The position numbers and the translations under genes are program-made. A DNA stretch of 64,000 bases from Gammaproteobacteria bacterium (lineage in GTDB: Bacteria; Pseudomonadota; Gammaproteobacteria; JACKNK01), in the NCBI GenBank assembly GCA_049604295.1, contig JBMYTL010000004.1:9952-73951 (forward strand). The letters are read 5' to 3'. The notes under the pieces are model-generated. The model worked only from the letters and a program-made list of their open reading frames with translations. It ran no database searches and had not been told where the DNA came from. This document shows positions 1-64,000 of the stretch, one piece after another. How positions within the stretch are numbered: position 1 is the stretch's first letter; every line of letters begins with the position of its first letter.

Positions 1-649
1 ACACCAGCCTGAGGGCGAGGGCGATGAAGATCCAGCCCGCGATGCGGTTCATCAGCGCCACGGTTTGCGGTCGCTGACGCAATCGCCCACTCAGCCACCC
101 CGCAAGCAGGGCGATGGACGAGAACACGAGCAGGGCACAGACGATGAACACCCCACCCAGAAACACCACCTGCCAGGCCCCCGGCACAGATCCGGGCGAC
201 ACGAACTGGGGGAGAAAGGCCAGGAAGAACATCAACACCTTGGGATTGCTCATGTTCATGATCACCCCCCGTCGGTAAAGGCCATCTTCCGGTTTCCCAC
301 TACAGGTCCGTTCAGTTTTGCCAGATCGTTCACCACTGTCGGTGCGATCGGGGGCCGACATGGCATAGGGAGCCGCCCAGGTTTTCCAGGCCAGGTAGAG
401 GAGATAGCCGGCTCCGAACAGTTTCAGAGCCGTCAACGCCCAGCTCGATGACTGGATCAGGGCGCCGACACCAAGGGCGACCGCCGCCGTATGAACGACA
501 AGGCCGGTACACAGCCCCAGGGTGATCCGCAGCCCACCACGCACTCCATGCACGGCGGAGTGGGTCAGGACGAACAGGTTATCCGGGCCCGGAACCAGGG
601 CGAGCATGACGGACGCCACAGTGAAGGCCAGAAGTGACTCAACAGGCAT
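1..649 (-). CDS. LysE/RhtB-family amino-acid exporter; the 3' end runs off the window start
   Basis: Reverse-strand translation from the ATG at 649..647 reads MPVESLLAFTVASVMLALVPGPDNLFVL... and stays open to position 1 (absent from the ORF track because no stop lies in the window). Multi-TM hydrophobic profile typical of LysE translocators. The + ORF 65..451 is its antisense. Confidence 0.6.
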   Translation of the reverse strand, partial: MPVESLLAFTVASVMLALVPGPDNLFVLTHSAVHGVRGGLRITLGLCTGLVVHTAAVALGVGALIQSSSWALTALKLFGAGYLLYLAWKTWAAPYAMSAPDRTDSGERSGKTERTCSGKPEDGLYRRGVIMNMSNPKVLMFFLAFLPQFVSPGSVPGAWQVVFLGGVFIVCALLVFSSIALLAGWLSGRLRQRPQTVALMNRIAGWIFIALALRLV

Positions 650-853
650 CAGCGAACCGTATCAGGGTAGCGGGCCGGCCAGGGTGTCTCGTGGGCGATT
701 CGCGGAAGCGGCCCGATCCCCGGCTGTCCGTGAAACGCGCTGCTATGCTTGATTTCACAATACAAAAAAATCGGCGCACAGGTCCCACGACCGCTGACGA
801 ATCCGTCGGGTCACTTTTCGACCCCGTGCCGGAGCCACCTGGAGTTGAGACTG

Positions 854-1174
854 ATGACACCCAAGCAAACGGACACCGGGACATTTACCGTGCTGTTGGA
901 GGACTTCGAGGTACACACGCTACCGAGAATCCAGTCTTTGCTCGAACGACTTCGCAAGGGTGACCGTCTGGGCACGCTGGACATCAGTTTTCTCACCGAG
1001 TGCTGCCAGAACGCTCAACAGCTGGGGGCCTTGCTGGATCGGCACCCCGAGTTCCATGCCCTGGCCAGTCGTATTTTGCACCTGTACCACGAGATCGTGG
1101 ATCTGGCGCGGCGCAACGAAGGCATCACCTTCGACCTGCCACCGCCCTGGAGCGCAGACGACCTGCGTGCGTGA
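854..1174 (+). CDS. hypothetical protein (about 107 aa from MTPKQTD; the ORF is open from 749)
   Basis: ORF 749..1174 with an internal ATG at 854. Composition is not Arg/Pro-biased and no recognisable motif is present. It ends 2 nt before a perfect GC hairpin. Confidence 0.3.
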   Translation: MTPKQTDTGTFTVLLEDFEVHTLPRIQSLLERLRKGDRLGTLDISFLTECCQNAQQLGALLDRHPEFHALASRILHLYHEIVDLARRNEGITFDLPPPWSADDLRA

Positions 1175-1176
1175 CG

Positions 1177-1212
1177 CCCCCCATGCCCGGCACCGGACCG
1201 GGCATGGGGGGG
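1177..1212. other. perfect 14-bp GC-rich inverted repeat (CCCCCCATGCCCGG / CCGGGCATGGGGGG) with an 8-nt loop
   Basis: Read directly: 1177-1190 is the reverse complement of 1199-1212. It lies immediately after the TGA of ORF 749..1174 and has no U-tract. Confidence 0.6.
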
Positions 1213-1476
1213 ACGTCTTGCCTCAAGGACCCCGCGACCACGGCCTCACCAACCAAGAGCCGCTCGGCCCTCTCCTGTCCCGCGGAGCACTTTCACGTGT
1301 ATCGGTCAGGTCTCTCCTGGTGGAGTGCGCCAACCTACTTGGCCCTTATAACGGCCCCATTCTTCGCCATGCCGCGTTGCCCGTTATCGCCATAGTCCCA
1401 CTATGACTGCGCCTCGCGCCCAGCCTGACGGAAAATGGAACTCGTTCTGAGGCTCCATCTATTTCGACGCACTACA

Positions 1477-2664
1477 CTAGATTCGCTCGATAATGGCGGC
1501 GATACCCTGCCCACCACCGATACACATGGAGATCAGTGCGTAGCGGCCGCCCGTGCGCTGCAACTCGTACATGGCCTTGACGGTGAGAACCGCCCCGGTC
1601 GCACCGATGGGATGCCCCAGGGATATTCCGGAGCCATTGGGGTTCACCTTGGCTGGGTCGAGTTCCAGATCGCGAGCACAGGCCAGGGCCTGGGAGGCAA
1701 AGGCTTCATTGAGCTCGATCACGTCCATATCAGCCGTAGTCAGCCCCGTTCTGTTCATGACATTACGTACCGCGGGCACCGGTCCGATGCCCATGTACTT
1801 CGGATCGACTCCGGCAAGCGCGTAAGCGACCAATCGGGCCATGGGCTTGAGCCCCCTGGACTCGGCCGCGGATGCCTCCATGAGTACCACCGCGGCCGCG
1901 GCATCGTTGATACCGGACGCGTTTCCCGCGGTTACCACACCATCCTTCTGGAACACGGTGCGTAACTTGGCCATGCCCTCCACGGTCGCGTCACCACGCA
2001 CGTGCTCATCCTGATCAAAGCGCGTCACGCCCTTACGGCTCTTGAGTTCAACCGGCAGAATCTGATCGGTGAAGTAGCCCGCGGCCTGCGCCGCGGCCGC
2101 CCGTTTATGGGATTCCACCGCCAGGGCATCGGAGTCGTCACGGCTGATACCCCACTTGGCGGCGACATTCTCCGCGGTCACACCCATATGCACGGTATCG
2201 AAGGGATCGGTAAGCGCACCGACCATCATGTCGATCATGGCACCGTCCCCCATACGCTGGCCCCATCGCGCCCCCGGCAGACCATACAGGGCACGCGACA
2301 TGTTCTCTGCTCCACCCGCCACCGCTGCATCGGTATCACCAAGAAGTATCTGCTGTGACGCGGACACAATAGCCTGCAGGCCCGAGCCACAGAGGCGGTT
2401 CAGAGTGAATGCCTGGCTGCTGTGTGGAAGCCCGGCGTCAAGGGCCGCCACCCGGGACAGGTACATATCGCGGGCTTCGGTATGCACCACGTTGCCCATC
2501 ACGCAGGCCCCAATGTCCTCGGCCTCTGCCCCGGATCGGGAGACAGCCTCGGCAACGACCCGGGCAGCAAGTGCCGTGGGGGCAACATCTTTCAGGGCTC
2601 CGCCGTAATCACCTATCGCGGTGCGTACGCCAGACAACAACACGACTTCTCTCTTGTCGCTCAT
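1477..2664 (-). CDS. phaA: acetyl-CoA C-acetyltransferase (beta-ketothiolase)
   Basis: Thiolase hallmarks: the NRLCGSGLQA active-site Cys region, an N-terminus MSDKREVVLLSGVRTAIG and the C-terminal CIGGGQGIAAIIERI. Start set at the internal ATG (2664). Lies adjacent to phaC. Confidence 0.85.
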   Translation of the reverse strand: MSDKREVVLLSGVRTAIGDYGGALKDVAPTALAARVVAEAVSRSGAEAEDIGACVMGNVVHTEARDMYLSRVAALDAGLPHSSQAFTLNRLCGSGLQAIVSASQQILLGDTDAAVAGGAENMSRALYGLPGARWGQRMGDGAMIDMMVGALTDPFDTVHMGVTAENVAAKWGISRDDSDALAVESHKRAAAAQAAGYFTDQILPVELKSRKGVTRFDQDEHVRGDATVEGMAKLRTVFQKDGVVTAGNASGINDAAAAVVLMEASAAESRGLKPMARLVAYALAGVDPKYMGIGPVPAVRNVMNRTGLTTADMDVIELNEAFASQALACARDLELDPAKVNPNGSGISLGHPIGATGAVLTVKAMYELQRTGGRYALISMCIGGGQGIAAIIERI

Positions 2665-2849
2665 GATCAAACTCCTCGGGTGAAGAAAGCCCGGATAGGG
2701 CAGCGATACGAAGCCGCCAATGTTTTCGGCGGGTCCGCCAAGGCTTGGGCACACGGCGGGTTATCCGGAATGCACCCCTTGAAATAAAAACGGGCGCAAA
2801 CCCGAATGGATTGCGCCCGTTATGGTTTCAGCAATGAAAATTCAGACCA

Positions 2850-4649
2850 TCACTGTTCGTCGATACGTACCTGCACGTAACTACCCGGCGCATCCTCGAT
2901 GGCTTTCAGGTCGCCTTCACCGGGGACGCGGGCTGGCACCTTCTTGCCTGCCTTGGGCTTGATCCAGCGCTGCCACTCAGGCCACCAGGAGCCTTCGTTC
3001 ACCTCTGCGCCCGCGGCCCATGCGTCCGCGTCCTTGGGCAACTTGGTGGTTGTACGGTAGCCGTACTTGTTGGCCTCAGGTGGATTGATGATACCGGCGA
3101 TATGACCGGATCCGCCGAGAATGAACTTGACGCTGCCGCCCATGCGCTGGGCTCCCATATAGGTGGATTTCCAGGGTGCGATGTGATCGTCGGCAGTGGA
3201 AACAAAACAGGTGGGAATATCGATGCGCTCAAGATCGATGGTCACATCATCGATTTTCACCTCGCCTTTCACGAGCGCGTTCTCCAGATAGAGTCGGCGC
3301 AGATACCACGAATGCATGGCACACGGCATGCGGGTGGAATCAGAGTTCCAATACAGCAGGTCGAAAGGTCGCGGTTCATTACCCAGCAGGTAATTGTTCA
3401 CATAAAAAGACCAGATCAGATCGTTGGCGCGAAGCAGGTTGAACGTACCGGCCATGGTGGTGCCTTCGAGGTAGCCCTCACCAGCCATCTGCTTCTCCAG
3501 TCCTTCGATGGTGTCATCGTCGATAAACACGCCCAGCTCGCCCGGCTCCGAGAAGTCCAACATGGTGGTGTAGAAGGTCGCACTCTTGATACGCGCATCG
3601 TCACGCGCCTTCATATAGGCCAGAGTGGTCGCCAGCAGGGTGCCTCCGATGCAGTAGCCAATGGCGTTTACCTCGCTCTCACCGGTGGCCTTCTCAATGG
3701 CATTGACCGCTTCAATCACCCCTTCCTTCACGTAGTCGTCAAAACCCGTATCCCGATAGCTGCTGTCGGGATTGACCCAGGAAATCACGAAAACCGTGTG
3801 GCCCTGCTCCACCAGCCAGCGCAGTTTGGAGTTCTTGGGCTGCAGGTCGAGGATGTAAAACTTGTTGATCCACGGTGGCACGATCAGCAAGGGGCGTTTG
3901 AACGTGTTCTCGGTTGTGGGCGAGTACTGAATCAGCTGGAACATGCGGTTCTGATACACCACCTTCCCCGGCGTCACAGCGACGTTCTTACCCAACTCGA
4001 AGGCGTCGGTATCGGTCATCCGGATACGCAACTGGCCGTTGCCGTCCTCAAGGTCCTCCAGCATGTTCTTGAGGCCGTGCACCAGGTTCGCCCCTTTGGT
4101 CTCAACAACTTTCTCCAGCACGGCGGGATTGGTGGCGGCGAAATTGGTCGGGCTCATGGCATCAATGAACCGTTCGGTGAAAAACTCAACCTTCTGCGCC
4201 GTCTTGTCATCAAGGTGATCAAGGTCGCTGACAACATCGCGCATCCACTGGGAGGCCAGTAGATAGGATTGCTTGATGGTCGCGAATACCGGCTGCTCCA
4301 CCCAATCATCGTGCTTGAAGCGTCGGTCACCTTTCTGCTCGGAAATAACCGGCGCTGACTCCTGCCCCATCCACTGCATGGCGGACTGCTGGTAGAGCTT
4401 CATGGTTTCCTGCCAGAAGCTCATGTTCGCTTCCACCAGTTTCTGGGGTTCGAGCGAAACCGCCGCCAACCAGTCCGCCCAAACCTTGCTCAGGTTCATG
4501 GGGTCGAATGAGAGATTTTCATGATGGTCGACGAAATCGCGCATGATTTCTTCACAGGCCTTGAAGTTGGTTTCCAGGCCTTTATGAAGATTGGCGAAGC
4601 CAAGCGTGCCCTGCTCGGCGGATGAAGTGGCTGACGCGGAATCAGTCAT
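2850..4649 (-). CDS. phaC: class I poly(3-hydroxyalkanoate) synthase
   Basis: About 600 aa with the lipase-box GYCIGGT and an alpha/beta-hydrolase core. An N-terminus MTDSASATSS with an AGGT ribosome-binding site places the start at 4649. phaA and a phasin are neighbours. Confidence 0.85.
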   Translation of the reverse strand: MTDSASATSSAEQGTLGFANLHKGLETNFKACEEIMRDFVDHHENLSFDPMNLSKVWADWLAAVSLEPQKLVEANMSFWQETMKLYQQSAMQWMGQESAPVISEQKGDRRFKHDDWVEQPVFATIKQSYLLASQWMRDVVSDLDHLDDKTAQKVEFFTERFIDAMSPTNFAATNPAVLEKVVETKGANLVHGLKNMLEDLEDGNGQLRIRMTDTDAFELGKNVAVTPGKVVYQNRMFQLIQYSPTTENTFKRPLLIVPPWINKFYILDLQPKNSKLRWLVEQGHTVFVISWVNPDSSYRDTGFDDYVKEGVIEAVNAIEKATGESEVNAIGYCIGGTLLATTLAYMKARDDARIKSATFYTTMLDFSEPGELGVFIDDDTIEGLEKQMAGEGYLEGTTMAGTFNLLRANDLIWSFYVNNYLLGNEPRPFDLLYWNSDSTRMPCAMHSWYLRRLYLENALVKGEVKIDDVTIDLERIDIPTCFVSTADDHIAPWKSTYMGAQRMGGSVKFILGGSGHIAGIINPPEANKYGYRTTTKLPKDADAWAAGAEVNEGSWWPEWQRWIKPKAGKKVPARVPGEGDLKAIEDAPGSYVQVRIDEQ

Positions 4650-4765
4650 CGAGGTTACCTGCGGTTGGCTGAGTGGCGCGGCCTGATCGGCATGCGCTCT
4701 TTGATCTGGTAGGTGCTGGTGCATGCCGCACGGGAATAACGACGGCACACGAACAGCGTGTGCAA

Positions 4766-5227
4766 TCAGGCTTTGACCGAGGCCTTGAGTTCTTCGATGC
4801 TGGCGTTGAAGCGCTCGACCAGTGCCTTGCCGGCCTCATCCTGGGTCTGTCGCACGAGATCCGACATCTCCGCGGCGTTCTCCATGGACTTGGCAATAGC
4901 CGCTTCAAAAACCTTGGCCTGCGCATCCGCCAACTGAGCCGGATCGTGGGTTTGCCCCAGGGAACGGGCAGCCTCGGTCGCCTCGGCCAACGCGGCCTGC
5001 ATCATTTCGGCCTGCCGTTGAAGGATCTGCTGAGTCCCCTCCATGGCCGCCTTGTTCGCGGCCGCGAGTGCCTCGAGATTCTTGCGATAGGTGTCGTAGT
5101 ACGCGTTCATGTCGATCCCGGGGACACCGCCGGAGGAAAGCATTTCCTGCCATTGCCTGGAGACGGCTTCGGGATCAAGCGGCTTGAAAAACTGAGAGAA
5201 ATCGAATGGGTTGCTGCTGCTCACGGC
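4766..5227 (-). CDS. phaP: phasin (PHA granule-associated protein)
   Basis: About 154 aa, all-helical, Ala/Glu/Gln-rich protein with a phasin-like N-terminus (MAVSSSNPFDFSQFFKPLDPEA...). Lies directly upstream of phaC on the same strand. Confidence 0.65.
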   Translation of the reverse strand, partial: AVSSSNPFDFSQFFKPLDPEAVSRQWQEMLSSGGVPGIDMNAYYDTYRKNLEALAAANKAAMEGTQQILQRQAEMMQAALAEATEAARSLGQTHDPAQLADAQAKVFEAAIAKSMENAAEMSDLVRQTQDEAGKALVERFNASIEELKASVKA

Positions 5228-5539
5228 CATGGCCTCACGGAAGGGTTCAACGTCCTGAAACGCGGGTTTTGTTGCACCGCAACATGGTAGCCGTTCCCAT
5301 GGAAATAGCAAGTCGGGGAGCTTCCCGCCGAGTGTCGATCCAGAGCGCTTGCGGAGGCCACCTCGGGTGCAATCACCGCACACGCATCGGCGTGATCGCC
5401 TCGCGCCAGTCCCTGTTTACGGACAGGACAGCCGGTCCGCGTTCATAAAGACCCGAGGCATGAGGGACGAGCCCCAGGACACCAATGAGGGCCATGAAAG
5501 CTTCTGGAACTCAAATCCGGGCTTGGCACGGACATCGGC

Positions 5540-5830
5540 TTGATTCGCGACTCGTTCCCCTACGTCACACCATTTGGGGAGAGACCCGATAACCAACGCT
5601 TGGATATTTCTGGGTTATAAGACCATTTCACTTCAACCCTTTCTATCCACAGCACCTTAAAAAAATAACGCTGTAACACGGGTAGCGGCACAAACCAGAG
5701 GTGGCAAGGGAGAATACCGGCACACTCAAATTCCGTCGTCCCGTGCCAACTGAGAAATCACTTCAATAAACGATCAAAAACAATATAATTTCGATTGTCC
5801 CAAATTACTTTTTCCTCAGGAGACTCATCA
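5540..5830. promoter_or_regulatory. AT-rich divergent promoter region (phasin to the left, hns to the right)
   Basis: Local AT content is far above the window average (runs such as aaaaaaataacg and aaaacaatataatttcgattgtcccaaattactttttcc). An AGGAGA ribosome-binding site sits at 5817-5822 ahead of the GTG at 5831. Confidence 0.4.
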
Positions 5831-6202
5831 GTGGCCCTTCCCGATATCAGCGAACTTTCTGTTTCCGAACTCGAGGCACTGGTTGCCGCTTGCAACACCC
5901 AGATCGAGAAACGGCGCAAATCCAAGCGGGCGGAGTTGGCCCGGGAATTCAAAAAACAGGCTGCCGCTGAAGGACTGAGTCTTGACGACATCATGTCTGA
6001 GGGCGAGAAGAAAAAGGCCACGCGCAAAGGCCGGACCGCGAAGGGGAAAGGTCGCGCGAGCAAGCGTAAAGGCATGAAGGTCGCCCCGAAATACGCGAAT
6101 CCGGACGACAGCACACAGACCTGGACCGGTCGGGGACGCAAGCCTGCTTGGGTTGTCGCGGCCCTTGAAGCAGGAAAATCGCTGGATGATCTGCTGATCT
6201 GA
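5831..6202 (+). CDS. hns: H-NS family nucleoid-associated protein
   Basis: The C-terminus TWTGRGRKPAWVVAALEAGKSLDDLLI matches the E. coli H-NS DNA-binding motif [28 protein letters not shown]. There is an N-terminal coiled-coil region and a GTG start behind AGGAGA. Confidence 0.85.
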   Translation: MALPDISELSVSELEALVAACNTQIEKRRKSKRAELAREFKKQAAAEGLSLDDIMSEGEKKKATRKGRTAKGKGRASKRKGMKVAPKYANPDDSTQTWTGRGRKPAWVVAALEAGKSLDDLLI

Positions 6203-6225
6203 CCTGACGTTCACCAACGAAATAA

Positions 6226-6262
6226 CCGCCACCGCATCTGCATGCGGTGGCGGTTTTGTTGT
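6226..6262 (+). terminator. Rho-independent terminator downstream of hns
   Basis: A 12-bp perfect stem CCGCCACCGCAT/ATGCGGTGGCGG with a 4-nt loop, followed by TTTTGTTGT. Confidence 0.75.
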
Positions 6263-6412
6263 CGCCCTCTTAATAACACCGCATAACGGGATCGTTTCCC
6301 GGCGATCCGCGGCGAGTACCTACCCACGTCTCCGTGGCTGTACCAGAAACACCCAAATCAGCGTCGACCCGGCTCCCCGGACGTCACGAACCGGCCCCCC
6401 CCACCCCGCCGG

Positions 6413-7387
6413 TCAGATATCGATCCCCTCGACTTTCAAAAGGTCCTCCAGGGCAACTTCCATGATGGAGCGCGCTTTTGCGGTCGCCGCGTGTAACCGC
6501 GCGTGCAGTGCCGCATCAGCTTGGCTGCGGTTCTCGCACTGGCCACTGTAGATCTCGAACGCGCACAAGCCCTCAATCAGGTCCGCCAGATGCCTGGGGC
6601 ATTCGCACTGTAGTTTGCTCTCCAGGGTGGATAGCTCACCCAACTGGGCCGCGTTGAACCGACGCGGAGGCAACGGGTCATTGAGGCTCACCGCCCCGTC
6701 ATCCGCACCCTTGACGGCCGCCTGTTCATGGCGCGCCTCGCGCCGACAGACGCGCACGAGCTCGTCGAAGTTGACGGGGGATCGAAGCAACAAGGTCCGC
6801 GGATCCGTGTAGGCATCAAGTGTTTTCCGCGAGGCAAAGCCGTAGACCACAACGGCAACAGCTCCCTTGGTTCGTCTGAGCAAGGAGGCGATCTCAGTCG
6901 CGGTATCGGCATAAAGGGCGGGATATTCCAGGATGAGCACATCGGGATTCCACTCAGCCAGCCCTTCCATGAACTCACGCCGGTCCCGGGTAAGTGCCAC
7001 GATTTCGATTCCCGGGTCCAGCTCCCCGAGAACGGCGAGCTGGCCGGAAAGCACCTCTCCGAGGACAGCGACCCTTGGGGGTGACTGCTCCATGCGGGCA
7101 GTCTTGGGTCTATCGAGACCGGATTCCTCCAGACGGGCCTTGAGCTGTTCCATGGCCAGCCCGGCCACGTTGCCGATCGCGTCACCCGAATCGACGAGAC
7201 GTTTTATCAGGGTGAGTCGGGCGATGTCATCGCGGTCATACATGCGGAAATGACCCGTTCCCCGTTTCGGGGTAACCACCTGGTAGCGTCGCTCCCAGGC
7301 ACGCAGGGTATCGGCCGGAATACCGGTCAGCCGAGTAACCGCTCCGATACGGAAGGCTTCATCGGGTGGGGGGCGTCGTTCATGCAT
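6413..7387 (-). CDS. MerR-family transcriptional regulator with a receiver-like middle domain and a Cys-rich C-terminus
   Basis: N-terminal MerR HTH (FRIGAVTRLTGIPADTLRAWERRY), then a Rossmann/receiver-like stretch (RVAVLGEVL...IEIVALT...VAVVVYGF), then LQCECPRHLADLIEGLCAFEIYSGQC. Start placed at MHERRPP (7387). Confidence 0.6.
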   Translation of the reverse strand: MHERRPPPDEAFRIGAVTRLTGIPADTLRAWERRYQVVTPKRGTGHFRMYDRDDIARLTLIKRLVDSGDAIGNVAGLAMEQLKARLEESGLDRPKTARMEQSPPRVAVLGEVLSGQLAVLGELDPGIEIVALTRDRREFMEGLAEWNPDVLILEYPALYADTATEIASLLRRTKGAVAVVVYGFASRKTLDAYTDPRTLLLRSPVNFDELVRVCRREARHEQAAVKGADDGAVSLNDPLPPRRFNAAQLGELSTLESKLQCECPRHLADLIEGLCAFEIYSGQCENRSQADAALHARLHAATAKARSIMEVALEDLLKVEGIDI

Positions 7388-7643
7388 TGCAAACAACCTC
7401 AGGTCATGTGGTGCGGACGCAGTGTACAAGGTTTGCCCACAAGACAACTCCTCAATATCTGTGCAAAAACCTGAATCGCCCCTGAGACCTGGTAGGCGCA
7501 CAAGAAAAAAGCCATGACTGCCCCCAATGTAGTCATGGCTTGACCGGGACTGATTGCCCGGCGGCACGCGTAACCTCCTTCGGTGCCGGTATGGCCTCGC
7601 GGCTCTTATTGTTGCTTTGTCTGGTGTTGAATCCCCTGCTTAC

Positions 7644-8864
7644 TTACCCTTCGTCAAGCCCCTTGCCCCGCGATGCCACGGTTTGACGACGCTTTGCGAA
7701 CCACGTTCCCGGCGGCGCGTGATCCCGGAAGTAGCTTCTGAGACCACGCAGGATCGCCTGCGCCATGCGCTTCTGATGTTTTGAAGACCGCAACTTGGCC
7801 TCCTCTGACGGATTCGAGATAAACGCGGTTTCCACAAGCATGGAGGGAATATCCGGAGACTTGAGAACCACGAACGCCGCGCGCTCTACCTGCCTCTTGT
7901 GCACCTTGCCGATACGTTTGAGCTCCGCCAGGACGTCTTTCGCCGCGGAGTGACTGGCCTCGAGGGTTCCGTTCTGGGACAAGTCGAGCAACACCTGCGC
8001 GAGCTGGTCGTCCTTGTCGTCCAGACGCACACCACCAACCAGGTCCGCCTTGTTCTCGTTGACCGCCAACCAGCGCGCCGCCTCTGATGAAGCGCCGCGA
8101 CGCGAAAGTATGTACACCGAAGACCCCCGTGCCCGCGCATCGCGGAAACCGTCGGCATGAATGGACAGGAACAGGTCCGCCTTCGCCTTGCGCGCCCGGT
8201 TTATTCGTGTACGCAACTTGAGAAAGTAGTCGCCGTTGCGGGTCAACACCGCCCGCATACCGGGTTCCCGGTTAATCATTGCCACGAGTTTCCGGGCAAT
8301 GGCCAAAGTGGCGACCTTTTCCTTGGTCCCACGGGGCCCGAGTGCACCGGGGTCAGCGCCTCCATGTCCGGCATCAACCGCGATCACCACCTCCCGCTCG
8401 GCGTTCTCATTGAGCGCCTCGATGCTCTTGACCGCTTTGCGCGTTTCAGACTCGGCACTGCCTCGCTTCGGATACAGATCCACCACGAGGCGGTGCCCGG
8501 ACTTTCCAGAGGGACGCAGGAGGAAGCTCTTCGGGCGTACCTGCCCTTTCAAATCGAGCACAAAGCGAAGATTACTCTGCTTGCGGGGGGCATAACGTAC
8601 GCCCTGGAGCAGGTCACCATGTGGCTTGGGGGAGAACCTTGAGCCTATCCGGGCCCCCGTCAGGTCGAGCACGACCCGGTCAGGCCCCTCGAGGGTGAAC
8701 AGCGTATGCCCCACCGGGGCCGACAACTCGAACACCACCCGCGTGTGATCGCTGTGCGCATAGCTGCGCATCTTGGTCACGCTCGCTGCCGCCATGACCT
8801 GGACGGTCACCAGACCCAGAATCAGTGCGGCGAAAACGGACAGCTTGGCGAGTACGCGGGCCAT
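7644..8864 (-). CDS. N-acetylmuramoyl-L-alanine amidase (AMIN domain + amidase_3; AmiB/AmiC type)
   Basis: Signal peptide MARVLAKLSVFAALILGLV behind an AAGAGG ribosome-binding site. Amidase_3 region (VVIAVDAGHGG...SIHAD). Synteny nnr-tsaE-amidase as in the E. coli yjeF-yjeE-amiB cluster. Confidence 0.8.
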   Translation of the reverse strand: MARVLAKLSVFAALILGLVTVQVMAAASVTKMRSYAHSDHTRVVFELSAPVGHTLFTLEGPDRVVLDLTGARIGSRFSPKPHGDLLQGVRYAPRKQSNLRFVLDLKGQVRPKSFLLRPSGKSGHRLVVDLYPKRGSAESETRKAVKSIEALNENAEREVVIAVDAGHGGADPGALGPRGTKEKVATLAIARKLVAMINREPGMRAVLTRNGDYFLKLRTRINRARKAKADLFLSIHADGFRDARARGSSVYILSRRGASSEAARWLAVNENKADLVGGVRLDDKDDQLAQVLLDLSQNGTLEASHSAAKDVLAELKRIGKVHKRQVERAAFVVLKSPDIPSMLVETAFISNPSEEAKLRSSKHQKRMAQAILRGLRSYFRDHAPPGTWFAKRRQTVASRGKGLDEG

Positions 8865-8982
8865 GATCCTCTTCATTCTGGCGGCGAATGGCTTATCTAT
8901 AGGACACGCGCGGGGCCAAATCAAGTTTTTTCATTAAATTCCGTCAGATAGGGGTCTTTCCTCGAAATCTGATCAGCATTAT

Positions 8983-9504
8983 TCAGTCATTGGCGAGTCT
9001 CAGCGACCGAGCCCTGTCGCTGAGTGGTTCAAGCTCCACCTCGCGTCCATCACCCGAATAGCTGAGCCGAATCCGCAGATCACCTCGCGGCAACAGCCCC
9101 TCTCCTTTCTGGGGCCATTCGACCAGTAGCAGGTGGCTATCGGTCAACAGGTCACGAATACCGAGAAATTCGAGCTCTTCCGGGTCCGCCAGCCGGTACA
9201 GGTCCATGTGAACGATCTTCATCGCGCCCCCGGTATCGCCCCGCCCCTGCGCGGTAAGTTCGTAGGGCTCGACCAAGGTGTACGTGGGACTGCGCACGGG
9301 CCCCTCATGGCCCAATGACTGGATAAGCGCGCGAACCAATGTGGTCTTACCCGCGCCAAGGTCACCCTCCAATCGGACCAGGAAGCCGCCACCCGGCGTC
9401 CCGGCCCCGAGGATGGCAGCACCGAGTTGCTCGCCCAAAGCCCGGGTCCCTTGCTCGTCGTCCAGGGACCACCTGATCACCTCGCTCATTTCAAAGCCAC
9501 TCAT
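8983..9504 (-). CDS. tsaE: tRNA t6A37 threonylcarbamoyladenosine biosynthesis protein TsaE
   Basis: P-loop GDLGAGKTTLVRAL. ATGA start/stop overlap with the upstream nnr gene. Confidence 0.85.
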   Translation of the reverse strand: MSGFEMSEVIRWSLDDEQGTRALGEQLGAAILGAGTPGGGFLVRLEGDLGAGKTTLVRALIQSLGHEGPVRSPTYTLVEPYELTAQGRGDTGGAMKIVHMDLYRLADPEELEFLGIRDLLTDSHLLLVEWPQKGEGLLPRGDLRIRLSYSGDGREVELEPLSDRARSLRLAND

Positions 9505-10982
9505 GCTTCCGGATTAATCACCTGACGCAGCGGCTCAAGCAGGTCGGAAGCGACAAGCCCCCGCTGCCCGGCCCGAGCGGCCATGTCTCCGGCCACGGCA
9601 TGAGCCATCACACCGCTTCGGGCGGCGTGTATCGCCGACATCCCCTGCGCCTTCAAGGCCGAAACAATACCCGTCAGCACATCACCCATACCGCCACTTG
9701 CCATGCCGGGATTTCCCGCCGGGCACACATGCACATCACTGCTCTTTCCACGCACCAGCGAGCCGTTGCCCTTGAGTACGCATACGCCGCCGTAACGCGA
9801 TTGGAGTTCCTGTATGGCACCGAAGCGGTCCGCCTGAACATCCGAAGTGCTCACACCCAGGAGCCGTGCGGCCTCCCCGGGATGCGGGGTGAGAATCCAG
9901 TCCTCGCGCCTCCGCGGCGCACGGGCAAGCAGGTTGAGTGCGCTTGCATCAACCACCAGGGGACGCTCGTCGTCCAGACAACGCTCCAAAAGCCGCTCCG
10001 CGGCCGCGTCCTCACCCAACCCCGGCCCCACCGCAATGAGCGTCGCACGGTCGAAAACACCATCGAGCTGTTCCGGGGCGTCGTGCGCGTAACACATGAG
10101 TTCCGGACGCGCCGCGGTGGTCGCCGCCACATAGTCCCCATGCATGCACACGGACACCAAACCCGCGCCCGCGCGCAGCGCTGCCTCGCCGGCCAAGCGG
10201 GCCGCGCCACCCATGCCGCGGTTGCCTCCCACCACAAGCACGTGTCCAAACATGCCCTTATGCGCATCAAGTCTGCGTACCGCGAGATGATCGGCCAATT
10301 CATCCCGCGTCAACAATTCGGCCCGCGGCTCAACACCGAGATAGACCTGTTCCGGCGCCCCAAGACACTCCAAAACAACCCGTCCGGCACAGGCCGGGCC
10401 CTCGCCCGTATACAGACCAGCCTTGAGACCCACGAAACTGACCGTGCAGCCCGCGCGAATGGCAGCCCCCATGATCTCCCCCGTGTCCGAGTTCAAACCG
10501 GATGGAACATCAAGTGCGAGTACCGGGGTCTGCAGGGCATTGACCGACTCAACAGCCGCGCGCCAGTCACCCTCCACGGGGCGCGTCAATCCCGTTCCGA
10601 GCAGCGCATCGATGATCACGTCAGCATGGACAAGCAGACGATGATCAAAGGGTGTCTCCACCCCCCCGGCCTCTCTATAGGACTGGGCGGCCCGCAGGGC
10701 ATCACCTGCCAGGCGCTCGCGTTCACCCAGGTAGAGCAACTGGCAACGCATGCCGGCCTCGAGGGCCAGGCGTCCGACCACGTAACCGTCGCCGGCGTTA
10801 TTACCTGTCCCGCAAAGGATCACCACCGAGTGGAGGTCCCTCCAACAGCGATTCATGAATCGAAATGCCGCCTCACCGGCGCGCGTCATCAATTGAAAGG
10901 ACGGAACGGCCAGCAAGTCGGCTGCCTTTCGGTCGAACTCCCTGACCTGTTGGGCGCGGTAGAGCATACGGTCGACGTTCAT
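9501..10982 (-). CDS. nnr: bifunctional NAD(P)H-hydrate epimerase/dehydratase Nnr (YjeF N- and C-terminal domains)
   Basis: 493 aa. YjeF_N (CGTGNNAGDGYVV) and the carbohydrate-kinase-like C-terminal domain (GGNRGMGGAA...GDVLTG). Confidence 0.85.
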   Translation of the reverse strand: MNVDRMLYRAQQVREFDRKAADLLAVPSFQLMTRAGEAAFRFMNRCWRDLHSVVILCGTGNNAGDGYVVGRLALEAGMRCQLLYLGERERLAGDALRAAQSYREAGGVETPFDHRLLVHADVIIDALLGTGLTRPVEGDWRAAVESVNALQTPVLALDVPSGLNSDTGEIMGAAIRAGCTVSFVGLKAGLYTGEGPACAGRVVLECLGAPEQVYLGVEPRAELLTRDELADHLAVRRLDAHKGMFGHVLVVGGNRGMGGAARLAGEAALRAGAGLVSVCMHGDYVAATTAARPELMCYAHDAPEQLDGVFDRATLIAVGPGLGEDAAAERLLERCLDDERPLVVDASALNLLARAPRRREDWILTPHPGEAARLLGVSTSDVQADRFGAIQELQSRYGGVCVLKGNGSLVRGKSSDVHVCPAGNPGMASGGMGDVLTGIVSALKAQGMSAIHAARSGVMAHAVAGDMAARAGQRGLVASDLLEPLRQVINPEA

Positions 10983-11151
10983 TTCATTGGACTCCTCGTT
11001 TCGGCTACGGCCTTAACGCGCCGTGTGCTGCGGTCATTGTTATTTACCCGGTTTCGATTGCCGTGTTGGCATAGGCTCGGGGCATTCCGCGGATTCGCAC
11101 CTGCTATGGTGATCCTGAAAGAGAGAACTCCACCCTGGGCGATGGGCGAAT

Positions 11152-12288
11152 ATGTCACAGCACGATGATCATGCACCTGATCGCGCTCAGGCCGTGAGCG
11201 GGGCTCGCGCTGAGACGTCCCGACTCCCGGAGCTCATCCGGCAATGGGGTCGCGAGCTGGGTTTCCAGGACATTGCCATCAGCGGTATCGACCTGGGTCA
11301 TGCGGAAGCCGATCTCCTGCAATGGCTCGAACGCGGTTACCAGGGCTCCATGGAGTGGATGGCGCGTCACGGCACGCTTCGCTCCCGACCGGCGGCACTG
11401 GAACCCGGCACCCTGAGCATCATCTCGGCACGCATGGACTATTGGCCCGGTGACGCGACGCCGGCGTGGTCCGTTCTCGACGACCCCGGTCGTGCCTACG
11501 TGTCCCGCTATGCCCTCGGCCGGGACTATCACAAGATCCTGCGCAAGCGATTGCAGCGTCTCGCTGACCAGTTGACACAGGCTGTCGCGCCCATGCACTA
11601 CCGCGTCTTCACCGACAGCGCCCCGGTCCTGGAGAAGCCCATCGCGGCCCTCGCCGGCCTGGGCTGGCAGGGAAAACACACCAACCTGATCAATCCGTCG
11701 GCCGGTTCCTGGTTCTTTCTGGGCGAAATCTACACGGACCTCCCGCTACCTCCCTCCCGACCGACGCGCGACCATTGCGGGAGCTGCAACGCCTGCATGG
11801 AGGCCTGCCCGACCCGCGCCATCATCGCACCGTACAAACTGGACGCGCGTCTATGTATCTCCTACCTCACCATCGAGCATCCCGGTCCCATCCCGGAAGC
11901 ATTGCGCCCCGCCATGGGTAATCGCATCTACGGCTGCGATGACTGCCAACTGGTCTGCCCCTGGAACAAGTTCGCAACCGCGACGCGGGAATCCGGATTT
12001 GCAGTCAGAAACGACCTCGACAAAGCGTCCCTGGTCACCCTTGCACAATGGGACGAGCGGGAGTTTCTCGATCGAATGGCCGGTTCAGCGATACGACGGA
12101 TAGGCCATGAACGTTGGCAGCGCAATATCGCTGTTGCTCTCGGAAATGCACTACGCGCCACCCGACCGAACGAGAGATTGCATACAGCCATCATCCAAGC
12201 CTTGTATGCGCTCGCGCATGGCGAATCCGCGCTGGTCGCCGAACATGCCCAATGGGGCCTGGGGCAATTGCCTGGAAACGTTGTTTGA
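11152..12288 (+). CDS. queG: tRNA epoxyqueuosine(34) reductase QueG
   Basis: Two 4Fe-4S Cys motifs (CGSCNACMEACP and CDDCQLVCP) and C-terminal HEAT-like repeats. Confidence 0.85.
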   Translation: MSQHDDHAPDRAQAVSGARAETSRLPELIRQWGRELGFQDIAISGIDLGHAEADLLQWLERGYQGSMEWMARHGTLRSRPAALEPGTLSIISARMDYWPGDATPAWSVLDDPGRAYVSRYALGRDYHKILRKRLQRLADQLTQAVAPMHYRVFTDSAPVLEKPIAALAGLGWQGKHTNLINPSAGSWFFLGEIYTDLPLPPSRPTRDHCGSCNACMEACPTRAIIAPYKLDARLCISYLTIEHPGPIPEALRPAMGNRIYGCDDCQLVCPWNKFATATRESGFAVRNDLDKASLVTLAQWDEREFLDRMAGSAIRRIGHERWQRNIAVALGNALRATRPNERLHTAIIQALYALAHGESALVAEHAQWGLGQLPGNVV

Positions 12289-12380
12289 TCAGGGCAAAAA
12301 CCCAGCAGTTTGATAGGCATCAACGGGCCCGCGCGCGCGCGCGCTAAAGTCAGTGTCAACCACAGCCCAGGAGTCACGCC

Positions 12381-13364
12381 ATGCCCCAGACCACATCCTC
12401 TAAAACCACGAATTCGAAATCCAAAGCGGCCGCCAGGAACGCCACCGCCAAGGGCGCGGCAAAGAAGGCTAACGGTAAGGATGAGGGTACCGCCTCCGTA
12501 TCAAAGTCAGCGAAGGAGGCCGCGCGACAGGCGATCACCCGCAAGGAGATGTTCACCAAGAACATCTACCCCTACGAGCAGAAGATGAAGCGGCCCGAAT
12601 ACGAGCGTCGCAAAGAAGAATTGCAGATCGAACTGCTCAAGATGCAGAACTGGGTTCGCGATACCGGTCAACGTATCGTGATTCTGTTCGAGGGCCGGGA
12701 CGCCGCCGGCAAGGGCGGCACCATCAAACGCATGATGGAACACCTGAATCCACGTGGTGCCCGAGTGGTCGCCCTGGAAAAACCCACTGAGCGTGAGAAG
12801 AACCAGTGGTATTTCCAGCGCTACATCAAGCACCTTCCCGCGTCCGGTGAAATCGTGCTGTTCGACCGCTCCTGGTACAACCGGGCCGGCGTAGAGCGCG
12901 TGATGGGCTTTTGCTCACCCAGTGAATACCTGGAGTTCATGCGCCAGGTCCCGGAGCTCGAACGCATGCTTGTTCGCTCCGGTATCCGCTTTTTCAAACT
13001 TTGGTTCTCGGTGAGTCGGGAGGAGCAACTGCGCCGTTTCAAAGCACGCGAGCACCACCCTTTGAAACAGTGGAAGCTCAGCCCCGTGGATCTTGCGTCC
13101 CTCGACAAATGGGACGACTACACCGAGGCCAAAGAGGCCATGTTCTTCCACACCGATACGGCGGATGCTCCCTGGACGGTCATCAAGTCGGACGACAAGA
13201 AAAGGGCGCGCATCAACGCCATGCGCCATGTGCTCAACGAACTGCCCTATCCCAATCGCAATGCCGAAATCGCGGTTCCGCCGGACGAACTGATCGTCGG
13301 TTCCGCCTCCGAACTCTACGAGGCCGGCGAGCACGTGATTCAGAGACCGGAAATCGGCGCTTGA
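12381..13364 (+). CDS. ppk2: polyphosphate kinase 2 (PPK2) with a K/A-rich low-complexity N-terminal extension
   Basis: PPK2 core with Walker A GRDAAGKGG and the lid RYIKHLPASGEIVLFDRSWYNRAG. The N-terminal ~55 aa are Ser/Lys/Ala-rich. Confidence 0.8.
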   Translation: MPQTTSSKTTNSKSKAAARNATAKGAAKKANGKDEGTASVSKSAKEAARQAITRKEMFTKNIYPYEQKMKRPEYERRKEELQIELLKMQNWVRDTGQRIVILFEGRDAAGKGGTIKRMMEHLNPRGARVVALEKPTEREKNQWYFQRYIKHLPASGEIVLFDRSWYNRAGVERVMGFCSPSEYLEFMRQVPELERMLVRSGIRFFKLWFSVSREEQLRRFKAREHHPLKQWKLSPVDLASLDKWDDYTEAKEAMFFHTDTADAPWTVIKSDDKKRARINAMRHVLNELPYPNRNAEIAVPPDELIVGSASELYEAGEHVIQRPEIGA

Positions 13365-13415
13365 CCGTTTCGTCACTGTCCCCTTTGGACGTCAACCGAA
13401 CACAGGATCGCAGTC

Positions 13416-13640
13416 ATGTCACAACACTACGAAAAACACGCGCAACAGGTCGTCGACAGTTTCCGCTCATTGCTCGCTGAGGAAGCGGCCCTTGCGGTTG
13501 GAGATGAAAAATTCGAGGAACTGACCATGTTGGTGGAATCAGCCATCAGCACCTCCGTCACCCAGGAGCTTGAGGCAGCCGCCGACCTGCTCGCCAAGAC
13601 TGCTCACGATATGCGCTCACGCGCCGAGCGTTTCGACTGA
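13416..13640 (+). CDS. small hypothetical protein (74 aa, acidic, helical)
   Basis: ATG preceded by AGGA. Clean acidic coiled composition with no Arg/Pro bias. Confidence 0.3.
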   Translation: MSQHYEKHAQQVVDSFRSLLAEEAALAVGDEKFEELTMLVESAISTSVTQELEAAADLLAKTAHDMRSRAERFD

Positions 13641-13659
13641 CCCCCGGGCGGAGGCCGAT

Positions 13660-14313
13660 TCAGCGGCCTCCGCCAAACGCAACCGCTAATCCCCCCCTGA
13701 GAATTTCCAACACCCTCCGGCGGACACCCGGGTGAACAAGCATAGCCGTGTGGTTCGCCGGGACGACCGTATGACTGGCCAATCCTTTCAGGCGCGTCTC
13801 CTCCAATCCAACGGTTCCATCTCCCGTATCGCGTAAGACCCCGAGTAGCGTTCCCGGCCCGAAGGGGCTCACACCGGCAATGGCATGAACGAACACACCC
13901 GGCGGCAATCGACGGGCTCCGCGTCGCAGACAGGGCCCCGCGTGACCGAGTATCTGGCGCCCAAAGCGCCAAGCTCCCAGGTGCCAACGCGACACCTCAC
14001 GAGCCACGACACTACCCGCAAGCGGCGAACCCAGGACAATCATCCGTGGCAGGGGGCGCCCCGGAATCCTCTCGATCGCCGCACAGGACAACAGCCCCCC
14101 AAGGCTATGAGCCACCAGTAACTGCACTCCATCATCCCCAGCGGCGGATAGGAGCGCCGCCAATCGACCCACATTGGCGCGAAACGCCGTCCGCGTGCTG
14201 GCATAACGGAAATAACTGACCTCAAAGCCCTCAGCCCGCAACGCCCTCCCCAGCGGTACCATCACCCACCAGGGCATCCAAAGGCCGTGAACCAGGATCG
14301 CCCGCCTGCTCAT
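13660..14313 (-). CDS. alpha/beta-hydrolase fold protein (lipase/esterase-like)
   Basis: GxSxG nucleophile elbow (AHSLGG) and an N-terminal RAILVHGLWM oxyanion-hole region. Confidence 0.6.
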   Translation of the reverse strand: MSRRAILVHGLWMPWWVMVPLGRALRAEGFEVSYFRYASTRTAFRANVGRLAALLSAAGDDGVQLLVAHSLGGLLSCAAIERIPGRPLPRMIVLGSPLAGSVVAREVSRWHLGAWRFGRQILGHAGPCLRRGARRLPPGVFVHAIAGVSPFGPGTLLGVLRDTGDGTVGLEETRLKGLASHTVVPANHTAMLVHPGVRRRVLEILRGGLAVAFGGGR

Positions 14314-14385
14314 GCGTACACGCTCCGTTGCTAACTGCGATAGGGCCGCGCCGTTTTGTCCACAAGCCCAAAAACTCGGTCACTC

Positions 14386-14817
14386 ATGTCAGAGGACTCC
14401 AACTACGCAACCCAGCCGCACCAGGCCCTGGCAGCCACGGACGCGTCGATCCGACTGGACAAGTGGCTCTGGGCGGCACGTTTCTTCAAGACCCGCGGCC
14501 TGGCGACGGAAGCCATCGCAGGAGGTCATGTCCATCTCAATGGCGCGCGCACGAAACCCGCGAGAAGTGTCAAAGCCGGTGACCGGCTGAGGATACGTAA
14601 AGGGGACCTGGAGTGGCGGATCACGATAATCGGCATCAGTGAAAAACGCCGACCAGCCCAGGAGGCACGCAGCCTGTACGATGAGGACGATAGCAGCAGG
14701 GCGGCACGCCAGCGCTATCAGGAACTCAAACGCCTGGCCCAGGCTACGACACCCGGCAGCGAGGGACGACCGGACAAGCGCGATCGTCGTCGTATCAGAC
14801 AATTCAGAGGCCGGTGA
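14386..14817 (+). CDS. hslR: ribosome-associated heat-shock protein Hsp15 (S4 domain)
   Basis: S4 RNA-binding domain RLDKWLWAARFFKTRGLATEAIAGGHVHLNGARTKP with a basic C-terminal tail. Start placed at MSEDSNY. Confidence 0.7.
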   Translation: MSEDSNYATQPHQALAATDASIRLDKWLWAARFFKTRGLATEAIAGGHVHLNGARTKPARSVKAGDRLRIRKGDLEWRITIIGISEKRRPAQEARSLYDEDDSSRAARQRYQELKRLAQATTPGSEGRPDKRDRRRIRQFRGR

Positions 14818-14915
14818 GCCGAAACAAGGCGGGCGATGTAACACAAGCAGATGCGCAAAGCCGATATAGTCACTGCTGTCACGAAACCGCAACACGCATT
14901 TCCGAGGAGTGATTC

Positions 14916-15305
14916 ATGGCTACAGCACTGACGGCAGTTTCAGGAATTGGTCCCGTTGCCGCGGCCGCTCTGGAAGAGGCGGGTATCGAAAGCGCCGAAG
15001 CGCTGGCCGCCGCGCAGATCGAAGCAATCACGGTAGCGAAGGGTTTTGGTCCAGCGCGCGCCACGCAAGTGCGCTCAGCAGCCCAGGCCGCGCTCGACGC
15101 GGCCCCCGAAGCCACTGATACGAACTTGGCCGAAACCACACCATCGAAAAAGAAAAAGAACAAAGGCGGGACGTCCGCAAAGGAAACGAAAAAGGATAAG
15201 AAAAAGAAGAAGGCGAAGAAGAAACCAGTCAAGGATGCCGACAAGAAAAAAGCCAAGGACAAGAAGTCGAAGGGCGGAAAAAAGAAGAAGAACAAAAAGA
15301 AATGA
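14916..15305 (+). CDS. helix-hairpin-helix DNA-binding protein with a histone-H1-like poly-Lys tail
   Basis: GAGGAG ribosome-binding site 7 nt before the ATG. Two HhH motifs (GIGPVAAAAL and GFGPARATQV) and a C-terminal ~45 aa made of K/KK runs. The opposite-strand 199-aa poly-Phe ORF (14879..15478) is the antisense of the Lys codons. Confidence 0.65.
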   Translation: MATALTAVSGIGPVAAAALEEAGIESAEALAAAQIEAITVAKGFGPARATQVRSAAQAALDAAPEATDTNLAETTPSKKKKNKGGTSAKETKKDKKKKKAKKKPVKDADKKKAKDKKSKGGKKKKNKKK

Positions 15306-15365
15306 AGCTGAATCGTCCCTCCCGAGCGGGGACGAATACCGGGCGCCTCGCAATCTCCGTTTGTA

Positions 15366-15854
15366 TCAGGCCAGCACGATGCCGGAGTTCCCGTTGCCGA
15401 AGGCATCACCCGCCTCAGGAACATAATTGAGAATGGCATCCCTGTTGGTCCAGGAAGAGGCCTGACGGGCGGCTTCATTCCGCGTCAGCCACCGGTGTCG
15501 CTGATGCTCGCTCCCATCGAGTGAAATACTCACTCTGCCGAGCAGTTGCACCGTGAACACGTGCTCCAGGTTCTCGGTCTCACCAGGTGCGTATCGACTT
15601 CGCCACTCGGGCAGGATGGGAAAGGTATGGGACTCCAGGCGATCGTCAATTTGAAACCCGCGCAGACCGGTTTCTTCCTCCAACTCACGTTCCGCCGCTG
15701 ATTGCGCGGATTCTCCCCACTCGAGGCTGCCGGTCACTGATTGCCAAAACGCCACCGGGCGACACCGCTCCAACATCAGTACCTCACCGATCGCGGTATA
15801 GACCACGACCAGCACGGACTCCGGCCGCTTGAATTGTTCGCGGAAACCGCTCAC
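15366..15854 (-). CDS. nudB: Nudix hydrolase (dihydroneopterin triphosphate diphosphatase-like)
   Basis: Nudix box GSLEWGESAQSAAERELEEETGL. Lies directly downstream of aspS as in E. coli (aspS-nudB). Confidence 0.65.
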   Translation of the reverse strand: MSGFREQFKRPESVLVVVYTAIGEVLMLERCRPVAFWQSVTGSLEWGESAQSAAERELEEETGLRGFQIDDRLESHTFPILPEWRSRYAPGETENLEHVFTVQLLGRVSISLDGSEHQRHRWLTRNEAARQASSWTNRDAILNYVPEAGDAFGNGNSGIVLA

Positions 15855-16033
15855 CCGTTGAATGCGGGACGCGCAGCAGTGCGACGCCCCTCCCCCCCTT
15901 GGAAGTTTGAATTACCCGATCCCCCGAACCCGACCCTGGCTGGCCCGCGGGCGAACCGGGGGGGCAGTATCCCACGGCGGACACGGTCCACGATGTGCTG
16001 GTTGTCCCCAGCCCCGCCGCTCCCGCGAAACGA

Positions 16034-17812
16034 TCAGGCCTCGGAAGCAGGCTTACGCACGGCCAGGTGCAGTTCCCGCAACTGGCGATTACTCACGCCA
16101 GCCGGGGCATCGGTGAGCGGGCAGGACGCCGTCTGGGTCTTCGGGAACGCGATCACTTCACGGATGGAATCCGCCCCGGCCATCAGCATCACCATGCGGT
16201 CCAGACCAAACGCGATACCACCATGGGGCGGCGCACCGTACTGCAGAGCCTCCAGCAGGAAACCGAACTTCTCCTGGGCCTCGTTCTCGTCGATACCCAA
16301 CAGACGGAACACGGTTTGCTGGACGTCCTGGCGATGGATACGCACCGATCCACCACCCAGCTCCACCCCGTTGAGCACCATGTCATAGGCCAGAGAAAGC
16401 GCTTCGCCCGGCTCGTCGGCCAGCGCTTGTGCATCGCAGGAGGGAGCGGTGAAGGGATGATGCAGGGCGACCCAGCGTTTGGCCTGCTCGTCGTACTCGA
16501 ACATGGGCCAGTCAACCACCCACAGAAAGCGCCAATCGCCCTCGGCCATGCCACGGTCGTGGCCGATACGAACGCGCAGGGCGCCCAGGGCGTCGTTGAC
16601 CACGGTGGCCTTGTCGGCACCAAAGAAGATCAGATCACCATCCTCAGCACCCGTGCGCTCCAGAATCCCTGAGACCGCATTGTCGGTGAGAAACTTGACG
16701 ATAGGCGATTGCAGACCATCCTTGCCCGCCGCCACATCATTGCACTTGATGTAGGCGAGCCCCTTGGCTCCATAACGGCCCACGAACTCGGTGTAGCCGT
16801 CGATCTCCTTACGGGTCAGGTCACTCCCCCCGGGGATGCGCAGCGCGGCCACGCGTCCCTTTGGATCCTGGGCAGGACCGGAGAAGACCTTGAACTCCAC
16901 TCCGTCCATCAGATCGGACACCTCGACCAGCTCCAAAGGAATACGCAGGTCAGGCTTATCCGAGCCGAACCGATCCATGGCCTCGGCGTAGGGCATACGC
17001 TGGAAAGGCACTGGAATCTCGACATCCATGATCTCCTTGAACACACCGGCCATCATGGTCTCCATGATGGCCATGATCTGATCCTGATCGAGGAACGATG
17101 TCTCGATATCGAGCTGGGTGAACTCAGGCTGGCGATCGGCACGCAGGTCCTCGTCGCGGAAGCACTTCACGATCTGGTAGTAGCGATCAAAGCCGGACAT
17201 CATGAGCAGCTGCTTGAACAACTGCGGCGACTGCGGCAGGGCAAAGAACTCGCCGGGGTGCACACGGCTGGGCACCAGGTAATCCCGGGCCCCCTCGGGG
17301 GTGGCCTTGGTGAGCATCGGCGTCTCGATATCGAGAAAGCCCTGCTCATCCAGTGCCCTGCGCAAGGCGGAAGCGACCTTTGCGCGCAGAATCATGTTGT
17401 TCTGCATGGCCGGACGGCGCAGGTCCACGTAACGGTACTTGAGACGTGTATCCTCGCCGACCAATTCGTCGTCGGCCACCTGGATGGGGGGCGTCTTGGC
17501 CGTGTTCAACACGACCAGTTCCCGGGCCAGAATCTCCACTTCCCCCGTGGGAAGGTCTGGGTTGACGGTCCCCTCGGGACGCGCGCGCACCAGGCCACGT
17601 ACCTGCAGGACGAATTCCGAACGGACCTGCTCCGCGACCTCGAAGATCTCCGGGGCATCGGGATCAAAGACAACCTGGGCCAAGCCCTCCCGATCACGCA
17701 GATCGACGAAAATGACCCCACCGTGGTCGCGCCGACGGTTGACCCATCCGCTCAAGGTCACTTCCTGTCCAATATGTTCGCCGCGGAGGTCGCCGCAATA
17801 GTGGGTACGCAT
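16034..17812 (-). CDS. aspS: aspartate--tRNA ligase
   Basis: 592 aa with an N-terminal OB fold ([26 protein letters not shown]), class II synthetase motifs and a GAD insertion domain. Confidence 0.9.
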
Positions 17813-17978
17813 GAATCAGCCCGGAATCTCTGTGCGGCCCGGATGGCCGCAATACAAGGGCGCGAATGGTACGGACGGCCCCCGAAACTGGCAAGGGCGC
17901 ACCCCTGCCTCGCGGGCGCATAGAGCGCCTCACACCGCCATCGCCCCCAACCCGACCGGGCCGTGCACAATAGTCCCC

Positions 17979-18827
17979 ATGGATTCGCGAACTCTGAGAC
18001 CCCGAGACCGGAGGTACCCCTACCCGCTATCACGCGCGCTGATCGGCAGCCTGCTGCTGTGCACGCAGGCGACCGGTGCCGCCGAACCAGGTAACACTCC
18101 CGCCGAGGAGTTGCGCCAGAAGGGAGAGGCGCTGGAATACGGTCAAGGGATTGCGGCTGACCTGGCCTCGGCCCGCGCGCTCTACTGCCGAGCCGCGCAA
18201 TCGGGAGACGGACCGGCCGCCTACAACCTGGGTTGGATGCATCTGAACGGTCGCGGTGTGCCGGGGAATGATGCAATCGCCGTGGGCTGGTTCCGCCTCG
18301 CGGCAACATTGGGCGACGGACACGCTGAGCGACTGCTTGACCGGCTCGATGGCATCGAGGCAGCCGAGGATCCTGACTGTCTTGTTCTGAGTACTCATCC
18401 TCACCGCAAGGCGGTGGAGACCTGGGTCCACATGCAGGCGCCCGGTCATGCCCTCGACCCTGAACTGGTCATGGCCGTGATTGAGGCGGAATCCAATTTC
18501 AACCCCAAGGCAAAGTCACCCAAGAATGCCAAGGGACTCATGCAGCTGATGGACAGCACCGCGCGACGTTTTGGTGTCACCGACATCTGGTCGCCCAGGG
18601 AGAACCTGACCGGTGGAATGCGCTACCTGTCCTGGCTCATACGCCGCTTCGACGGTGACCTGCGCCTCGCTCTGGCCGGATACAACGCGGGAGAACGCCG
18701 AGTCGATGAACACGGGGGCGTTCCCCCATTCCGGGAAACCCGCGACTACGTGAAACGCATCATCGAGCGATATGGCAAGGACACCCACCCGGTGCCACCT
18801 GACCTCGCCGGAGCAGATGCGGACTGA
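17979..18827 (+). CDS. lytic transglycosylase (SLT domain) fused to N-terminal Sel1 repeats
   Basis: Signal peptide after MDSRT. Sel1 repeats (AAYNLGWMHLNGRGVPGND) and SLT catalytic motifs (VIEAESNFNPKAKSPKNAKGLMQLM...AGYNAGE). The track start at 17811 overlaps the divergent aspS start, so the internal ATG at 17979 was used. Confidence 0.7.
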   Translation: MDSRTLRPRDRRYPYPLSRALIGSLLLCTQATGAAEPGNTPAEELRQKGEALEYGQGIAADLASARALYCRAAQSGDGPAAYNLGWMHLNGRGVPGNDAIAVGWFRLAATLGDGHAERLLDRLDGIEAAEDPDCLVLSTHPHRKAVETWVHMQAPGHALDPELVMAVIEAESNFNPKAKSPKNAKGLMQLMDSTARRFGVTDIWSPRENLTGGMRYLSWLIRRFDGDLRLALAGYNAGERRVDEHGGVPPFRETRDYVKRIIERYGKDTHPVPPDLAGADAD

Positions 18828-18894
18828 CCACAGAAGGAGACAAGAAGCGTGTGCTTCCCGGTCCAAAGAACTTGTAGCGGTGAGCGCTCTCGGA

Positions 18895-19650
18895 TCAGTG
18901 AAGGCGATGGATGTACATCACCAGAACCGGTGCGAATACGGAACCGCGCAATGGAGGAAGATCCAGGATCGACAACCCCGCTCTCGCAAGCGCTGACACG
19001 AATCCTTTCCGGTTGGATATACCCGGGTATGCGACCACGGGCTCAAGTTTCAGAACGTAATTTTCCCGCCCCACGCCTTCGTCAAGCAGTGAGCGGGTAT
19101 CGTCCGCGGAAACCAAAAAATTTTCTGGATGCCAGGGTATCGCCAGCCCACCCCGAATATGCCCTGCCAGCCTGTTACCCAACCAGTGATAACGATGGCC
19201 ATGCCCGACATCGAATGGACATAGCCGGTTCGAGGTCGTCAGAAGCAACGCCCCCCCCGGCTTCACGGTGTTGAACGCGGCTGTCAGAAAGCCTACCCGT
19301 TGCTCCCGTGCGTTGGGGAGCAGCCGGGTGCCCCAGTTCCGGCAGCCGACATGCTCGATGACATCGAACGCATAGGCAAAATCGAACTGTCGGCCACCAA
19401 ACGGGTCCGCCTCAAGGGTGCTCGCGACGATGAAATCACGGAACTCTTCTGGCAGATCATCCCGTTGCACGCGACTGGCATCCATACCCCAAGCGTCGAA
19501 GCCCATCTCGCGCAGTGCCACGACATCCGCGCCGCCCCCACAACCAATGCTCAATACAGAAGCGCCGGGCGCCAGCATGGGGGCAATGAAACGCTCCAGC
19601 ACCGCCGGCATCCGCTGCCATTCACGCACGTTCCGCACAACCCCCGTCAC
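18895..19650 (-). CDS. class I SAM-dependent methyltransferase
   Basis: Motif I VLSIGCGGG and motif post-I DAWGMD within a Rossmann-like MTase core. Confidence 0.6.
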   Translation of the reverse strand: MTGVVRNVREWQRMPAVLERFIAPMLAPGASVLSIGCGGGADVVALREMGFDAWGMDASRVQRDDLPEEFRDFIVASTLEADPFGGRQFDFAYAFDVIEHVGCRNWGTRLLPNAREQRVGFLTAAFNTVKPGGALLLTTSNRLCPFDVGHGHRYHWLGNRLAGHIRGGLAIPWHPENFLVSADDTRSLLDEGVGRENYVLKLEPVVAYPGISNRKGFVSALARAGLSILDLPPLRGSVFAPVLVMYIHRLH

Positions 19651-19756
19651 GCCCCGCGCCTCCGCTCCAAGGGATTCAACACGGCGGCGATGTCGGGATC
19701 ACGCTCCTGAATCGCCGCACCTGCCCGCCCGCATGCAATTGTTCGGTGCGGGTGGC

Positions 19757-20017
19757 TCACTCAGTGCAGCTTGGGCATGCGCCCGCACCACAGGACGGCG
19801 CGGGCGCTGAGGACTCCGCGACATTCCGCTTGGCGCCGGATTTGAAATCAGTCTCGTACCAGCCACCACCTTTGAGTCGGAAACCAGAGGCCGACACGAG
19901 TTTTATGAGCGTTGCCGCCCCGCACTCGGGACAATCCGTGAGGGGCGCATCAGCCATCTTCTGCATGGCTTCCAGTTCGTGACCACAATCGTCACAACGG
20001 TATTCATAGATCGGCAT
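19757..20017 (-). CDS. FmdB-family zinc-ribbon protein
   Basis: MPIYEYRCDDCGHELE...CPECG, the classic FmdB CxxC...CxxC ribbon, plus a C-terminal Cys-rich tail. Confidence 0.7.
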   Translation of the reverse strand: MPIYEYRCDDCGHELEAMQKMADAPLTDCPECGAATLIKLVSASGFRLKGGGWYETDFKSGAKRNVAESSAPAPSCGAGACPSCTE

Positions 20018-20159
20018 GGTTGGGAATCCTCGGGTACGCTTGCTGCGTCGGTGATAACGCTACGGCTCTCATATGGGGCCCGTCCCAGCCTGTTCAAGAG
20101 CCCTGATCGCGCGATTGTATATCCATATCAGCGAAGCCTGATAGGTCAAGGAACCCCGC

Positions 20160-21032
20160 ATGCCCCAAGTCCATAAACCACCCCGAGCCGTCCTTATCAC
20201 CGGTTGCTCCACCGGCATCGGCAGGTGCACCGCCGAGGGATTGGCACGGCGCGGCTACAGGGTGTTCGCGACCGCGCGCCGCCACGAGGATGTCGCGGCA
20301 CTGAACGCCCTTGAGGGAATTGAGGCGCTGCACCTGGAACTGCGAGATCCCGATTCCATAGCCCGGGTTGTGGAGACGGTAATGGAGCGAACAGGTGGAA
20401 AGCTCTATGCGCTATTCAACAATGGTGGGTACGGCCAACCGGGCGCCGTCGAGGACATCACCCGTGACACCCTGCGCGAGCAGTTCGAAACCCTGGTCTT
20501 CGGTTGGCACGATCTGACCCGTTCCGTACTTCCCGCCATGCGTGCCGCGGGAGAAGGGCGGATCATTCAGAACAGCTCCGTGCTGGGCTTGGTCGCTCTG
20601 CCGTTTCGCGGCGCCTACAACTCCGCGAAATTCGCCATCGAGGGACTCAGCGACACCTTGCGACTCGAACTTCATGGCAGCGGGGTCCATATCTGCCTGG
20701 TCGAACCCGGCCCCGTGCTCAGCGCCTTTCGCGCCAATGCGATGGCCGCATTCCAACGCCATGTGAGCGTCGAGGGAAGTCACTTCCAGACGCACTATGA
20801 AGGCATGCTGGCGCGGCTCAACACGCAAGGCCCCGCGGCACCGGGGACACTTCCCCCCGAGGCGGTACTCAAGAAGGTCATCCATGCCCTGGAGTCGGAT
20901 CATCCACGCGCTCGCTACTACGTCACCTGGCCCACCTACCTGTTCGGATACCTGCGCCGGGTGCTTGGCACCCGGGCCCTTGACTGGGTGTTACGCAAGG
21001 TATCGGCCGATGAATTGCAGCGACACCGTTGA
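20160..21032 (+). CDS. SDR-family short-chain dehydrogenase/reductase
   Basis: TGCSTGIG cofactor motif, NNGG, and a YNSAK catalytic-tetrad region. Confidence 0.75.
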   Translation: MPQVHKPPRAVLITGCSTGIGRCTAEGLARRGYRVFATARRHEDVAALNALEGIEALHLELRDPDSIARVVETVMERTGGKLYALFNNGGYGQPGAVEDITRDTLREQFETLVFGWHDLTRSVLPAMRAAGEGRIIQNSSVLGLVALPFRGAYNSAKFAIEGLSDTLRLELHGSGVHICLVEPGPVLSAFRANAMAAFQRHVSVEGSHFQTHYEGMLARLNTQGPAAPGTLPPEAVLKKVIHALESDHPRARYYVTWPTYLFGYLRRVLGTRALDWVLRKVSADELQRHR

Positions 21033-21065
21033 GCGCTTCGAGCGAAGCTCGGAGCCCCCGACCTC

Positions 21066-21935
21066 TCAGTTCGTCTTTGCGAACTCCATCTCCCGCGTCA
21101 GAAGCTGCTCGTACATGGCCGTGACAGCCTGCACTTCACCGGCCTCGATGATATGGGTGAAGTAAGGTTTTGAGTTGGCTTCGAACAACATCCAGCCCTC
21201 CTCCTCCGGGTCATCATCACCGGACCCGGTGCCCGCACTCACACCGACATCAAAACCGGCGAACCCCAGACCCGTGCGTTCAAAGACGGGCCGAACGAAG
21301 GCACCCAGACGCTCCAGCAACCCGGTGTCCTCAACCCGTTTGCAGCCGCCGGTTTCCCAGTACCGGGCCATGAAACCATCCCGCCCGCCATTGCGTTCGT
21401 AGGCAAACAACGGCTCGCCACGGTGACAAACCACCCGGTACTCACAGCGCAACGGGACGAACTGTTGCGCGATGCCGACGTAATCGTAAAACCGCGAGCG
21501 CTGATCGAAGACCGCCTCAAGAGCCTCTCTGACCTCCGCCGCGTCCCGGCACAAGCGCACCCCCCTGCCCAGTGAACCCGAGTTGGGCTTGACGACCATC
21601 GGATAACCCAGGGACCGTGCGGCACGATCCGCCATGGTCCGGGTTTCCGCCTCAAGCACGTAGTGCCGGTACTCAGGGTCCGTCCCCGGATCCAGGAATG
21701 CACACGTCGCGGGCATGCGGACGTGGGGGCTCACAACCGCATGAAAGTGTGCCTTGTCCATGCACAGCGCGGCCTGGGATTCCGTGTTGAACGGCGTTCG
21801 CGAAAGACTGAACAGCCAGGATATGCCGACGTCGCCTTGGTACACGGTGAGCAGATTGCCCTCCCGGTCATGACTGTCGACATCAAACCCCAGCGTAAGC
21901 GCGGCAGCCCGCAAACAGCGCAACTGAGCTAGCAC
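21066..21935 (-). CDS. ATP-grasp domain protein (RimK/alpha-L-glutamate-ligase-like)
   Basis: ATP-grasp features: GYPMVVKPNSGSLGRGV, a Gly-rich loop and FEANSKP. Confidence 0.55.
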   Translation of the reverse strand: MLAQLRCLRAAALTLGFDVDSHDREGNLLTVYQGDVGISWLFSLSRTPFNTESQAALCMDKAHFHAVVSPHVRMPATCAFLDPGTDPEYRHYVLEAETRTMADRAARSLGYPMVVKPNSGSLGRGVRLCRDAAEVREALEAVFDQRSRFYDYVGIAQQFVPLRCEYRVVCHRGEPLFAYERNGGRDGFMARYWETGGCKRVEDTGLLERLGAFVRPVFERTGLGFAGFDVGVSAGTGSGDDDPEEEGWMLFEANSKPYFTHIIEAGEVQAVTAMYEQLLTREMEFAKTN

Positions 21936-21980
21936 GAACCTGAATCTTCCGCAAAAGAAATACCAAACGCGGGATCGCGC

Positions 21981-23489
21981 TCAGCTATGCACGCCCAGCA
22001 ACTCGTTTCCGGCGATCCGGTTTTTGCGCTCCTTTTCCTCGTCACTTCGGACCAGTTCGAGCTGCTCCAGATAACCCTCACTGACATCCCCGGTCACGTA
22101 GCGGCCATCAAACACGGACGCGTCGAAGCTGCTGATCTTGCGGTTTCCGCGGCGAACTGATTCCTTGAGATCATCCAGATCCTGGTAAATCAGCCCATCC
22201 GCACCGATGGCCTCGGCCACTTCTTCGTCGGTCCGCCCGTGGGCAATGAGTTCATGGGCGTTGGGCATATCGATGCCATAAACGTTGGGATGACGCACCG
22301 CGGGAGCCGCGGAGGCGAAATAAACCTTCCGTGCCCCTGCCTCCCGGGCCATTTCGATAATCTGTCCAGAGGTTGTACCGCGAACGATCGAATCATCCAC
22401 CAGCAGGACGTTCTTATCCTTGAATTCCAGGTGGATGGGATTGAGTTTCTGACGTACCGATTTCTTGCGGATCGTCTGCCCGGGCATGATGAAGGTCCGC
22501 CCGATATAACGGTTCTTGATGAAACCCTCGCGGTAGGTGACTCCAAGCGCATTAGCCATCTGCAATGCCGATGTGCGGCTGGTGTCCGGAATGGGAATCA
22601 CGACATCGATATCCACGTCCCGCCACTCACGCATTATTTTCTCAGCCAGGAACTCGCCCATCCGCAGGCGCGCCTTGTACACGGAGACGTTGTCGATGAT
22701 GGAATCCGGCCGCGCGAAATAGACGTATTCGAACAGGCAGGGGTTGAGTTCCGGCCGCTCGGCGCACTGCCTATTGAACACCTCGCCCGACTCAGTGATG
22801 AAGAATGCCTCACCGGGCTCCACATCACGCTCGACCGTGAAACCAAGGGAATCGAGCGCGACACTCTCCGACGCGACGCAGTATTCCGTGCCGAGATCGG
22901 TATCACGACGCCCGAACACCAGGGGCCGGATACCGTACGGGTCACGGAACGCCAGCAGGCCGTAGCCCGGTATCAGGGCCACAGTGCCGTACGCGCCCCG
23001 GCAGCGCCGATGTACGCCCGCAACGGCACGGAACAGATCATCGGGTTCGATCCTCAACTTCCCGATCGCCTGCAATTCCGCCGCAAGGATGTTGAGCAGG
23101 ATCTCCGAGTCCGACTCCGTGTTGATGTGTCGCAACCCCTCCTCGAACAATTCCTGCTTGAGCGCGTTCGCATTGGTCAGGTTGCCGTTGTGACCGAGCG
23201 CAATCCCGTAGGGCGAGTTCACGTAGAACGGCTGTGCCTCGGCCGAATTGGACAGGCCCGCGGTGGGATAACGCACATGGCCGATACCGATGTTGCCTTG
23301 CAGATCCCGCATGTGCCGGGTGCGGAACACATCACGCACCATACCGTTGTCCTTGCGCAGGAAGATATGACCGTCCTGAGACGTCACAATACCGGCCGCG
23401 TCCTGCCCCCGGTGCTGAAGGACGGTCAAGCCATCATAGAGGGTCTGATTTACCGGGCCGCGCCCTACCAAACCGATGATGCCGCACAT
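21981..23489 (-). CDS. purF: amidophosphoribosyltransferase
   Basis: N-terminal MCGIIGLVG (Ntn Cys1), a GATase type-II domain and a PRTase domain ([13 protein letters not shown]). Confidence 0.9.
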
Positions 23490-23534
23490 GCAGGGAACCT
23501 CTTTCCCGTCAGGGGGATGAATGGTGGGCGAAGA

Positions 23535-24032
23535 CTAATTCAGATTGGACGCAATGTCGCCGGGCACGAGCGTCAGAAGCCTCTCAGCGAGAGGTTCGAT
23601 CTGGGCGATGAGTGCCGATTCGCGCCACCAGGGATCGTCGGTCAGTGGTGTCATGCGCGCTGCCAGTACCAACACGCATACGATCAACAGCCCTCTTGCC
23701 GCACCAAACAGCAGGCCCAGCATACGATCGGTTCCGGAAAGACCGGCACGGTTCACCACCTCCACGAGCATACGCACACCCAGGTTCCCCGCGATCAAAA
23801 CGCCCACGAACACCGCGGTAAAACCCGCTCCCTGCTGCAGCGAAGGCGTGGCGAGCGGAATCTGTGGAGCAAGCACGGCACCGAAACGCAACGCACTCCA
23901 GGCCGCCACGGCCCAGATGCCCAGGGAAAGAGCCTCCCGAACCAGACCCCGGTAGAGACTGAGCAAACCGGAGACCGATACCACCAGGATGATGGCGACA
24001 TCAGCCCAGTTCGCGCTTACCGCGGAATCCAT
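23535..24032 (-). CDS. cvpA: colicin V production protein CvpA
   Basis: 165-aa four-TM protein. Conserved cvpA-purF arrangement. Confidence 0.8.
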   Translation of the reverse strand: MDSAVSANWADVAIILVVSVSGLLSLYRGLVREALSLGIWAVAAWSALRFGAVLAPQIPLATPSLQQGAGFTAVFVGVLIAGNLGVRMLVEVVNRAGLSGTDRMLGLLFGAARGLLIVCVLVLAARMTPLTDDPWWRESALIAQIEPLAERLLTLVPGDIASNLN

Positions 24033-24104
24033 AACATCCGTTCCCGCGCATCAGAGTCCCACACCACCGCATCATCTGGATAAGCGCCTCCGGTCAGCGC
24101 GGGT

Positions 24105-24656
24105 TCAGTCACGTTCACGCACGGCAATCGCATTGAGTTTGAACCTGCGCTTGATGGCATCGCGGACGCGCTTCGCCTCTCCAACATCGGACACCGGCCC
24201 CACGCGCACTCGGAACAGGGTTCCCGAGGCCCGCTTGAGCGTCTCGATATCGGCGTCATACCCTGCCTTCTTGAGGCGTGCCACAAGTGCCGTGGCATTG
24301 GGTTTCTTCCCGAAGCTGGCCACCTGGACGGTCCAGCGTTGCGTCGTCGTCTTGGCCGCGGTCGGAGCCTGCGGTTTCGCTGCTTGCACCGATGGCCGCG
24401 CGACCGGAGTAGGCAAGGCCGGGCCATTGCCCTCTCCCACACTGACCTTCACCGGCGGCGGCGGTGGACGAAACGTCGGAGCCGCAACGGGCTCTGGCCG
24501 GGGCGCCGTGGATTGCGCGTTGCCCGGGGCCACATCGGGCGCTTTCTCATAGACCGACCCTGGCGGCGGCCCGTCCAGCACCAGCGGCACCACGAGCACA
24601 GCAATCACCAACAGGCTGACCGCACCCACGAGGCGCTGTTTGAGTTGTGGATCCAT
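24105..24656 (-). CDS. dedD: SPOR-domain cell-division protein (DedD-like)
   Basis: N-terminal TM, a Pro-rich linker and a C-terminal SPOR domain (WTVQVASFGKKPNATALVARLKKAGYDADI). folC-dedD-cvpA synteny. Confidence 0.65.
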   Translation of the reverse strand: MDPQLKQRLVGAVSLLVIAVLVVPLVLDGPPPGSVYEKAPDVAPGNAQSTAPRPEPVAAPTFRPPPPPVKVSVGEGNGPALPTPVARPSVQAAKPQAPTAAKTTTQRWTVQVASFGKKPNATALVARLKKAGYDADIETLKRASGTLFRVRVGPVSDVGEAKRVRDAIKRRFKLNAIAVRERD

Positions 24657-24659
24657 GGT

Positions 24660-25946
24660 TCAGCCGCTCGACGGGTGATGACCTGGGGAAGAGCCGGACT
24701 CGCGAAGCGCGGCGGCGACGGTTTCGAACGATCCGAAGATTACGATACGGCCGACCTGCCCTGCGATTCGGCGTGCCAGCCTGTATCCGTCCGCGACATT
24801 CTCGCAACTGTGGGCAGCGCAGGCCACAGACCCCAGACATTCGGCCAGAAACGCCGCGCTCGCCCCCCGGGGTCCCGGCAAACCGCACAGTATCCATTGA
24901 TCCACCTGCCCATCCAGGTTGCCCACCATGCCCGCGATATCCTTGTCACGATAGGCACCGAAAACCGCGACACAGGGCGACCGCTCCGGCAACGCACGAA
25001 GCCGCTCTGCCAGAGCCTTGGTTGCGGCCGGGTTGTGGGCCACGTCCACGTAGGTTTCCGCAGCGCCTTCCAGGCGCTGAAAACGCCCTGGCAGCGTCGT
25101 ATCCCGGAGGGCCCCGTGGACCTTGGCGTTATCACGCTCGAGACCCGCTCGACGCATTGCCGCAACTGCTAACGCCGCATTGCGCCGTTGCACGCCCCCG
25201 CCCAGTGCGCCATCTACCAGCGGGCCGACGCGTTCGCCATCAACCACGAACCACCGCTCACCCGAAGATTCGATGCGGAAGTTCTCGTCAAGGCCTTCGA
25301 GGCGTGCCGCGATCGAACGCGCATATTCACGCAAACTGTCGGGTACGTCAGGATCCGCGCAGAGAGCGGGACGGTCCTTTCGGAAGATACCCGCCTTCTC
25401 CCGGGCGATGGCCTCGCGGTTGTCACCCAGCCACCGTTGGTGATCAAGATCCACCGAGGTGACAAGGGCCACGTCGGCATCGAACACGTTCACGGCATCC
25501 AGGCGTCCACCCATACCTGTTTCCAGGATCACGCTGTCAACCGCGGCCAACTCAAAACACTGCACGGCAAGGAGGGTGTCGAACTCGAACACCGAAAGCG
25601 CCAAGACCTCCGGGGTGCCCGCCAGGCGGGCAAACGCCTTGGTCAACAGCAGCGGTTCGATCACTGCACCATCCACTCGGATGCGCTCGCGGAATTCCAG
25701 CAGGTGCGGCGAACCGTAGACCCCGGTACTCAGCCCATGCGCACGCAGAAGCGACTCCAGGAACGCGCAGGTGGAACCCTTGCCGTTGGTGCCCGCCACG
25801 GTGAACAAGGGGCGTGGGGGATTGAGCCCCAGCGCCGTCGCGGCAACACGAACCCGCCCCAGACCGGGTTCGATGGCTTGGGAGAGCTTTTCCTCGCGCC
25901 AGCGCAGCCACTCCCCGAGGGAGCGTGACCGATCAGAAGGCGTCAC
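24660..25946 (-). CDS. folC: bifunctional folylpolyglutamate synthase / dihydrofolate synthase
   Basis: Mur-ligase P-loop VAGTNGKGST. 428 aa. Lies downstream of accD. Confidence 0.85.
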   Translation of the reverse strand: MTPSDRSRSLGEWLRWREEKLSQAIEPGLGRVRVAATALGLNPPRPLFTVAGTNGKGSTCAFLESLLRAHGLSTGVYGSPHLLEFRERIRVDGAVIEPLLLTKAFARLAGTPEVLALSVFEFDTLLAVQCFELAAVDSVILETGMGGRLDAVNVFDADVALVTSVDLDHQRWLGDNREAIAREKAGIFRKDRPALCADPDVPDSLREYARSIAARLEGLDENFRIESSGERWFVVDGERVGPLVDGALGGGVQRRNAALAVAAMRRAGLERDNAKVHGALRDTTLPGRFQRLEGAAETYVDVAHNPAATKALAERLRALPERSPCVAVFGAYRDKDIAGMVGNLDGQVDQWILCGLPGPRGASAAFLAECLGSVACAAHSCENVADGYRLARRIAGQVGRIVIFGSFETVAAALRESGSSPGHHPSSG

Positions 25947-25977
25947 TTGGCGACCAGGGATCTGTCACCCGGAACGA

Positions 25978-26841
25978 TCAGGGGGTCGGCCGCCCGGTGA
26001 GCAGGGCCAGGATACGGGCCAGTCGGTCACGCATTTCGCGCCGATCCAGGATCATGTCCACAGCACCGTGCTCCAAGAGGAACTCGCTGCGCTGAAAGCC
26101 ATCCGGCAAGGTCTCCCTCACGGTTTGCTCGATGACGCGGGGACCCGCGAAGCCAATCAGCGCGCCCGGCTCGGCCACGTTCAGATCACCCAGCATGGCG
26201 AAACTGGCTGACACCCCGCCCATGGTCGGGTCGGTGAGCACCGAAATGAATGGTAGATTCCGCCGCCCCATGCGTGTCAGTGCCGCTGAGGTCTTGGACA
26301 TCTGCATCAGGGAGATAAGGCTCTCCTGCATCCGCGCGCCACCACTGGCCGAAAAACACACGAGTCCACATTCGTTATCAATGGCCACATTGGCCGCACG
26401 TACGAAACGCTCACCGACCACCGAGCCCATGGAGCCGCCGAGAAAACTGAACTCGAAGGCCGCGACCACAACCGGTACGCCGTTCACCGCCCCCTGCATG
26501 GCCACCAACGCGTCTTTCTCATCGGTGGTCTTCTGGGCCGCAACCAGCCGGTCCTTGTACTTCTTGCTGTCCCTGAACTTGAGTGGATCAATCGGCTCAA
26601 CCCCGACCCCGATTTCATTGCGGGGCTCCGCATCGAGGAAGGCATCCAGACGCCGCCGTGCGCTCAAGCGCATGTGATGGTCACATTTCGGGCAGACGTC
26701 GAGATTGCGCTCCAGTTCGGCGCGGTACAGCACCGCGCTGCAACTGGGGCATTTGCTCCATAAGCCCTCGGGAACATTGCGTTTGCGGTCCCCCTCGGAA
26801 CCACGCACCCGCGAGGGCATCAATTTGGAAATCCAGCTCAT
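25978..26841 (-). CDS. accD: acetyl-CoA carboxylase carboxyltransferase subunit beta
   Basis: N-terminal Zn ribbon CPSCSAVLY...CPKCDHH plus a carboxyltransferase domain. Confidence 0.9.
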
Positions 26842-26935
26842 GGGGCCGCCTCAAGCTCGTACGACAGTCTGTTGTTGTGCGGCGAGTCTAACAAGGCGTC
26901 ACGGATTAAACCGCACCGCCTCCTCCGTCGGACCA

Positions 26936-27742
26936 TCAGCCGGCATCCATGGCCGAACGCATTTCCCCAAGCACCTCGGACAGGCACGCGGGAATGGCTG
27001 ACGGATCACCCGCCAACTCGCCCATCCTGCGCACGAGGCTGCTGCCCACGACAACGGCATCCGCCACGCGCGCCACGGCAGCCGCCGTATCACCGTCGCG
27101 GATGCCGAAGCCGACACCGATGGGCAGATCCGTTACCGCACGGATCTCGGCCAGCTTTGCTGCTACAGCGTCCACATCGAGATTCGCGGCACCCGTGACG
27201 CCCTTCAGCGAAACGTAGTAGATGAACCCGCTGGCTACCGAGGAGATCAGTTCCAATCTCGGTCCGGTGCTGGTCGGGGCCACCAGGAAGATTGCATCGA
27301 GTCCCTGGGCGTCGAGGGCCTGCTTGAGGTCATGGCCCTCGTCCGGTGGCATATCCACGGTCAAAACGCCGTCAACGCCCGCCTCGGCCGCGGCCTGCGC
27401 GAAGGACTCATAGCCCATGACCTCAACGGGATTGAGGTACCCCATGAGAACCACCGGAGTCGCCTCATCGCGGGTGCGGAACTCACGGACCATCCCGAGC
27501 ACATCGGTCAGGCTGACGTCATGCTCCAGCGCCCGCTCACAGGCTTTTTGGATCACAGGACCATCGGCCATGGGATCGGAGAATGGAACACCCAGTTCGA
27601 TGATGTCGGCCCCCGCATCTACCAGCGCATGCATGGCGGGAACGGTCGCCGACGGATTGGGATCACCGGCCGTCAGATACGGGATGAGTGCCTTGCGACC
27701 GGCGGCTTTCAGGTCAGTGAAACGTTGCTCGATCCGGCTCAC
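26936..27742 (-). CDS. trpA: tryptophan synthase alpha chain
   Basis: MSRIEQRF...IPYLTAGDP...[17 protein letters not shown]. Confidence 0.9.
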
Positions 27743-28971
27743 AGCTCAATCCCCTCGTAGGCGGCCACGGTATGTACGTCTTTGTCCCCGCGCCCGGACA
27801 GATTGACCACGATGATCTGGTCCTTTTCCATGGTGGGGGCCAGCTTGGCCGCGTAAGCAAGGGCATGGCTGGATTCCAGGGCTGGAAGAATGCCCTCCAT
27901 CCGGGTCAGTGTGTGGAAGGCCTCGAGGGCCTCCGTATCGGTCACGCTGACATAATTCGCACGTCCCGAGTCCTTGAGCCAGGCATGCTCCGGTCCAACA
28001 CCGGGGTAGTCGAGGCCCGCCGAGACCGAATGCGTCTCTACGATCTGTCCCGCGTCGGATTCCATGAGGTAGGTGCGATTTCCATGCAGAACACCCGGGC
28101 GGCCGGCGCACAGGGGCGCGGCATGTCGTCCGGTCTCGACGCCGTCGCCAGCCGCTTCCACGCCATAGATGGCAACCTCTTGATCGTTGAGGAACGGGTG
28201 GAACAGCCCGATCGCGTTGGAGCCACCGCCAACACAAGCCACCAGGGCATCGGGCAGGCGCCCGAACCGTTCCTGGCACTGGCTCTTCGCCTCACGGCCG
28301 ATAACCGCTTGGAAATCGCGCACCATTGCCGGGTAAGGATGCGGCCCCGCAACCGTACCGATGATGTAGAACGTGTCGTCGACGTTGGTTACCCAGTCAC
28401 GCATAGCCTCGTTCAACGCATCCTTGAGGGTCTTGGAACCTGAATCCACCGCCACGACCTTGGCACCCAGCAGCTCCATGCGGAACACGTTGAGCTTTTG
28501 CCGCTCCACGTCCACCGAACCCATGTAGACCACGCATTCCATTCCAAAGCGTGCGGCCACGGTGGCCGATGCCACGCCGTGCTGGCCAGCTCCCGTTTCC
28601 GCGATGACGCGCTTCTTACCCATGCGCTTGGCCAACAATGCCTGGCCGATGGTGTTGTTCACCTTGTGCGCGCCAGTGTGATTGAGATCCTCCCGCTTGA
28701 GGTAGATCTGCGCACCGCCGAGCTCACGACTCCAGCGCTCGGCATGGTAGAGCGGCGAGGGGCGCCCCACATATTCCGCCAGGTCGCGTTCGAACTCAGC
28801 TATGAATTCGGGATCCTTCGCGTAACGCTCATAGGCGTCTCGCAACTCCTCGAGCGGTGCCATGAGGGTCTCGGCGACGAAGATTCCGCCGTAGGGGCCA
28901 AAATGGCCATGGACATCGGGGTAGGCATTGAAGTCCAGCCCCTGAGGATTGTGATTACCGTCTGCGCTCAT
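27739..28971 (-). CDS. trpB: tryptophan synthase beta chain
   Basis: PLP-lysine motif HTGAHKVNN and the GGGSNA loop. 4-nt overlap with trpA. Confidence 0.9.
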
Positions 28972-29666
28972 GCTGCCGCCCCCTTGGAACGGGGTTGGTT
29001 GGATGTGGGTTGAGTGTTGAGTTCCAGGTCGGCCCGGCGCACCGCATCGGTGAAACGCATGACCTTGAGCGGGTCTTTGATGCCCTTCGCGGCTTCCACG
29101 CCGCTGCTCACGTCCACCGCGTAGGGGCGTACCCCACGCACCGCCTCCGAGACATTATCCGGGTTGAGCCCTCCCGCCAGAATGATCTGGTGATTGGCTC
29201 CGAACAACTCGCCTATACGGGTCCAATCGAAGGTCTTCCCGGAGCCCCCCGCCTCACCGACGGCATTACTGTCGAGCAGGAACCCCTTGGCAGCGCCATG
29301 ATCATCGACATAGGACGCCAGGACACGGCCGTCCGGAGCCACGCCGCCCATGGGAATCGCCTTGATGTACTCCATGCCCCAGCGAGCACACGATTGTGGT
29401 GATTCCTGGCCGTGGAATTGCAAAAGGTCCAATTCCACTTCATCGAGGACCGAACGGATCAGTTCCTCACCGGCATCCATAAACAGGGCGACCCGTGCTA
29501 CGAAAGCAGGAACACGCCCCGACAGGGCCCGTGCCGTGGCAATGGAGACATTCCGGGGGCTTGCCTCATGGAACACAAACCCCAGGGCATCGGCCCCGGC
29601 TTCCACCGCGCATTGCAGATCTTCATCGCGTGTGATGCCGCAGATTTTGATTCGCGTGTGGTGCAT
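28968..29666 (-). CDS. trpF: phosphoribosylanthranilate isomerase
   Basis: TIM-barrel PRAI signature (KICGIT...). Translationally coupled to trpB. Confidence 0.85.
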
Positions 29667-29819
29667 GGGTCACCCGTGGACAGGACGGCGCATGGTAGCA
29701 AACTCAGGCCCCGCCCAACCCCATCTCATCGAACATCTGTACTGGACGTTCAGCAAGGCTCCAATCACCCATGTGTGATCACACTCGACCACTGCCTCGT
29801 GCGTCGGCTGAACAGCCTC

Positions 29820-30599
29820 TCAGAGGAAGGACACCGACTCATCCCTGACGGGAATCGCGAAACGCTGCTCGTAGCGCACCCACATGAAATACAGCCCCCC
29901 CGGCGGCGCGGTTACCCCGGCCCGGCGACGATCGCGCGATGCCAATACCTCCGCGATCCACTCCCTGCGACGATCGCCTTTCCCAACGGCCATGAGCGAG
30001 CCGGCAATGTTCCGCACCATGTGATGGAGAAACGCATTGGCCTCCACGTCCATCACGACGAAATCGCCCTGCCTGCGCAGTTCCAGGCGGTGCACGGTGC
30101 GTACGGGATTGCGCGCCTGACAGGCCGCGGCGCGAAACGCGGAAAAGTCATGTTCCCCGAGCAAAGAAGGTGCCGCCTCGCGCATGGCGTCCACGTCCAG
30201 GGGATTGCGTTCCCAACTCACGCGGGAGTTCAGCAAGCCCGGCCGGGTCCAACGGTTCAGGATCACATAACGGTACGCACGGCGTCGGCCACCGAATCGA
30301 GCATGGAAATCATCGTCCACGGGCATGGCCCAGTTGACGCTGACCCCAGGCGGCAAATTCACGTTCGCACCCAAAACCCAGGACCTTGGCGAGCGATCGG
30401 CCAGGGTATCGAAGTGCGCGACCTGCCCCAAGGCATGCACACCCGCGTCAGTCCTCCCCGCGCAATGCAGTGTCACCGGCGCATCATTGACCACTGCCAG
30501 TGCCTGCTCGAGGGCCCCCTGCACGGACGGTACGCCCTCCTGGACCTGCCATCCGTGAAAGCAGGAACCGTCATATTCCACACCCAGAGCGATTCGCAT
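29820..30599 (-). CDS. truA: tRNA pseudouridine(38-40) synthase
   Basis: MRIALGVEYDGSCFHGWQVQ and the catalytic Asp region AGRTDAGVHA. Start set at the internal ATG. Confidence 0.85.
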   Translation of the reverse strand: MRIALGVEYDGSCFHGWQVQEGVPSVQGALEQALAVVNDAPVTLHCAGRTDAGVHALGQVAHFDTLADRSPRSWVLGANVNLPPGVSVNWAMPVDDDFHARFGGRRRAYRYVILNRWTRPGLLNSRVSWERNPLDVDAMREAAPSLLGEHDFSAFRAAACQARNPVRTVHRLELRRQGDFVVMDVEANAFLHHMVRNIAGSLMAVGKGDRRREWIAEVLASRDRRRAGVTAPPGGLYFMWVRYEQRFAIPVRDESVSFL

Positions 30600-30659
30600 G
30601 AGTAATGACTGCGCAGACCGGGCGGAGCGCTCCGAAGGAGACAAGCCCTGCCTTGACGA

Positions 30660-33554
30660 TCAGTTCAGATCCGCCGCCAACGCCTGGGCTTCCTGCTTCT
30701 GGGAAGAACTGCCCTCACGCATGACCTCGTTGAGCAGGTCCAGCGCACCGTCCGGATCGCCCATATCGATATAGGCCTTGGCGAGATCGAGTTTGGTACC
30801 CACTTCGTCGTCGCCACCAGCGTCCGCCGTTGGCAGCATCTCCTCGGCCGGCGATGCGGAGCCCGTGCCCTCCTCGAATTCCAGGCCATCGAGGATCATG
30901 GTTTCGTTGAACGATCCACCCGCGCTCCCGGCGGTTGATGCCCCCTCGTCGCCGCCGGTATCCAGTTCAAAATCGGCGCCGCCGAGCGGGTCATCGTCAT
31001 CGGACCCGCCACCCAGTTCCAGATCCGCGCCCAGATCGCCCACGTCGAGCCCCAGGCCATCGGCGTCATCGGACGCGTCCCCGAGGCCATCACCGAGCCC
31101 TTCCACGGCCTCGACGGTACCGAAGTCCAGACCACCCGCGGCGTCACCCTCATCCGCCGTCAGGGTCTCCCCGGACTCACCCGAATCGAACTCCAGGCCG
31201 TCAATACCGGACAACTGATCCAGTTCGAACGACTCACCCGATTCACCGAATTCCGATTCATCCAGCGAGCCCCCATCCAGGGAGCCCAGGTCATCCATGC
31301 TCATCTCGCTTCCGAGCGCACCGAGATCCAGATCCGCGAAATCTTCATTCTCATCACTTGCAGCCCCACCCAAGTCGAGCAGGTCGTCAGAATCTCCAGC
31401 ACTTTCGCCACCCAGGGAACCGGGTTCGCCCGCATCCAGGACATCATCGCCACCGTCCCCATCTCCGAGATCGATATCTCCGAGGTCCAGATCGAAGTCG
31501 CTTCCGGCCGCGCCCGCGGAATCCGCCGTTGAGGGATCATCACCGAGTCCGAGATCCGAGAGGTCGAGGTCCGCGGAGTCACCGTCCCCGCCATCGCCCA
31601 GCACATCGAGATCGTCGTCACCCAGCCCCAGATCGCTCAGATCAAGCATATCGGGCATGTCCGCTGAATCCGCATTCCCCGTTCCCCCCGCATCAGCACT
31701 GGCCGGGCCGCCGGTGAACATGGGATGAGCGGGGCTGACCACCGCGCCCATGGCCACGACCTGGCGCCAGACCGGATCGTCCTTGGAGTCGCCGCGCTCC
31801 GAACGCACCTTGTTGGCGAGGGTCACGAAGGCATCGGCATTGCCTGCTTCCTGGTAAACCTCCAGGAGCTTCAGTTTCAGCGAATCGTTGCGCGGATCCG
31901 CGGCCAATGCTTTGGACAGAATCTCCTCAGCCTGCTGGTAGCGGCCGTTGTTCATGTAGACCTCGGCGGCGGCCACCTGATCGCCAGCGGAGCCCCCATC
32001 CCCGGATGCGTTCGCGCCTGGCAATTCGTCGCCCTCACCGTCGATGACATCGAGGTCGCCGATATCAAGATCAGCAATGTCGGCACTGTCCTCGTCGCCT
32101 TCATCCTTCGCGCGACGTCGGCGCGCAGCCAACAGCGCCAGGGAGAGCAAACCGACCACACCACTACCGGCGGCCGCCATCATGATCGGGTCGTTGAGCA
32201 CATAGCCCACCGGGTCATCCAGGAACCCAGGTTCGGGAGGGGGTGCCGGGCGCGGCTTGGGTTTTGGCTTGGGCTTGGGTTTGGGCTCCGCCTGAACCTC
32301 GGCTTTGTCCGCCTTGGCGTTGACCGACGGTTTTTGTTCGACGGCTGACTTCGGATCGGCGGTGCGGCTGAGCGGCGCCCCCTCCTGCACGGCACCATCC
32401 GTCGCGCCACCCGACACGGAAGCATCAGTTCGGTCCGTCACTTCAACGGCGGGTCCACCTGGCTGATCCCCGGATGTCCGACCGGGACCCCGGTTTTCAG
32501 GCGCCCGTGAATCGTCAGCCAACGACGCCGCGGGATCTCCAGCTCCTGTTTCCGGATCATCAGCGGAAGTCTGCATGGGGATGTCCGGCCCGCTGCTCAT
32601 ATCCCGATCGCTGACGAAGCGACGCATATCCAGCAGGTCCTGCTCAAGCAACTCAATGCGCTGACGCAGACGTTCATTCTCGACGGCCAGGGCCGGGTCC
32701 ACCTGGGGCTGTGGCGACGGGGCGCCCTGAGGACCTTGCGCTCTCTGTGCGGGCGCTGGTGAGGGACCGCTTGCCGCAGCCGGCCCGGCACCCTGATCGG
32801 AGTTCTGCTGCCTGACCGCGCGCAGGGCGTCCGGGGGGGCGATTGCCTGGATCTGGTCGCTATCCGGTACCTGCAACATGACGCCCGCGCGCAGGTTGTT
32901 GACATTGCGTCCCTCGAAAGCGTCGGGGTTCGCATTGAGCAGTGCGAGCATCATTTGCTGGACGCTTACCGACTCATCCGGCCGCAAACGATTCGCGATG
33001 GACCAGAGGGTTTCCTGCTTTTCGGTCGGGCCGTAGGTTCCCGCGGAGCCGAGCATGGCTCCCGCCGGACGGGAGCTGCCAGACCGGGCATCGGAGTTCG
33101 CCGCGACGGTATCTTGCTGGGCCCCGGTGGAAAGGTGGTTATAGGCACCGGGCGGATCCAAAAGCACCGTGTACTGCCGCAACATCCGCCGACTGGGCGT
33201 CTTCACTTCTACGATGAAACGCAGGTACGGCTCAGAGATCGGCAGCGAACTCACCACCTTCACAAAGGGCTGCCCCTTATCACTGTGCGACAGCCGGAAA
33301 CGCAAACGCCCGAGAATGATGGGATAGGGCACCCCTGCCCTATCGAATTCGTCCGCGGGCGCGAGGGCAACGGTCATGCCCTTGAGTTCGTCATCTGAGG
33401 GCGAAAGCAGCGCAATACGGCCCCGAAAGGGCTGGTTGAGGTAGGAATTGACCTCAATCTCACCCAAACCCAAGGCATTCACCGCGCCCGGAAGTGCCAA
33501 GACAAGAAGTCCGGCGACCCAGGCTCGAATACGCGCTTTCACTGTAGGAGCCAT
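30660..33554 (-). CDS. fimV: FimV/HubP-family peptidoglycan-binding motility/polar-organising protein
   Basis: Signal peptide, the conserved FimV N-terminal domain, a LysM domain (ETLWSIANRL...), a >400-aa acidic D/G/L/S/E low-complexity region, a TM helix and the conserved C-terminal FimV motif (KLDLAKAYIDMGDPDGALDLLNEV). asd-fimV-truA synteny. Confidence 0.8.
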   Translation of the reverse strand: MAPTVKARIRAWVAGLLVLALPGAVNALGLGEIEVNSYLNQPFRGRIALLSPSDDELKGMTVALAPADEFDRAGVPYPIILGRLRFRLSHSDKGQPFVKVVSSLPISEPYLRFIVEVKTPSRRMLRQYTVLLDPPGAYNHLSTGAQQDTVAANSDARSGSSRPAGAMLGSAGTYGPTEKQETLWSIANRLRPDESVSVQQMMLALLNANPDAFEGRNVNNLRAGVMLQVPDSDQIQAIAPPDALRAVRQQNSDQGAGPAAASGPSPAPAQRAQGPQGAPSPQPQVDPALAVENERLRQRIELLEQDLLDMRRFVSDRDMSSGPDIPMQTSADDPETGAGDPAASLADDSRAPENRGPGRTSGDQPGGPAVEVTDRTDASVSGGATDGAVQEGAPLSRTADPKSAVEQKPSVNAKADKAEVQAEPKPKPKPKPKPRPAPPPEPGFLDDPVGYVLNDPIMMAAAGSGVVGLLSLALLAARRRRAKDEGDEDSADIADLDIGDLDVIDGEGDELPGANASGDGGSAGDQVAAAEVYMNNGRYQQAEEILSKALAADPRNDSLKLKLLEVYQEAGNADAFVTLANKVRSERGDSKDDPVWRQVVAMGAVVSPAHPMFTGGPASADAGGTGNADSADMPDMLDLSDLGLGDDDLDVLGDGGDGDSADLDLSDLGLGDDPSTADSAGAAGSDFDLDLGDIDLGDGDGGDDVLDAGEPGSLGGESAGDSDDLLDLGGAASDENEDFADLDLGALGSEMSMDDLGSLDGGSLDESEFGESGESFELDQLSGIDGLEFDSGESGETLTADEGDAAGGLDFGTVEAVEGLGDGLGDASDDADGLGLDVGDLGADLELGGGSDDDDPLGGADFELDTGGDEGASTAGSAGGSFNETMILDGLEFEEGTGSASPAEEMLPTADAGGDDEVGTKLDLAKAYIDMGDPDGALDLLNEVMREGSSSQKQEAQALAADLN

Positions 33555-33644
33555 CCTCTCTTGCTTGTTTCGAGCGTCCCCGAAACAAGTAGGAACAAGA
33601 ATTTTTTCTTTATCTTTAAATAATTATGCGTCTTTATTCAAGCA

Positions 33645-34607
33645 TTAGATCAAAATTTCCGAGAGCACATCCACCGTGTTCGCGGCTATGGCCCAATGCA
33701 GATTGTCCGCCACGGACCAGATCGTCAGTTCGGAGAATCCGGCACGCTCCACCCGTTCCAGGTGCACGTACACACGATCCTGCCCGGCTGCGTCACCCAC
33801 CGGAGAAGGAGGCGGCTGAGAGTCATCCATGAGCTCGACCCGGGGATCGGCGGCGTAGGCGTTCCCGGTCTCAACCGAAGGGGAAATTCGTAGGCGAACA
33901 CATGCCGTGGTGCCAAAGAACACCGGCGCCATGACGCGATCGAGTGACACCCCTCCCCCCGACTCACCGACCAGTTCGCGCCAGCCTTTCTGATCCCGTG
34001 CATCCGCGGCCGCCCCGGGTATCGGTAGCGTGTTGAAGGCAATCTGGGCAGGCATCAACGAATTCTCAACCGGCTGCATGTTCAGCACGCGCGCAGTCTG
34101 TCGAGCGAGCTGCTCGATACCGGGTTTGCCAAGTCGTGACACGGGTTCCACGAGAAAGCCGTTAACCGTGCCTTCAGCATCGGCAAGGAACGGCCGCGTC
34201 ACGGTGTAAACCTGCGCGAGTCCGGGCGTAGGCAGCGCCATGGCCACTGCGCGCTCGTCAGGCCGGGGAATCCGTCCCGGCATGACCGTACGCGATTCCC
34301 TCGACCCCCACCGACCGCCACTCAGATCGAGCACCATGGCACCAGCTTTGAGCGCATCCGAAGGGGTACATGCGTCGGCGGGCGCATCCCCTACGAACAA
34401 TGCCAGCCCCACCTGGGTGAAATCGAAACCCTTGATGGGTTTCGGCTTCAGCAACCGGCCACCGAAATCCACCCGCGCCGCCTCATCCTCGCGCGCGCCG
34501 AGCACGTGAATCTCCCTCAACGGCAGATCGGACTCGGCGAGCGCCGACATCAACGCTTCGGCCTCGTAGGAATCCCCACCAACCACAACCAGGTCCACGC
34601 CCTTCAT
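33645..34607 (-). CDS. aspartate-semialdehyde dehydrogenase paralogue (USG-1-like)
   Basis: Semialdehyde-DH N-terminal Rossmann fold (VDLVVVGG) and a dimerisation domain, but diverged from canonical Asd. Tandem to the bona fide asd gene. Confidence 0.65.
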   Translation of the reverse strand: MKGVDLVVVGGDSYEAEALMSALAESDLPLREIHVLGAREDEAARVDFGGRLLKPKPIKGFDFTQVGLALFVGDAPADACTPSDALKAGAMVLDLSGGRWGSRESRTVMPGRIPRPDERAVAMALPTPGLAQVYTVTRPFLADAEGTVNGFLVEPVSRLGKPGIEQLARQTARVLNMQPVENSLMPAQIAFNTLPIPGAAADARDQKGWRELVGESGGGVSLDRVMAPVFFGTTACVRLRISPSVETGNAYAADPRVELMDDSQPPPSPVGDAAGQDRVYVHLERVERAGFSELTIWSVADNLHWAIAANTVDVLSEILI

Positions 34608-34728
34608 GTTTCGCTCCTCGCGATGAGTATTGGGCCAATGCCCAAATGACAAGGCCACCTCCTGACAGAGATGGCCTTCTCACGCGGGCGGTGGATACAG
34701 ACGGTACCCACCCCCGCCACAGTGTGGC

Positions 34729-35841
34729 TCAGCGTTCGAGCAGGATGCGCAGCATGCGCCGCAACGGCTCGGCCGCACCCCAGAGCAACTGGTCGCCCAC
34801 GCTGAACGCGGAGATAAAGCCCGGTCCCATGTTCAGGCGACGGATACGCCCAACCGGGATCTCCAGCGTTCCGGTAGCCACTGCCGGGCTGAGCTCCCGT
34901 ACGGTGCGCTCCCGATCATTGGGAATCACTTTGACCCAATCGTTGTGCTCATCCAGCATGGCCTCGACCTCGTCGATAGGCACATCCCGTCGCAACTTGA
35001 TGGTGAAACCCTGGGAGTGGCTGCGCATGGCGCCGATACGCACGCACAGTCCATCGACCGGGACAGGGTTTTCCGTACGGCCCAGGATCTTGTTCGACTC
35101 AACCGACCCCTTCCATTCCTCTTTTGACTGACCATTGTCGAGCGCAACATCAATCCAGGGGATCAGGCTGCCCGCCAAGGGTACGCCGAACTGCTCAGTG
35201 GGGAATTCACCGGATCTCATGGTCTCGGTGACCTTGCGATCAATATCCAGAATTGCGGAGGCGGGATCAGCGAGCTCAGCGGCCACGCTGTCGCGAAGGA
35301 CCCCCATCTGATTGAGGAGTTCACGCATGTTGCGCGCGCCAGCACCGGATGCGGCCTGGTAGGTCATCGCCGTCATCCACTCGATGAGGTCCGCCTTGAA
35401 CAATCCCCCCAGGGCCAAGAGCATGAGGCTGACCGTGCAATTGCCACCGATGTAATTGCGCACGCCACTGTCCAGGGCCTGGTCGATCACACCCCGATTG
35501 ACGGGGTCGAGGATAATCACCGAATCCTCATGCATACGCTTCGCCGAAGCTGCATCGATCCAGTATCCCTGCCAACCGGCCGCCCGCAAATCGTCATACA
35601 CATGCTTGGTGTAATCGCCCCCCTGGCAGGTGACGATGGCATCCATGGCCTTCAGCTCGCTGATATCGTGGGCGTCCTTCAGGGCCGGAATGGTCTTGCC
35701 GATGTCAGGCCCCGCCTGCCCCACCTGGGAAGTGGTGAAGAAGACCGGCTCGTCGATGTAATCGAAATCGCCTTCTTCAGACATGCGCTGCATGAGGACC
35801 GAGCCCACCATGCCGCGCCAACCCACGAAACCCACGCGTTT
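34729..35841 (-). CDS. asd: aspartate-semialdehyde dehydrogenase
   Basis: [21 protein letters not shown] and full Asd length. Confidence 0.85.
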
Positions 35842-35923
35842 CATTTCAGCCAACCTTCCCCGGAATAAAGTGTCAGGAGTGCGCCCCGGGGATCACTCCC
35901 AGGGCTCAGAGTAAATCGTTGAA

Positions 35924-36991
35924 TCAGAGCGCCGCGACTACGGCATCGCCCATGGCGGCGGTGCCCACGGAGGCTTCACCCTCCGCGGCAATATCGGGTG
36001 TCCGCACGCCGACGTCCAGCACCTTGCCCACGGCCGCTTCGATGCGATCGGCAAATGCGGGCTCGCCAAGGGAGTAACGCAGCATCATTGCCACGGACAG
36101 GATGGTGGCCAAGGGGTTGGCCAGGCCCTGTCCGGCGATATCCGGAGCGGAACCGTGGATGGGTTCGTACATCCCTTTACCCTGTGCATCCAGGGACGCG
36201 GAAGGCAGCATGCCAATGGAACCGGTCAACATTGCGGCCGCGTCGGACAGGATGTCACCGAAGATATTTCCGGTCACGATGACATCGAACTGCTTGGGAG
36301 CCTTGATCAACTGCATGGCGGCGTTGTCCACGTACATGTCGGTCACTTCGACCGCCGGGTAATCGGCGGCCACTTCGTGCACCACATCCCGCCACAGCCC
36401 GGATACTTCGAGTACGTTGGCCTTTTCCACGGAGCACAGCTTACGCCCGCGTTTCATGGCGATTTCAAAGGCCGCGCGGGCGATACGCTCGATCTCCGAT
36501 TCCGTGTAGACCATGGTGTTGTAGCCGTAGCGTTGTCCGTCCCGCTCGCCGGTACCCCGGGGCTCGCCGAAATAGATATCGCCGGTGAGTTCGCGCACGA
36601 TCATGATGTCGAGTCCGGCAACCAACTCGGGTTTCAGGGACGAAGCGCCCGCTAACTGCGGATAGAGGATCGCCGGTCGCAGGTTGGCGAACAATTCCAA
36701 TGCGGAACGGATACCCAACAGGCCCTTCTCTGGACGCAGCGCGCGGTCCAGGTTGTCATATTGAGGACCACCCACGGCACCGAGCAGGATGGCATCGGCC
36801 GCTCTGCCCGCTTCGAGCGTCTCCTCAGGCAGAGGCGTGCCCGCTGCGTCGTAGCCCGCGCCACCGATAGCGGCTTCGGACGTGGAGACGTCCAAGCCAT
36901 CGGCTTTCAGTGCATCGATGACCTTGACGGCCTCAGCCACGATCTCCGGACCGATTCCATCACCGGGAAGGATAAGGATGTTCTTGCTCAT
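35924..36991 (-). CDS. leuB: 3-isopropylmalate dehydrogenase
   Basis: [18 protein letters not shown] and the isocitrate/IPM dehydrogenase signature NLFGDILSD. Confidence 0.9.
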
Positions 36992-37090
36992 GAATCAGTA
37001 ATGCCGGTTAGCGGCCGCCGCTGTCGACGACCTTTCAGTTCAATGGTTCGCGACAGGCCCCACGGGACCTGATTGGCAGCCAGTGGCTCC

Positions 37091-37735
37091 CTATTGACCA
37101 ATAAACAGCCAGGGAGCTTCCTGCTGGCGACGGGCCTCGTATGCACAAATCTCGTCGGCCCGCTGCAGGGTCAGGCCGATGTCATCCAGACCCTCGAGCA
37201 GGCAGTGCTTACGGAAGGGGTCAACGTCAAAGCCATGAGCCTCACCCGATGGCGTGGTCACCGTCTGGGCGGCGAGGTCCACGCACAGGCGATAGCCCGG
37301 GTTGGCATCCACCTCGCTGAACAGACCGTCCACCACGTCAGCAGGAAGCACCAGCGGCAGCACACCGTTTTTGAAACAGTTTCCGAAGAAGATGTCCGCG
37401 AAGCTGGGCGCGATGACACAACGGATGCCGTAGTCCTCCAGGGCCCAAACCGCGTGCTCGCGGGAGGAACCACAACCGAAGTTTTCGCGGCCCAGCAGGA
37501 TTCGAGCTCCTTCGTAGCGCGGCGCATTGAGCACGAAATCCGGATTGACCCGGCGGGCACTGTTGTCACCATCGGGCTCACCCGGGTCAAGATACCGCCA
37601 GTCATCGAACAGGTTGGGGCCGAACCCCGCCCGTTTGATGGACTTCAGGTACTGCTTGGGAATGATGGCGTCAGTATCGACGTTGGGCCGGTCCAGGGGG
37701 ACTACCACGGCGTCGAGGGTGTTGAAGGGTTCCAT
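37091..37735 (-). CDS. leuD: 3-isopropylmalate dehydratase small subunit
   Basis: [31 protein letters not shown]. Confidence 0.9.
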
Positions 37736-37999
37736 AGGGCGACCTGCGGAGCGAACAATGCGACCCGATCAGAGTGACACTGAGTCGGGCAGGAATGCCT
37801 CGGCGAAGGCGAGGCCGAACCCGCTATTCTGATGAAGGCCGTGATGCAGTGCAATGCACACAGCAGACCTTGAGCCGATTGTTATTCCCACGAGTCCGCT
37901 TGGCGAGTGAACCCGAGCGCGGGCCGACAACTCGTTCAGCCGCGCAAGGCCCCGCACGCGCCCCACCCCGTAGACGTATACCCCTTCATCGAGGCCCCA

Positions 38000-38665
38000 T
38001 CAGGTGCGACGCAGGCCTCTCCACGCAACCAGGCCGCCCAGCATCAAACCCCAGACCGCGGCCGTAGGCACGGTGGAGGACACCGCCTCAAGAGAGCTGA
38101 AATTCGCCGCCGTCAGGTCCTGCCACTGCCCGCCATCCGCTGAGTAGCGCAAGGAGCGCGCACCGTTGCAACAGCTCTCGAACCCGATCCATTCCAAGGT
38201 GTGGACACCGCCCGACAGGCTGAGAACCGAGTTGATGACATCGGCGTTGTTCCAGTCGTAGCCCCACCAGATATCGTCGGAAGTGATGGTGTGCACGGCA
38301 CCATCCACCAGCAATGCCCCACCCCGCCCCCAGTCGGTACCCAACTCGAACTCAAGAACGGTGGCCGCCGCCAGATCCACCTCAAGGCTGATGAAATCCG
38401 CGAGGTCGCTGTTCCCCGACCCGCAGGTCGCTCCGGTATTCACCATCACGAAGGAATCGAGGGACTGTTCGTCGCAATACACGGGGCCACCCGCATCAAA
38501 CGCCGTGTACAGATCAGCGGCGTTCTCCGTCCCGGACACACCATAGGTGCTCCCGCGCACGGAATAAGTGAGTTCGAAGGCCTGCGCGGCACCGCAACTC
38601 AGCGCAGCGGCGAACAACACGGCGGCGATCCGGATCGGTCGGGCGGTCTTCAGGGATGCATCCAT
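38000..38665 (-). CDS. secreted CCXG-motif protein with a PEP-CTERM-like C-terminal sorting signal
   Basis: N-terminal signal peptide (IRIAAVLFAAALSCGAAQA), an internal ESCCNG motif, and a C-terminus VPTAAVWGLMLGGLVAWRGLRRT (a VP-x-x motif, a hydrophobic helix and a basic tail). Encoded between leuC and leuD. Confidence 0.5.
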   Translation of the reverse strand: MDASLKTARPIRIAAVLFAAALSCGAAQAFELTYSVRGSTYGVSGTENAADLYTAFDAGGPVYCDEQSLDSFVMVNTGATCGSGNSDLADFISLEVDLAAATVLEFELGTDWGRGGALLVDGAVHTITSDDIWWGYDWNNADVINSVLSLSGGVHTLEWIGFESCCNGARSLRYSADGGQWQDLTAANFSSLEAVSSTVPTAAVWGLMLGGLVAWRGLRRT

Positions 38666-38918
38666 GGTCAGGGTCTCAACCGGGTCAATTTACAAAACGG
38701 GTCGACTCGTAATCCATGCACAAACCAGACCGAACCCTGTTCTGGCGGGCAAATCAGCGCCGAACCACGGGCGACCGTAAATATTCCTGACACACCTACA
38801 TCAGAATCCTCTCAGCTACGCCCGCCCCGAAAGCGGTTCCCTCGTTTCAGCCCGGAGCGTCAAGCTTCCGGCTTGCCGGTAGCGGGGAGGATTTGGGATC
38901 ACCCCGGCATCATGAAAC

Positions 38919-40319
38919 TCAGAGCTCGCGCACGTCCGTGAAGTGCCCCGCGATGGCGGCGGCGGCGGCCATGGCCGGGCTGACCAGGTGGGTTCGTCCG
39001 CCCTGCCCCTGCCGCCCCTCGAAATTGCGGTTCGAAGTGGATGCGCAGCGCTCACCAGATTCCAAGCGGTCAGCGTTCATGGCCAGACACATGGAACAGC
39101 CCGGCTCGCGCCATTCGAAGCCCGCTTCGGTCAGGATGCGGTCCAGCCCCTCGGCTTCGGCCTGTTGTTTCACAAGACCGGAACCGGGGACCACCATGGC
39201 GAGCTTGATGTTGTCAGCCACCTTGCGTCCCCGGGCCACCTCGGCGGCGGCCCGGATGTCTTCGATACGGCTGTTGGTGCACGAGCCGATGAACACCTTG
39301 TCCAGGGTGATATCCGCGATCGGGGTCCCCGGCTGGAGGTCCATGTAGGCCAGGGCCTTTCGCATGCCATTGGCGCGGGACTCATTCGGCTCACGGTCCG
39401 GGTCCGGCACCGTGCCATCGACCGCCACCACCATTTCCGGCGACGTGCCCCAGGACACCTGGGGCTTGATGCCCGCTGCATCGATCCGCACCACCTTGTC
39501 GAAAGACGCGTCGTCGTCGGAGTGCAGGTCAAACCAGGACGCAACGGCCTGATCCCAGAGGTCCCCCTTGGGTGCGTAGGGCTTGTCATAGAGGTATTCG
39601 ACGGTGGTTTCGTCGACCGCCACCAGACCGGCGCGCGCACCGGCTTCAATCGCCATGTTGCACACGGTCATACGCCCTTCCATGGACAGGGCACGAATCG
39701 CGTCACCCCCGAACTCGATGGCATGGCCGGTACCACCCGCCGTGCCGATCTCACCGATAATTGCAAGCACGATGTCCTTGGCGGTGACACCCGGTCCGAC
39801 CTGACCATCGACGCTCACGAGCATGGTCTTGGACTTTTTCAGAACCAGGGTCTGGGTGGCGAGCACATGCTCCACCTCGGAGGTGCCGATGCCGAAGGCC
39901 AAGGCACCCATCGCACCATGGGTGGAGGTGTGGGAGTCACCACAGACGATGGTCGCTCCCGGTAGCGTGAAACCCTGCTCCGGGCCGATCACATGAACGA
40001 TGCCCTGGCGCGGATCACCCATGGGAAACTCGGTAAGGCCGAAGTCATCGACGTTCCGTTCCAGGGTCTCGACCTGTTTGCGGGAGACGGGATCAGCAAT
40101 GCCCTTGTCACGATCGACGGTGGGCACGTTGTGATCGGGCACCGCCAGGATCGACGGCTGGCTCCAGAGATTCCGCCCCGCCAGACGCAGCCCCTCGAAG
40201 GCCTGGGGTGAGGTCACCTCATGGACGAGGTGGCGGTCGATATAGAGCAGGGTCGTTCCGTCATCGGAGGTGCTGACGGCATGGGCGTCCCAGATCTTTT
40301 CGTAGAGGGTCTTTCCGGC
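38919..40319 (-). CDS. leuC: 3-isopropylmalate dehydratase large subunit
   Basis: [16 protein letters not shown] and aconitase-family Cys ligands (CGDSHT, GSCTNSR). Confidence 0.9.
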
Positions 40320-40418
40320 CATGGGGGCGGCGCTTCGCATCTGCAACAAAAAAGAGCGGCAGTATAGCGGAATCGCCCTGCTTTTTGACCCGGTGTCACC
40401 CCCTGACGGAGACGAAAT

Positions 40419-40997
40419 TCAGGCCTCCGATTCCAGCCCCTCGCGTTCCCTTCGCCGTGCCTTGCGTCGTTCGCGCCGCTCGTGAATACGCCGGGTGAAC
40501 CCCAGGCTCCAGCGGTAACCCAACCACCCGGCAAGAATCGCCCACGGAATGGAGCCGATGAACATTGGGGCTCCGAATTCCTGGAACAGGCTGACCACGT
40601 ACACCCACAGGGTCGTCAGCCAGTCCGCTTCGACGGCCTGGGAGGAATTGAGCCTGTCCACGAAGGCCTGGTAGCCGGTGAGCGAGTCCCAGTGACCGGT
40701 CATGACCCGCCCGGTCACCAGAAACAGGTAGTAGATGGGCCCCAGCGTGAAGACGTTGGTTACCCAGGTCCATGCCATGGCGACGACGGCATTGAAGTCC
40801 CACTGGGGTCGTACCGCCTTGAATAACGCCCAAAGCAGAAGGCAGATGGGCATCTGGACCCCGACCGTTGGCGTCATGGCCACGACCAGGCCGACGAGGA
40901 CGCTGCGCGCCAGGTAGTCCGGCGGGTGTTTGCCACGCAGCAACGGCACCACGAGTTTGCGATGGTAGAGGCGCTTGGTGTCGTGCCAGATTGCCAT
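40419..40997 (-). CDS. DUF2062-family membrane protein
   Basis: 192 aa, about 4 TM helices and a basic C-terminal tail. The family call is from pattern memory. Confidence 0.5.
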   Translation of the reverse strand: MAIWHDTKRLYHRKLVVPLLRGKHPPDYLARSVLVGLVVAMTPTVGVQMPICLLLWALFKAVRPQWDFNAVVAMAWTWVTNVFTLGPIYYLFLVTGRVMTGHWDSLTGYQAFVDRLNSSQAVEADWLTTLWVYVVSLFQEFGAPMFIGSIPWAILAGWLGYRWSLGFTRRIHERRERRKARRREREGLESEA

Positions 40998-41423
40998 GGG
41001 TATCAGGGGTTGGTGGGCGGTGGGGCGCCGATGCTCGCATGCCCGGGTGTCGGGCCGGTGACGGGGCGCGAAGGTTACACCGAACCTCCTCCCAGCGGGA
41101 TCACATCTTCACCGTTAACCCACCTTTCCCCCCGCCCTTCCGCCGCGGATGCCGATCCATCCGCCATGACCAACGGCGGTGAGAAACGCGCGTTAAGGCT
41201 TCTCCCTATAGCACCTGGAACCCAGGAGCACAAAATAACCCAGCGAATCCATTGGTCATGGAAAACCCCGGACGATCGCCTTCGCGAGAATGACCGACCC
41301 GGAGGTTCCGATGCCGGTTTTCCACGCCTGAGCACCTGCCCCCAAATGCCAAATCCGCATACGCCTTACCCGCACACCGCGCTGGCCGGTTTGACGACAG
41401 CGCCCGAGCTGCCGTCCGCGTCG

Positions 41424-41669
41424 ATGGCGGACACCGAATCTCTTTTGGAGCGCGTTCGCGCTGGCCCCTCGGCCCTGATGCTCGAACACATGGGCCTGGA
41501 TGTACGTAGAACCCTGCAAACCGCCTCGGCATTGACCCTGTTCGAACTGGTCAATTCCTGTGAGCAATGTGGCTCGGCTGATCGTTGTCGAGACAACCTG
41601 CGCCGGGTGCGTCCCGACACGACGCTCGTCGATTCATGTGCCCTATGGGATTCGTCGCTGTTCGACTGA
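41424..41669 (+). CDS. small Cys-motif protein, DUF6455-like (about 81 aa)
   Basis: MADTESLLERVRAGPSALMLEHMGLDV...CEQCGSADRCRDNL...CALW. It shares the pattern M..GLD / CxxCxxxxRC / Cxxxxf that I recall for DUF6455 small proteins. Lies in the 870-bp intergenic region upstream of moeA. Confidence 0.35.
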   Translation: MADTESLLERVRAGPSALMLEHMGLDVRRTLQTASALTLFELVNSCEQCGSADRCRDNLRRVRPDTTLVDSCALWDSSLFD

Positions 41670-41868
41670 CTGCCCCCGTGGCATCCGGCAATCCCGAACC
41701 CGCCTCCCCGCTCCACCCCGCTTTCGTGGCATCGTTGTCCCGACACCGGCCACCGGGGTGCCGATACCCGATCGAGACGCGGGTCAACATACCCTCCGCC
41801 AGGGACATGCCCGGGAGTTCCTGGAACTGGTAGGGTTCCGGGCCCAGTCCGATCCGAAAACCGCCCCC

Positions 41869-43122
41869 ATGACCGATGCCTGTTTCGCCAGCGACCAAGG
41901 CCTCATAGCCGCGGACGAGGCCCTTGCCGCCCTGCTCGATTCCGCGCAGCCCATCGCAGCCAGCGAGACCCTCCCCCTGGCCGAAGCACTCGGCCGCATC
42001 GTGCATGATGCCGTGGTCAGCCCCATTGATGTTCCTGGCTACGACAACAGCGCCATGGACGGATACGCGGTCCGTGCAGCGGAGCTTGAGGCAGCCGACG
42101 GCACACATCCCGTCCACCTGCCCGTGAGTCAGAGGGTCGCCGCGGGCTCTCAACCCGGCCCACTCGAGATGGGCAGCGCCGCACGGATATTCACCGGGGC
42201 CCCGATTCCCGCGGGTGCGGACTCCGTTGTCATGCAGGAAGTGGTGCATGAGCGCGACGCGGTCGCCTGTTTCACCCTGCCTGCCCCCGTCGGTGACAAC
42301 ATCCGCCCCCGGGGCAATGACATCGCCCGTGAAGCCGGGATCATCGAACCCGGTGTGCGTCTGGGTCCGGGGCATCTCGGACTGGCCGCATCGGTCGGAG
42401 TGGCGGAACTGTCTGTATTCCGGCGCCTGCGTGTGGCCGTGTTCTTCACCGGTGACGAGATCGTTGCGCCCGGTGAGCCCCTGCGGGCAGGGCAGATCTA
42501 CAACTCCAACGCGTGGACCCTGACCGGGCTGCTGCGCCAGATGGGCTGCGAGGTGATCGACCTGGGACGGGTGGCTGACCGCTTTGACGACACCCTCGAT
42601 GCGCTGCAAAAGGCCGCCGCCCGGGCCGACGTGGTCATGACCTCCGGCGGCATGTCGGTGGGCGAGGAGGATCACGTCAAGGCGGCCGTGGAACAGGCGG
42701 GCGAATTGGATCTCTGGCGGATCGCCATCAAACCCGGAAAGCCATTTGCCCACGGTCGGGTGGGCGACGCGGTGTTCATGGGCCTGCCGGGCAATCCGGT
42801 CTCCGTGTTCGTCACCTTTCTATGGCTCGCCCGTCCCGTGCTCCTGCGCATGATGGGGGCCCGTGAGGTGTTGCCCACGGCACTGCCGATGCGCAGCGGC
42901 TTTGCCTGGCCCCGGGCTCAACCGCGGCGGGAATTGCTTCGCGTGCAAATACAGGCCGATGGCCACGGTGGCCTGCACGCTGTGCCCTTCCCCCGTCAGG
43001 GGTCCGACGTCCTGTCCTCGGTGGTTTGGGCTCACGGCCTGGCGGAGATTCCCGAAGGGCAGACCATCGAACCCGGTGACACGGTGAACTACTACGCGCT
43101 CACCGATCTCTTGCACGGCTGA
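41869..43122 (+). CDS. moeA: molybdopterin molybdotransferase
   Basis: GYDNSAMDGYAV and SGGMSVGEED motifs. Start set at the internal ATG (MTDACFAS), because the upstream ORF extension is Arg/Cys-rich junk. Confidence 0.8.
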   Translation: MTDACFASDQGLIAADEALAALLDSAQPIAASETLPLAEALGRIVHDAVVSPIDVPGYDNSAMDGYAVRAAELEAADGTHPVHLPVSQRVAAGSQPGPLEMGSAARIFTGAPIPAGADSVVMQEVVHERDAVACFTLPAPVGDNIRPRGNDIAREAGIIEPGVRLGPGHLGLAASVGVAELSVFRRLRVAVFFTGDEIVAPGEPLRAGQIYNSNAWTLTGLLRQMGCEVIDLGRVADRFDDTLDALQKAAARADVVMTSGGMSVGEEDHVKAAVEQAGELDLWRIAIKPGKPFAHGRVGDAVFMGLPGNPVSVFVTFLWLARPVLLRMMGAREVLPTALPMRSGFAWPRAQPRRELLRVQIQADGHGGLHAVPFPRQGSDVLSSVVWAHGLAEIPEGQTIEPGDTVNYYALTDLLHG

Positions 43123-43134
43123 TCGGGCATCGCG

Positions 43135-44115
43135 GTGCTGCGCCTCGTAATCATCGTCCTCCTTTTATCGCTCATGGTCGGCGCCAGCGTGTTTGTTGCG
43201 CTCGTCACCGGCAGCGCGGACACAAGCCTGTCCGGGTTTATCGCTTGGCTTGGCGGGGCCGAGGACGTCAACAGCGCCGTGATTCTGGATCTGCGCCTGG
43301 ACCGTGTCTTGAGCGCCTTTGTGGTCGGTGCCCTCCTCGCGGTAGCCGGCGCCCTGATGCAGGTTCTGCTGCGCAACCCCCTTGCCGACCCGTTTGTGCT
43401 CGGGGTCAGCGGCGGGGCGGCGGTCGGCGCCCTGGCCTGCGTGTTGCTCGGTACGGCGGCCGCATGGATGCCGGTGGGCGCATTTGTCGGGGCACTCGGC
43501 ACCATGGTGCTGGTGTTCACTCTGGCGCGCTCGGGAGGCGACTGGAGTCCGCCGCGCCTGTTGCTCACCGGTGTGGTGATTGCCTCGGGATGGGGGGCCC
43601 TGATCAACCTCATGTTGACCATCAGCCCCGATGACCGCCTCAGGGGAATGGTGTTCTGGCTGATGGGCGACCTTTCGCTGACCGACGGCCCCGGTTGGAC
43701 CACGGCGGTTCTCGTCCTTGCCACCCTACCCGCACTGCTGTTCGCCCGCGGTCTCAACCTGCTGGCTCGCGGCGAGTTACAGGCGGCAGCCCTCGGCGTA
43801 TCCGTGCCCGCACTGCGCATGCTGGTGTATGTCTGCGCCTCAATTCTGACCGCCGCCGCCGTAACCCTTGCCGGCAGTATCGGTTTCGTCGGTCTGATCA
43901 CCCCGCACCTGGTCCGACTCACCCTGGGCCCTGATCACCGCCTTCTGCTGCCAGCCAGCCTGTTGACGGGCGGCTCCCTGGTGATCTTGGCAGACACCCT
44001 GGCGCGTACCCTGCTCGCGCCACGCCAACTGCCCGTGGGCGTGGTCACGGCCCTGGTGGGCGTTCCCGTGTTTCTGGTGCTGCTGCGCCAGCGGCGGGGG
44101 CCGGTGCATCTATGA
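43135..44115 (+). CDS. FecCD/BtuC-family ABC transporter permease (iron-chelate/B12 type)
   Basis: LLAVAGALMQVLLRNPLADPFVLGVSGGAAVGA and about 9 TM helices. Confidence 0.8.
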   Translation: MLRLVIIVLLLSLMVGASVFVALVTGSADTSLSGFIAWLGGAEDVNSAVILDLRLDRVLSAFVVGALLAVAGALMQVLLRNPLADPFVLGVSGGAAVGALACVLLGTAAAWMPVGAFVGALGTMVLVFTLARSGGDWSPPRLLLTGVVIASGWGALINLMLTISPDDRLRGMVFWLMGDLSLTDGPGWTTAVLVLATLPALLFARGLNLLARGELQAAALGVSVPALRMLVYVCASILTAAAVTLAGSIGFVGLITPHLVRLTLGPDHRLLLPASLLTGGSLVILADTLARTLLAPRQLPVGVVTALVGVPVFLVLLRQRRGPVHL

Positions 44116-44888
44116 CGGGCACACCCCTGCTGGAATGCAGCGCACTTGAGACCGCCGTTCCCGGACGCCTGCTGTGCACGGACCTGAACCTGGCAGCGGC
44201 GCCCGGAGACAGGATCGCCCTGCTCGGCCCCAACGGCAGCGGCAAGACCACCCTGCTACACACCCTCGCGGGCCTGAACCCCATGCGGAACGGGACTGTC
44301 ACCCTGCTCGGCAAACACCTGGCCGCATGGAAACGACGCCATCTCGCGCGCCACCTGGGCCTGTCATTCCAGGAGCCTGGGGATGCCCTACCCAGCAACG
44401 TGCTCGAGACGACGCTCATGGGCCGTCATCCTCATCTGGGTGCGTGGTCCTGGGAAGGACCGGAAGACGCCCGCATCGCACGCGCGGCACTTGCCGATGT
44501 GGGCCTTGCCGGGCTGGAGGCACGCACAACCGACAGCCTGTCCGGAGGGGAGCGCCAAAGACTGGCCCTCGCCGTGCTGCTGACGCAGGCGCCCGATGTC
44601 CTGCTTCTGGATGAGCCCGCCAACCACCTGGACCCCGCCCAACAGGTGCAGATACTCAAGGCCCTCGACACGCACATCGCCCGCAGCCAGGCCTGCGCGA
44701 TCATGAGCCTGCACGACGTCAACCTCGCGCTCCGGTTCTGCAACAGAGCCCTGCTTCTGTTCGGCGACGGGAACTGGGTGGAGGGACCGGTCGCAGAGGT
44801 GATCAATGAGGAACATCTCGAGCGCCTGTACGGCCACCCCATGCATTCCCTACAGGGCCCGGGGGGCCCCGCCTACCTGCCGGCCTGA
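44112..44888 (+). CDS. ABC transporter ATP-binding protein (FecE/BtuD type)
   Basis: Walker A GPNGSGKTT, signature LSGGERQRL and Walker B LLLDEP. 4-nt overlap with the permease. Confidence 0.85.
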   Translation: MTGTPLLECSALETAVPGRLLCTDLNLAAAPGDRIALLGPNGSGKTTLLHTLAGLNPMRNGTVTLLGKHLAAWKRRHLARHLGLSFQEPGDALPSNVLETTLMGRHPHLGAWSWEGPEDARIARAALADVGLAGLEARTTDSLSGGERQRLALAVLLTQAPDVLLLDEPANHLDPAQQVQILKALDTHIARSQACAIMSLHDVNLALRFCNRALLLFGDGNWVEGPVAEVINEEHLERLYGHPMHSLQGPGGPAYLPA

Positions 44889-44931
44889 TGCGCCCCGCGG
44901 CCTGTTTGATGGGGCTGCGCTCCCGGTCAGA

Positions 44932-47900
44932 TCAACGCCCGAGGTCCAGGGTCAACGGGACGCCGGCGAGGGGCACCACGAGAAGCCCCGTGTTATCCGC
45001 GCTCAACGGTTCCCGCTGACCGGAAACCGACACCTGGGTACCCGGCAACAGCCCCATGACATAGAGGGTCTGCTGATCACCCGGCGGAGTGACCTGTATG
45101 CGCTGGTCCATACGATCCGCGGCATACACGATGGAGAACCCCGTGCTGAACCCGGACCCTTTGCCACCGGCCGGGGTGTACGCGGTGACCGGAGCGGTGC
45201 GCGGTGCCACCAGCCCCGGCGACAGAACAACCAGGAAACGGTCCGAGGCTCGTGCGGCCCCCGGTTGGATCTCCAGGCGCCATTGGGGTTGATCGAACCA
45301 ACGCCGCCCCGAGTGACCCTGCGCGAAAATCTCGCCGTCGATATCGCTGTCGTCGCCGTCTGATTCCACGTAGAAGCGGTGGTTCGGACCGCCCACGAGC
45401 CGCATCACCGCGTCACGGGGAGCGATCCGGTCCACCACCAGGCTGCCCCGGTCGTTGAGCACCAGCGCCCGGGCCGAATCGCTCTCCAGCACCCCGTCAT
45501 CAACCGTACCCGCCAATACCCGGGGCGCGCTCACCACCGGCTTGGTCATGGTGTGCAGCAGCCACTTCTTGGTGTAACCGGGCTGCACCGCATCCACCTG
45601 GTCATGAACCACCAGTCGGTCTTCACCGATCAGATAAAGCAGACCGCGGCGCACGCGGTAGACACGGCCCTCCCCCCCCTGGCTGTCGAAACGACTGGTG
45701 TCGTAAGCGTCGGTCAGATCCATGGCGACATGGACGTAGCTACCCGGCCGATAGCTGCGTCCCTCGATCCGACCGCCCTCGTAATGGAGTCCGGCCCCCA
45801 ACTCGGAGCGCCAGTGGTCCACCGAATCCAGCCAACTCCCCGTGGGAATCACCAGGCGCTGCCCCCCATCGGCCACGTTCTTGGTGAACAGGTGCGTTGG
45901 GCGGACGTCATCCCCCTTGCGCAGGATGAGAAGACTGTTCTTGGCCACGGTACGAACGCCGAAGTACAGGCGATTGGGTGTTGAAACGCCCGCGTAGGAA
46001 CTGGCGTTGACGGCAAGCGGGGTGCCCTTGAAGAGTGTGAAGTGACCGGCATCGTAGTGCCCGTGGTGGCTCATGGCCGCGCCCGCGCGGAAACTGATGA
46101 ATGTGTCATCGTCTTTCCAGCCGCTGCGCATGAATCCCAGATTCATGGCCCCGGGACCGAACAGTTCGACCTCGGGCAGCCAATGCCCCATGCCTTGCAG
46201 GGAGCCCGGCTCCACACCCGGCACCCCGAGGTCGTCCGGGTCCTGCAGCAGGGGCTGGGCCCAACGGTAGTTCTTGTAGTAACCGGAGGCCCCGTAGCGC
46301 TTGTCGAGGTAACGGGACAGGCTCACCAACTCCGGTTGGCCCGTGAGGACGTTGATCAGGTCGACCACCCGTTGAGTCTCGTCCTTCATGTCCACGCGCG
46401 GCCCCTCGTCGCCCCACCCCTGCACGTTACCGTCGGGACGCAGCGCATAAAGGTGCAACAGGCCGATGCGCCGCAGCGTGGCCATGATGGCGGGGTGACG
46501 CTCGGAATCGGTCACGCCGTTGAGGAAACCACCCATGGCCAGGATCAGGTTGAAGGCCCGTGAATTGATCCAGTAGTTGTAACCACCGGGCCAGGCCTCA
46601 GCGATGCTGATGGCCTCGAGAGCGATGAGAAAATGACGCTGCGCCTCGGTGACCCGTTGTTGATAACCCGGTCGCCCCTGTTCCAGGGCGAGCGCGACCA
46701 GCCAGGCATTGGCCGCCAGGGTCGTACGCCCGTGCCAGAGGGAGGGGCCACTGTCGGCGAGCACGCTGAGATAGGCATCAAGCGACTGTTCCAGGCGCCC
46801 CTGAACGAGGTCCACCGTGGCGGTATCCATGTCCGGGTGCAGGCTGAGCAGGTCGTAGGCAAAGGCCATGCGGCCACCGTTGCCGTATCGGTTGCCGCCG
46901 TCGGGCAGTTCGGGCTGCATCTCACGCAGTCGGCGCACCGCCTCCGAGCCACGGGCGGAATCACCACTGACCAGCCAACAGGCGATATCGAACTCCAGGT
47001 TCGAATGGGCACAGGGGTCGCGGAACGGCCTCTTCAACTCCGCGGCACGTTGGGCACGACCCGCGAACAACGGTGGAACACCCACTCCGTCCCAATTTGC
47101 CAACGACGGGAACAGGATGCGCGGATGCAGGCCACGGATACGCCCTTCGAACACGTGGGGCAGTGGCGCCTGCGCGTGCCGGGTCACCCCCGCATCGACC
47201 CGGTTCATGAGCGAGGACAGCGGTGTACTGGCAGGCCCGATCAACACCCCCACGGCGAGCAACACCCCCATCAATGCCGCGGCGGTCAATGGCTCTCCCA
47301 CCCCCGGCGCACGCCGCCCGGCCAGCGCCGCCGTCGGCGCATCGGGCCAGGTGCTGAACCAGGTCCGTGCAAGCCGCCAACCCGCGCCCAACAGCGCTGC
47401 CGCACCGACCTGGAAAATGCTCCAACGCAGCACCAGTTCGGCGATGGAGGGTGTGCTCTCGCGGTTGGCACTGAGCATGAAATTCACGCCCTGCTGCGTA
47501 AGGCCGGTATTGATGCTCAGCCAACCCGCCGCGACCAGCAGGGGCAGACTCAGCACGGCCACGCCCACCCCCAGAACCCCGCAGCCGAAACCGCAGGCGA
47601 GCACGATGCCATGGGCCGTGATCAGCGCGATGGTCATGCCAATGCCCCACAGGGCAACCCACGAACCCTCGCGGTACAGCAGTTCGATCACGTTGTCGGT
47701 AACCGCCTGGTCCACCACCACCCACTGGCCGTACAGGAACAGCGGAAGCGCCGCGAGCAGCATCAGGGCGAGCCGTCCGCTCCCCTGCCGCAACCCAAGC
47801 CGACGGTTCGAGGCCAGCCAGTAACTCCAGGCCATGGGAATGAGTAACAGGGGCACCGCGAATCCGGAGAACCGGTAGCTGCGCTCGAGAAACACCGGCC

Positions 47901-49785
47901 AGCCGAGCTTCGACGAACCCAGGATATCGTTGAGACTTTCACCGGTAACCGTCTTCTCCAGCAAGATCCAAACGGGCAACCACACGGCCAGGTAAACCAG
48001 GGGCAGGGCCAGCAGCAGGATGGGACGTTGGCGGGCCAGCCATTGCCCCGCCGCGGCAGGCAGGGTGGCCGCCGCGAGCAGGAACAGCGGGAAGCTCAGA
48101 TACCGGTAGCCCCCCCCTCCGCCGAACAACTCGCGCACGTTGTACGGCACCTGCGGAAAACGCATGACGAACCACAGCAGCACCGCAATGGCGAGAACAC
48201 CGACACCACAGGCCACCAGGACACCCATCCGTATCCGCGCGGGATCCGGTTCGCGAGCGGTATTGCCTGGACCGGCTGCCCCCTCGGGCGGCAGCCCATC
48301 AGCCGCCGAACGTCCGCGTCCATCCGTTTTCGGCATGGGCGTACTGATGGTGTCCTCCACCACCTGACCGTGCCGCGAGCCCGAGCGTTTCCGCGAGCGC
48401 TGATCCGCGTGTTCCCCACGCGGTGGTCCTTTGATATCCGCACCGGGTGTGCCGGGCGGCTGGGGGGACAGGTTGACCGGCAGGGTCGCCGGATCGACCT
48501 CGGGTTGCGGCACCATGATCTCGCGTGCGAACCGGGGCACCGCAGCGATGGCCGAGCGTCGGCGTTTCTTCCCCTGTCGGGGCACAAACAGCCAACCCAG
48601 TGCCAGGGCGCCGATCCCGGCCAATAACAGCGGGCCACCGAGGGCCCAGCGCAACAGGGCAAGCACCATCACCAGCAGCACGCTGATGATCAGCACCGCC
48701 AGACGCAACTCACGGCGATCCAGCCAGGATCGCAGCAGGGGCACCACCATGAGCAGCGGCGCATAGGCCTCCAATGCAGCCCCCGCAAGTACCAGCAGGC
48801 GTTGATCCGAACCCAACAGCGGTGGCGGAAAATCCACGACCGCCCGCAGGTGTGAGTGATCCACCATCCAGCCCAATGCAGCAAGCACAAGGCCCGCCAT
48901 TACGAGCACCAGGTGCAGGGGCGACGCCGATGCGGGCACACGGCCCAGGACCAGGCTGAGCGCGGTTCCGACCCCCGCGCCGACAAGAAACTCCAGGCTC
49001 AGTCCGCGGCCGGGCATGACCCATAAAGCCAGCGCGGCAACGACCGGCAATGCCAGGACAGGAAGAAGTCGTCGTTGCAACAACAAACCCGCCCCGAACC
49101 AGCCGGCGGCCACCCATACGGTTGAGTACAGATTGAAGCCTCCGTCCAGCAGCGGCGCCAATCCCTGCACGAGCATATTGCGCGAGAGTTCGAGATGCCC
49201 CGGCAGCACCCAGGCACCGACCCACAGGGCCACCAGCACCCAGGCCGGTTGCAGTTCGTCGAGCAACATCAGGCCCGCACGCCCCTGGGGAAGGGTGACC
49301 GCCAGTGCCCCGGCAAGGGCCCCAAATGCGGCCCCGCCACTCATCAGGATGGCATCCCAAAGGGATGCATTCCGACCGGGAATCCACCACTGCAGTATCT
49401 CGGTACCAAAGGCGACCAGTAGCAGCGGTACCAGTCCGCCCACCATCGCCTCGATGACATTCCAATCGCGACCGCGCAGCCACACCGCGAACAGAAATGC
49501 CGCGGGCGTGGGTAACAGGAAATTCTCCACCAGGTCGCGCAGGCGCGATCCCTCGAGCGCGAAGAAGGCGGCAAAATCCGGCCCCTGGGGCTGCGACCAA
49601 CTGAACGCACCCAACAACAACCACGCCGTGATCACGGTGCCGGCAATGGCCAGAGGCAATGCCAGGGCGAACGCGGTTTGGTTGCTGGTGGTGCGACTCA
49701 TGGAGGGCTTACCGGGGTGCCCCGTGGGCGCAGGCCCCGGTAGGCCGACGGGCGCCCCCGAATCCGTGCCGGCCATCCATGCCAC
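44932..49785 (-). CDS. giant polytopic membrane protein: N-terminal VanZ-like domain, two TM blocks, and a C-terminal periplasmic alginate-lyase/heparinase-II/III-like domain
   Basis: A 4854-nt uninterrupted ORF with a GTG start. VanZ-type motif GTEILQWWIPGRNASLWDAILMSGGAAFG. About 10 hydrophobic helices (aa ~30-420), a Pro/Arg-rich charged linker (aa ~420-520), about 9 more helices (aa ~520-860), then WHGRTTLAANAW...YNYWINSRA (alpha/alpha-toroid-like) and AMSHHGHYDAGHFTLFKG (heparinase II/III H-x-H-x-D-x-x-H-F signature). Opposite-strand ORFs are Arg/Pro-rich artefacts. Confidence 0.7.
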   Translation of the reverse strand: MAWMAGTDSGAPVGLPGPAPTGHPGKPSMSRTTSNQTAFALALPLAIAGTVITAWLLLGAFSWSQPQGPDFAAFFALEGSRLRDLVENFLLPTPAAFLFAVWLRGRDWNVIEAMVGGLVPLLLVAFGTEILQWWIPGRNASLWDAILMSGGAAFGALAGALAVTLPQGRAGLMLLDELQPAWVLVALWVGAWVLPGHLELSRNMLVQGLAPLLDGGFNLYSTVWVAAGWFGAGLLLQRRLLPVLALPVVAALALWVMPGRGLSLEFLVGAGVGTALSLVLGRVPASASPLHLVLVMAGLVLAALGWMVDHSHLRAVVDFPPPLLGSDQRLLVLAGAALEAYAPLLMVVPLLRSWLDRRELRLAVLIISVLLVMVLALLRWALGGPLLLAGIGALALGWLFVPRQGKKRRRSAIAAVPRFAREIMVPQPEVDPATLPVNLSPQPPGTPGADIKGPPRGEHADQRSRKRSGSRHGQVVEDTISTPMPKTDGRGRSAADGLPPEGAAGPGNTAREPDPARIRMGVLVACGVGVLAIAVLLWFVMRFPQVPYNVRELFGGGGGYRYLSFPLFLLAAATLPAAAGQWLARQRPILLLALPLVYLAVWLPVWILLEKTVTGESLNDILGSSKLGWPVFLERSYRFSGFAVPLLLIPMAWSYWLASNRRLGLRQGSGRLALMLLAALPLFLYGQWVVVDQAVTDNVIELLYREGSWVALWGIGMTIALITAHGIVLACGFGCGVLGVGVAVLSLPLLVAAGWLSINTGLTQQGVNFMLSANRESTPSIAELVLRWSIFQVGAAALLGAGWRLARTWFSTWPDAPTAALAGRRAPGVGEPLTAAALMGVLLAVGVLIGPASTPLSSLMNRVDAGVTRHAQAPLPHVFEGRIRGLHPRILFPSLANWDGVGVPPLFAGRAQRAAELKRPFRDPCAHSNLEFDIACWLVSGDSARGSEAVRRLREMQPELPDGGNRYGNGGRMAFAYDLLSLHPDMDTATVDLVQGRLEQSLDAYLSVLADSGPSLWHGRTTLAANAWLVALALEQGRPGYQQRVTEAQRHFLIALEAISIAEAWPGGYNYWINSRAFNLILAMGGFLNGVTDSERHPAIMATLRRIGLLHLYALRPDGNVQGWGDEGPRVDMKDETQRVVDLINVLTGQPELVSLSRYLDKRYGASGYYKNYRWAQPLLQDPDDLGVPGVEPGSLQGMGHWLPEVELFGPGAMNLGFMRSGWKDDDTFISFRAGAAMSHHGHYDAGHFTLFKGTPLAVNASSYAGVSTPNRLYFGVRTVAKNSLLILRKGDDVRPTHLFTKNVADGGQRLVIPTGSWLDSVDHWRSELGAGLHYEGGRIEGRSYRPGSYVHVAMDLTDAYDTSRFDSQGGEGRVYRVRRGLLYLIGEDRLVVHDQVDAVQPGYTKKWLLHTMTKPVVSAPRVLAGTVDDGVLESDSARALVLNDRGSLVVDRIAPRDAVMRLVGGPNHRFYVESDGDDSDIDGEIFAQGHSGRRWFDQPQWRLEIQPGAARASDRFLVVLSPGLVAPRTAPVTAYTPAGGKGSGFSTGFSIVYAADRMDQRIQVTPPGDQQTLYVMGLLPGTQVSVSGQREPLSADNTGLLVVPLAGVPLTLDLGR

Positions 49786-49797
49786 AGTCTGACTTCA

Positions 49798-51388
49798 TCA
49801 ACGGACGCCGTGCTCACGGGTGCTGCGGAACCGGACGTCCGGCCAGCGCTCCTCGGTAAGCGACAGGTTGACCCGCGTGGGCGCGATGTAGACCAGCTCA
49901 TTGGCATGGTCATAGCCAAGGTTCTCCTCCGCCTTGTCGCGAAACTGCTCCAGCATGCGCTCATCGTCGCACTCCACCCAGCGCGCCGTCGCCACATTCA
50001 CCGGCTCGAAGATGCAGTCCACGCCGTACTCGTCCTTCAGGCGATAGGCCGCCACGTCGAACTGCAGGATACCGACGGCACCCACGATGAGGTCGTTGTT
50101 GATCATGGGCCGGAACAACTGCGTCGCGCCCTCCTCACAGAGCTGTTGCAGTCCCTTGAGCAATTGCTTCGACTTGAGCGGATTCTTGATCTGGGCGCGG
50201 CGGAACAATTCGGGCGCGAAGTTGGGGATGCCGGTGAATTGCAGGTCTTCGCCCAGTGTGAAGGTGTCACCGATGTTCACCCCACCGTGGCTGTGGATGC
50301 CGATGATATCGCCGGGGTAGGCCTCGTCCACCGAGCCACGTCCCGCGGCCATGAAGGTGAGCGCCTCGGGAATCTTGATGTCCCGCTTGAGCCGGACGTG
50401 GCGTGCCTTCATACCCTTCTCGTATTTTCCGGAACACACCCGCACGAAGGCCACACGATCGCGGTGCTGGGGGTCCATGTTTGCCTGGATCTTGAATACG
50501 AAGCCCGAGAACTTCTCCTCGTTGGCCTCCACCGAGCGCGTGGTGGTGGCGTGGGCCTTGGGCGCCGGGGCGTGCTCGACAAAATCGCGCAACAGCTCCT
50601 CAACCCCGAAGTTGCGCAGCGCCGAGCCGAAGTAGACCGGCGAGAGCCTGCCCTCCAGGTACGCCCGCGGGTCGAATTCATGGCTCGCCCCGCGAACCAG
50701 TTCCACCTCGTCGCGCAGATCATCGGCCATATCGCCGATACGGGTATCAAGATCGGGGTTGTCGATTCCCTTGATAATCTCGACCTTGGGCGGACGACCG
50801 TCCTCCTCGGCGATGGTGAACAGGTACACCTCGTCCCGGTACAGGTGATAGACGCCCTTGAAGGACTTGCCCATGCCCACGGGCCAGGTGACCGGGGCGC
50901 ACTGGATCTTCATCACGTCCTCGATCTCGTCCATCAGCTCGATGGGATCGCGGGCCTCGCGGTCCATCTTGTTGACGAAGGTGAAGACCGGGGTGTCACG
51001 CATGCGACACACCTCCATGAGCTTGAGGGTGCGTTCCTCAACGCCCTTCGCCGCATCGACGACCATCAGGGCGGAATCCACGGCCGTCAGCACGCGGTAG
51101 GTATCCTCGGAGAAATCGGCGTGTCCGGGGGTATCGAGGAGGTTCACCACGCGGTCGTTGTAGATGAACTGCATGACCGAGGATGTCACGGAGATCCCGC
51201 GCTCCTTCTCCAGCTCCATCCAGTCCGAGGTGGCGTGGCGCGCGGCCTTCTTGGCCTTGACCGTGCCGGCCAACTGGATGGCCCCCCCGAACAGGAGCAG
51301 TTTCTCGGTAATCGTTGTCTTACCGGCATCCGGGTGCGAAACAATGGCAAAGGTGCGGCGGCGCGCGGTTTCCTGGGCGTGACTGGGC
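49798..51388 (-). CDS. prfC: peptide chain release factor 3
   Basis: GTPase G1 [11 protein letters not shown] behind [16 protein letters not shown]. The start is set at the internal ATG (51388); the 63-aa upstream extension in the track is Arg/Pro-rich. Confidence 0.85.
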
Positions 51389-51580
51389 ATCGAGTGTCTG
51401 GATCGGTCGGCGTGGGTCGCGGGGGGTGGCGGATTATATCGGGGATGGCACCGCGTCGCCGGATGGTCTTCACCCGGATTGTTCATACCCGCGATGCGGG
51501 CACGCGGTAGACTCCAACCGCACTTCGGATCAACCCTCCGCGCCGCCCGAGCCGCACCACCCGACCGACCGGAAGACACA

Positions 51581-52573
51581 GTGTTCCTAGGCTATATCCA
51601 CTATTTCCGGGCCCTCGCCATCCTGTTCATCGTGGCGGGGCACTCCATCGATGCGCTGGTCTGGAACGACAACCCGCTCACCGGCGACCTGCTGCGCATC
51701 TACATATCCAACGGCAGCACCCTGTTCGTGTTCATCGCCGGGTACCTGTTTCAGCACCTGGGGCACAAATTCAGTGCCGGTCGTTATTACCGGGCAAAGC
51801 TCAAGAACGTCATCCTCCCCTACCTGCTGGTGTCGATCCCGGCCATCGTCGTGTTCACGGTGTTCACCGAGCGGGAGATCGTACCCGCCGGTCTCTATGA
51901 CCAACCGGTATGGATGCAGGTGCTGATGTTTTACGCCACCGGCCGCCACCTCACCCCCCTGTGGTTCGTGCCGATGATCACGCTCTTCTACCTCGTAGGG
52001 CCGCTGCTGATCCGCGCCGATCGCGATACACGCATCTATTACGGCCTGCCGGTATTCATGCTGATCTCCTGCCTGAATGCCCGTGGCCTGCCCTATGAGA
52101 GCTTCGTGCATTTCTTCTCCGTCTACCTGTTGGGTATGTGGGCCAGCCACTACAAGGAGCGGCTCAATCCCCTGATCAGCGGCCTGCCCTTTCTGCTCGT
52201 CGCCGCCGTGTTGATCAACGCCTTCGCCGTCTCCGAGCTGGTGTTCATGGAATCCACCATGACCTGGCTGAACTACCTGCAGAAGACGACCCTTTCACTG
52301 TTTTTCCTGGGGCTGTTCTACCGCTTCAACGAACACCTGGATTCACCGTTCGTCAGTTACGTCGCCGATGTGAGTTTCGGCGTGTTCTTCATCCACTCCT
52401 ACTTCCTTACCGCCAACAAGATGGCGTACACGCACCTCACCGGCACCCTGCCCGAGGGCAATCTGTTCATCTATGTACCGGTGGCCCTGGTCACGCTGTT
52501 CGCCTGCGTGCTCATGATCCACATCATCAAGAAGCTGACCGGGCGCCACAGCCGTATGCTGGTCGGGAGCTGA
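51581..52573 (+). CDS. acyltransferase-3 family membrane protein
   Basis: GTG start behind GGAAGA. N-terminal [17 protein letters not shown] (the R..A...V..H motif of acyltransferase 3) and about 10 TM helices. Confidence 0.5.
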
Positions 52574-52597
52574 GCGGCAGACACCCCTCCCCTCCCA

Positions 52598-54167
52598 TCA
52601 AGGGTCCGATAGAGCGGTATTGATGCGCCCAAGCAGTTGGGTCTTCAGCGGTTCCGGAACATCCGCGGCGCGTAATGCATCGCGGTATCCGCGCAAGAGG
52701 TGCCCGTCCCCCAATTCTTCCGCCGCCCTCACGGCCACCCACCAGGCCTGGGGATTGGTCGGACCGTGGTTGAGTGCCAACTCGGCATACCCCCGCGCCT
52801 CGTGAAAATATCCCGCGCGCAGAAACTGCACCGCGCGCTCCAGTTCGTGCGCCACGTAACGGGGGTCACGGCTGAGTTGGACCAGAAAGGACGGGCGTGC
52901 CTCAATGGCCGGCGTCCAGGGGTTACGCAGACCGATGACGGCAATGACGAGCCCCCAGAGCACCACAAGCCACATGCCGATACGTACTGCCGGGCGCAGT
53001 GCGCGGATACGCGCCCAGGGCACGTTGAAGAGCGCGTACAACGCCAGGGGCACCAACAACACATGCCAGCGGTTGCCATAGGCATGGCCGGACTGGTTGT
53101 TGCTGAACGCGATGGTGAGGGCGAAGAACAGCCCCAGGGTGCTGAGCACGATCCATGTCGCACGTGGGCGCCCCGCACGCAGCGCCAACAGACCGATCAG
53201 CGTCACGCTGTTGAAGACGAAGAAGCCGTGATGGCCCAGGAGGCTGTCGAAGCCATAGTTCAGGAACGCCCCGACACTGTCGTGTTTGACCCCCACCCCG
53301 GTGAGGATATGGGCATCGTGCTGCGAGCCCGGGTAGTTGAAGTGCTCCGGGTTCAGATTCACCGCCAGGGGGTTGCCAGCGATGGCCCAGGACAGCCCCC
53401 CATGCACGAGCACCGGCAGTGCCGCCCCCGCCAGCGCCGCGAGCGTGCTGCGCCGTGCGGCCCACAGGTCCGGCGCCATCCAGGCGAGATAGGCCAGCGC
53501 GAAGGTGACCACCAGGGGGTCGATGACCAGCGCCAGGCCCAGAATCAGCCCCAGCCCGAAACCGGGCATCGCGCCTCTGGCGCGGTCTGTATCCGGTGCC
53601 ACCCGGTCCCAGAACAGCAGCAGCAGGGCCGCCGCCACGATGTGGGCATTGAGTGCCGTCGCGAACACGCCCACCTGGCTGGCCGCCGGCAGCACGATCG
53701 CCAAGGTGGCGGCCGCGACAGGTGGCCATTGCGATGCCAGGGCCCGGCGCATGAAAACGGCCGCGACAAGCAGGAACGACAGCCCCGATGTGGCGACCAC
53801 CAGCAGGGAGTGGATCGCGGGCAGGTCCGCGCTCCAATTCCATCCCAGCACGCTCTGCATGACGGCCAGGAACGCCGCGTAGAACAGGGACAGGACGGGC
53901 GGCTTGTCGGAATAGTAATGCCCCGCCACCAGGATCCGGTCGCAGGTGTAGTTGAAGCGGCTGTGATCGATGCTCAGGCTGCCGTGATTGACCAGGGCAT
54001 CGGCTGCCGCCAGACGCGAAGTATCGTGACAGGGGCCCGGAAGGTCCCGGGCCAGCCAGACCAACAGCGACACACACACCAGCAGGGCCAGCAGCGGCAC
54101 CCCGGACCGCGGGTGCGTTGCGTTTCCGCGCCGGGTGTCGGGAGCTGCTGTGTCTGCGCTTTTCATG
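52598..54167 (-). CDS. GT-C fold glycosyltransferase (ArnT/PMT_2, GT83-like) with a C-terminal TPR-like tail
   Basis: Polytopic membrane protein with the first-loop motif HYYSDKPPVLSLFYAA (the Y-x-x-KPP-l motif of ArnT/PMT families). Start at the internal ATG 54167 (MKSADTAAP), which avoids overlap with the divergent ushA-like gene. The upstream 120-aa extension is Cys/Arg/Gly junk. Confidence 0.65.
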
Positions 54168-54310
54168 GACGCGCAGTGTTCCAGTTCCGGGCGTCCGCCG
54201 CATCCACCGCGGCACATTCGACGGCATCGGGTCGACGCCGAGGCGACGTTGTCGCATCGATCCGATAGCCTCGGGGGGTATGGCCCATTCCAACCACAAG
54301 GATTCATGCG

Positions 54311-55957
54311 ATGTCCCGGTCGACCCTGTCGAGTGCCTGCCTCACCCTGGCACTGCTCGCCCCACTCACACTGCCCGAGGCGCACGCGGCCGGCACGGCA
54401 ACATTGCTGACCGTCAACGACGTCTACCGGATCTCCGGCATCGAAGACGGTCGCCGTGGTGGAATCGCCCGACTGCGCACCCTGCGCGCCAACCTCGAGG
54501 CCCAGGGCACGGACCCGGTCCTCCTGCATGCGGGCGATTTCCTGTTTCCGTCACTGCTCAGCCGTCGTTATCGGGGGGAGCAGATGATCGACCTGCTCAA
54601 CCGCCTGGACGGCGACGCCAGCGCATTCGATGAGCGCCTGTTCATCACCTTCGGCAACCACGAATTCGACAAATCCCGACGCAGGGACGCGTCCATGCTG
54701 CGCCAGCGGATCCGGGAATCGGACTTCCGCTGGCTCAATGCCAACGTGCTCTTTGCCCGGGATGAGTCCAACCGCCCGATGATCAGTGCATCCAACCTTA
54801 TGGCGCACACGCTTATCGAGAGCGGTGGGGTCCGCGTGGGCCTGTTCGCGCTCACCACGGATGTGAAGGCCGCCGAGTACATCGAGCGCTTCGCCGAGCC
54901 CGAACCCACGGCGGCGCTGATGACCGCCCTGCTGCGCCAGCAGGGCGCCGACGTGGTGGTGGCCCTGACGCACCTGCGCGCCGAACGGGACGAGGCCCTG
55001 CTACGTGCCCTGGGCGACGCGGGCCCCGATCTGATCGTGGGCGGGCACGAACACGAACGCCAGGTGCACCTTGCCGGTGGGCACAGACGGGTAATAAAAG
55101 CGGATGCGGATGCCGTCACGGCGGCCGTGATCCGTGTGCACGTGGATGACTCGGGTGGCGTCCGGATCAGCCATGAGTTCATCGCTCTGGATGAATCCGT
55201 CTCACCCGCGCCTGACGTTGCCGCCCGTGCGCACCATTGGCAGGAGCGCTACGAGCGGGAGACCTGTGCCGAACAGGGCGAGCGCGCGGATTGTCTGAGC
55301 GAACCGCTCGGCCACACCCGCGTGAAACTGATTGCCGAGGAACTGGAGATCCGACGCTACGAGACCAACCTGGGGAACTTCGTCATTGACCAGGGACTCG
55401 CCGCGTTCGCCGACCAGGGGGCCCAGGCCGCCATCATCAACTCGGGCAGCCTGCGTCTGAACCAGAATATTCCAGCCGGTGCCGCGCTGACCCAGCGCAC
55501 CCTCGGCGAGCTGTTCGCCTACCCGAGCCCCATGTCACTGATCCGCATCGACGGACGCACGCTGCGGGCGGTATTGGCCCATGCCATCACCGATTGGACG
55601 GGTAACGGACGCTGGCTGCAGATCGCGGGCTTCGCGTGGCGCCACGACCCCACAACCGCAACCGCTACCGATATCACCCTCCTGAGTGATGACGGCCCCC
55701 GACCGATCAAAGACGAGGAGTCGATACTCATGGTCGTCAATGACTACCTTCTGGACCCATCGGGCGACCAGGACGGTTACACCATGCTCGGCCCTCAGCT
55801 ACGGGTGCCCAGCGGTCGCGCCGCACCGGACCTGCGGGACCTGGTGGCGGCAGCCCTGCGCGCATCCGGTGAGCGCGGCATCGCCCCGCGAATAGAGGGA
55901 CGCATCTGCACCGTGAGCCGCGAAGGCCCCTGCCTGGCCGTCAGCGCGGCGGACTGA
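54311..55957 (+). CDS. periplasmic bifunctional metallophosphatase / 5'-nucleotidase (UshA-like)
   Basis: Signal peptide, calcineurin-like phosphoesterase motifs (GDFLFPS, GNHEFD, GGHEHE) and a C-terminal 5'-nucleotidase substrate-binding domain. Confidence 0.75.
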   Translation: MSRSTLSSACLTLALLAPLTLPEAHAAGTATLLTVNDVYRISGIEDGRRGGIARLRTLRANLEAQGTDPVLLHAGDFLFPSLLSRRYRGEQMIDLLNRLDGDASAFDERLFITFGNHEFDKSRRRDASMLRQRIRESDFRWLNANVLFARDESNRPMISASNLMAHTLIESGGVRVGLFALTTDVKAAEYIERFAEPEPTAALMTALLRQQGADVVVALTHLRAERDEALLRALGDAGPDLIVGGHEHERQVHLAGGHRRVIKADADAVTAAVIRVHVDDSGGVRISHEFIALDESVSPAPDVAARAHHWQERYERETCAEQGERADCLSEPLGHTRVKLIAEELEIRRYETNLGNFVIDQGLAAFADQGAQAAIINSGSLRLNQNIPAGAALTQRTLGELFAYPSPMSLIRIDGRTLRAVLAHAITDWTGNGRWLQIAGFAWRHDPTTATATDITLLSDDGPRPIKDEESILMVVNDYLLDPSGDQDGYTMLGPQLRVPSGRAAPDLRDLVAAALRASGERGIAPRIEGRICTVSREGPCLAVSAAD

Positions 55958-55995
55958 GCCCGGTCCGGGCAGCGTCACACAGCGGCCGCTTGGGC

Positions 55996-57564
55996 TCAAT
56001 CGGCCGCCGGTGCGTCCGGGCCGATTGCCCGCCCATCCCCCGCGGGCTCCGCCTCGCGGATCAACTCCCCGGCACTCAGCCCCAGCGGCTGTCGTTCGAT
56101 CATGGGCGGTTCGCCCAGGGCCTCGTCATTCATCTTGCCCGCCAGAGCGGGAAACTGCCGGGCACTGACCAGTACGCGCGACTCAAGACTGCGCACGGAG
56201 CGGTTGTAGGCTTCGACGGCTTGGTCCAGGCGTGTTCCCAGCTTGCTCCAATGACCGGACAGAACACCGATCCGCTCGTACAAAGTCTTGCCCAGCTCGG
56301 CGATCTCGCGTGCATTGCGGGCCAGGGCCTCCTGCTGCCAGCCATAGGCCACGGCCTTGAGCAGGGCGATGAGCGTGGTGGGGCTGGCGGGTATCACCTT
56401 CTGGCCCGCCGCGTATTCGATCAGGTCCAGGTCCTGGCTGAGGGCGGCGCTGAAGAAAGCCTCCCCCGGCACGAACAGGACGACGAATTCGGGGGTGAAA
56501 TCGAACTGGTCGAAATAGCTTTTCCGCCCCAGATCGTTGACGTGTTTCTTCACCTGGGCCGCGTGCCGCGCGAGTTGAACCAGGCGCTCATCCTCGCTGT
56601 TCGCTTCCACCGCGCTGAGATAGGCATCCACCGGGGCCTTGGCATCCACGACGATGCGTCCGCCGCCAGGCAGGTGCACGACCATGTCGGGGCGTAGGCG
56701 TCCCTCCTCGGTCGTGGTGTTGACCTGCTCATCGAAGTCGCAGTGCTCGAGCATGCCCGCCATTTCCACGACCCGGCGTAACTGGACCTCACCCCAGCGG
56801 CCCCGGGTCTGAGGCTGCCGCAGGGCCTTGACGAGGTTCTCGGTCTGCGCCCGGATCTGGGGCAGCTGCACCTCCATGAGGGTCTTCACCTGCTGATTGA
56901 GGCCCTCGTAGGCCCCGATCCGGTCCTTCTCCAGTTGCGCCAGCTTGCCGTCGAACTGTTCCAGTCGCTCGCGGATAGGCCGGGTGATCTGCTCGATGCT
57001 CTTCTGACGCTGACTCAGGTCATCCCGCGCCCCTTCCTGGTACTTGTCCAGGACAGTGCGGGCCAGCTGCATGAAGGACTCGTTGTTGGACTTCAGAGCC
57101 TTGGAGGACAGGGCCTGGAAGGCCGCTGAGAGTTCATCGCGCGCCTCCTTCACCACCGCGAGTTTTTCCGCCGCCTGCCGCCGCTCCTGGGCGAGCCGTT
57201 CTTCCAACTCACTGTGCCGAGCCCGCGCCTCGGACAACTGCCGGATCAATCCCGTCTCACGCTGCTCAAGCTCCCCGACCCGCTGTTCCAGGCGCTCGAC
57301 CCGCGCGTCACGCTCTTGCAGCTGCTGGTCACGCACGCGGATATCACCGTCCCGGGACGACAGACTCAGCTCCAGGGCTCGGGCATGTTCCGTCGCCGTG
57401 TGTATCGCCTCCTCCAGGCGCGCACGCTCGGCGGCGAAACGACGCTCCGCGCGCCGCGCCCAGAGCAGAAACGCAACCAAACCGGAAAGGACACCCGCCA
57501 GGGCCGCGAGCGCCCATTGCAGTGCCGGCTCGAGCGCGGCGAATTGTTCGTACCAATGTTCCAT
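55996..57564 (-). CDS. rmuC: DNA recombination protein RmuC
   Basis: N-terminal TM, a long coiled coil and the RmuC nuclease-like C-terminal domain. Confidence 0.8.
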   Translation of the reverse strand: MEHWYEQFAALEPALQWALAALAGVLSGLVAFLLWARRAERRFAAERARLEEAIHTATEHARALELSLSSRDGDIRVRDQQLQERDARVERLEQRVGELEQRETGLIRQLSEARARHSELEERLAQERRQAAEKLAVVKEARDELSAAFQALSSKALKSNNESFMQLARTVLDKYQEGARDDLSQRQKSIEQITRPIRERLEQFDGKLAQLEKDRIGAYEGLNQQVKTLMEVQLPQIRAQTENLVKALRQPQTRGRWGEVQLRRVVEMAGMLEHCDFDEQVNTTTEEGRLRPDMVVHLPGGGRIVVDAKAPVDAYLSAVEANSEDERLVQLARHAAQVKKHVNDLGRKSYFDQFDFTPEFVVLFVPGEAFFSAALSQDLDLIEYAAGQKVIPASPTTLIALLKAVAYGWQQEALARNAREIAELGKTLYERIGVLSGHWSKLGTRLDQAVEAYNRSVRSLESRVLVSARQFPALAGKMNDEALGEPPMIERQPLGLSAGELIREAEPAGDGRAIGPDAPAAD

Positions 57565-57652
57565 GGGCGCGGCAGTCTAACGCGCATTTCCCGCCACCCC
57601 ACTCACCATTACCGTGCCACCGCATCGGGCCCCGCGGAAGTGCGTCAGGCGC

Positions 57653-60151
57653 TCAGTCCGACTCAGGGATGGTGCTCGGACCGATCTCCCAGCGCCCCGG
57701 CAGCAGGTCGAGCACCGACCGTATGATCGAATCGCCCCCACCCTCCTCGCGCGTTCCATCGACGGCTCCATCCCCCCCCGCACAGGGGGCGATACGCCCC
57801 GGCCCCGAGCCGACGATGAAAGGCATCTCGAAAGCGCCCGTGCATCCGGTGTCCGCGAAATAGCCCGTCTGAGGGTCCACCCAGCGCCATTCCACACCCG
57901 GAGGCGGATCCAGTCGCAGATTGCGCACGCCGATGCGGCGCATGATATCGGCCCAGACCAGCATGGCCCCTGATGCGCCGGTTAATCGGCTCGGCGAGTT
58001 GTCGTCCATGCCCAGCCAGACCACGCCCAGGCGATCGGCGGAAAACCCCGCGAACCAGGAATCGCGCAGATCGTCGGTGGTGCCGGTCTTCCCGGCCACC
58101 CAGGTGTCCTTCCCCAACATGGTCTTGAGGTAGCGTGCGGTACCCTCGCGGGTGACACCGACCATGGCCGTTTTGGTGAGGAACACCGCGCCCGGTTCCA
58201 GGGCCTGTTCCACCTCGAGCGGATAACGCTGCAGCGGACGGTCATCGGCATCGGACACCGAGCGTATGGCCTTCACCGGGGTGCGGAAACCGCCCCCCGC
58301 CAGAGTCTGGTACATGCGGGTGACATCCAGCGGGGAAAGATCCGTGGCGCCGAGCAACAACGATGGGTAGGTGTTCAAGGGCTTGTCGACCCCCATGCGC
58401 CGCACGGTATCGATGACCGAATCCACGCCGATCTCCAGCCCGAGGCGGGCCGTCGAGGTGTTGTAGGAATGCACCAGTGCGTCGTAGAGCATGACCTGCC
58501 CATGGTTCTCGTTGTCCGCGTTCTTGGGTTCCCAGACGCTGCCATCCTGGCGGACGCGGTGGCTGATGGGACCATCGTCGACCAGGGTGGTCAGGGTGTA
58601 ACGCTCCGGCTGGCTCAGGGCCGTGAGATAGACTGCGGGTTTGATCAGAGATCCGATGGGCCGTGCCGCGTCCAGTGCACGGTTGAAGCCCGAGAAGGCC
58701 GGGTCCCGCCCCCCCACCAGGGCAAGCACCTCGCCAGAATCCGTACCCGTGACCACGGCCGCGCCCTGCAATTGCTCGGTCGGCAGTTTGAAGCGTTTCT
58801 CCAGGTAGCGGATACGTCCGGCCACCGAACGCTCAGCCGCGTCCTGAACCCCCGGATCGAGCGTGGTGAAGATCCGCAGGCCCTCGCTGGTCAGGTCCTC
58901 TTCACGGTAATCGCGCCGCAACTGACGGCGTACCAGCTCCATGAAGGCGGGGAAGCGCGTTGTCCCCGCGGGCGGGCGCTCGGTGACCCCCAGGGGGCGC
59001 GCCCGGGCGACCTCAACGGCATCCGCCCGGGCACTGCCCTGATCCTCCATAATGCCGAGCACCAGATTTCGCCGCTCGCGTGCACGCTCCGGGTTTCGAC
59101 GCGGGTTGTAGTAACTGGGCCCCTTGACCAATCCCACCAGCAGGGCCATGTGTTCCAGTTCCAACTCCGCCAGCGGCCGTCGGAAATAGAACCAACTGGC
59201 CTGGCCGAAACCGTGAATCGCGCGCCGCCCGGCCTGCCCCAGGTACACCTCGTTCAGGTAGGCCTCGAGGATCTCGTCCTTGTCATAATGGAACTCCAAC
59301 AGCAGGGCCATAAGGGCCTCGTTGATTTTCCTTTGCAGGGTACGCTCGCTGCTCAGGAAGAAATTCTTCACCAGCTGCTGGGTCAGCGTGGACCCTCCCT
59401 GCACCACCCCCCCCGCACGGATATTGGCCCACAGCGCGCGCGCGATGCCACGCGGGTCCACCCCGAAATGCCCCCGAAATCCCCGATCCTCGGTCTCTAT
59501 CAGGGCATTGATCAATGCCTTGGGCACATCCTCCAGGCGCACGAGGATGCGGTCTTCACCCGCTGATGGATAGATCCCGCCGATGTTCACGGGGTCCAGG
59601 CGCAGGATCCCCAGATCGCTTCCGCCGACGGAGCGCACGGACTCCACACGACCGTCCTTGAAATCGACCTGGACCCTGCGCGAAGGCTCCGCCCCGTCCC
59701 AGAAGCGGAAGGCGCGGCTGTGCAGCACGATACGTTGACGCCCCCGGGCGTAACTGCCGGTCTTGCCTGGATCGGCGACGCGCCGGTAACCGAGCATCTG
59801 GAGCTCACTCTCCAGGCCGTCACGATCCAGTTTCAGACCGGGAAATACCTCGAGCGGTCGGGCGTATACCTGTGCGGGCAGGGACCAGCGCTTACCCTCA
59901 AAGCGGTCGGTGACCTGATAATCGAGGTAGGCCAGATAGGGCAGAAACAGAATCAGCCCGATCACAAGGACCCAACGCAGCGTCGCCCAAAGTCGGCGCT
60001 TCAACGGTGCCCCCCCGGAGGCACCCTTGCCGCCGCGCCCCTTGGGCTTGGCGGAAGAAGACGACTTTGCGGTGGTACCTGCGGCGGACTTGGCCTTACT
60101 CCTGCCCTGGCCACGCCGTGTCGGGTTACGCGATGGGCGACGGGTCGGCAC
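57653..60151 (-). CDS. mrcB: penicillin-binding protein 1B (bifunctional transglycosylase/transpeptidase)
   Basis: Basic cytoplasmic tail, a TM helix, UB2H-like region, GT51 motifs (EDRGFRGHFGVD, GGSTLTQQL), and TP motifs SLIKP and KTGT. Confidence 0.85.
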   Translation of the reverse strand: MPTRRPSRNPTRRGQGRSKAKSAAGTTAKSSSSAKPKGRGGKGASGGAPLKRRLWATLRWVLVIGLILFLPYLAYLDYQVTDRFEGKRWSLPAQVYARPLEVFPGLKLDRDGLESELQMLGYRRVADPGKTGSYARGRQRIVLHSRAFRFWDGAEPSRRVQVDFKDGRVESVRSVGGSDLGILRLDPVNIGGIYPSAGEDRILVRLEDVPKALINALIETEDRGFRGHFGVDPRGIARALWANIRAGGVVQGGSTLTQQLVKNFFLSSERTLQRKINEALMALLLEFHYDKDEILEAYLNEVYLGQAGRRAIHGFGQASWFYFRRPLAELELEHMALLVGLVKGPSYYNPRRNPERARERRNLVLGIMEDQGSARADAVEVARARPLGVTERPPAGTTRFPAFMELVRRQLRRDYREEDLTSEGLRIFTTLDPGVQDAAERSVAGRIRYLEKRFKLPTEQLQGAAVVTGTDSGEVLALVGGRDPAFSGFNRALDAARPIGSLIKPAVYLTALSQPERYTLTTLVDDGPISHRVRQDGSVWEPKNADNENHGQVMLYDALVHSYNTSTARLGLEIGVDSVIDTVRRMGVDKPLNTYPSLLLGATDLSPLDVTRMYQTLAGGGFRTPVKAIRSVSDADDRPLQRYPLEVEQALEPGAVFLTKTAMVGVTREGTARYLKTMLGKDTWVAGKTGTTDDLRDSWFAGFSADRLGVVWLGMDDNSPSRLTGASGAMLVWADIMRRIGVRNLRLDPPPGVEWRWVDPQTGYFADTGCTGAFEMPFIVGSGPGRIAPCAGGDGAVDGTREEGGGDSIIRSVLDLLPGRWEIGPSTIPESD

Positions 60152-60157
60152 GGAGAT

Positions 60158-60994
60158 TCAGCGGGTCAGGCTTCCGAACACCTTCTTGAGGTTGTCGGTG
60201 GTCCATTGGGCCGGGTTGTCACGGATCTTCTTCTCTTCCGCGGCCATCATGGTGTACAGGCCATCCAGTGCCCTCTGCGTGACATAGCCGTCGAGATCCT
60301 CGGCCTGGGTTTCACCTTTACCCAGGAGCGAGCCCAGACCACCAAAGCGACTGGCCTGATCCCGGGCAGCGCTGGCGAAACGCTTGTAGTACGAGGTCAG
60401 ATCGACGGCATCGGTCGCCTCCTCGACCAATGGCCGCATGCGGGTGCTGAGGTCCGAGTGGGTCGTGCGCCGCAGATAGTCGGTGGCCGCGGTATCGCCA
60501 CCCTGGAGAATCTGCTTGGCATCCTCAAAGCTCATGTTCGTGATCGCCTTGCTGAAAACGGGGGTGGCTTCGTGCACCGCCTTCTCGGCTGCGCGATTGA
60601 GCGTCGTCTCGAAATCATCGGCAAGGCTTTCGCGGCCCACCAGCGCCAGGCCCTTGCGCAAAGTTCCCATCTCCTCGGGCAGTGGAATACGGACCTTGGC
60701 ATTGCCCAGATAACCATCCACCGCGCCCAGGGACTCGATCGCCCGACCTGCGCCCTTCTCCAACGCCTGTTTGAGAGCCTTCGCCGTCTCTCCCTGGGTC
60801 AGGGACGCGAGACCACCGCCAACTGATTTGGAATCCGTTTGATCCCCCACGATTGCGGGCGCGGCCTCTTTCGCCTTGTTCAACCAGTCCTTCCAATCCG
60901 CATGCGCCGCGGTCGTCACGAGCAGCAGGCCGAGCACAACCGTCGGGCCGACCAGTGCGGCAAGGAGGGAGAAGCGGGATTCAGGGTGACGCAT
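60158..60994 (-). CDS. DUF4197-family periplasmic protein
   Basis: Signal peptide after MRHPESRF and a helical Ala/Lys-rich mature protein. The family call is from pattern memory. Confidence 0.45.
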   Translation of the reverse strand: MRHPESRFSLLAALVGPTVVLGLLLVTTAAHADWKDWLNKAKEAAPAIVGDQTDSKSVGGGLASLTQGETAKALKQALEKGAGRAIESLGAVDGYLGNAKVRIPLPEEMGTLRKGLALVGRESLADDFETTLNRAAEKAVHEATPVFSKAITNMSFEDAKQILQGGDTAATDYLRRTTHSDLSTRMRPLVEEATDAVDLTSYYKRFASAARDQASRFGGLGSLLGKGETQAEDLDGYVTQRALDGLYTMMAAEEKKIRDNPAQWTTDNLKKVFGSLTR

Positions 60995-61047
60995 ACGGAT
61001 GACCGGTGACGTGAACGGGAGCCGGGTTTGGCGGGACGTACTGGGGC

Positions 61048-62724
61048 ATGATACGTGGGAAACGGGCACCCAGCGGAGACCGGATCGTGACCACGGGCAA
61101 ACCAGTCGCCCAGGGCGAAAAGACCCCGGGGGTTGAAGTCGAACTCGACCTGGGCGAGCTCGCCTCGCTGGTGGCGCGGCTGCGTGAAGGCGCCGAGCGC
61201 GATCGGGAGGATACCTTTCCCCACCCGACGGGTGAAACGCGGGTGATCGAAACCCACATTTCCCATGTCCTGCTCACCGGCGCGTTCGCCTACAAGTTCA
61301 AAAAGCCCGTGGACTTCGGCTTTCTGGACTTCTCAACCGCCGCCAGGCGGGCACATTTCTGTGCGGAGGAAATCCGCCTCAACGGAAGAACCGCACCCGA
61401 AATCTACGTCGACGTGGCGCGGGTCACCGGCAGCCGGAAAGCCCCGAGGATCGATGGAACCGGCCCCGTGCTCGCCCATGCCGTCCGCATGCGCCGCTTC
61501 GATGATGCTGCGTTGCTGGATCGTATGCTGGAGAAGAACGCCCTGCGCGACAGCCACGCCCAGGCCATGGCCGAAGCCGTCGCCCGCATGCATGAGCACG
61601 CGGACCGGAACGCTGTGGATTCCGTTTACGGAACCCCCGAATCGGTCTGGCACCCGGTGGAGCGCAATTTCGAAGTGCTCGATGGCTTGACCTCCCTGAA
61701 CGCGCTTAAGCCCCGTTTGGCGGAGCTTCGCGCGGGATCCGGGGCGCTGCACACGCGCCTGGAAGAGTTCTTTGTCCAGCGCAGGAGCCAGGGCTTCGTG
61801 CGCGAGTGCCACGGCGATCTGCACCTTGGAAACATAGCCTGGATCAAAGAGCATGCGGTGCCCTTCGACGCCATCGAGTTCAACCCCGACCTGAGGTGGA
61901 TCGATGTCATGTCCGATGCGTCATTCACGACCATGGACCTGGAGGCACGCGACCATCGCGGACTGGCCGCCGCGTTCATCAGCCATTATCTGGACCAGAC
62001 GCAGGACTACGGGGGAACACCCGCGTTGCGCTACTACCAGGCCTATCGCGCCATGGTCCGTGCCAAGGTGACCGGCCTGCGCCTGGAGCAGGATGGGGAC
62101 GGCGACCGGCATACACCGGAAATCATTCACTACCTCGACCTCGCCGCCCGCTACCTCGACCTCGCCGCCCGCTACCTCGGCCTCGACGGGCCGGGTCACA
62201 CGCGCCCCGAACTGTTCATCACGCGCGGTCTCTCCGGCTGCGGAAAATCCACCCTCGCCCACCAGGTCACGCTGCTGCGAGGCGCCGTGCGCATCCGCTC
62301 CGACCGGGTGCGTCGCAGCTTGAGCGAGGGCGCCCACGGATACGCTGCGGACGCGCGGCAGCGTGTGTACGAGACCCTGGCCCGGCATGCACGGACCGCA
62401 CTGAAGTCGGGCCTATCGGTAATCGTTGACGCGACATTCCTTACCAGGAAACAAAGGGCTCCGTTCCAGGCACTCGCCCGCGAACTGAACCTGCCCTGGC
62501 GGATTCTCGATATCCAGGCCCCGACTCAGGTGCTGAAACAGCGTATCGCCGAACGCCTGGACCGGGGGGACGATCCGTCAGAGGCCTACCCCGAGTTGGT
62601 CGACAAACAATCGCGGGAGTTGGAACCACTATCCTCCAGCGAACGCCATCATTGCTGGGCCCTCGATTCCTCGGATCCCGCCGCCGCCACCGACACACTG
62701 ACGGGGCGGCTGAACAGCAACTGA
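61048..62724 (+). CDS. bifunctional aminoglycoside-phosphotransferase-like / P-loop ATP-binding protein
   Basis: N-terminal APH/protein-kinase-like fold (ETHISHVLLTGAFAYKFKKPV, HGDLHLGN, IEFNPD) and a C-terminal P-loop kinase (ITRGLSGCGKSTLA). Start is uncertain; it may be a GTG slightly downstream. Confidence 0.6.
   Translation: MIRGKRAPSGDRIVTTGKPVAQGEKTPGVEVELDLGELASLVARLREGAERDREDTFPHPTGETRVIETHISHVLLTGAFAYKFKKPVDFGFLDFSTAARRAHFCAEEIRLNGRTAPEIYVDVARVTGSRKAPRIDGTGPVLAHAVRMRRFDDAALLDRMLEKNALRDSHAQAMAEAVARMHEHADRNAVDSVYGTPESVWHPVERNFEVLDGLTSLNALKPRLAELRAGSGALHTRLEEFFVQRRSQGFVRECHGDLHLGNIAWIKEHAVPFDAIEFNPDLRWIDVMSDASFTTMDLEARDHRGLAAAFISHYLDQTQDYGGTPALRYYQAYRAMVRAKVTGLRLEQDGDGDRHTPEIIHYLDLAARYLDLAARYLGLDGPGHTRPELFITRGLSGCGKSTLAHQVTLLRGAVRIRSDRVRRSLSEGAHGYAADARQRVYETLARHARTALKSGLSVIVDATFLTRKQRAPFQALARELNLPWRILDIQAPTQVLKQRIAERLDRGDDPSEAYPELVDKQSRELEPLSSSERHHCWALDSSDPAAATDTLTGRLNSN
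62130..62187 (+). repeat. in-frame 21-bp tandem duplication (2 full copies plus a degenerate third) inside the APH/P-loop gene
   Basis: ctacctcgacctcgccgcccg at 62130-62150 repeats at 62151-62171, and 62172-62187 is a near-copy. It encodes YLDLAAR-YLDLAAR-YLGLDG. Confidence 0.85.
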
Positions 62725-62745
62725 ACGCACCGCCGGGGGCGCGTC

Positions 62746-62793
62746 CATTCCGCCGCCCATTCCGCCGCCCATTCCGCCGCCCATTCCGCCGCC
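62746..62793. repeat. intergenic tandem repeat, 4 x 12 bp (CATTCCGCCGCC)
   Basis: Read directly. Lies between the stop of the APH/P-loop gene and the Sel1/SH3b gene. Confidence 0.9.
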
Positions 62794-62852
62794 AAGAGGC
62801 GCGCCTGTGCTAAGGTTCCGCCCCCCCAGGAAGCCGTCTTCAAGCACGTGCA

Positions 62853-63764
62853 ATGGCCTCCAAGCAAGACAACCACAAACAGGCTGACCTTCCCGTAATC
62901 GCCCGCCGCCGCAGAATCATCGGCCCGAGGCACGGGCTGGCGTTGGCCCTGTTCTGGGCACTGAGCGGATCCACGATGTCGTGGCTGCTTGTCCCGCCAG
63001 CCCAGGCGCAGGCCCAACCGGAGGGGTACCCGCGCGGATACGTCCGCTACCCGGGCACAGCGGACAGTGCCCGACGCGGTCCCGCAACCAATGCAGCCGT
63101 TAGCTCCGGTCAGAGTGTCCCGCCCTCTTCCCCCCAACCGCCTGCCATCCCGAGCATCAGTGCCGAGGACGCAGCCGCGGCCATGACCCGTGGCGACTAC
63201 GCCATCGCCTACTGCCACTACCACCCCCTTGCCCGACAGGGCAATGCCGAGGCCCAATACAACCTGGGTTGGATGTACGCCAACGGGTACGGCCTCGCCA
63301 AGGATGAGACCAAGGCCCTGATCTGGTGGCGAAAGGCGGCGCGCCAGAATCATTCCGATGCGGTCGTCGCGGTCGCCATGGCGTACCTGCATGGCGATGG
63401 CACGAAGAAAGACAAGGGTGAGGCACTGAAATGGTTGGTGGAGGCCGCCGAGCACGGGGTCGAGGACGCCATGGAGATCATCCTCACATTGGTCGCCCAG
63501 AACACCCCGGAGGCCATGGCGGTCATGGCCCGACTCATCAGGGAAGACTCCGCACTTCTTCAGCAGCGCTACAGAATCAAGGTTCCCCGGGCCAACGTGC
63601 GCAAGGGCCCCGATAAGAGTCACGCCCTGATCACCACCCTGAAAGAGGGTGACCCCCTGGTGGGACTCGGTGCCGAAGGAAATTGGGTGCGCGTGGGTCT
63701 GCCAGGCGACGGCCAGGTGGGCTGGATCTACAAGACCCTGTTGGAGTCGGTGGGCGAACGGTGA
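62853..63764 (+). CDS. Sel1-repeat + bacterial SH3 (SH3b) domain protein
   Basis: Sel1 repeats (AEAQYNLGWMYANGYGLAKDETKALIWWRKAARQNH) and a C-terminal SH3b domain (ANVRKGPDKSHALITTLKEGDPLVGLGAEGNWVRVGLPGDGQVGWIYKTLL). The opposite-strand 324-aa ORF is an artefact. Confidence 0.65.
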   Translation: MASKQDNHKQADLPVIARRRRIIGPRHGLALALFWALSGSTMSWLLVPPAQAQAQPEGYPRGYVRYPGTADSARRGPATNAAVSSGQSVPPSSPQPPAIPSISAEDAAAAMTRGDYAIAYCHYHPLARQGNAEAQYNLGWMYANGYGLAKDETKALIWWRKAARQNHSDAVVAVAMAYLHGDGTKKDKGEALKWLVEAAEHGVEDAMEIILTLVAQNTPEAMAVMARLIREDSALLQQRYRIKVPRANVRKGPDKSHALITTLKEGDPLVGLGAEGNWVRVGLPGDGQVGWIYKTLLESVGER

Positions 63765-64000
63765 GCACCGACTACGCCCGAGGCGTGCTGGAGGCCCGCG
63801 ATCGCATCGGCAACCTGCTCCACCGAACCCCCGTGATCACCAGCCGGTTGCTGGACGAGGCATGTGGCTGCTCCGTGGTCCTCAAATGCGAGAACCTGCA
63901 GCGCACCGGGTCATTCAAGGCACGCGGCGCGACCAACGCGGTGAGTCAATTGGCCGAGACCGGCGCCAGTTCGGCAGTTGCCACGCACTCCTCGGGAAAC
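63761..64000 (+). CDS. threonine dehydratase / serine-threonine ammonia-lyase (PLP enzyme), runs off the window end
   Basis: GTG start overlapping the previous stop (GTGA). HRTPVITSRLLDEACGCSVVLKCENLQRTGSFKARGA is the PLP-lysine motif of the threonine dehydratase family. Confidence 0.7.
   Translation, partial: MSTDYARGVLEARDRIGNLLHRTPVITSRLLDEACGCSVVLKCENLQRTGSFKARGATNAVSQLAETGASSAVATHSSGN

Follow-up and report, generated by a model that had tools for sequence, protein, structure and literature searches.

A VanZ-type, an eight-helix and a heparinase-II-like module in one inner-membrane protein: a candidate for processing of lipid-linked exopolysaccharide

The stretch of DNA analyzed here, referred to as the window, is 64 kb long and carries on its minus strand a gene for a large inner-membrane protein that combines a VanZ-type domain, a conserved polytopic membrane domain and a heparinase-II-like domain. 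The three modules are predicted to face the periplasm together, and we propose that the protein cuts, or epimerizes, a uronate exopolysaccharide and hydrolyzes the remnant linked to undecaprenyl diphosphate, a reading to which we assign a probability of about 0.5. A preliminary description of the same DNA had suggested a membrane-embedded machine for envelope-glycan processing which matched no characterized enzyme; this suggestion was strengthened by orthologous fusions found inside exosortase-A loci and by the periplasmic position of the conserved motifs.

The gene and its heparinase-II-like domain

One stop-free frame of 1617 codons plus stop spans positions 44932..49785 of the minus strand, uninterrupted as previously described, with a GC3 of 0.63-0.90 over its entire length, similar to that of the neighboring genes. 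The product is very probably shorter than the 1617 amino acids originally proposed. NCBI annotates a "hypothetical protein" of 1589 aa (MGB0721083.1) starting at ATG 49701 (M29), and in a relative with 72-76% identity the gene begins at the equivalent methionine, 6 codons downstream of an in-frame stop. Hence, ATG 49701 is very probably the true start and 1589 aa the true length. Codons 1-28 of the longest frame (49702..49785, minus strand) are not conserved in the relative, where a stop breaks them, and are probably an untranslated 5' leader. The upstream neighbor is prfC, encoding release factor 3 (49798..51390, minus strand), which lies on the same strand as had been noted; the reported distance of 12 bp has to be replaced by 96 nt, counted from ATG 49701. 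A scan of the region between both genes revealed no promoter-like or terminator-like site. Linkage of prfC to a gene of the HepC family was seen again in two other lineages.

The C-terminal module consists of an alpha/alpha-toroid half (aa 861-1185; 46231..47205, minus strand) and of beta-sandwich and C-terminal beta domains (aa 1186-1617; 44935..46230, minus strand), the latter assigned by phmmer and profile matches to heparinase II (HepII) and by Pfam. The toroid contains the motifs WHGR with H1018 (46726-46737, minus strand) and YNYW with Y1071 (46570-46581, minus strand) and an invariant cysteine pair, C925/C936; the beta-sandwich part contains HHGH with H1241 and H1243 (46057-46068, minus strand). 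All motifs quoted in the preliminary description were found in the protein, namely GTEILQWWIPGRNASLWDAILMSGGAAFG (aa 127-155), GGGGYRYLSFPLFLL, WHGRTTLAANAW, YNYWINSRA, and HHGHYDAGHFTLFKG.

An AlphaFold2 (AF2) model of this module reached a pLDDT of 89 and a pTM of 0.90. Foldseek returned heparinase II as top match (E 1e-33, TM 0.63-0.66), followed by PL15, PL17, and PL33 lyases and dermatan-sulfate (DS) epimerase 1. Relationship to HepII was also detected by phmmer (E 2.4e-12) and by a profile search against the PDB (E 2e-38), the latter settling the homology. The Pfam match to Hepar_II_III_C was marginal: at a cut-off of 24, the entire protein scored 21.1 bits and the isolated domain 24.4 bits. 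The toroid and the Hepar_II_III-type domain recognized earlier were both confirmed.

The module has the toroid, beta-sandwich and C-terminal beta fold of heparinase II (HepB, CAZy PL21, Pedobacter heparinus), of the PL15 enzyme Atu3025 and of PL17 alginate lyases, with the catalytic His, Tyr, and His at aligned positions and an identity of only 19-20%. H1018 and Y1071 align to H311 and Y365 of Atu3025, H1241 and H1243 to H406 and H408 of HepII, and across 53 relatives each of these four residues is either invariant or conserved to at least 90%. The HepII zinc site H408/D425/H451 reads H, N, K here, two of the three ligands being replaced (D425 to N, H451 to K), and the NCBIfam HepB equivalog NF045571 gave 62-64 bits, a tenth of its cut-off of 600; on these grounds an identity as HepB orthologue was ruled out. 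Judged from model and alignment, the C-terminal module is a heparinase-II fold with the catalytic His/Tyr/His and without the HepII zinc site. Further differences from the known lyases are its tether to the inner membrane and the biosynthetic, not catabolic, context of its family.

The most likely activity of such a domain is predicted to be cleavage of an acidic exopolysaccharide. As the same catalytic triad serves epimerases, the residues fit a lyase and an epimerase alike, and a rather unlikely alternative is that the domain is a uronate C5-epimerase acting at the polymer level, by which nascent exopolysaccharide would be modified at the membrane and left uncut. The fold search gave a significant match to human DS-epimerase 1 (6hzn; E 3e-16), which uses the same His/Tyr/His residues as the lyases; the toroid of a permuted relative (P0164) carries the precomputed Pfam name "DSE-like_N", and the gene family is found in biosynthetic, not catabolic, loci. 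Lyases, however, score far better, HepII reaching the E-values of 1e-33 (fold) and 2e-38 (sequence level) given above.

The membrane part

The N-terminal module is a VanZ-type Lipocone domain of four transmembrane (TM) helices (aa 42-165; 49291..49662, minus strand), assigned by Pfam and profile homology and by conservation, and modeled with a pLDDT of about 90. The VanZ similarity claimed at the outset was thus detected, although the Pfam VanZ score of the window protein (28.1-29.0 bits) stayed just under the cut-off of 30.1; 54 of 60 family relatives passed it, with a best E-value of 1.7e-38. The polar residues D84, N88, E129, Q132, R138, and D144 are all located at periplasmic helix ends. 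Position 129 is occupied by E or Q across the family; the others are conserved to 95-100% in 55-70 sequences (D84, N88, Q132, and D144 to 98-100%) and retained in the window protein. The polar signature of helices 2-4 of VanZ-1-like Lipocone domains, an N in H2, ExxQ in H3, and an Asp in H4, is thus present.

A family profile aligned with VanZ-A of Enterococcus faecium at 36.9 bits and placed N88, E129, Q132, and D144 opposite N57, E92, Q95, and D107. No more than two of the published catalytic residues H87, E128, D143, and D147, the Glu and the first of the Asp residues, could be matched on the 161-aa VanZ-A sequence used for this mapping, onto which the published numbering does not map. The equivalents of VanZ-A D104 and N111 are missing; S141 and M148 stand at these positions, so that the VanZ domain of the window protein may, judged from its sequence, be a weak or altered catalyst. 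Some family-conserved residues of this domain and of the following helices have been lost in the window lineage, for example at M148, W306, A376, and R379.

Eight further TM helices, termed N2, follow (aa 166-405; 48571..49290, minus strand) and always accompany this VanZ subtype. They lead into a cytoplasmic linker (aa 406-514; 48244..48570, minus strand) which, in agreement with the Pro/Arg-rich linker noted previously, is rich in Arg, Pro, and Gly, contains 19 Lys and Arg residues and is disordered (pLDDT <50). The close relative also has the linker, with lower conservation; that of distant relatives is far shorter.

The second membrane domain, block M (aa 515-815; 47341..48243, minus strand), was delimited by family search, conservation, and model. 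The membrane helices had been described as two polytopic blocks; helices are indeed present, and they are better divided into a VanZ-associated helix block and this distinct, conserved domain of eight TM helices. A search with the membrane part yielded 285 representative clusters, most of them matching block M, either stand-alone or fused. The VanZ and membrane-block part constitutes a widespread family. Block M occurs almost only together with VanZ and is an obligate partner of this VanZ subtype. Its periplasmic motifs are PYNVRELF, ESLxDIxGS...ExxxRF, TDNxxEL, and FxL..R; about 20 polar residues are 95-100% conserved in 55-70 sequences and kept in the window protein, and invariant acidic and Arg residues cluster on the outer face of a confident model (pLDDT about 95).

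Block M had no match among Pfam or NCBIfam models and no fold match in the PDB, and profile-profile comparisons with the O-antigen-ligase-like domain that occurs in relatives (see below), with the N2 helices, and with VanZ were all negative. Membership of the window protein in the O-antigen ligase/Wzy_C group was rejected, as Pfam gave no Wzy_C match and block M and N2, compared by hhalign with the alignment of the ligase-like domain, reached probabilities of at most 1.1%. Block M is a previously undescribed and unannotated family. As it has no known relative, any role assigned to it is a guess; it might bind or handle either the substrate on its lipid or the carrier lipid once freed.

A short cytoplasmic loop and one anchoring TM helix (aa 816-860; 47206..47340, minus strand), seen in the model, connect block M to the toroid and correspond to the anchor with which stand-alone relatives of the C-terminal domain begin; in these, one TM helix comes after a positively charged N-terminus. 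The AF2 model contains 12 + 8 + 1 = 21 TM helices, not the about 19 estimated earlier. The heparinase-like domain is placed in the periplasm by helix parity with the K/R-rich linker as starting point, by the N-termini of the stand-alone relatives, and by the invariant Cys pair, and the conserved polar motifs of all three modules fall on the periplasmic face. These relatives, themselves TM-anchored, do not agree with the view that heparinase-II/III-like domains are normally soluble or secreted. Likewise, VanZ domains, described earlier as normally small stand-alone proteins, are frequently fused to other modules (PMC12419801).

The VanZ domain, N2, and block M might also form a catalytically inert anchor, regulatory or sensor module, leaving the heparinase-like domain as sole enzyme, an AlgL-like periplasmic housekeeping lyase. 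We regard this as unlikely. One TM helix suffices for the stand-alone relatives, the window lineage has lost the family-conserved residues named above, and VanZ domains take sensor positions in some systems (PMC12419801); against this reading stand the strict conservation and retention of D84, N88, Q132, R138, D144, and the polar residues of block M. Furthermore, VanZ-M, ligase-like, and heparinase-like domains have been fused repeatedly and in differing orders, a pattern more in line with modules that act jointly as catalysts on a single substrate than with anchoring.

Relatives and genomic context

Members of the C-terminal family usually stand alone, as proteins of about 815 aa with a TM anchor. 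In 11 of the loci listed, the family is fused to an O-antigen-ligase-like domain, and about 9 further loci have a gene for such a domain next to it or nearby; VanZ-M, too, occurs fused to this ligase-like domain or beside it. The full architecture of the window protein was found in at least four assemblies, in addition to one permuted form, the M-VanZ-heparinase-like protein P0164. It is thus rare, not unique. In Plasticicumulans acidivorans DSM 23606 it is encoded by a stop-to-stop ORF of 1607 codons (1601 aa from the first start), in a Competibacteraceae MAG by one of 1590 codons (1554 aa from the first start). A neighbor-joining tree of the C-terminal domain, drawn without support values, hints that the fusions arose more than once. 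Scanning of metagenomes with a narrow block M alignment yielded 80 VanZ-M loci, none with a heparinase-like partner, and the coupling is therefore considered lineage-restricted.

A word-indexed protein search with the full-length query gave no matches, an outcome that we put down to a candidate list filled up by hydrophobic low-complexity words; queries with the separate parts gave matches. BLAST revealed no similarity between the membrane part of the window protein and that of P0027 or the gene upstream of the latter; the membrane part of P0027 proved to be different, an O-antigen-ligase-like domain. NCBIfam holds no model for the C-terminal family, for this ligase-like domain or for block M, and literature searches that paired heparinase with VanZ, PEP-CTERM or exosortase turned up no relevant work.

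The fusions of Plasticicumulans and of the Competibacteraceae MAG are located inside exosortase-A (XrtA)/PEP-CTERM exopolysaccharide loci. The Plasticicumulans gene is flanked on one side by genes for a TIGR03100 hydrolase, GT2, Wzx, GT2, and GT4 and on the other by TIGR03099, TIGR03098, and TIGR03694. A neighborhood of the TIGR03098-03101 type surrounds the orthologous fusions L057 and L067, many stand-alone relatives lie inside such loci, and marker genes of the exosortase-A system were present in 31 of the 64 C-terminal-family loci that are at least 12 kb long. The window copy differs: it is situated next to prfC, outside any exopolysaccharide locus, and the 64-kb window contains neither exosortase-A markers nor a ligase-like gene. 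A CCXG PEP-CTERM protein is encoded 6 kb away within the window.

Catabolic lyases are the nearest solved structures, and a nutritional lyase for foreign glycosaminoglycan or alginate was considered; this reading is very improbable and was rejected, as the neighbors of the gene are housekeeping genes with no transporter, sugar-catabolism or regulator gene nearby, orthologues lie inside exopolysaccharide synthesis loci, the domain has a tether in the inner membrane and fusion partners of the carrier-lipid and ligase-like kinds, and the HepB equivalog scored 64 bits against 600. Least probable, and likewise rejected, is an artefact of assembly or sequencing, or a decaying fusion of adjacent genes: the source is a MAG, the unstructured linker has a lower GC3 and long chance ORFs arise in high-GC DNA, but the independent assembly GCA_049604855.1 (72-76% identity) has junctions of identical layout, with one contig carrying N2-linker-M-anchor-toroid unbroken and a second carrying prfC-VanZ; the architecture recurs in distant orthologues, and all catalytic-type residues are kept. 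The gene is thus real, and its orthologues are found fused, not consistently split into three genes.

Proposed function and its significance

For the activities, the substrate, and the division of labor we infer the following. The joint substrate would be an undecaprenyl-diphosphate-linked exopolysaccharide made by a Wzx/Wzy system of the exosortase-A/PEP-CTERM type. The His/Tyr/His of the C-terminal domain would abstract the C5 proton of a uronic acid and, by beta-elimination, detach or shorten the polymer; the VanZ-type domain is predicted to hydrolyze the undecaprenyl-diphosphate-linked glycan and so to clear the lipid-linked remnant, allowing the carrier to be recycled. Such a reaction may take part in the normal release of the polymer, in setting its chain length or in quality control.

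The VanZ-type domain shares with VanZ, Llp1, and YfiM, members of the Lipocone superfamily of lipid-linked-oligosaccharide pyrophosphatases, the four-helix core and, as predicted active-site residues, polar positions at the outer face; the window protein adds eight helices, block M, and the lyase-fold domain. To our knowledge, the VanZ-containing family is the only one so far shown to hydrolyze lipid-linked oligosaccharides. Yeast Llp1 and Escherichia coli YfiM hydrolyze the diphosphate of lipid-linked oligosaccharides, and the same was proposed for VanZ (bioRxiv 10.64898/2026.09.16.752124). For VanZ proteins, a role on head groups of lipid-linked exopolysaccharide was predicted and a linkage to WaaL-like genes described, and the association with exopolysaccharide and WaaL-like genes observed here matches that described for VanZ-1 (PMC12419801).

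Lyases and hydrolases are built into several exopolysaccharide pathways, as exemplified by AlgL of alginate synthesis, PslG, PelA, and BcsZ. The protein family resembles these enzymes in that a predicted periplasmic polymer-cleaving enzyme is encoded alongside synthesis and export machinery. It differs from AlgL (PL5) in fold, in the pathway, which is of the Wzx/Wzy type and not synthase-dependent, and in its fusion to membrane modules directed at the carrier lipid.

A more far-reaching and unlikely version is that VanZ-M and the heparinase-like domain, together with the ligase-like partner, provide a missing release-and-recycle step of exopolysaccharide synthesis of the Wzx/Wzy type. The finished polymer would be cut by the lyase, leaving a short stub on the lipid whose diphosphate would then be hydrolyzed by the VanZ domain, and block M, as a new handler or translocase of undecaprenyl phosphate, would return the carrier to the cytoplasmic face.

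Two unannotated families were defined in this work: a membrane-anchored heparinase-II-like clade of exosortase-A loci, and block M, a confidently modeled domain with invariant acidic residues on its outer face and without counterpart in Pfam, NCBIfam or the PDB. Terminal transferases or releasing enzymes are unidentified for several polymers (PMC12419801), and both the detachment of Wzx/Wzy-type capsules and exopolysaccharides from undecaprenyl diphosphate and the clearing of stalled lipid-linked intermediates are largely open questions. The protein family physically joins a uronate-directed lyase/epimerase fold, a VanZ-type module and a ligase/polymerase-like domain in several independent orders; this linkage makes it a concrete, testable candidate for the release step, and with Plasticicumulans acidivorans DSM 23606 a cultured host exists.

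Anatomy of the fusion protein

The fusion gene (44932-49785, minus strand) encodes a VanZ-type four-helix domain (residues 42-165 in the numbering of the 1617-codon ORF), eight further helices (N2, 166-405), a disordered Arg/Pro/Gly-rich linker with 19 Lys and Arg residues (406-514), the eight-helix block M (515-815), a short loop with Arg-Arg followed by a single anchor helix (816-860), and a soluble domain (861-1617). The structure model contained 12 + 8 + 1 transmembrane (TM) helices instead of the roughly 19 counted previously. Topology was obtained by counting helices outward from the linker, which was assumed to be cytoplasmic. Counted this way, the N-terminus would be cytoplasmic and the C-terminal domain periplasmic; all conserved polar motifs of VanZ and block M would lie at periplasmic helix ends or in periplasmic loops. 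A periplasmic C-terminal domain is consistent with its stand-alone relatives, whose N-terminus is rich in Lys and Arg and leads into a single TM helix, and with the Cys pair C925/C936, invariant in this family. Almost certainly, the gene encodes a real three-module membrane protein facing the periplasm.

The C-terminal domain matched heparinase II in a phmmer search (E = 2.4e-12); a profile of 53 relatives matched heparinase II with E = 2e-38 and the PL15 lyase Atu3025 with E = 3e-6. The AlphaFold model of this domain was confident (pLDDT 89, pTM 0.90), its top PDB match being heparinase II (E = 1e-33, TM ~0.65), followed by PL15, exo-heparinase, PL17, PL33, GAG lyases, heparinase III, and human dermatan-sulfate epimerase 1. 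In profile alignments, the WHGR His (H1018) corresponds to Atu3025 H311 and the second Tyr of YNYW (Y1071) to Y365; H1241 and H1243 of HHGH align with HepII H406 and H408. Each of these four is either invariant or conserved in at least 90% of the family. Of the three HepII zinc ligands, two have been substituted, with N1260 at the position of D425 and K1282, which is conserved across the family, at that of H451. Identity as a HepB orthologue was rejected, the equivalog model scoring one tenth of its cut-off. Because the catalytic residues are kept, two zinc ligands are replaced, and the equivalog score is low, the domain is, judged by its sequence, a distinct heparinase-II-fold clade with an intact C5-proton-abstraction apparatus. 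A lyase cannot be separated from an epimerase by sequence here, and the domain may be the latter; an epimerase does stand among the structural matches, behind heparinase II and several lyases.

Pfam VanZ scored 28.1-29.0 bits on the fusion protein against a cut-off of 30.1 that 54 of 60 longer block M-bearing relatives pass (E as low as 1.7e-38). The profile of the family's VanZ part matched Enterococcus faecium VanZ-A with 36.9 bits, aligning N88, E129, Q132, and D144 with N57, E92, Q95, and D107, but VanZ-A D104 and N111 are S141 and M148 in the fusion protein. Across the family to which this VanZ part belongs, conservation of D84, N88, Q132, R138, and D144 reaches 97-100%. An inert anchor or sensor role for VanZ-M (VanZ-N2 plus block M) is unlikely in view of this conservation; the two substitutions may make VanZ a weak or altered catalyst. 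VanZ has been placed in the Lipocone superfamily, predicted to act on head groups of flipped polyprenyl-linked glycans, and VanZ-1 is associated with exopolysaccharide genes including those of WaaL-like ligases (Burroughs et al., PMC12419801). The VanZ-family yeast protein Llp1 and Escherichia coli YfiM were reported to be lipid-linked-oligosaccharide pyrophosphatases, and the same activity was proposed for VanZ (Li et al., bioRxiv 10.64898/2026.09.16.752124).

Module combinations and genomic context

An exhaustive HMMER search with residues 1-860 yielded 285 representative clusters, mostly matching residues ~515-815. Block M (~300 aa) occurs by itself, after VanZ-N2 (the common form, with 740-800 aa), before VanZ, or split between adjacent genes. 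The C-terminal family was found in Gamma- and Betaproteobacteria (Chromatiales, Competibacteraceae, Methylococcales, Sedimenticola, Zooshikella, Colwellia, Halieaceae, Nitrosomonas, Thiobacillus), with best identities to the window copy of 51-53%. Profiles were mapped onto 89 loci for comparison of architectures. Most C-terminal-family proteins stand alone (~815 aa); 11 listed loci encode 1250-1720-aa fusions with an O-antigen-ligase-like membrane domain N-terminal to the heparinase-like domain (e.g., Allochromatium palmeri, Thiocystis violacea, Thiorhodococcus, Sedimenticola selenatireducens, Thiobacillus), and in about nine more a ligase-like gene adjoins or lies near a stand-alone heparinase-like gene. 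Fusions of the window type are encoded by Plasticicumulans acidivorans DSM 23606 and a Competibacteraceae MAG (1601 and 1554 aa, respectively, counted from the first start) and also by GCA_049604855.1; the relative P0164 has the order M-VanZ-toroid-sandwich. VanZ-M is also fused to the ligase-like domain (P0123, P0124, L168) or adjoins it (L009). Every possible pair of the VanZ-M, heparinase-like, and ligase-like modules is thus found joined, as is typical of components that act in one pathway.

The VanZ-M/heparinase-like fusion probably arose more than once, because the window block M resembles the P0123/P0125 type more closely than that of Plasticicumulans, the C-terminal domain is nearest to a stand-alone, prfC-linked Chromatiales gene, and a neighbor-joining tree without support values did not group it with the Competibacteraceae (L057) and Plasticicumulans (L067) fusions. 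One contig (L005) carries two heparinase-like paralogues, a ligase-like fusion (1485 aa; 942-5396, minus strand) and a stand-alone copy (7962-10574, plus strand). The latter begins within the end of a DsbA-like thioredoxin gene, as would fit a periplasmic domain with a disulfide bond. Two MAGs carry heparinase-like genes disrupted across several frames (L083, 9785-11736; L084, 8611-11255), which are either pseudogenes or assembly frameshifts.

The Plasticicumulans fusion gene is preceded by genes for exosortase-A-associated hydrolase 1 (TIGR03100), GT2, a MOP/Wzx flippase, GT2, and GT4, and followed by an exosortase-A-associated PLP decarboxylase (TIGR03099), acyl-CoA ligase (TIGR03098), and acyltransferase (TIGR03694). 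This gene set also surrounds stand-alone relatives and the Competibacteraceae fusion, and among the 64 C-terminal-family loci with a length of 12 kb or more, one or more exosortase-A-system markers occur in 31. Permuted P0164 neighbors Trypsin_2, ScmC, NTP_transf_5, and a Polysacc_synt flippase, gene types also present in marker-bearing loci of stand-alone relatives. A catabolic lyase is very improbable in view of this context. The 64-kb window itself has no exosortase-A-system marker genes of that kind. There, the neighbors are MoeA, a FecCD/ABC pair, prfC, acyltransferase-3, a TPR membrane protein, 5'-nucleotidase, RmuC, and PBP1B. Since the window encodes a secreted 221-aa CCXG-family PEP-CTERM protein (38000-38665, minus strand; NCBIfam 125 bits, cut-off 90), we infer that the host has an exosortase sorting system.

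In Plasticicumulans (locus L067 on NZ_QGTJ01000003, locus positions 1297-6193), GC3 of the GT2-Wzx-GT2-GT4 block just upstream of the fusion gene is 0.30-0.43 versus ~0.75 around it, which suggests a horizontally acquired glycan-specificity cassette within the exosortase-A locus. One metagenomic lineage has VanZ-M lacking a heparinase-like partner, with a right-handed beta-helix protein gene upstream on the same strand and ATP-sulfurylase/APS-kinase, UDP-glucose dehydrogenase, and PEP-CTERM genes nearby, again an acidic-glycan context. At its loci (L121, L130, L131, L135, L146, L149, L150, L160, L166), VanZ-M lies downstream of pilMNOPQ-aroK and is followed by a 347-aa uncharacterized protein and the bifunctional ATP-sulfurylase/APS-kinase, hinting at a sulfated glycan.

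Within the window, a polytopic membrane protein of 643 aa whose C-terminal part is TPR-like (52598-54529, minus strand) had no significant Pfam/NCBIfam match; its 'YYSDKPP' motif is reminiscent of GT-C (ArnT/PMT-like) glycosyltransferases, and its first ~130 codons look non-genuine. A DUF2062 membrane protein gene (40422-40997, minus strand) adjoins leuC.

Reading frame and translation start

The preliminary description was right about the stop-free frame of 1617 sense codons, prfC directly upstream on the same strand, and every quoted motif, all found in the translation. The product is probably shorter than the 1617 aa described: NCBI MGB0721083.1, a 'hypothetical protein' from a Gammaproteobacteria MAG (96.9-kb contig), is the exact 1589-aa product from ATG 49701 (Met29). 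In GCA_049604855.1, the closest relative, prfC is followed after 103 nt by the orthologue, which starts at the Met equivalent to Met29; an in-frame stop lies six codons before it, and the spacer lacks similarity to that of the window. Because of these starts and the upstream stop, codons 1-28 of the ORF probably belong to the leader, which puts 96 nt, not 12 bp, between prfC and the gene. An artefactual ORF is very improbable given orthologues with the same architecture and a GC3 of 0.63-0.90 along its whole length, similar to prfC, leuB, leuC, and the PBP gene. Several long antisense frames inside the fusion gene, e.g., 46633-47847 (plus strand), are chance ORFs of a window rich in GC.

The maximal prfC ORF (49798-51579; 593 aa) is ~64 codons longer than the ~529-aa prfC of related loci. 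Because its 5' extension (51391-51579, minus strand) overlaps the start of a divergent Acyl_transf_3 gene (glycan O-acyltransferase type; 51479-52573, plus strand), the true start probably lies near 51390. A heparinase-like-family gene directly follows prfC in three lineages (window; L002/L010 and L090): the window, its 72-76% identical relative, and a Chromatiales MAG with a stand-alone gene (51% identity). Linkage of this gene family to a translation factor is conserved in these lineages.

Proposed function and novelty

We favor, with a probability of about 0.6, action of the fusion protein on the lipid-linked acidic exopolysaccharide of an exosortase-A type pathway. Repeat units would be assembled on undecaprenyl diphosphate, flipped by Wzx, and polymerized at the outer face, where a short tether would hold a uronate-directed lyase (or epimerase) near the Lipocone and block M sites, which would open to that same face. 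The simplest scheme, which we consider rather doubtful in detail, is that the lyase severs or trims the lipid-linked polymer, VanZ hydrolyzes the diphosphate of the leftover lipid-linked stub or of stalled intermediates, and the carrier is recycled.

The soluble and VanZ parts each belong to known superfamilies, and published work has already linked VanZ to exopolysaccharide genes and WaaL-like ligases. No family model covers the heparinase-II-like clade or block M, our literature search (heparinase with VanZ, PEP-CTERM, exosortase) turned up no paper on the membrane-anchored clade or its fusions, and NCBI annotates only a hypothetical protein. Block M as a domain family, the heparinase-II-like clade that is membrane-anchored and belongs to exosortase-A loci, and the repeated joining of this clade to ligase-like and VanZ modules all appear to have gone undescribed.
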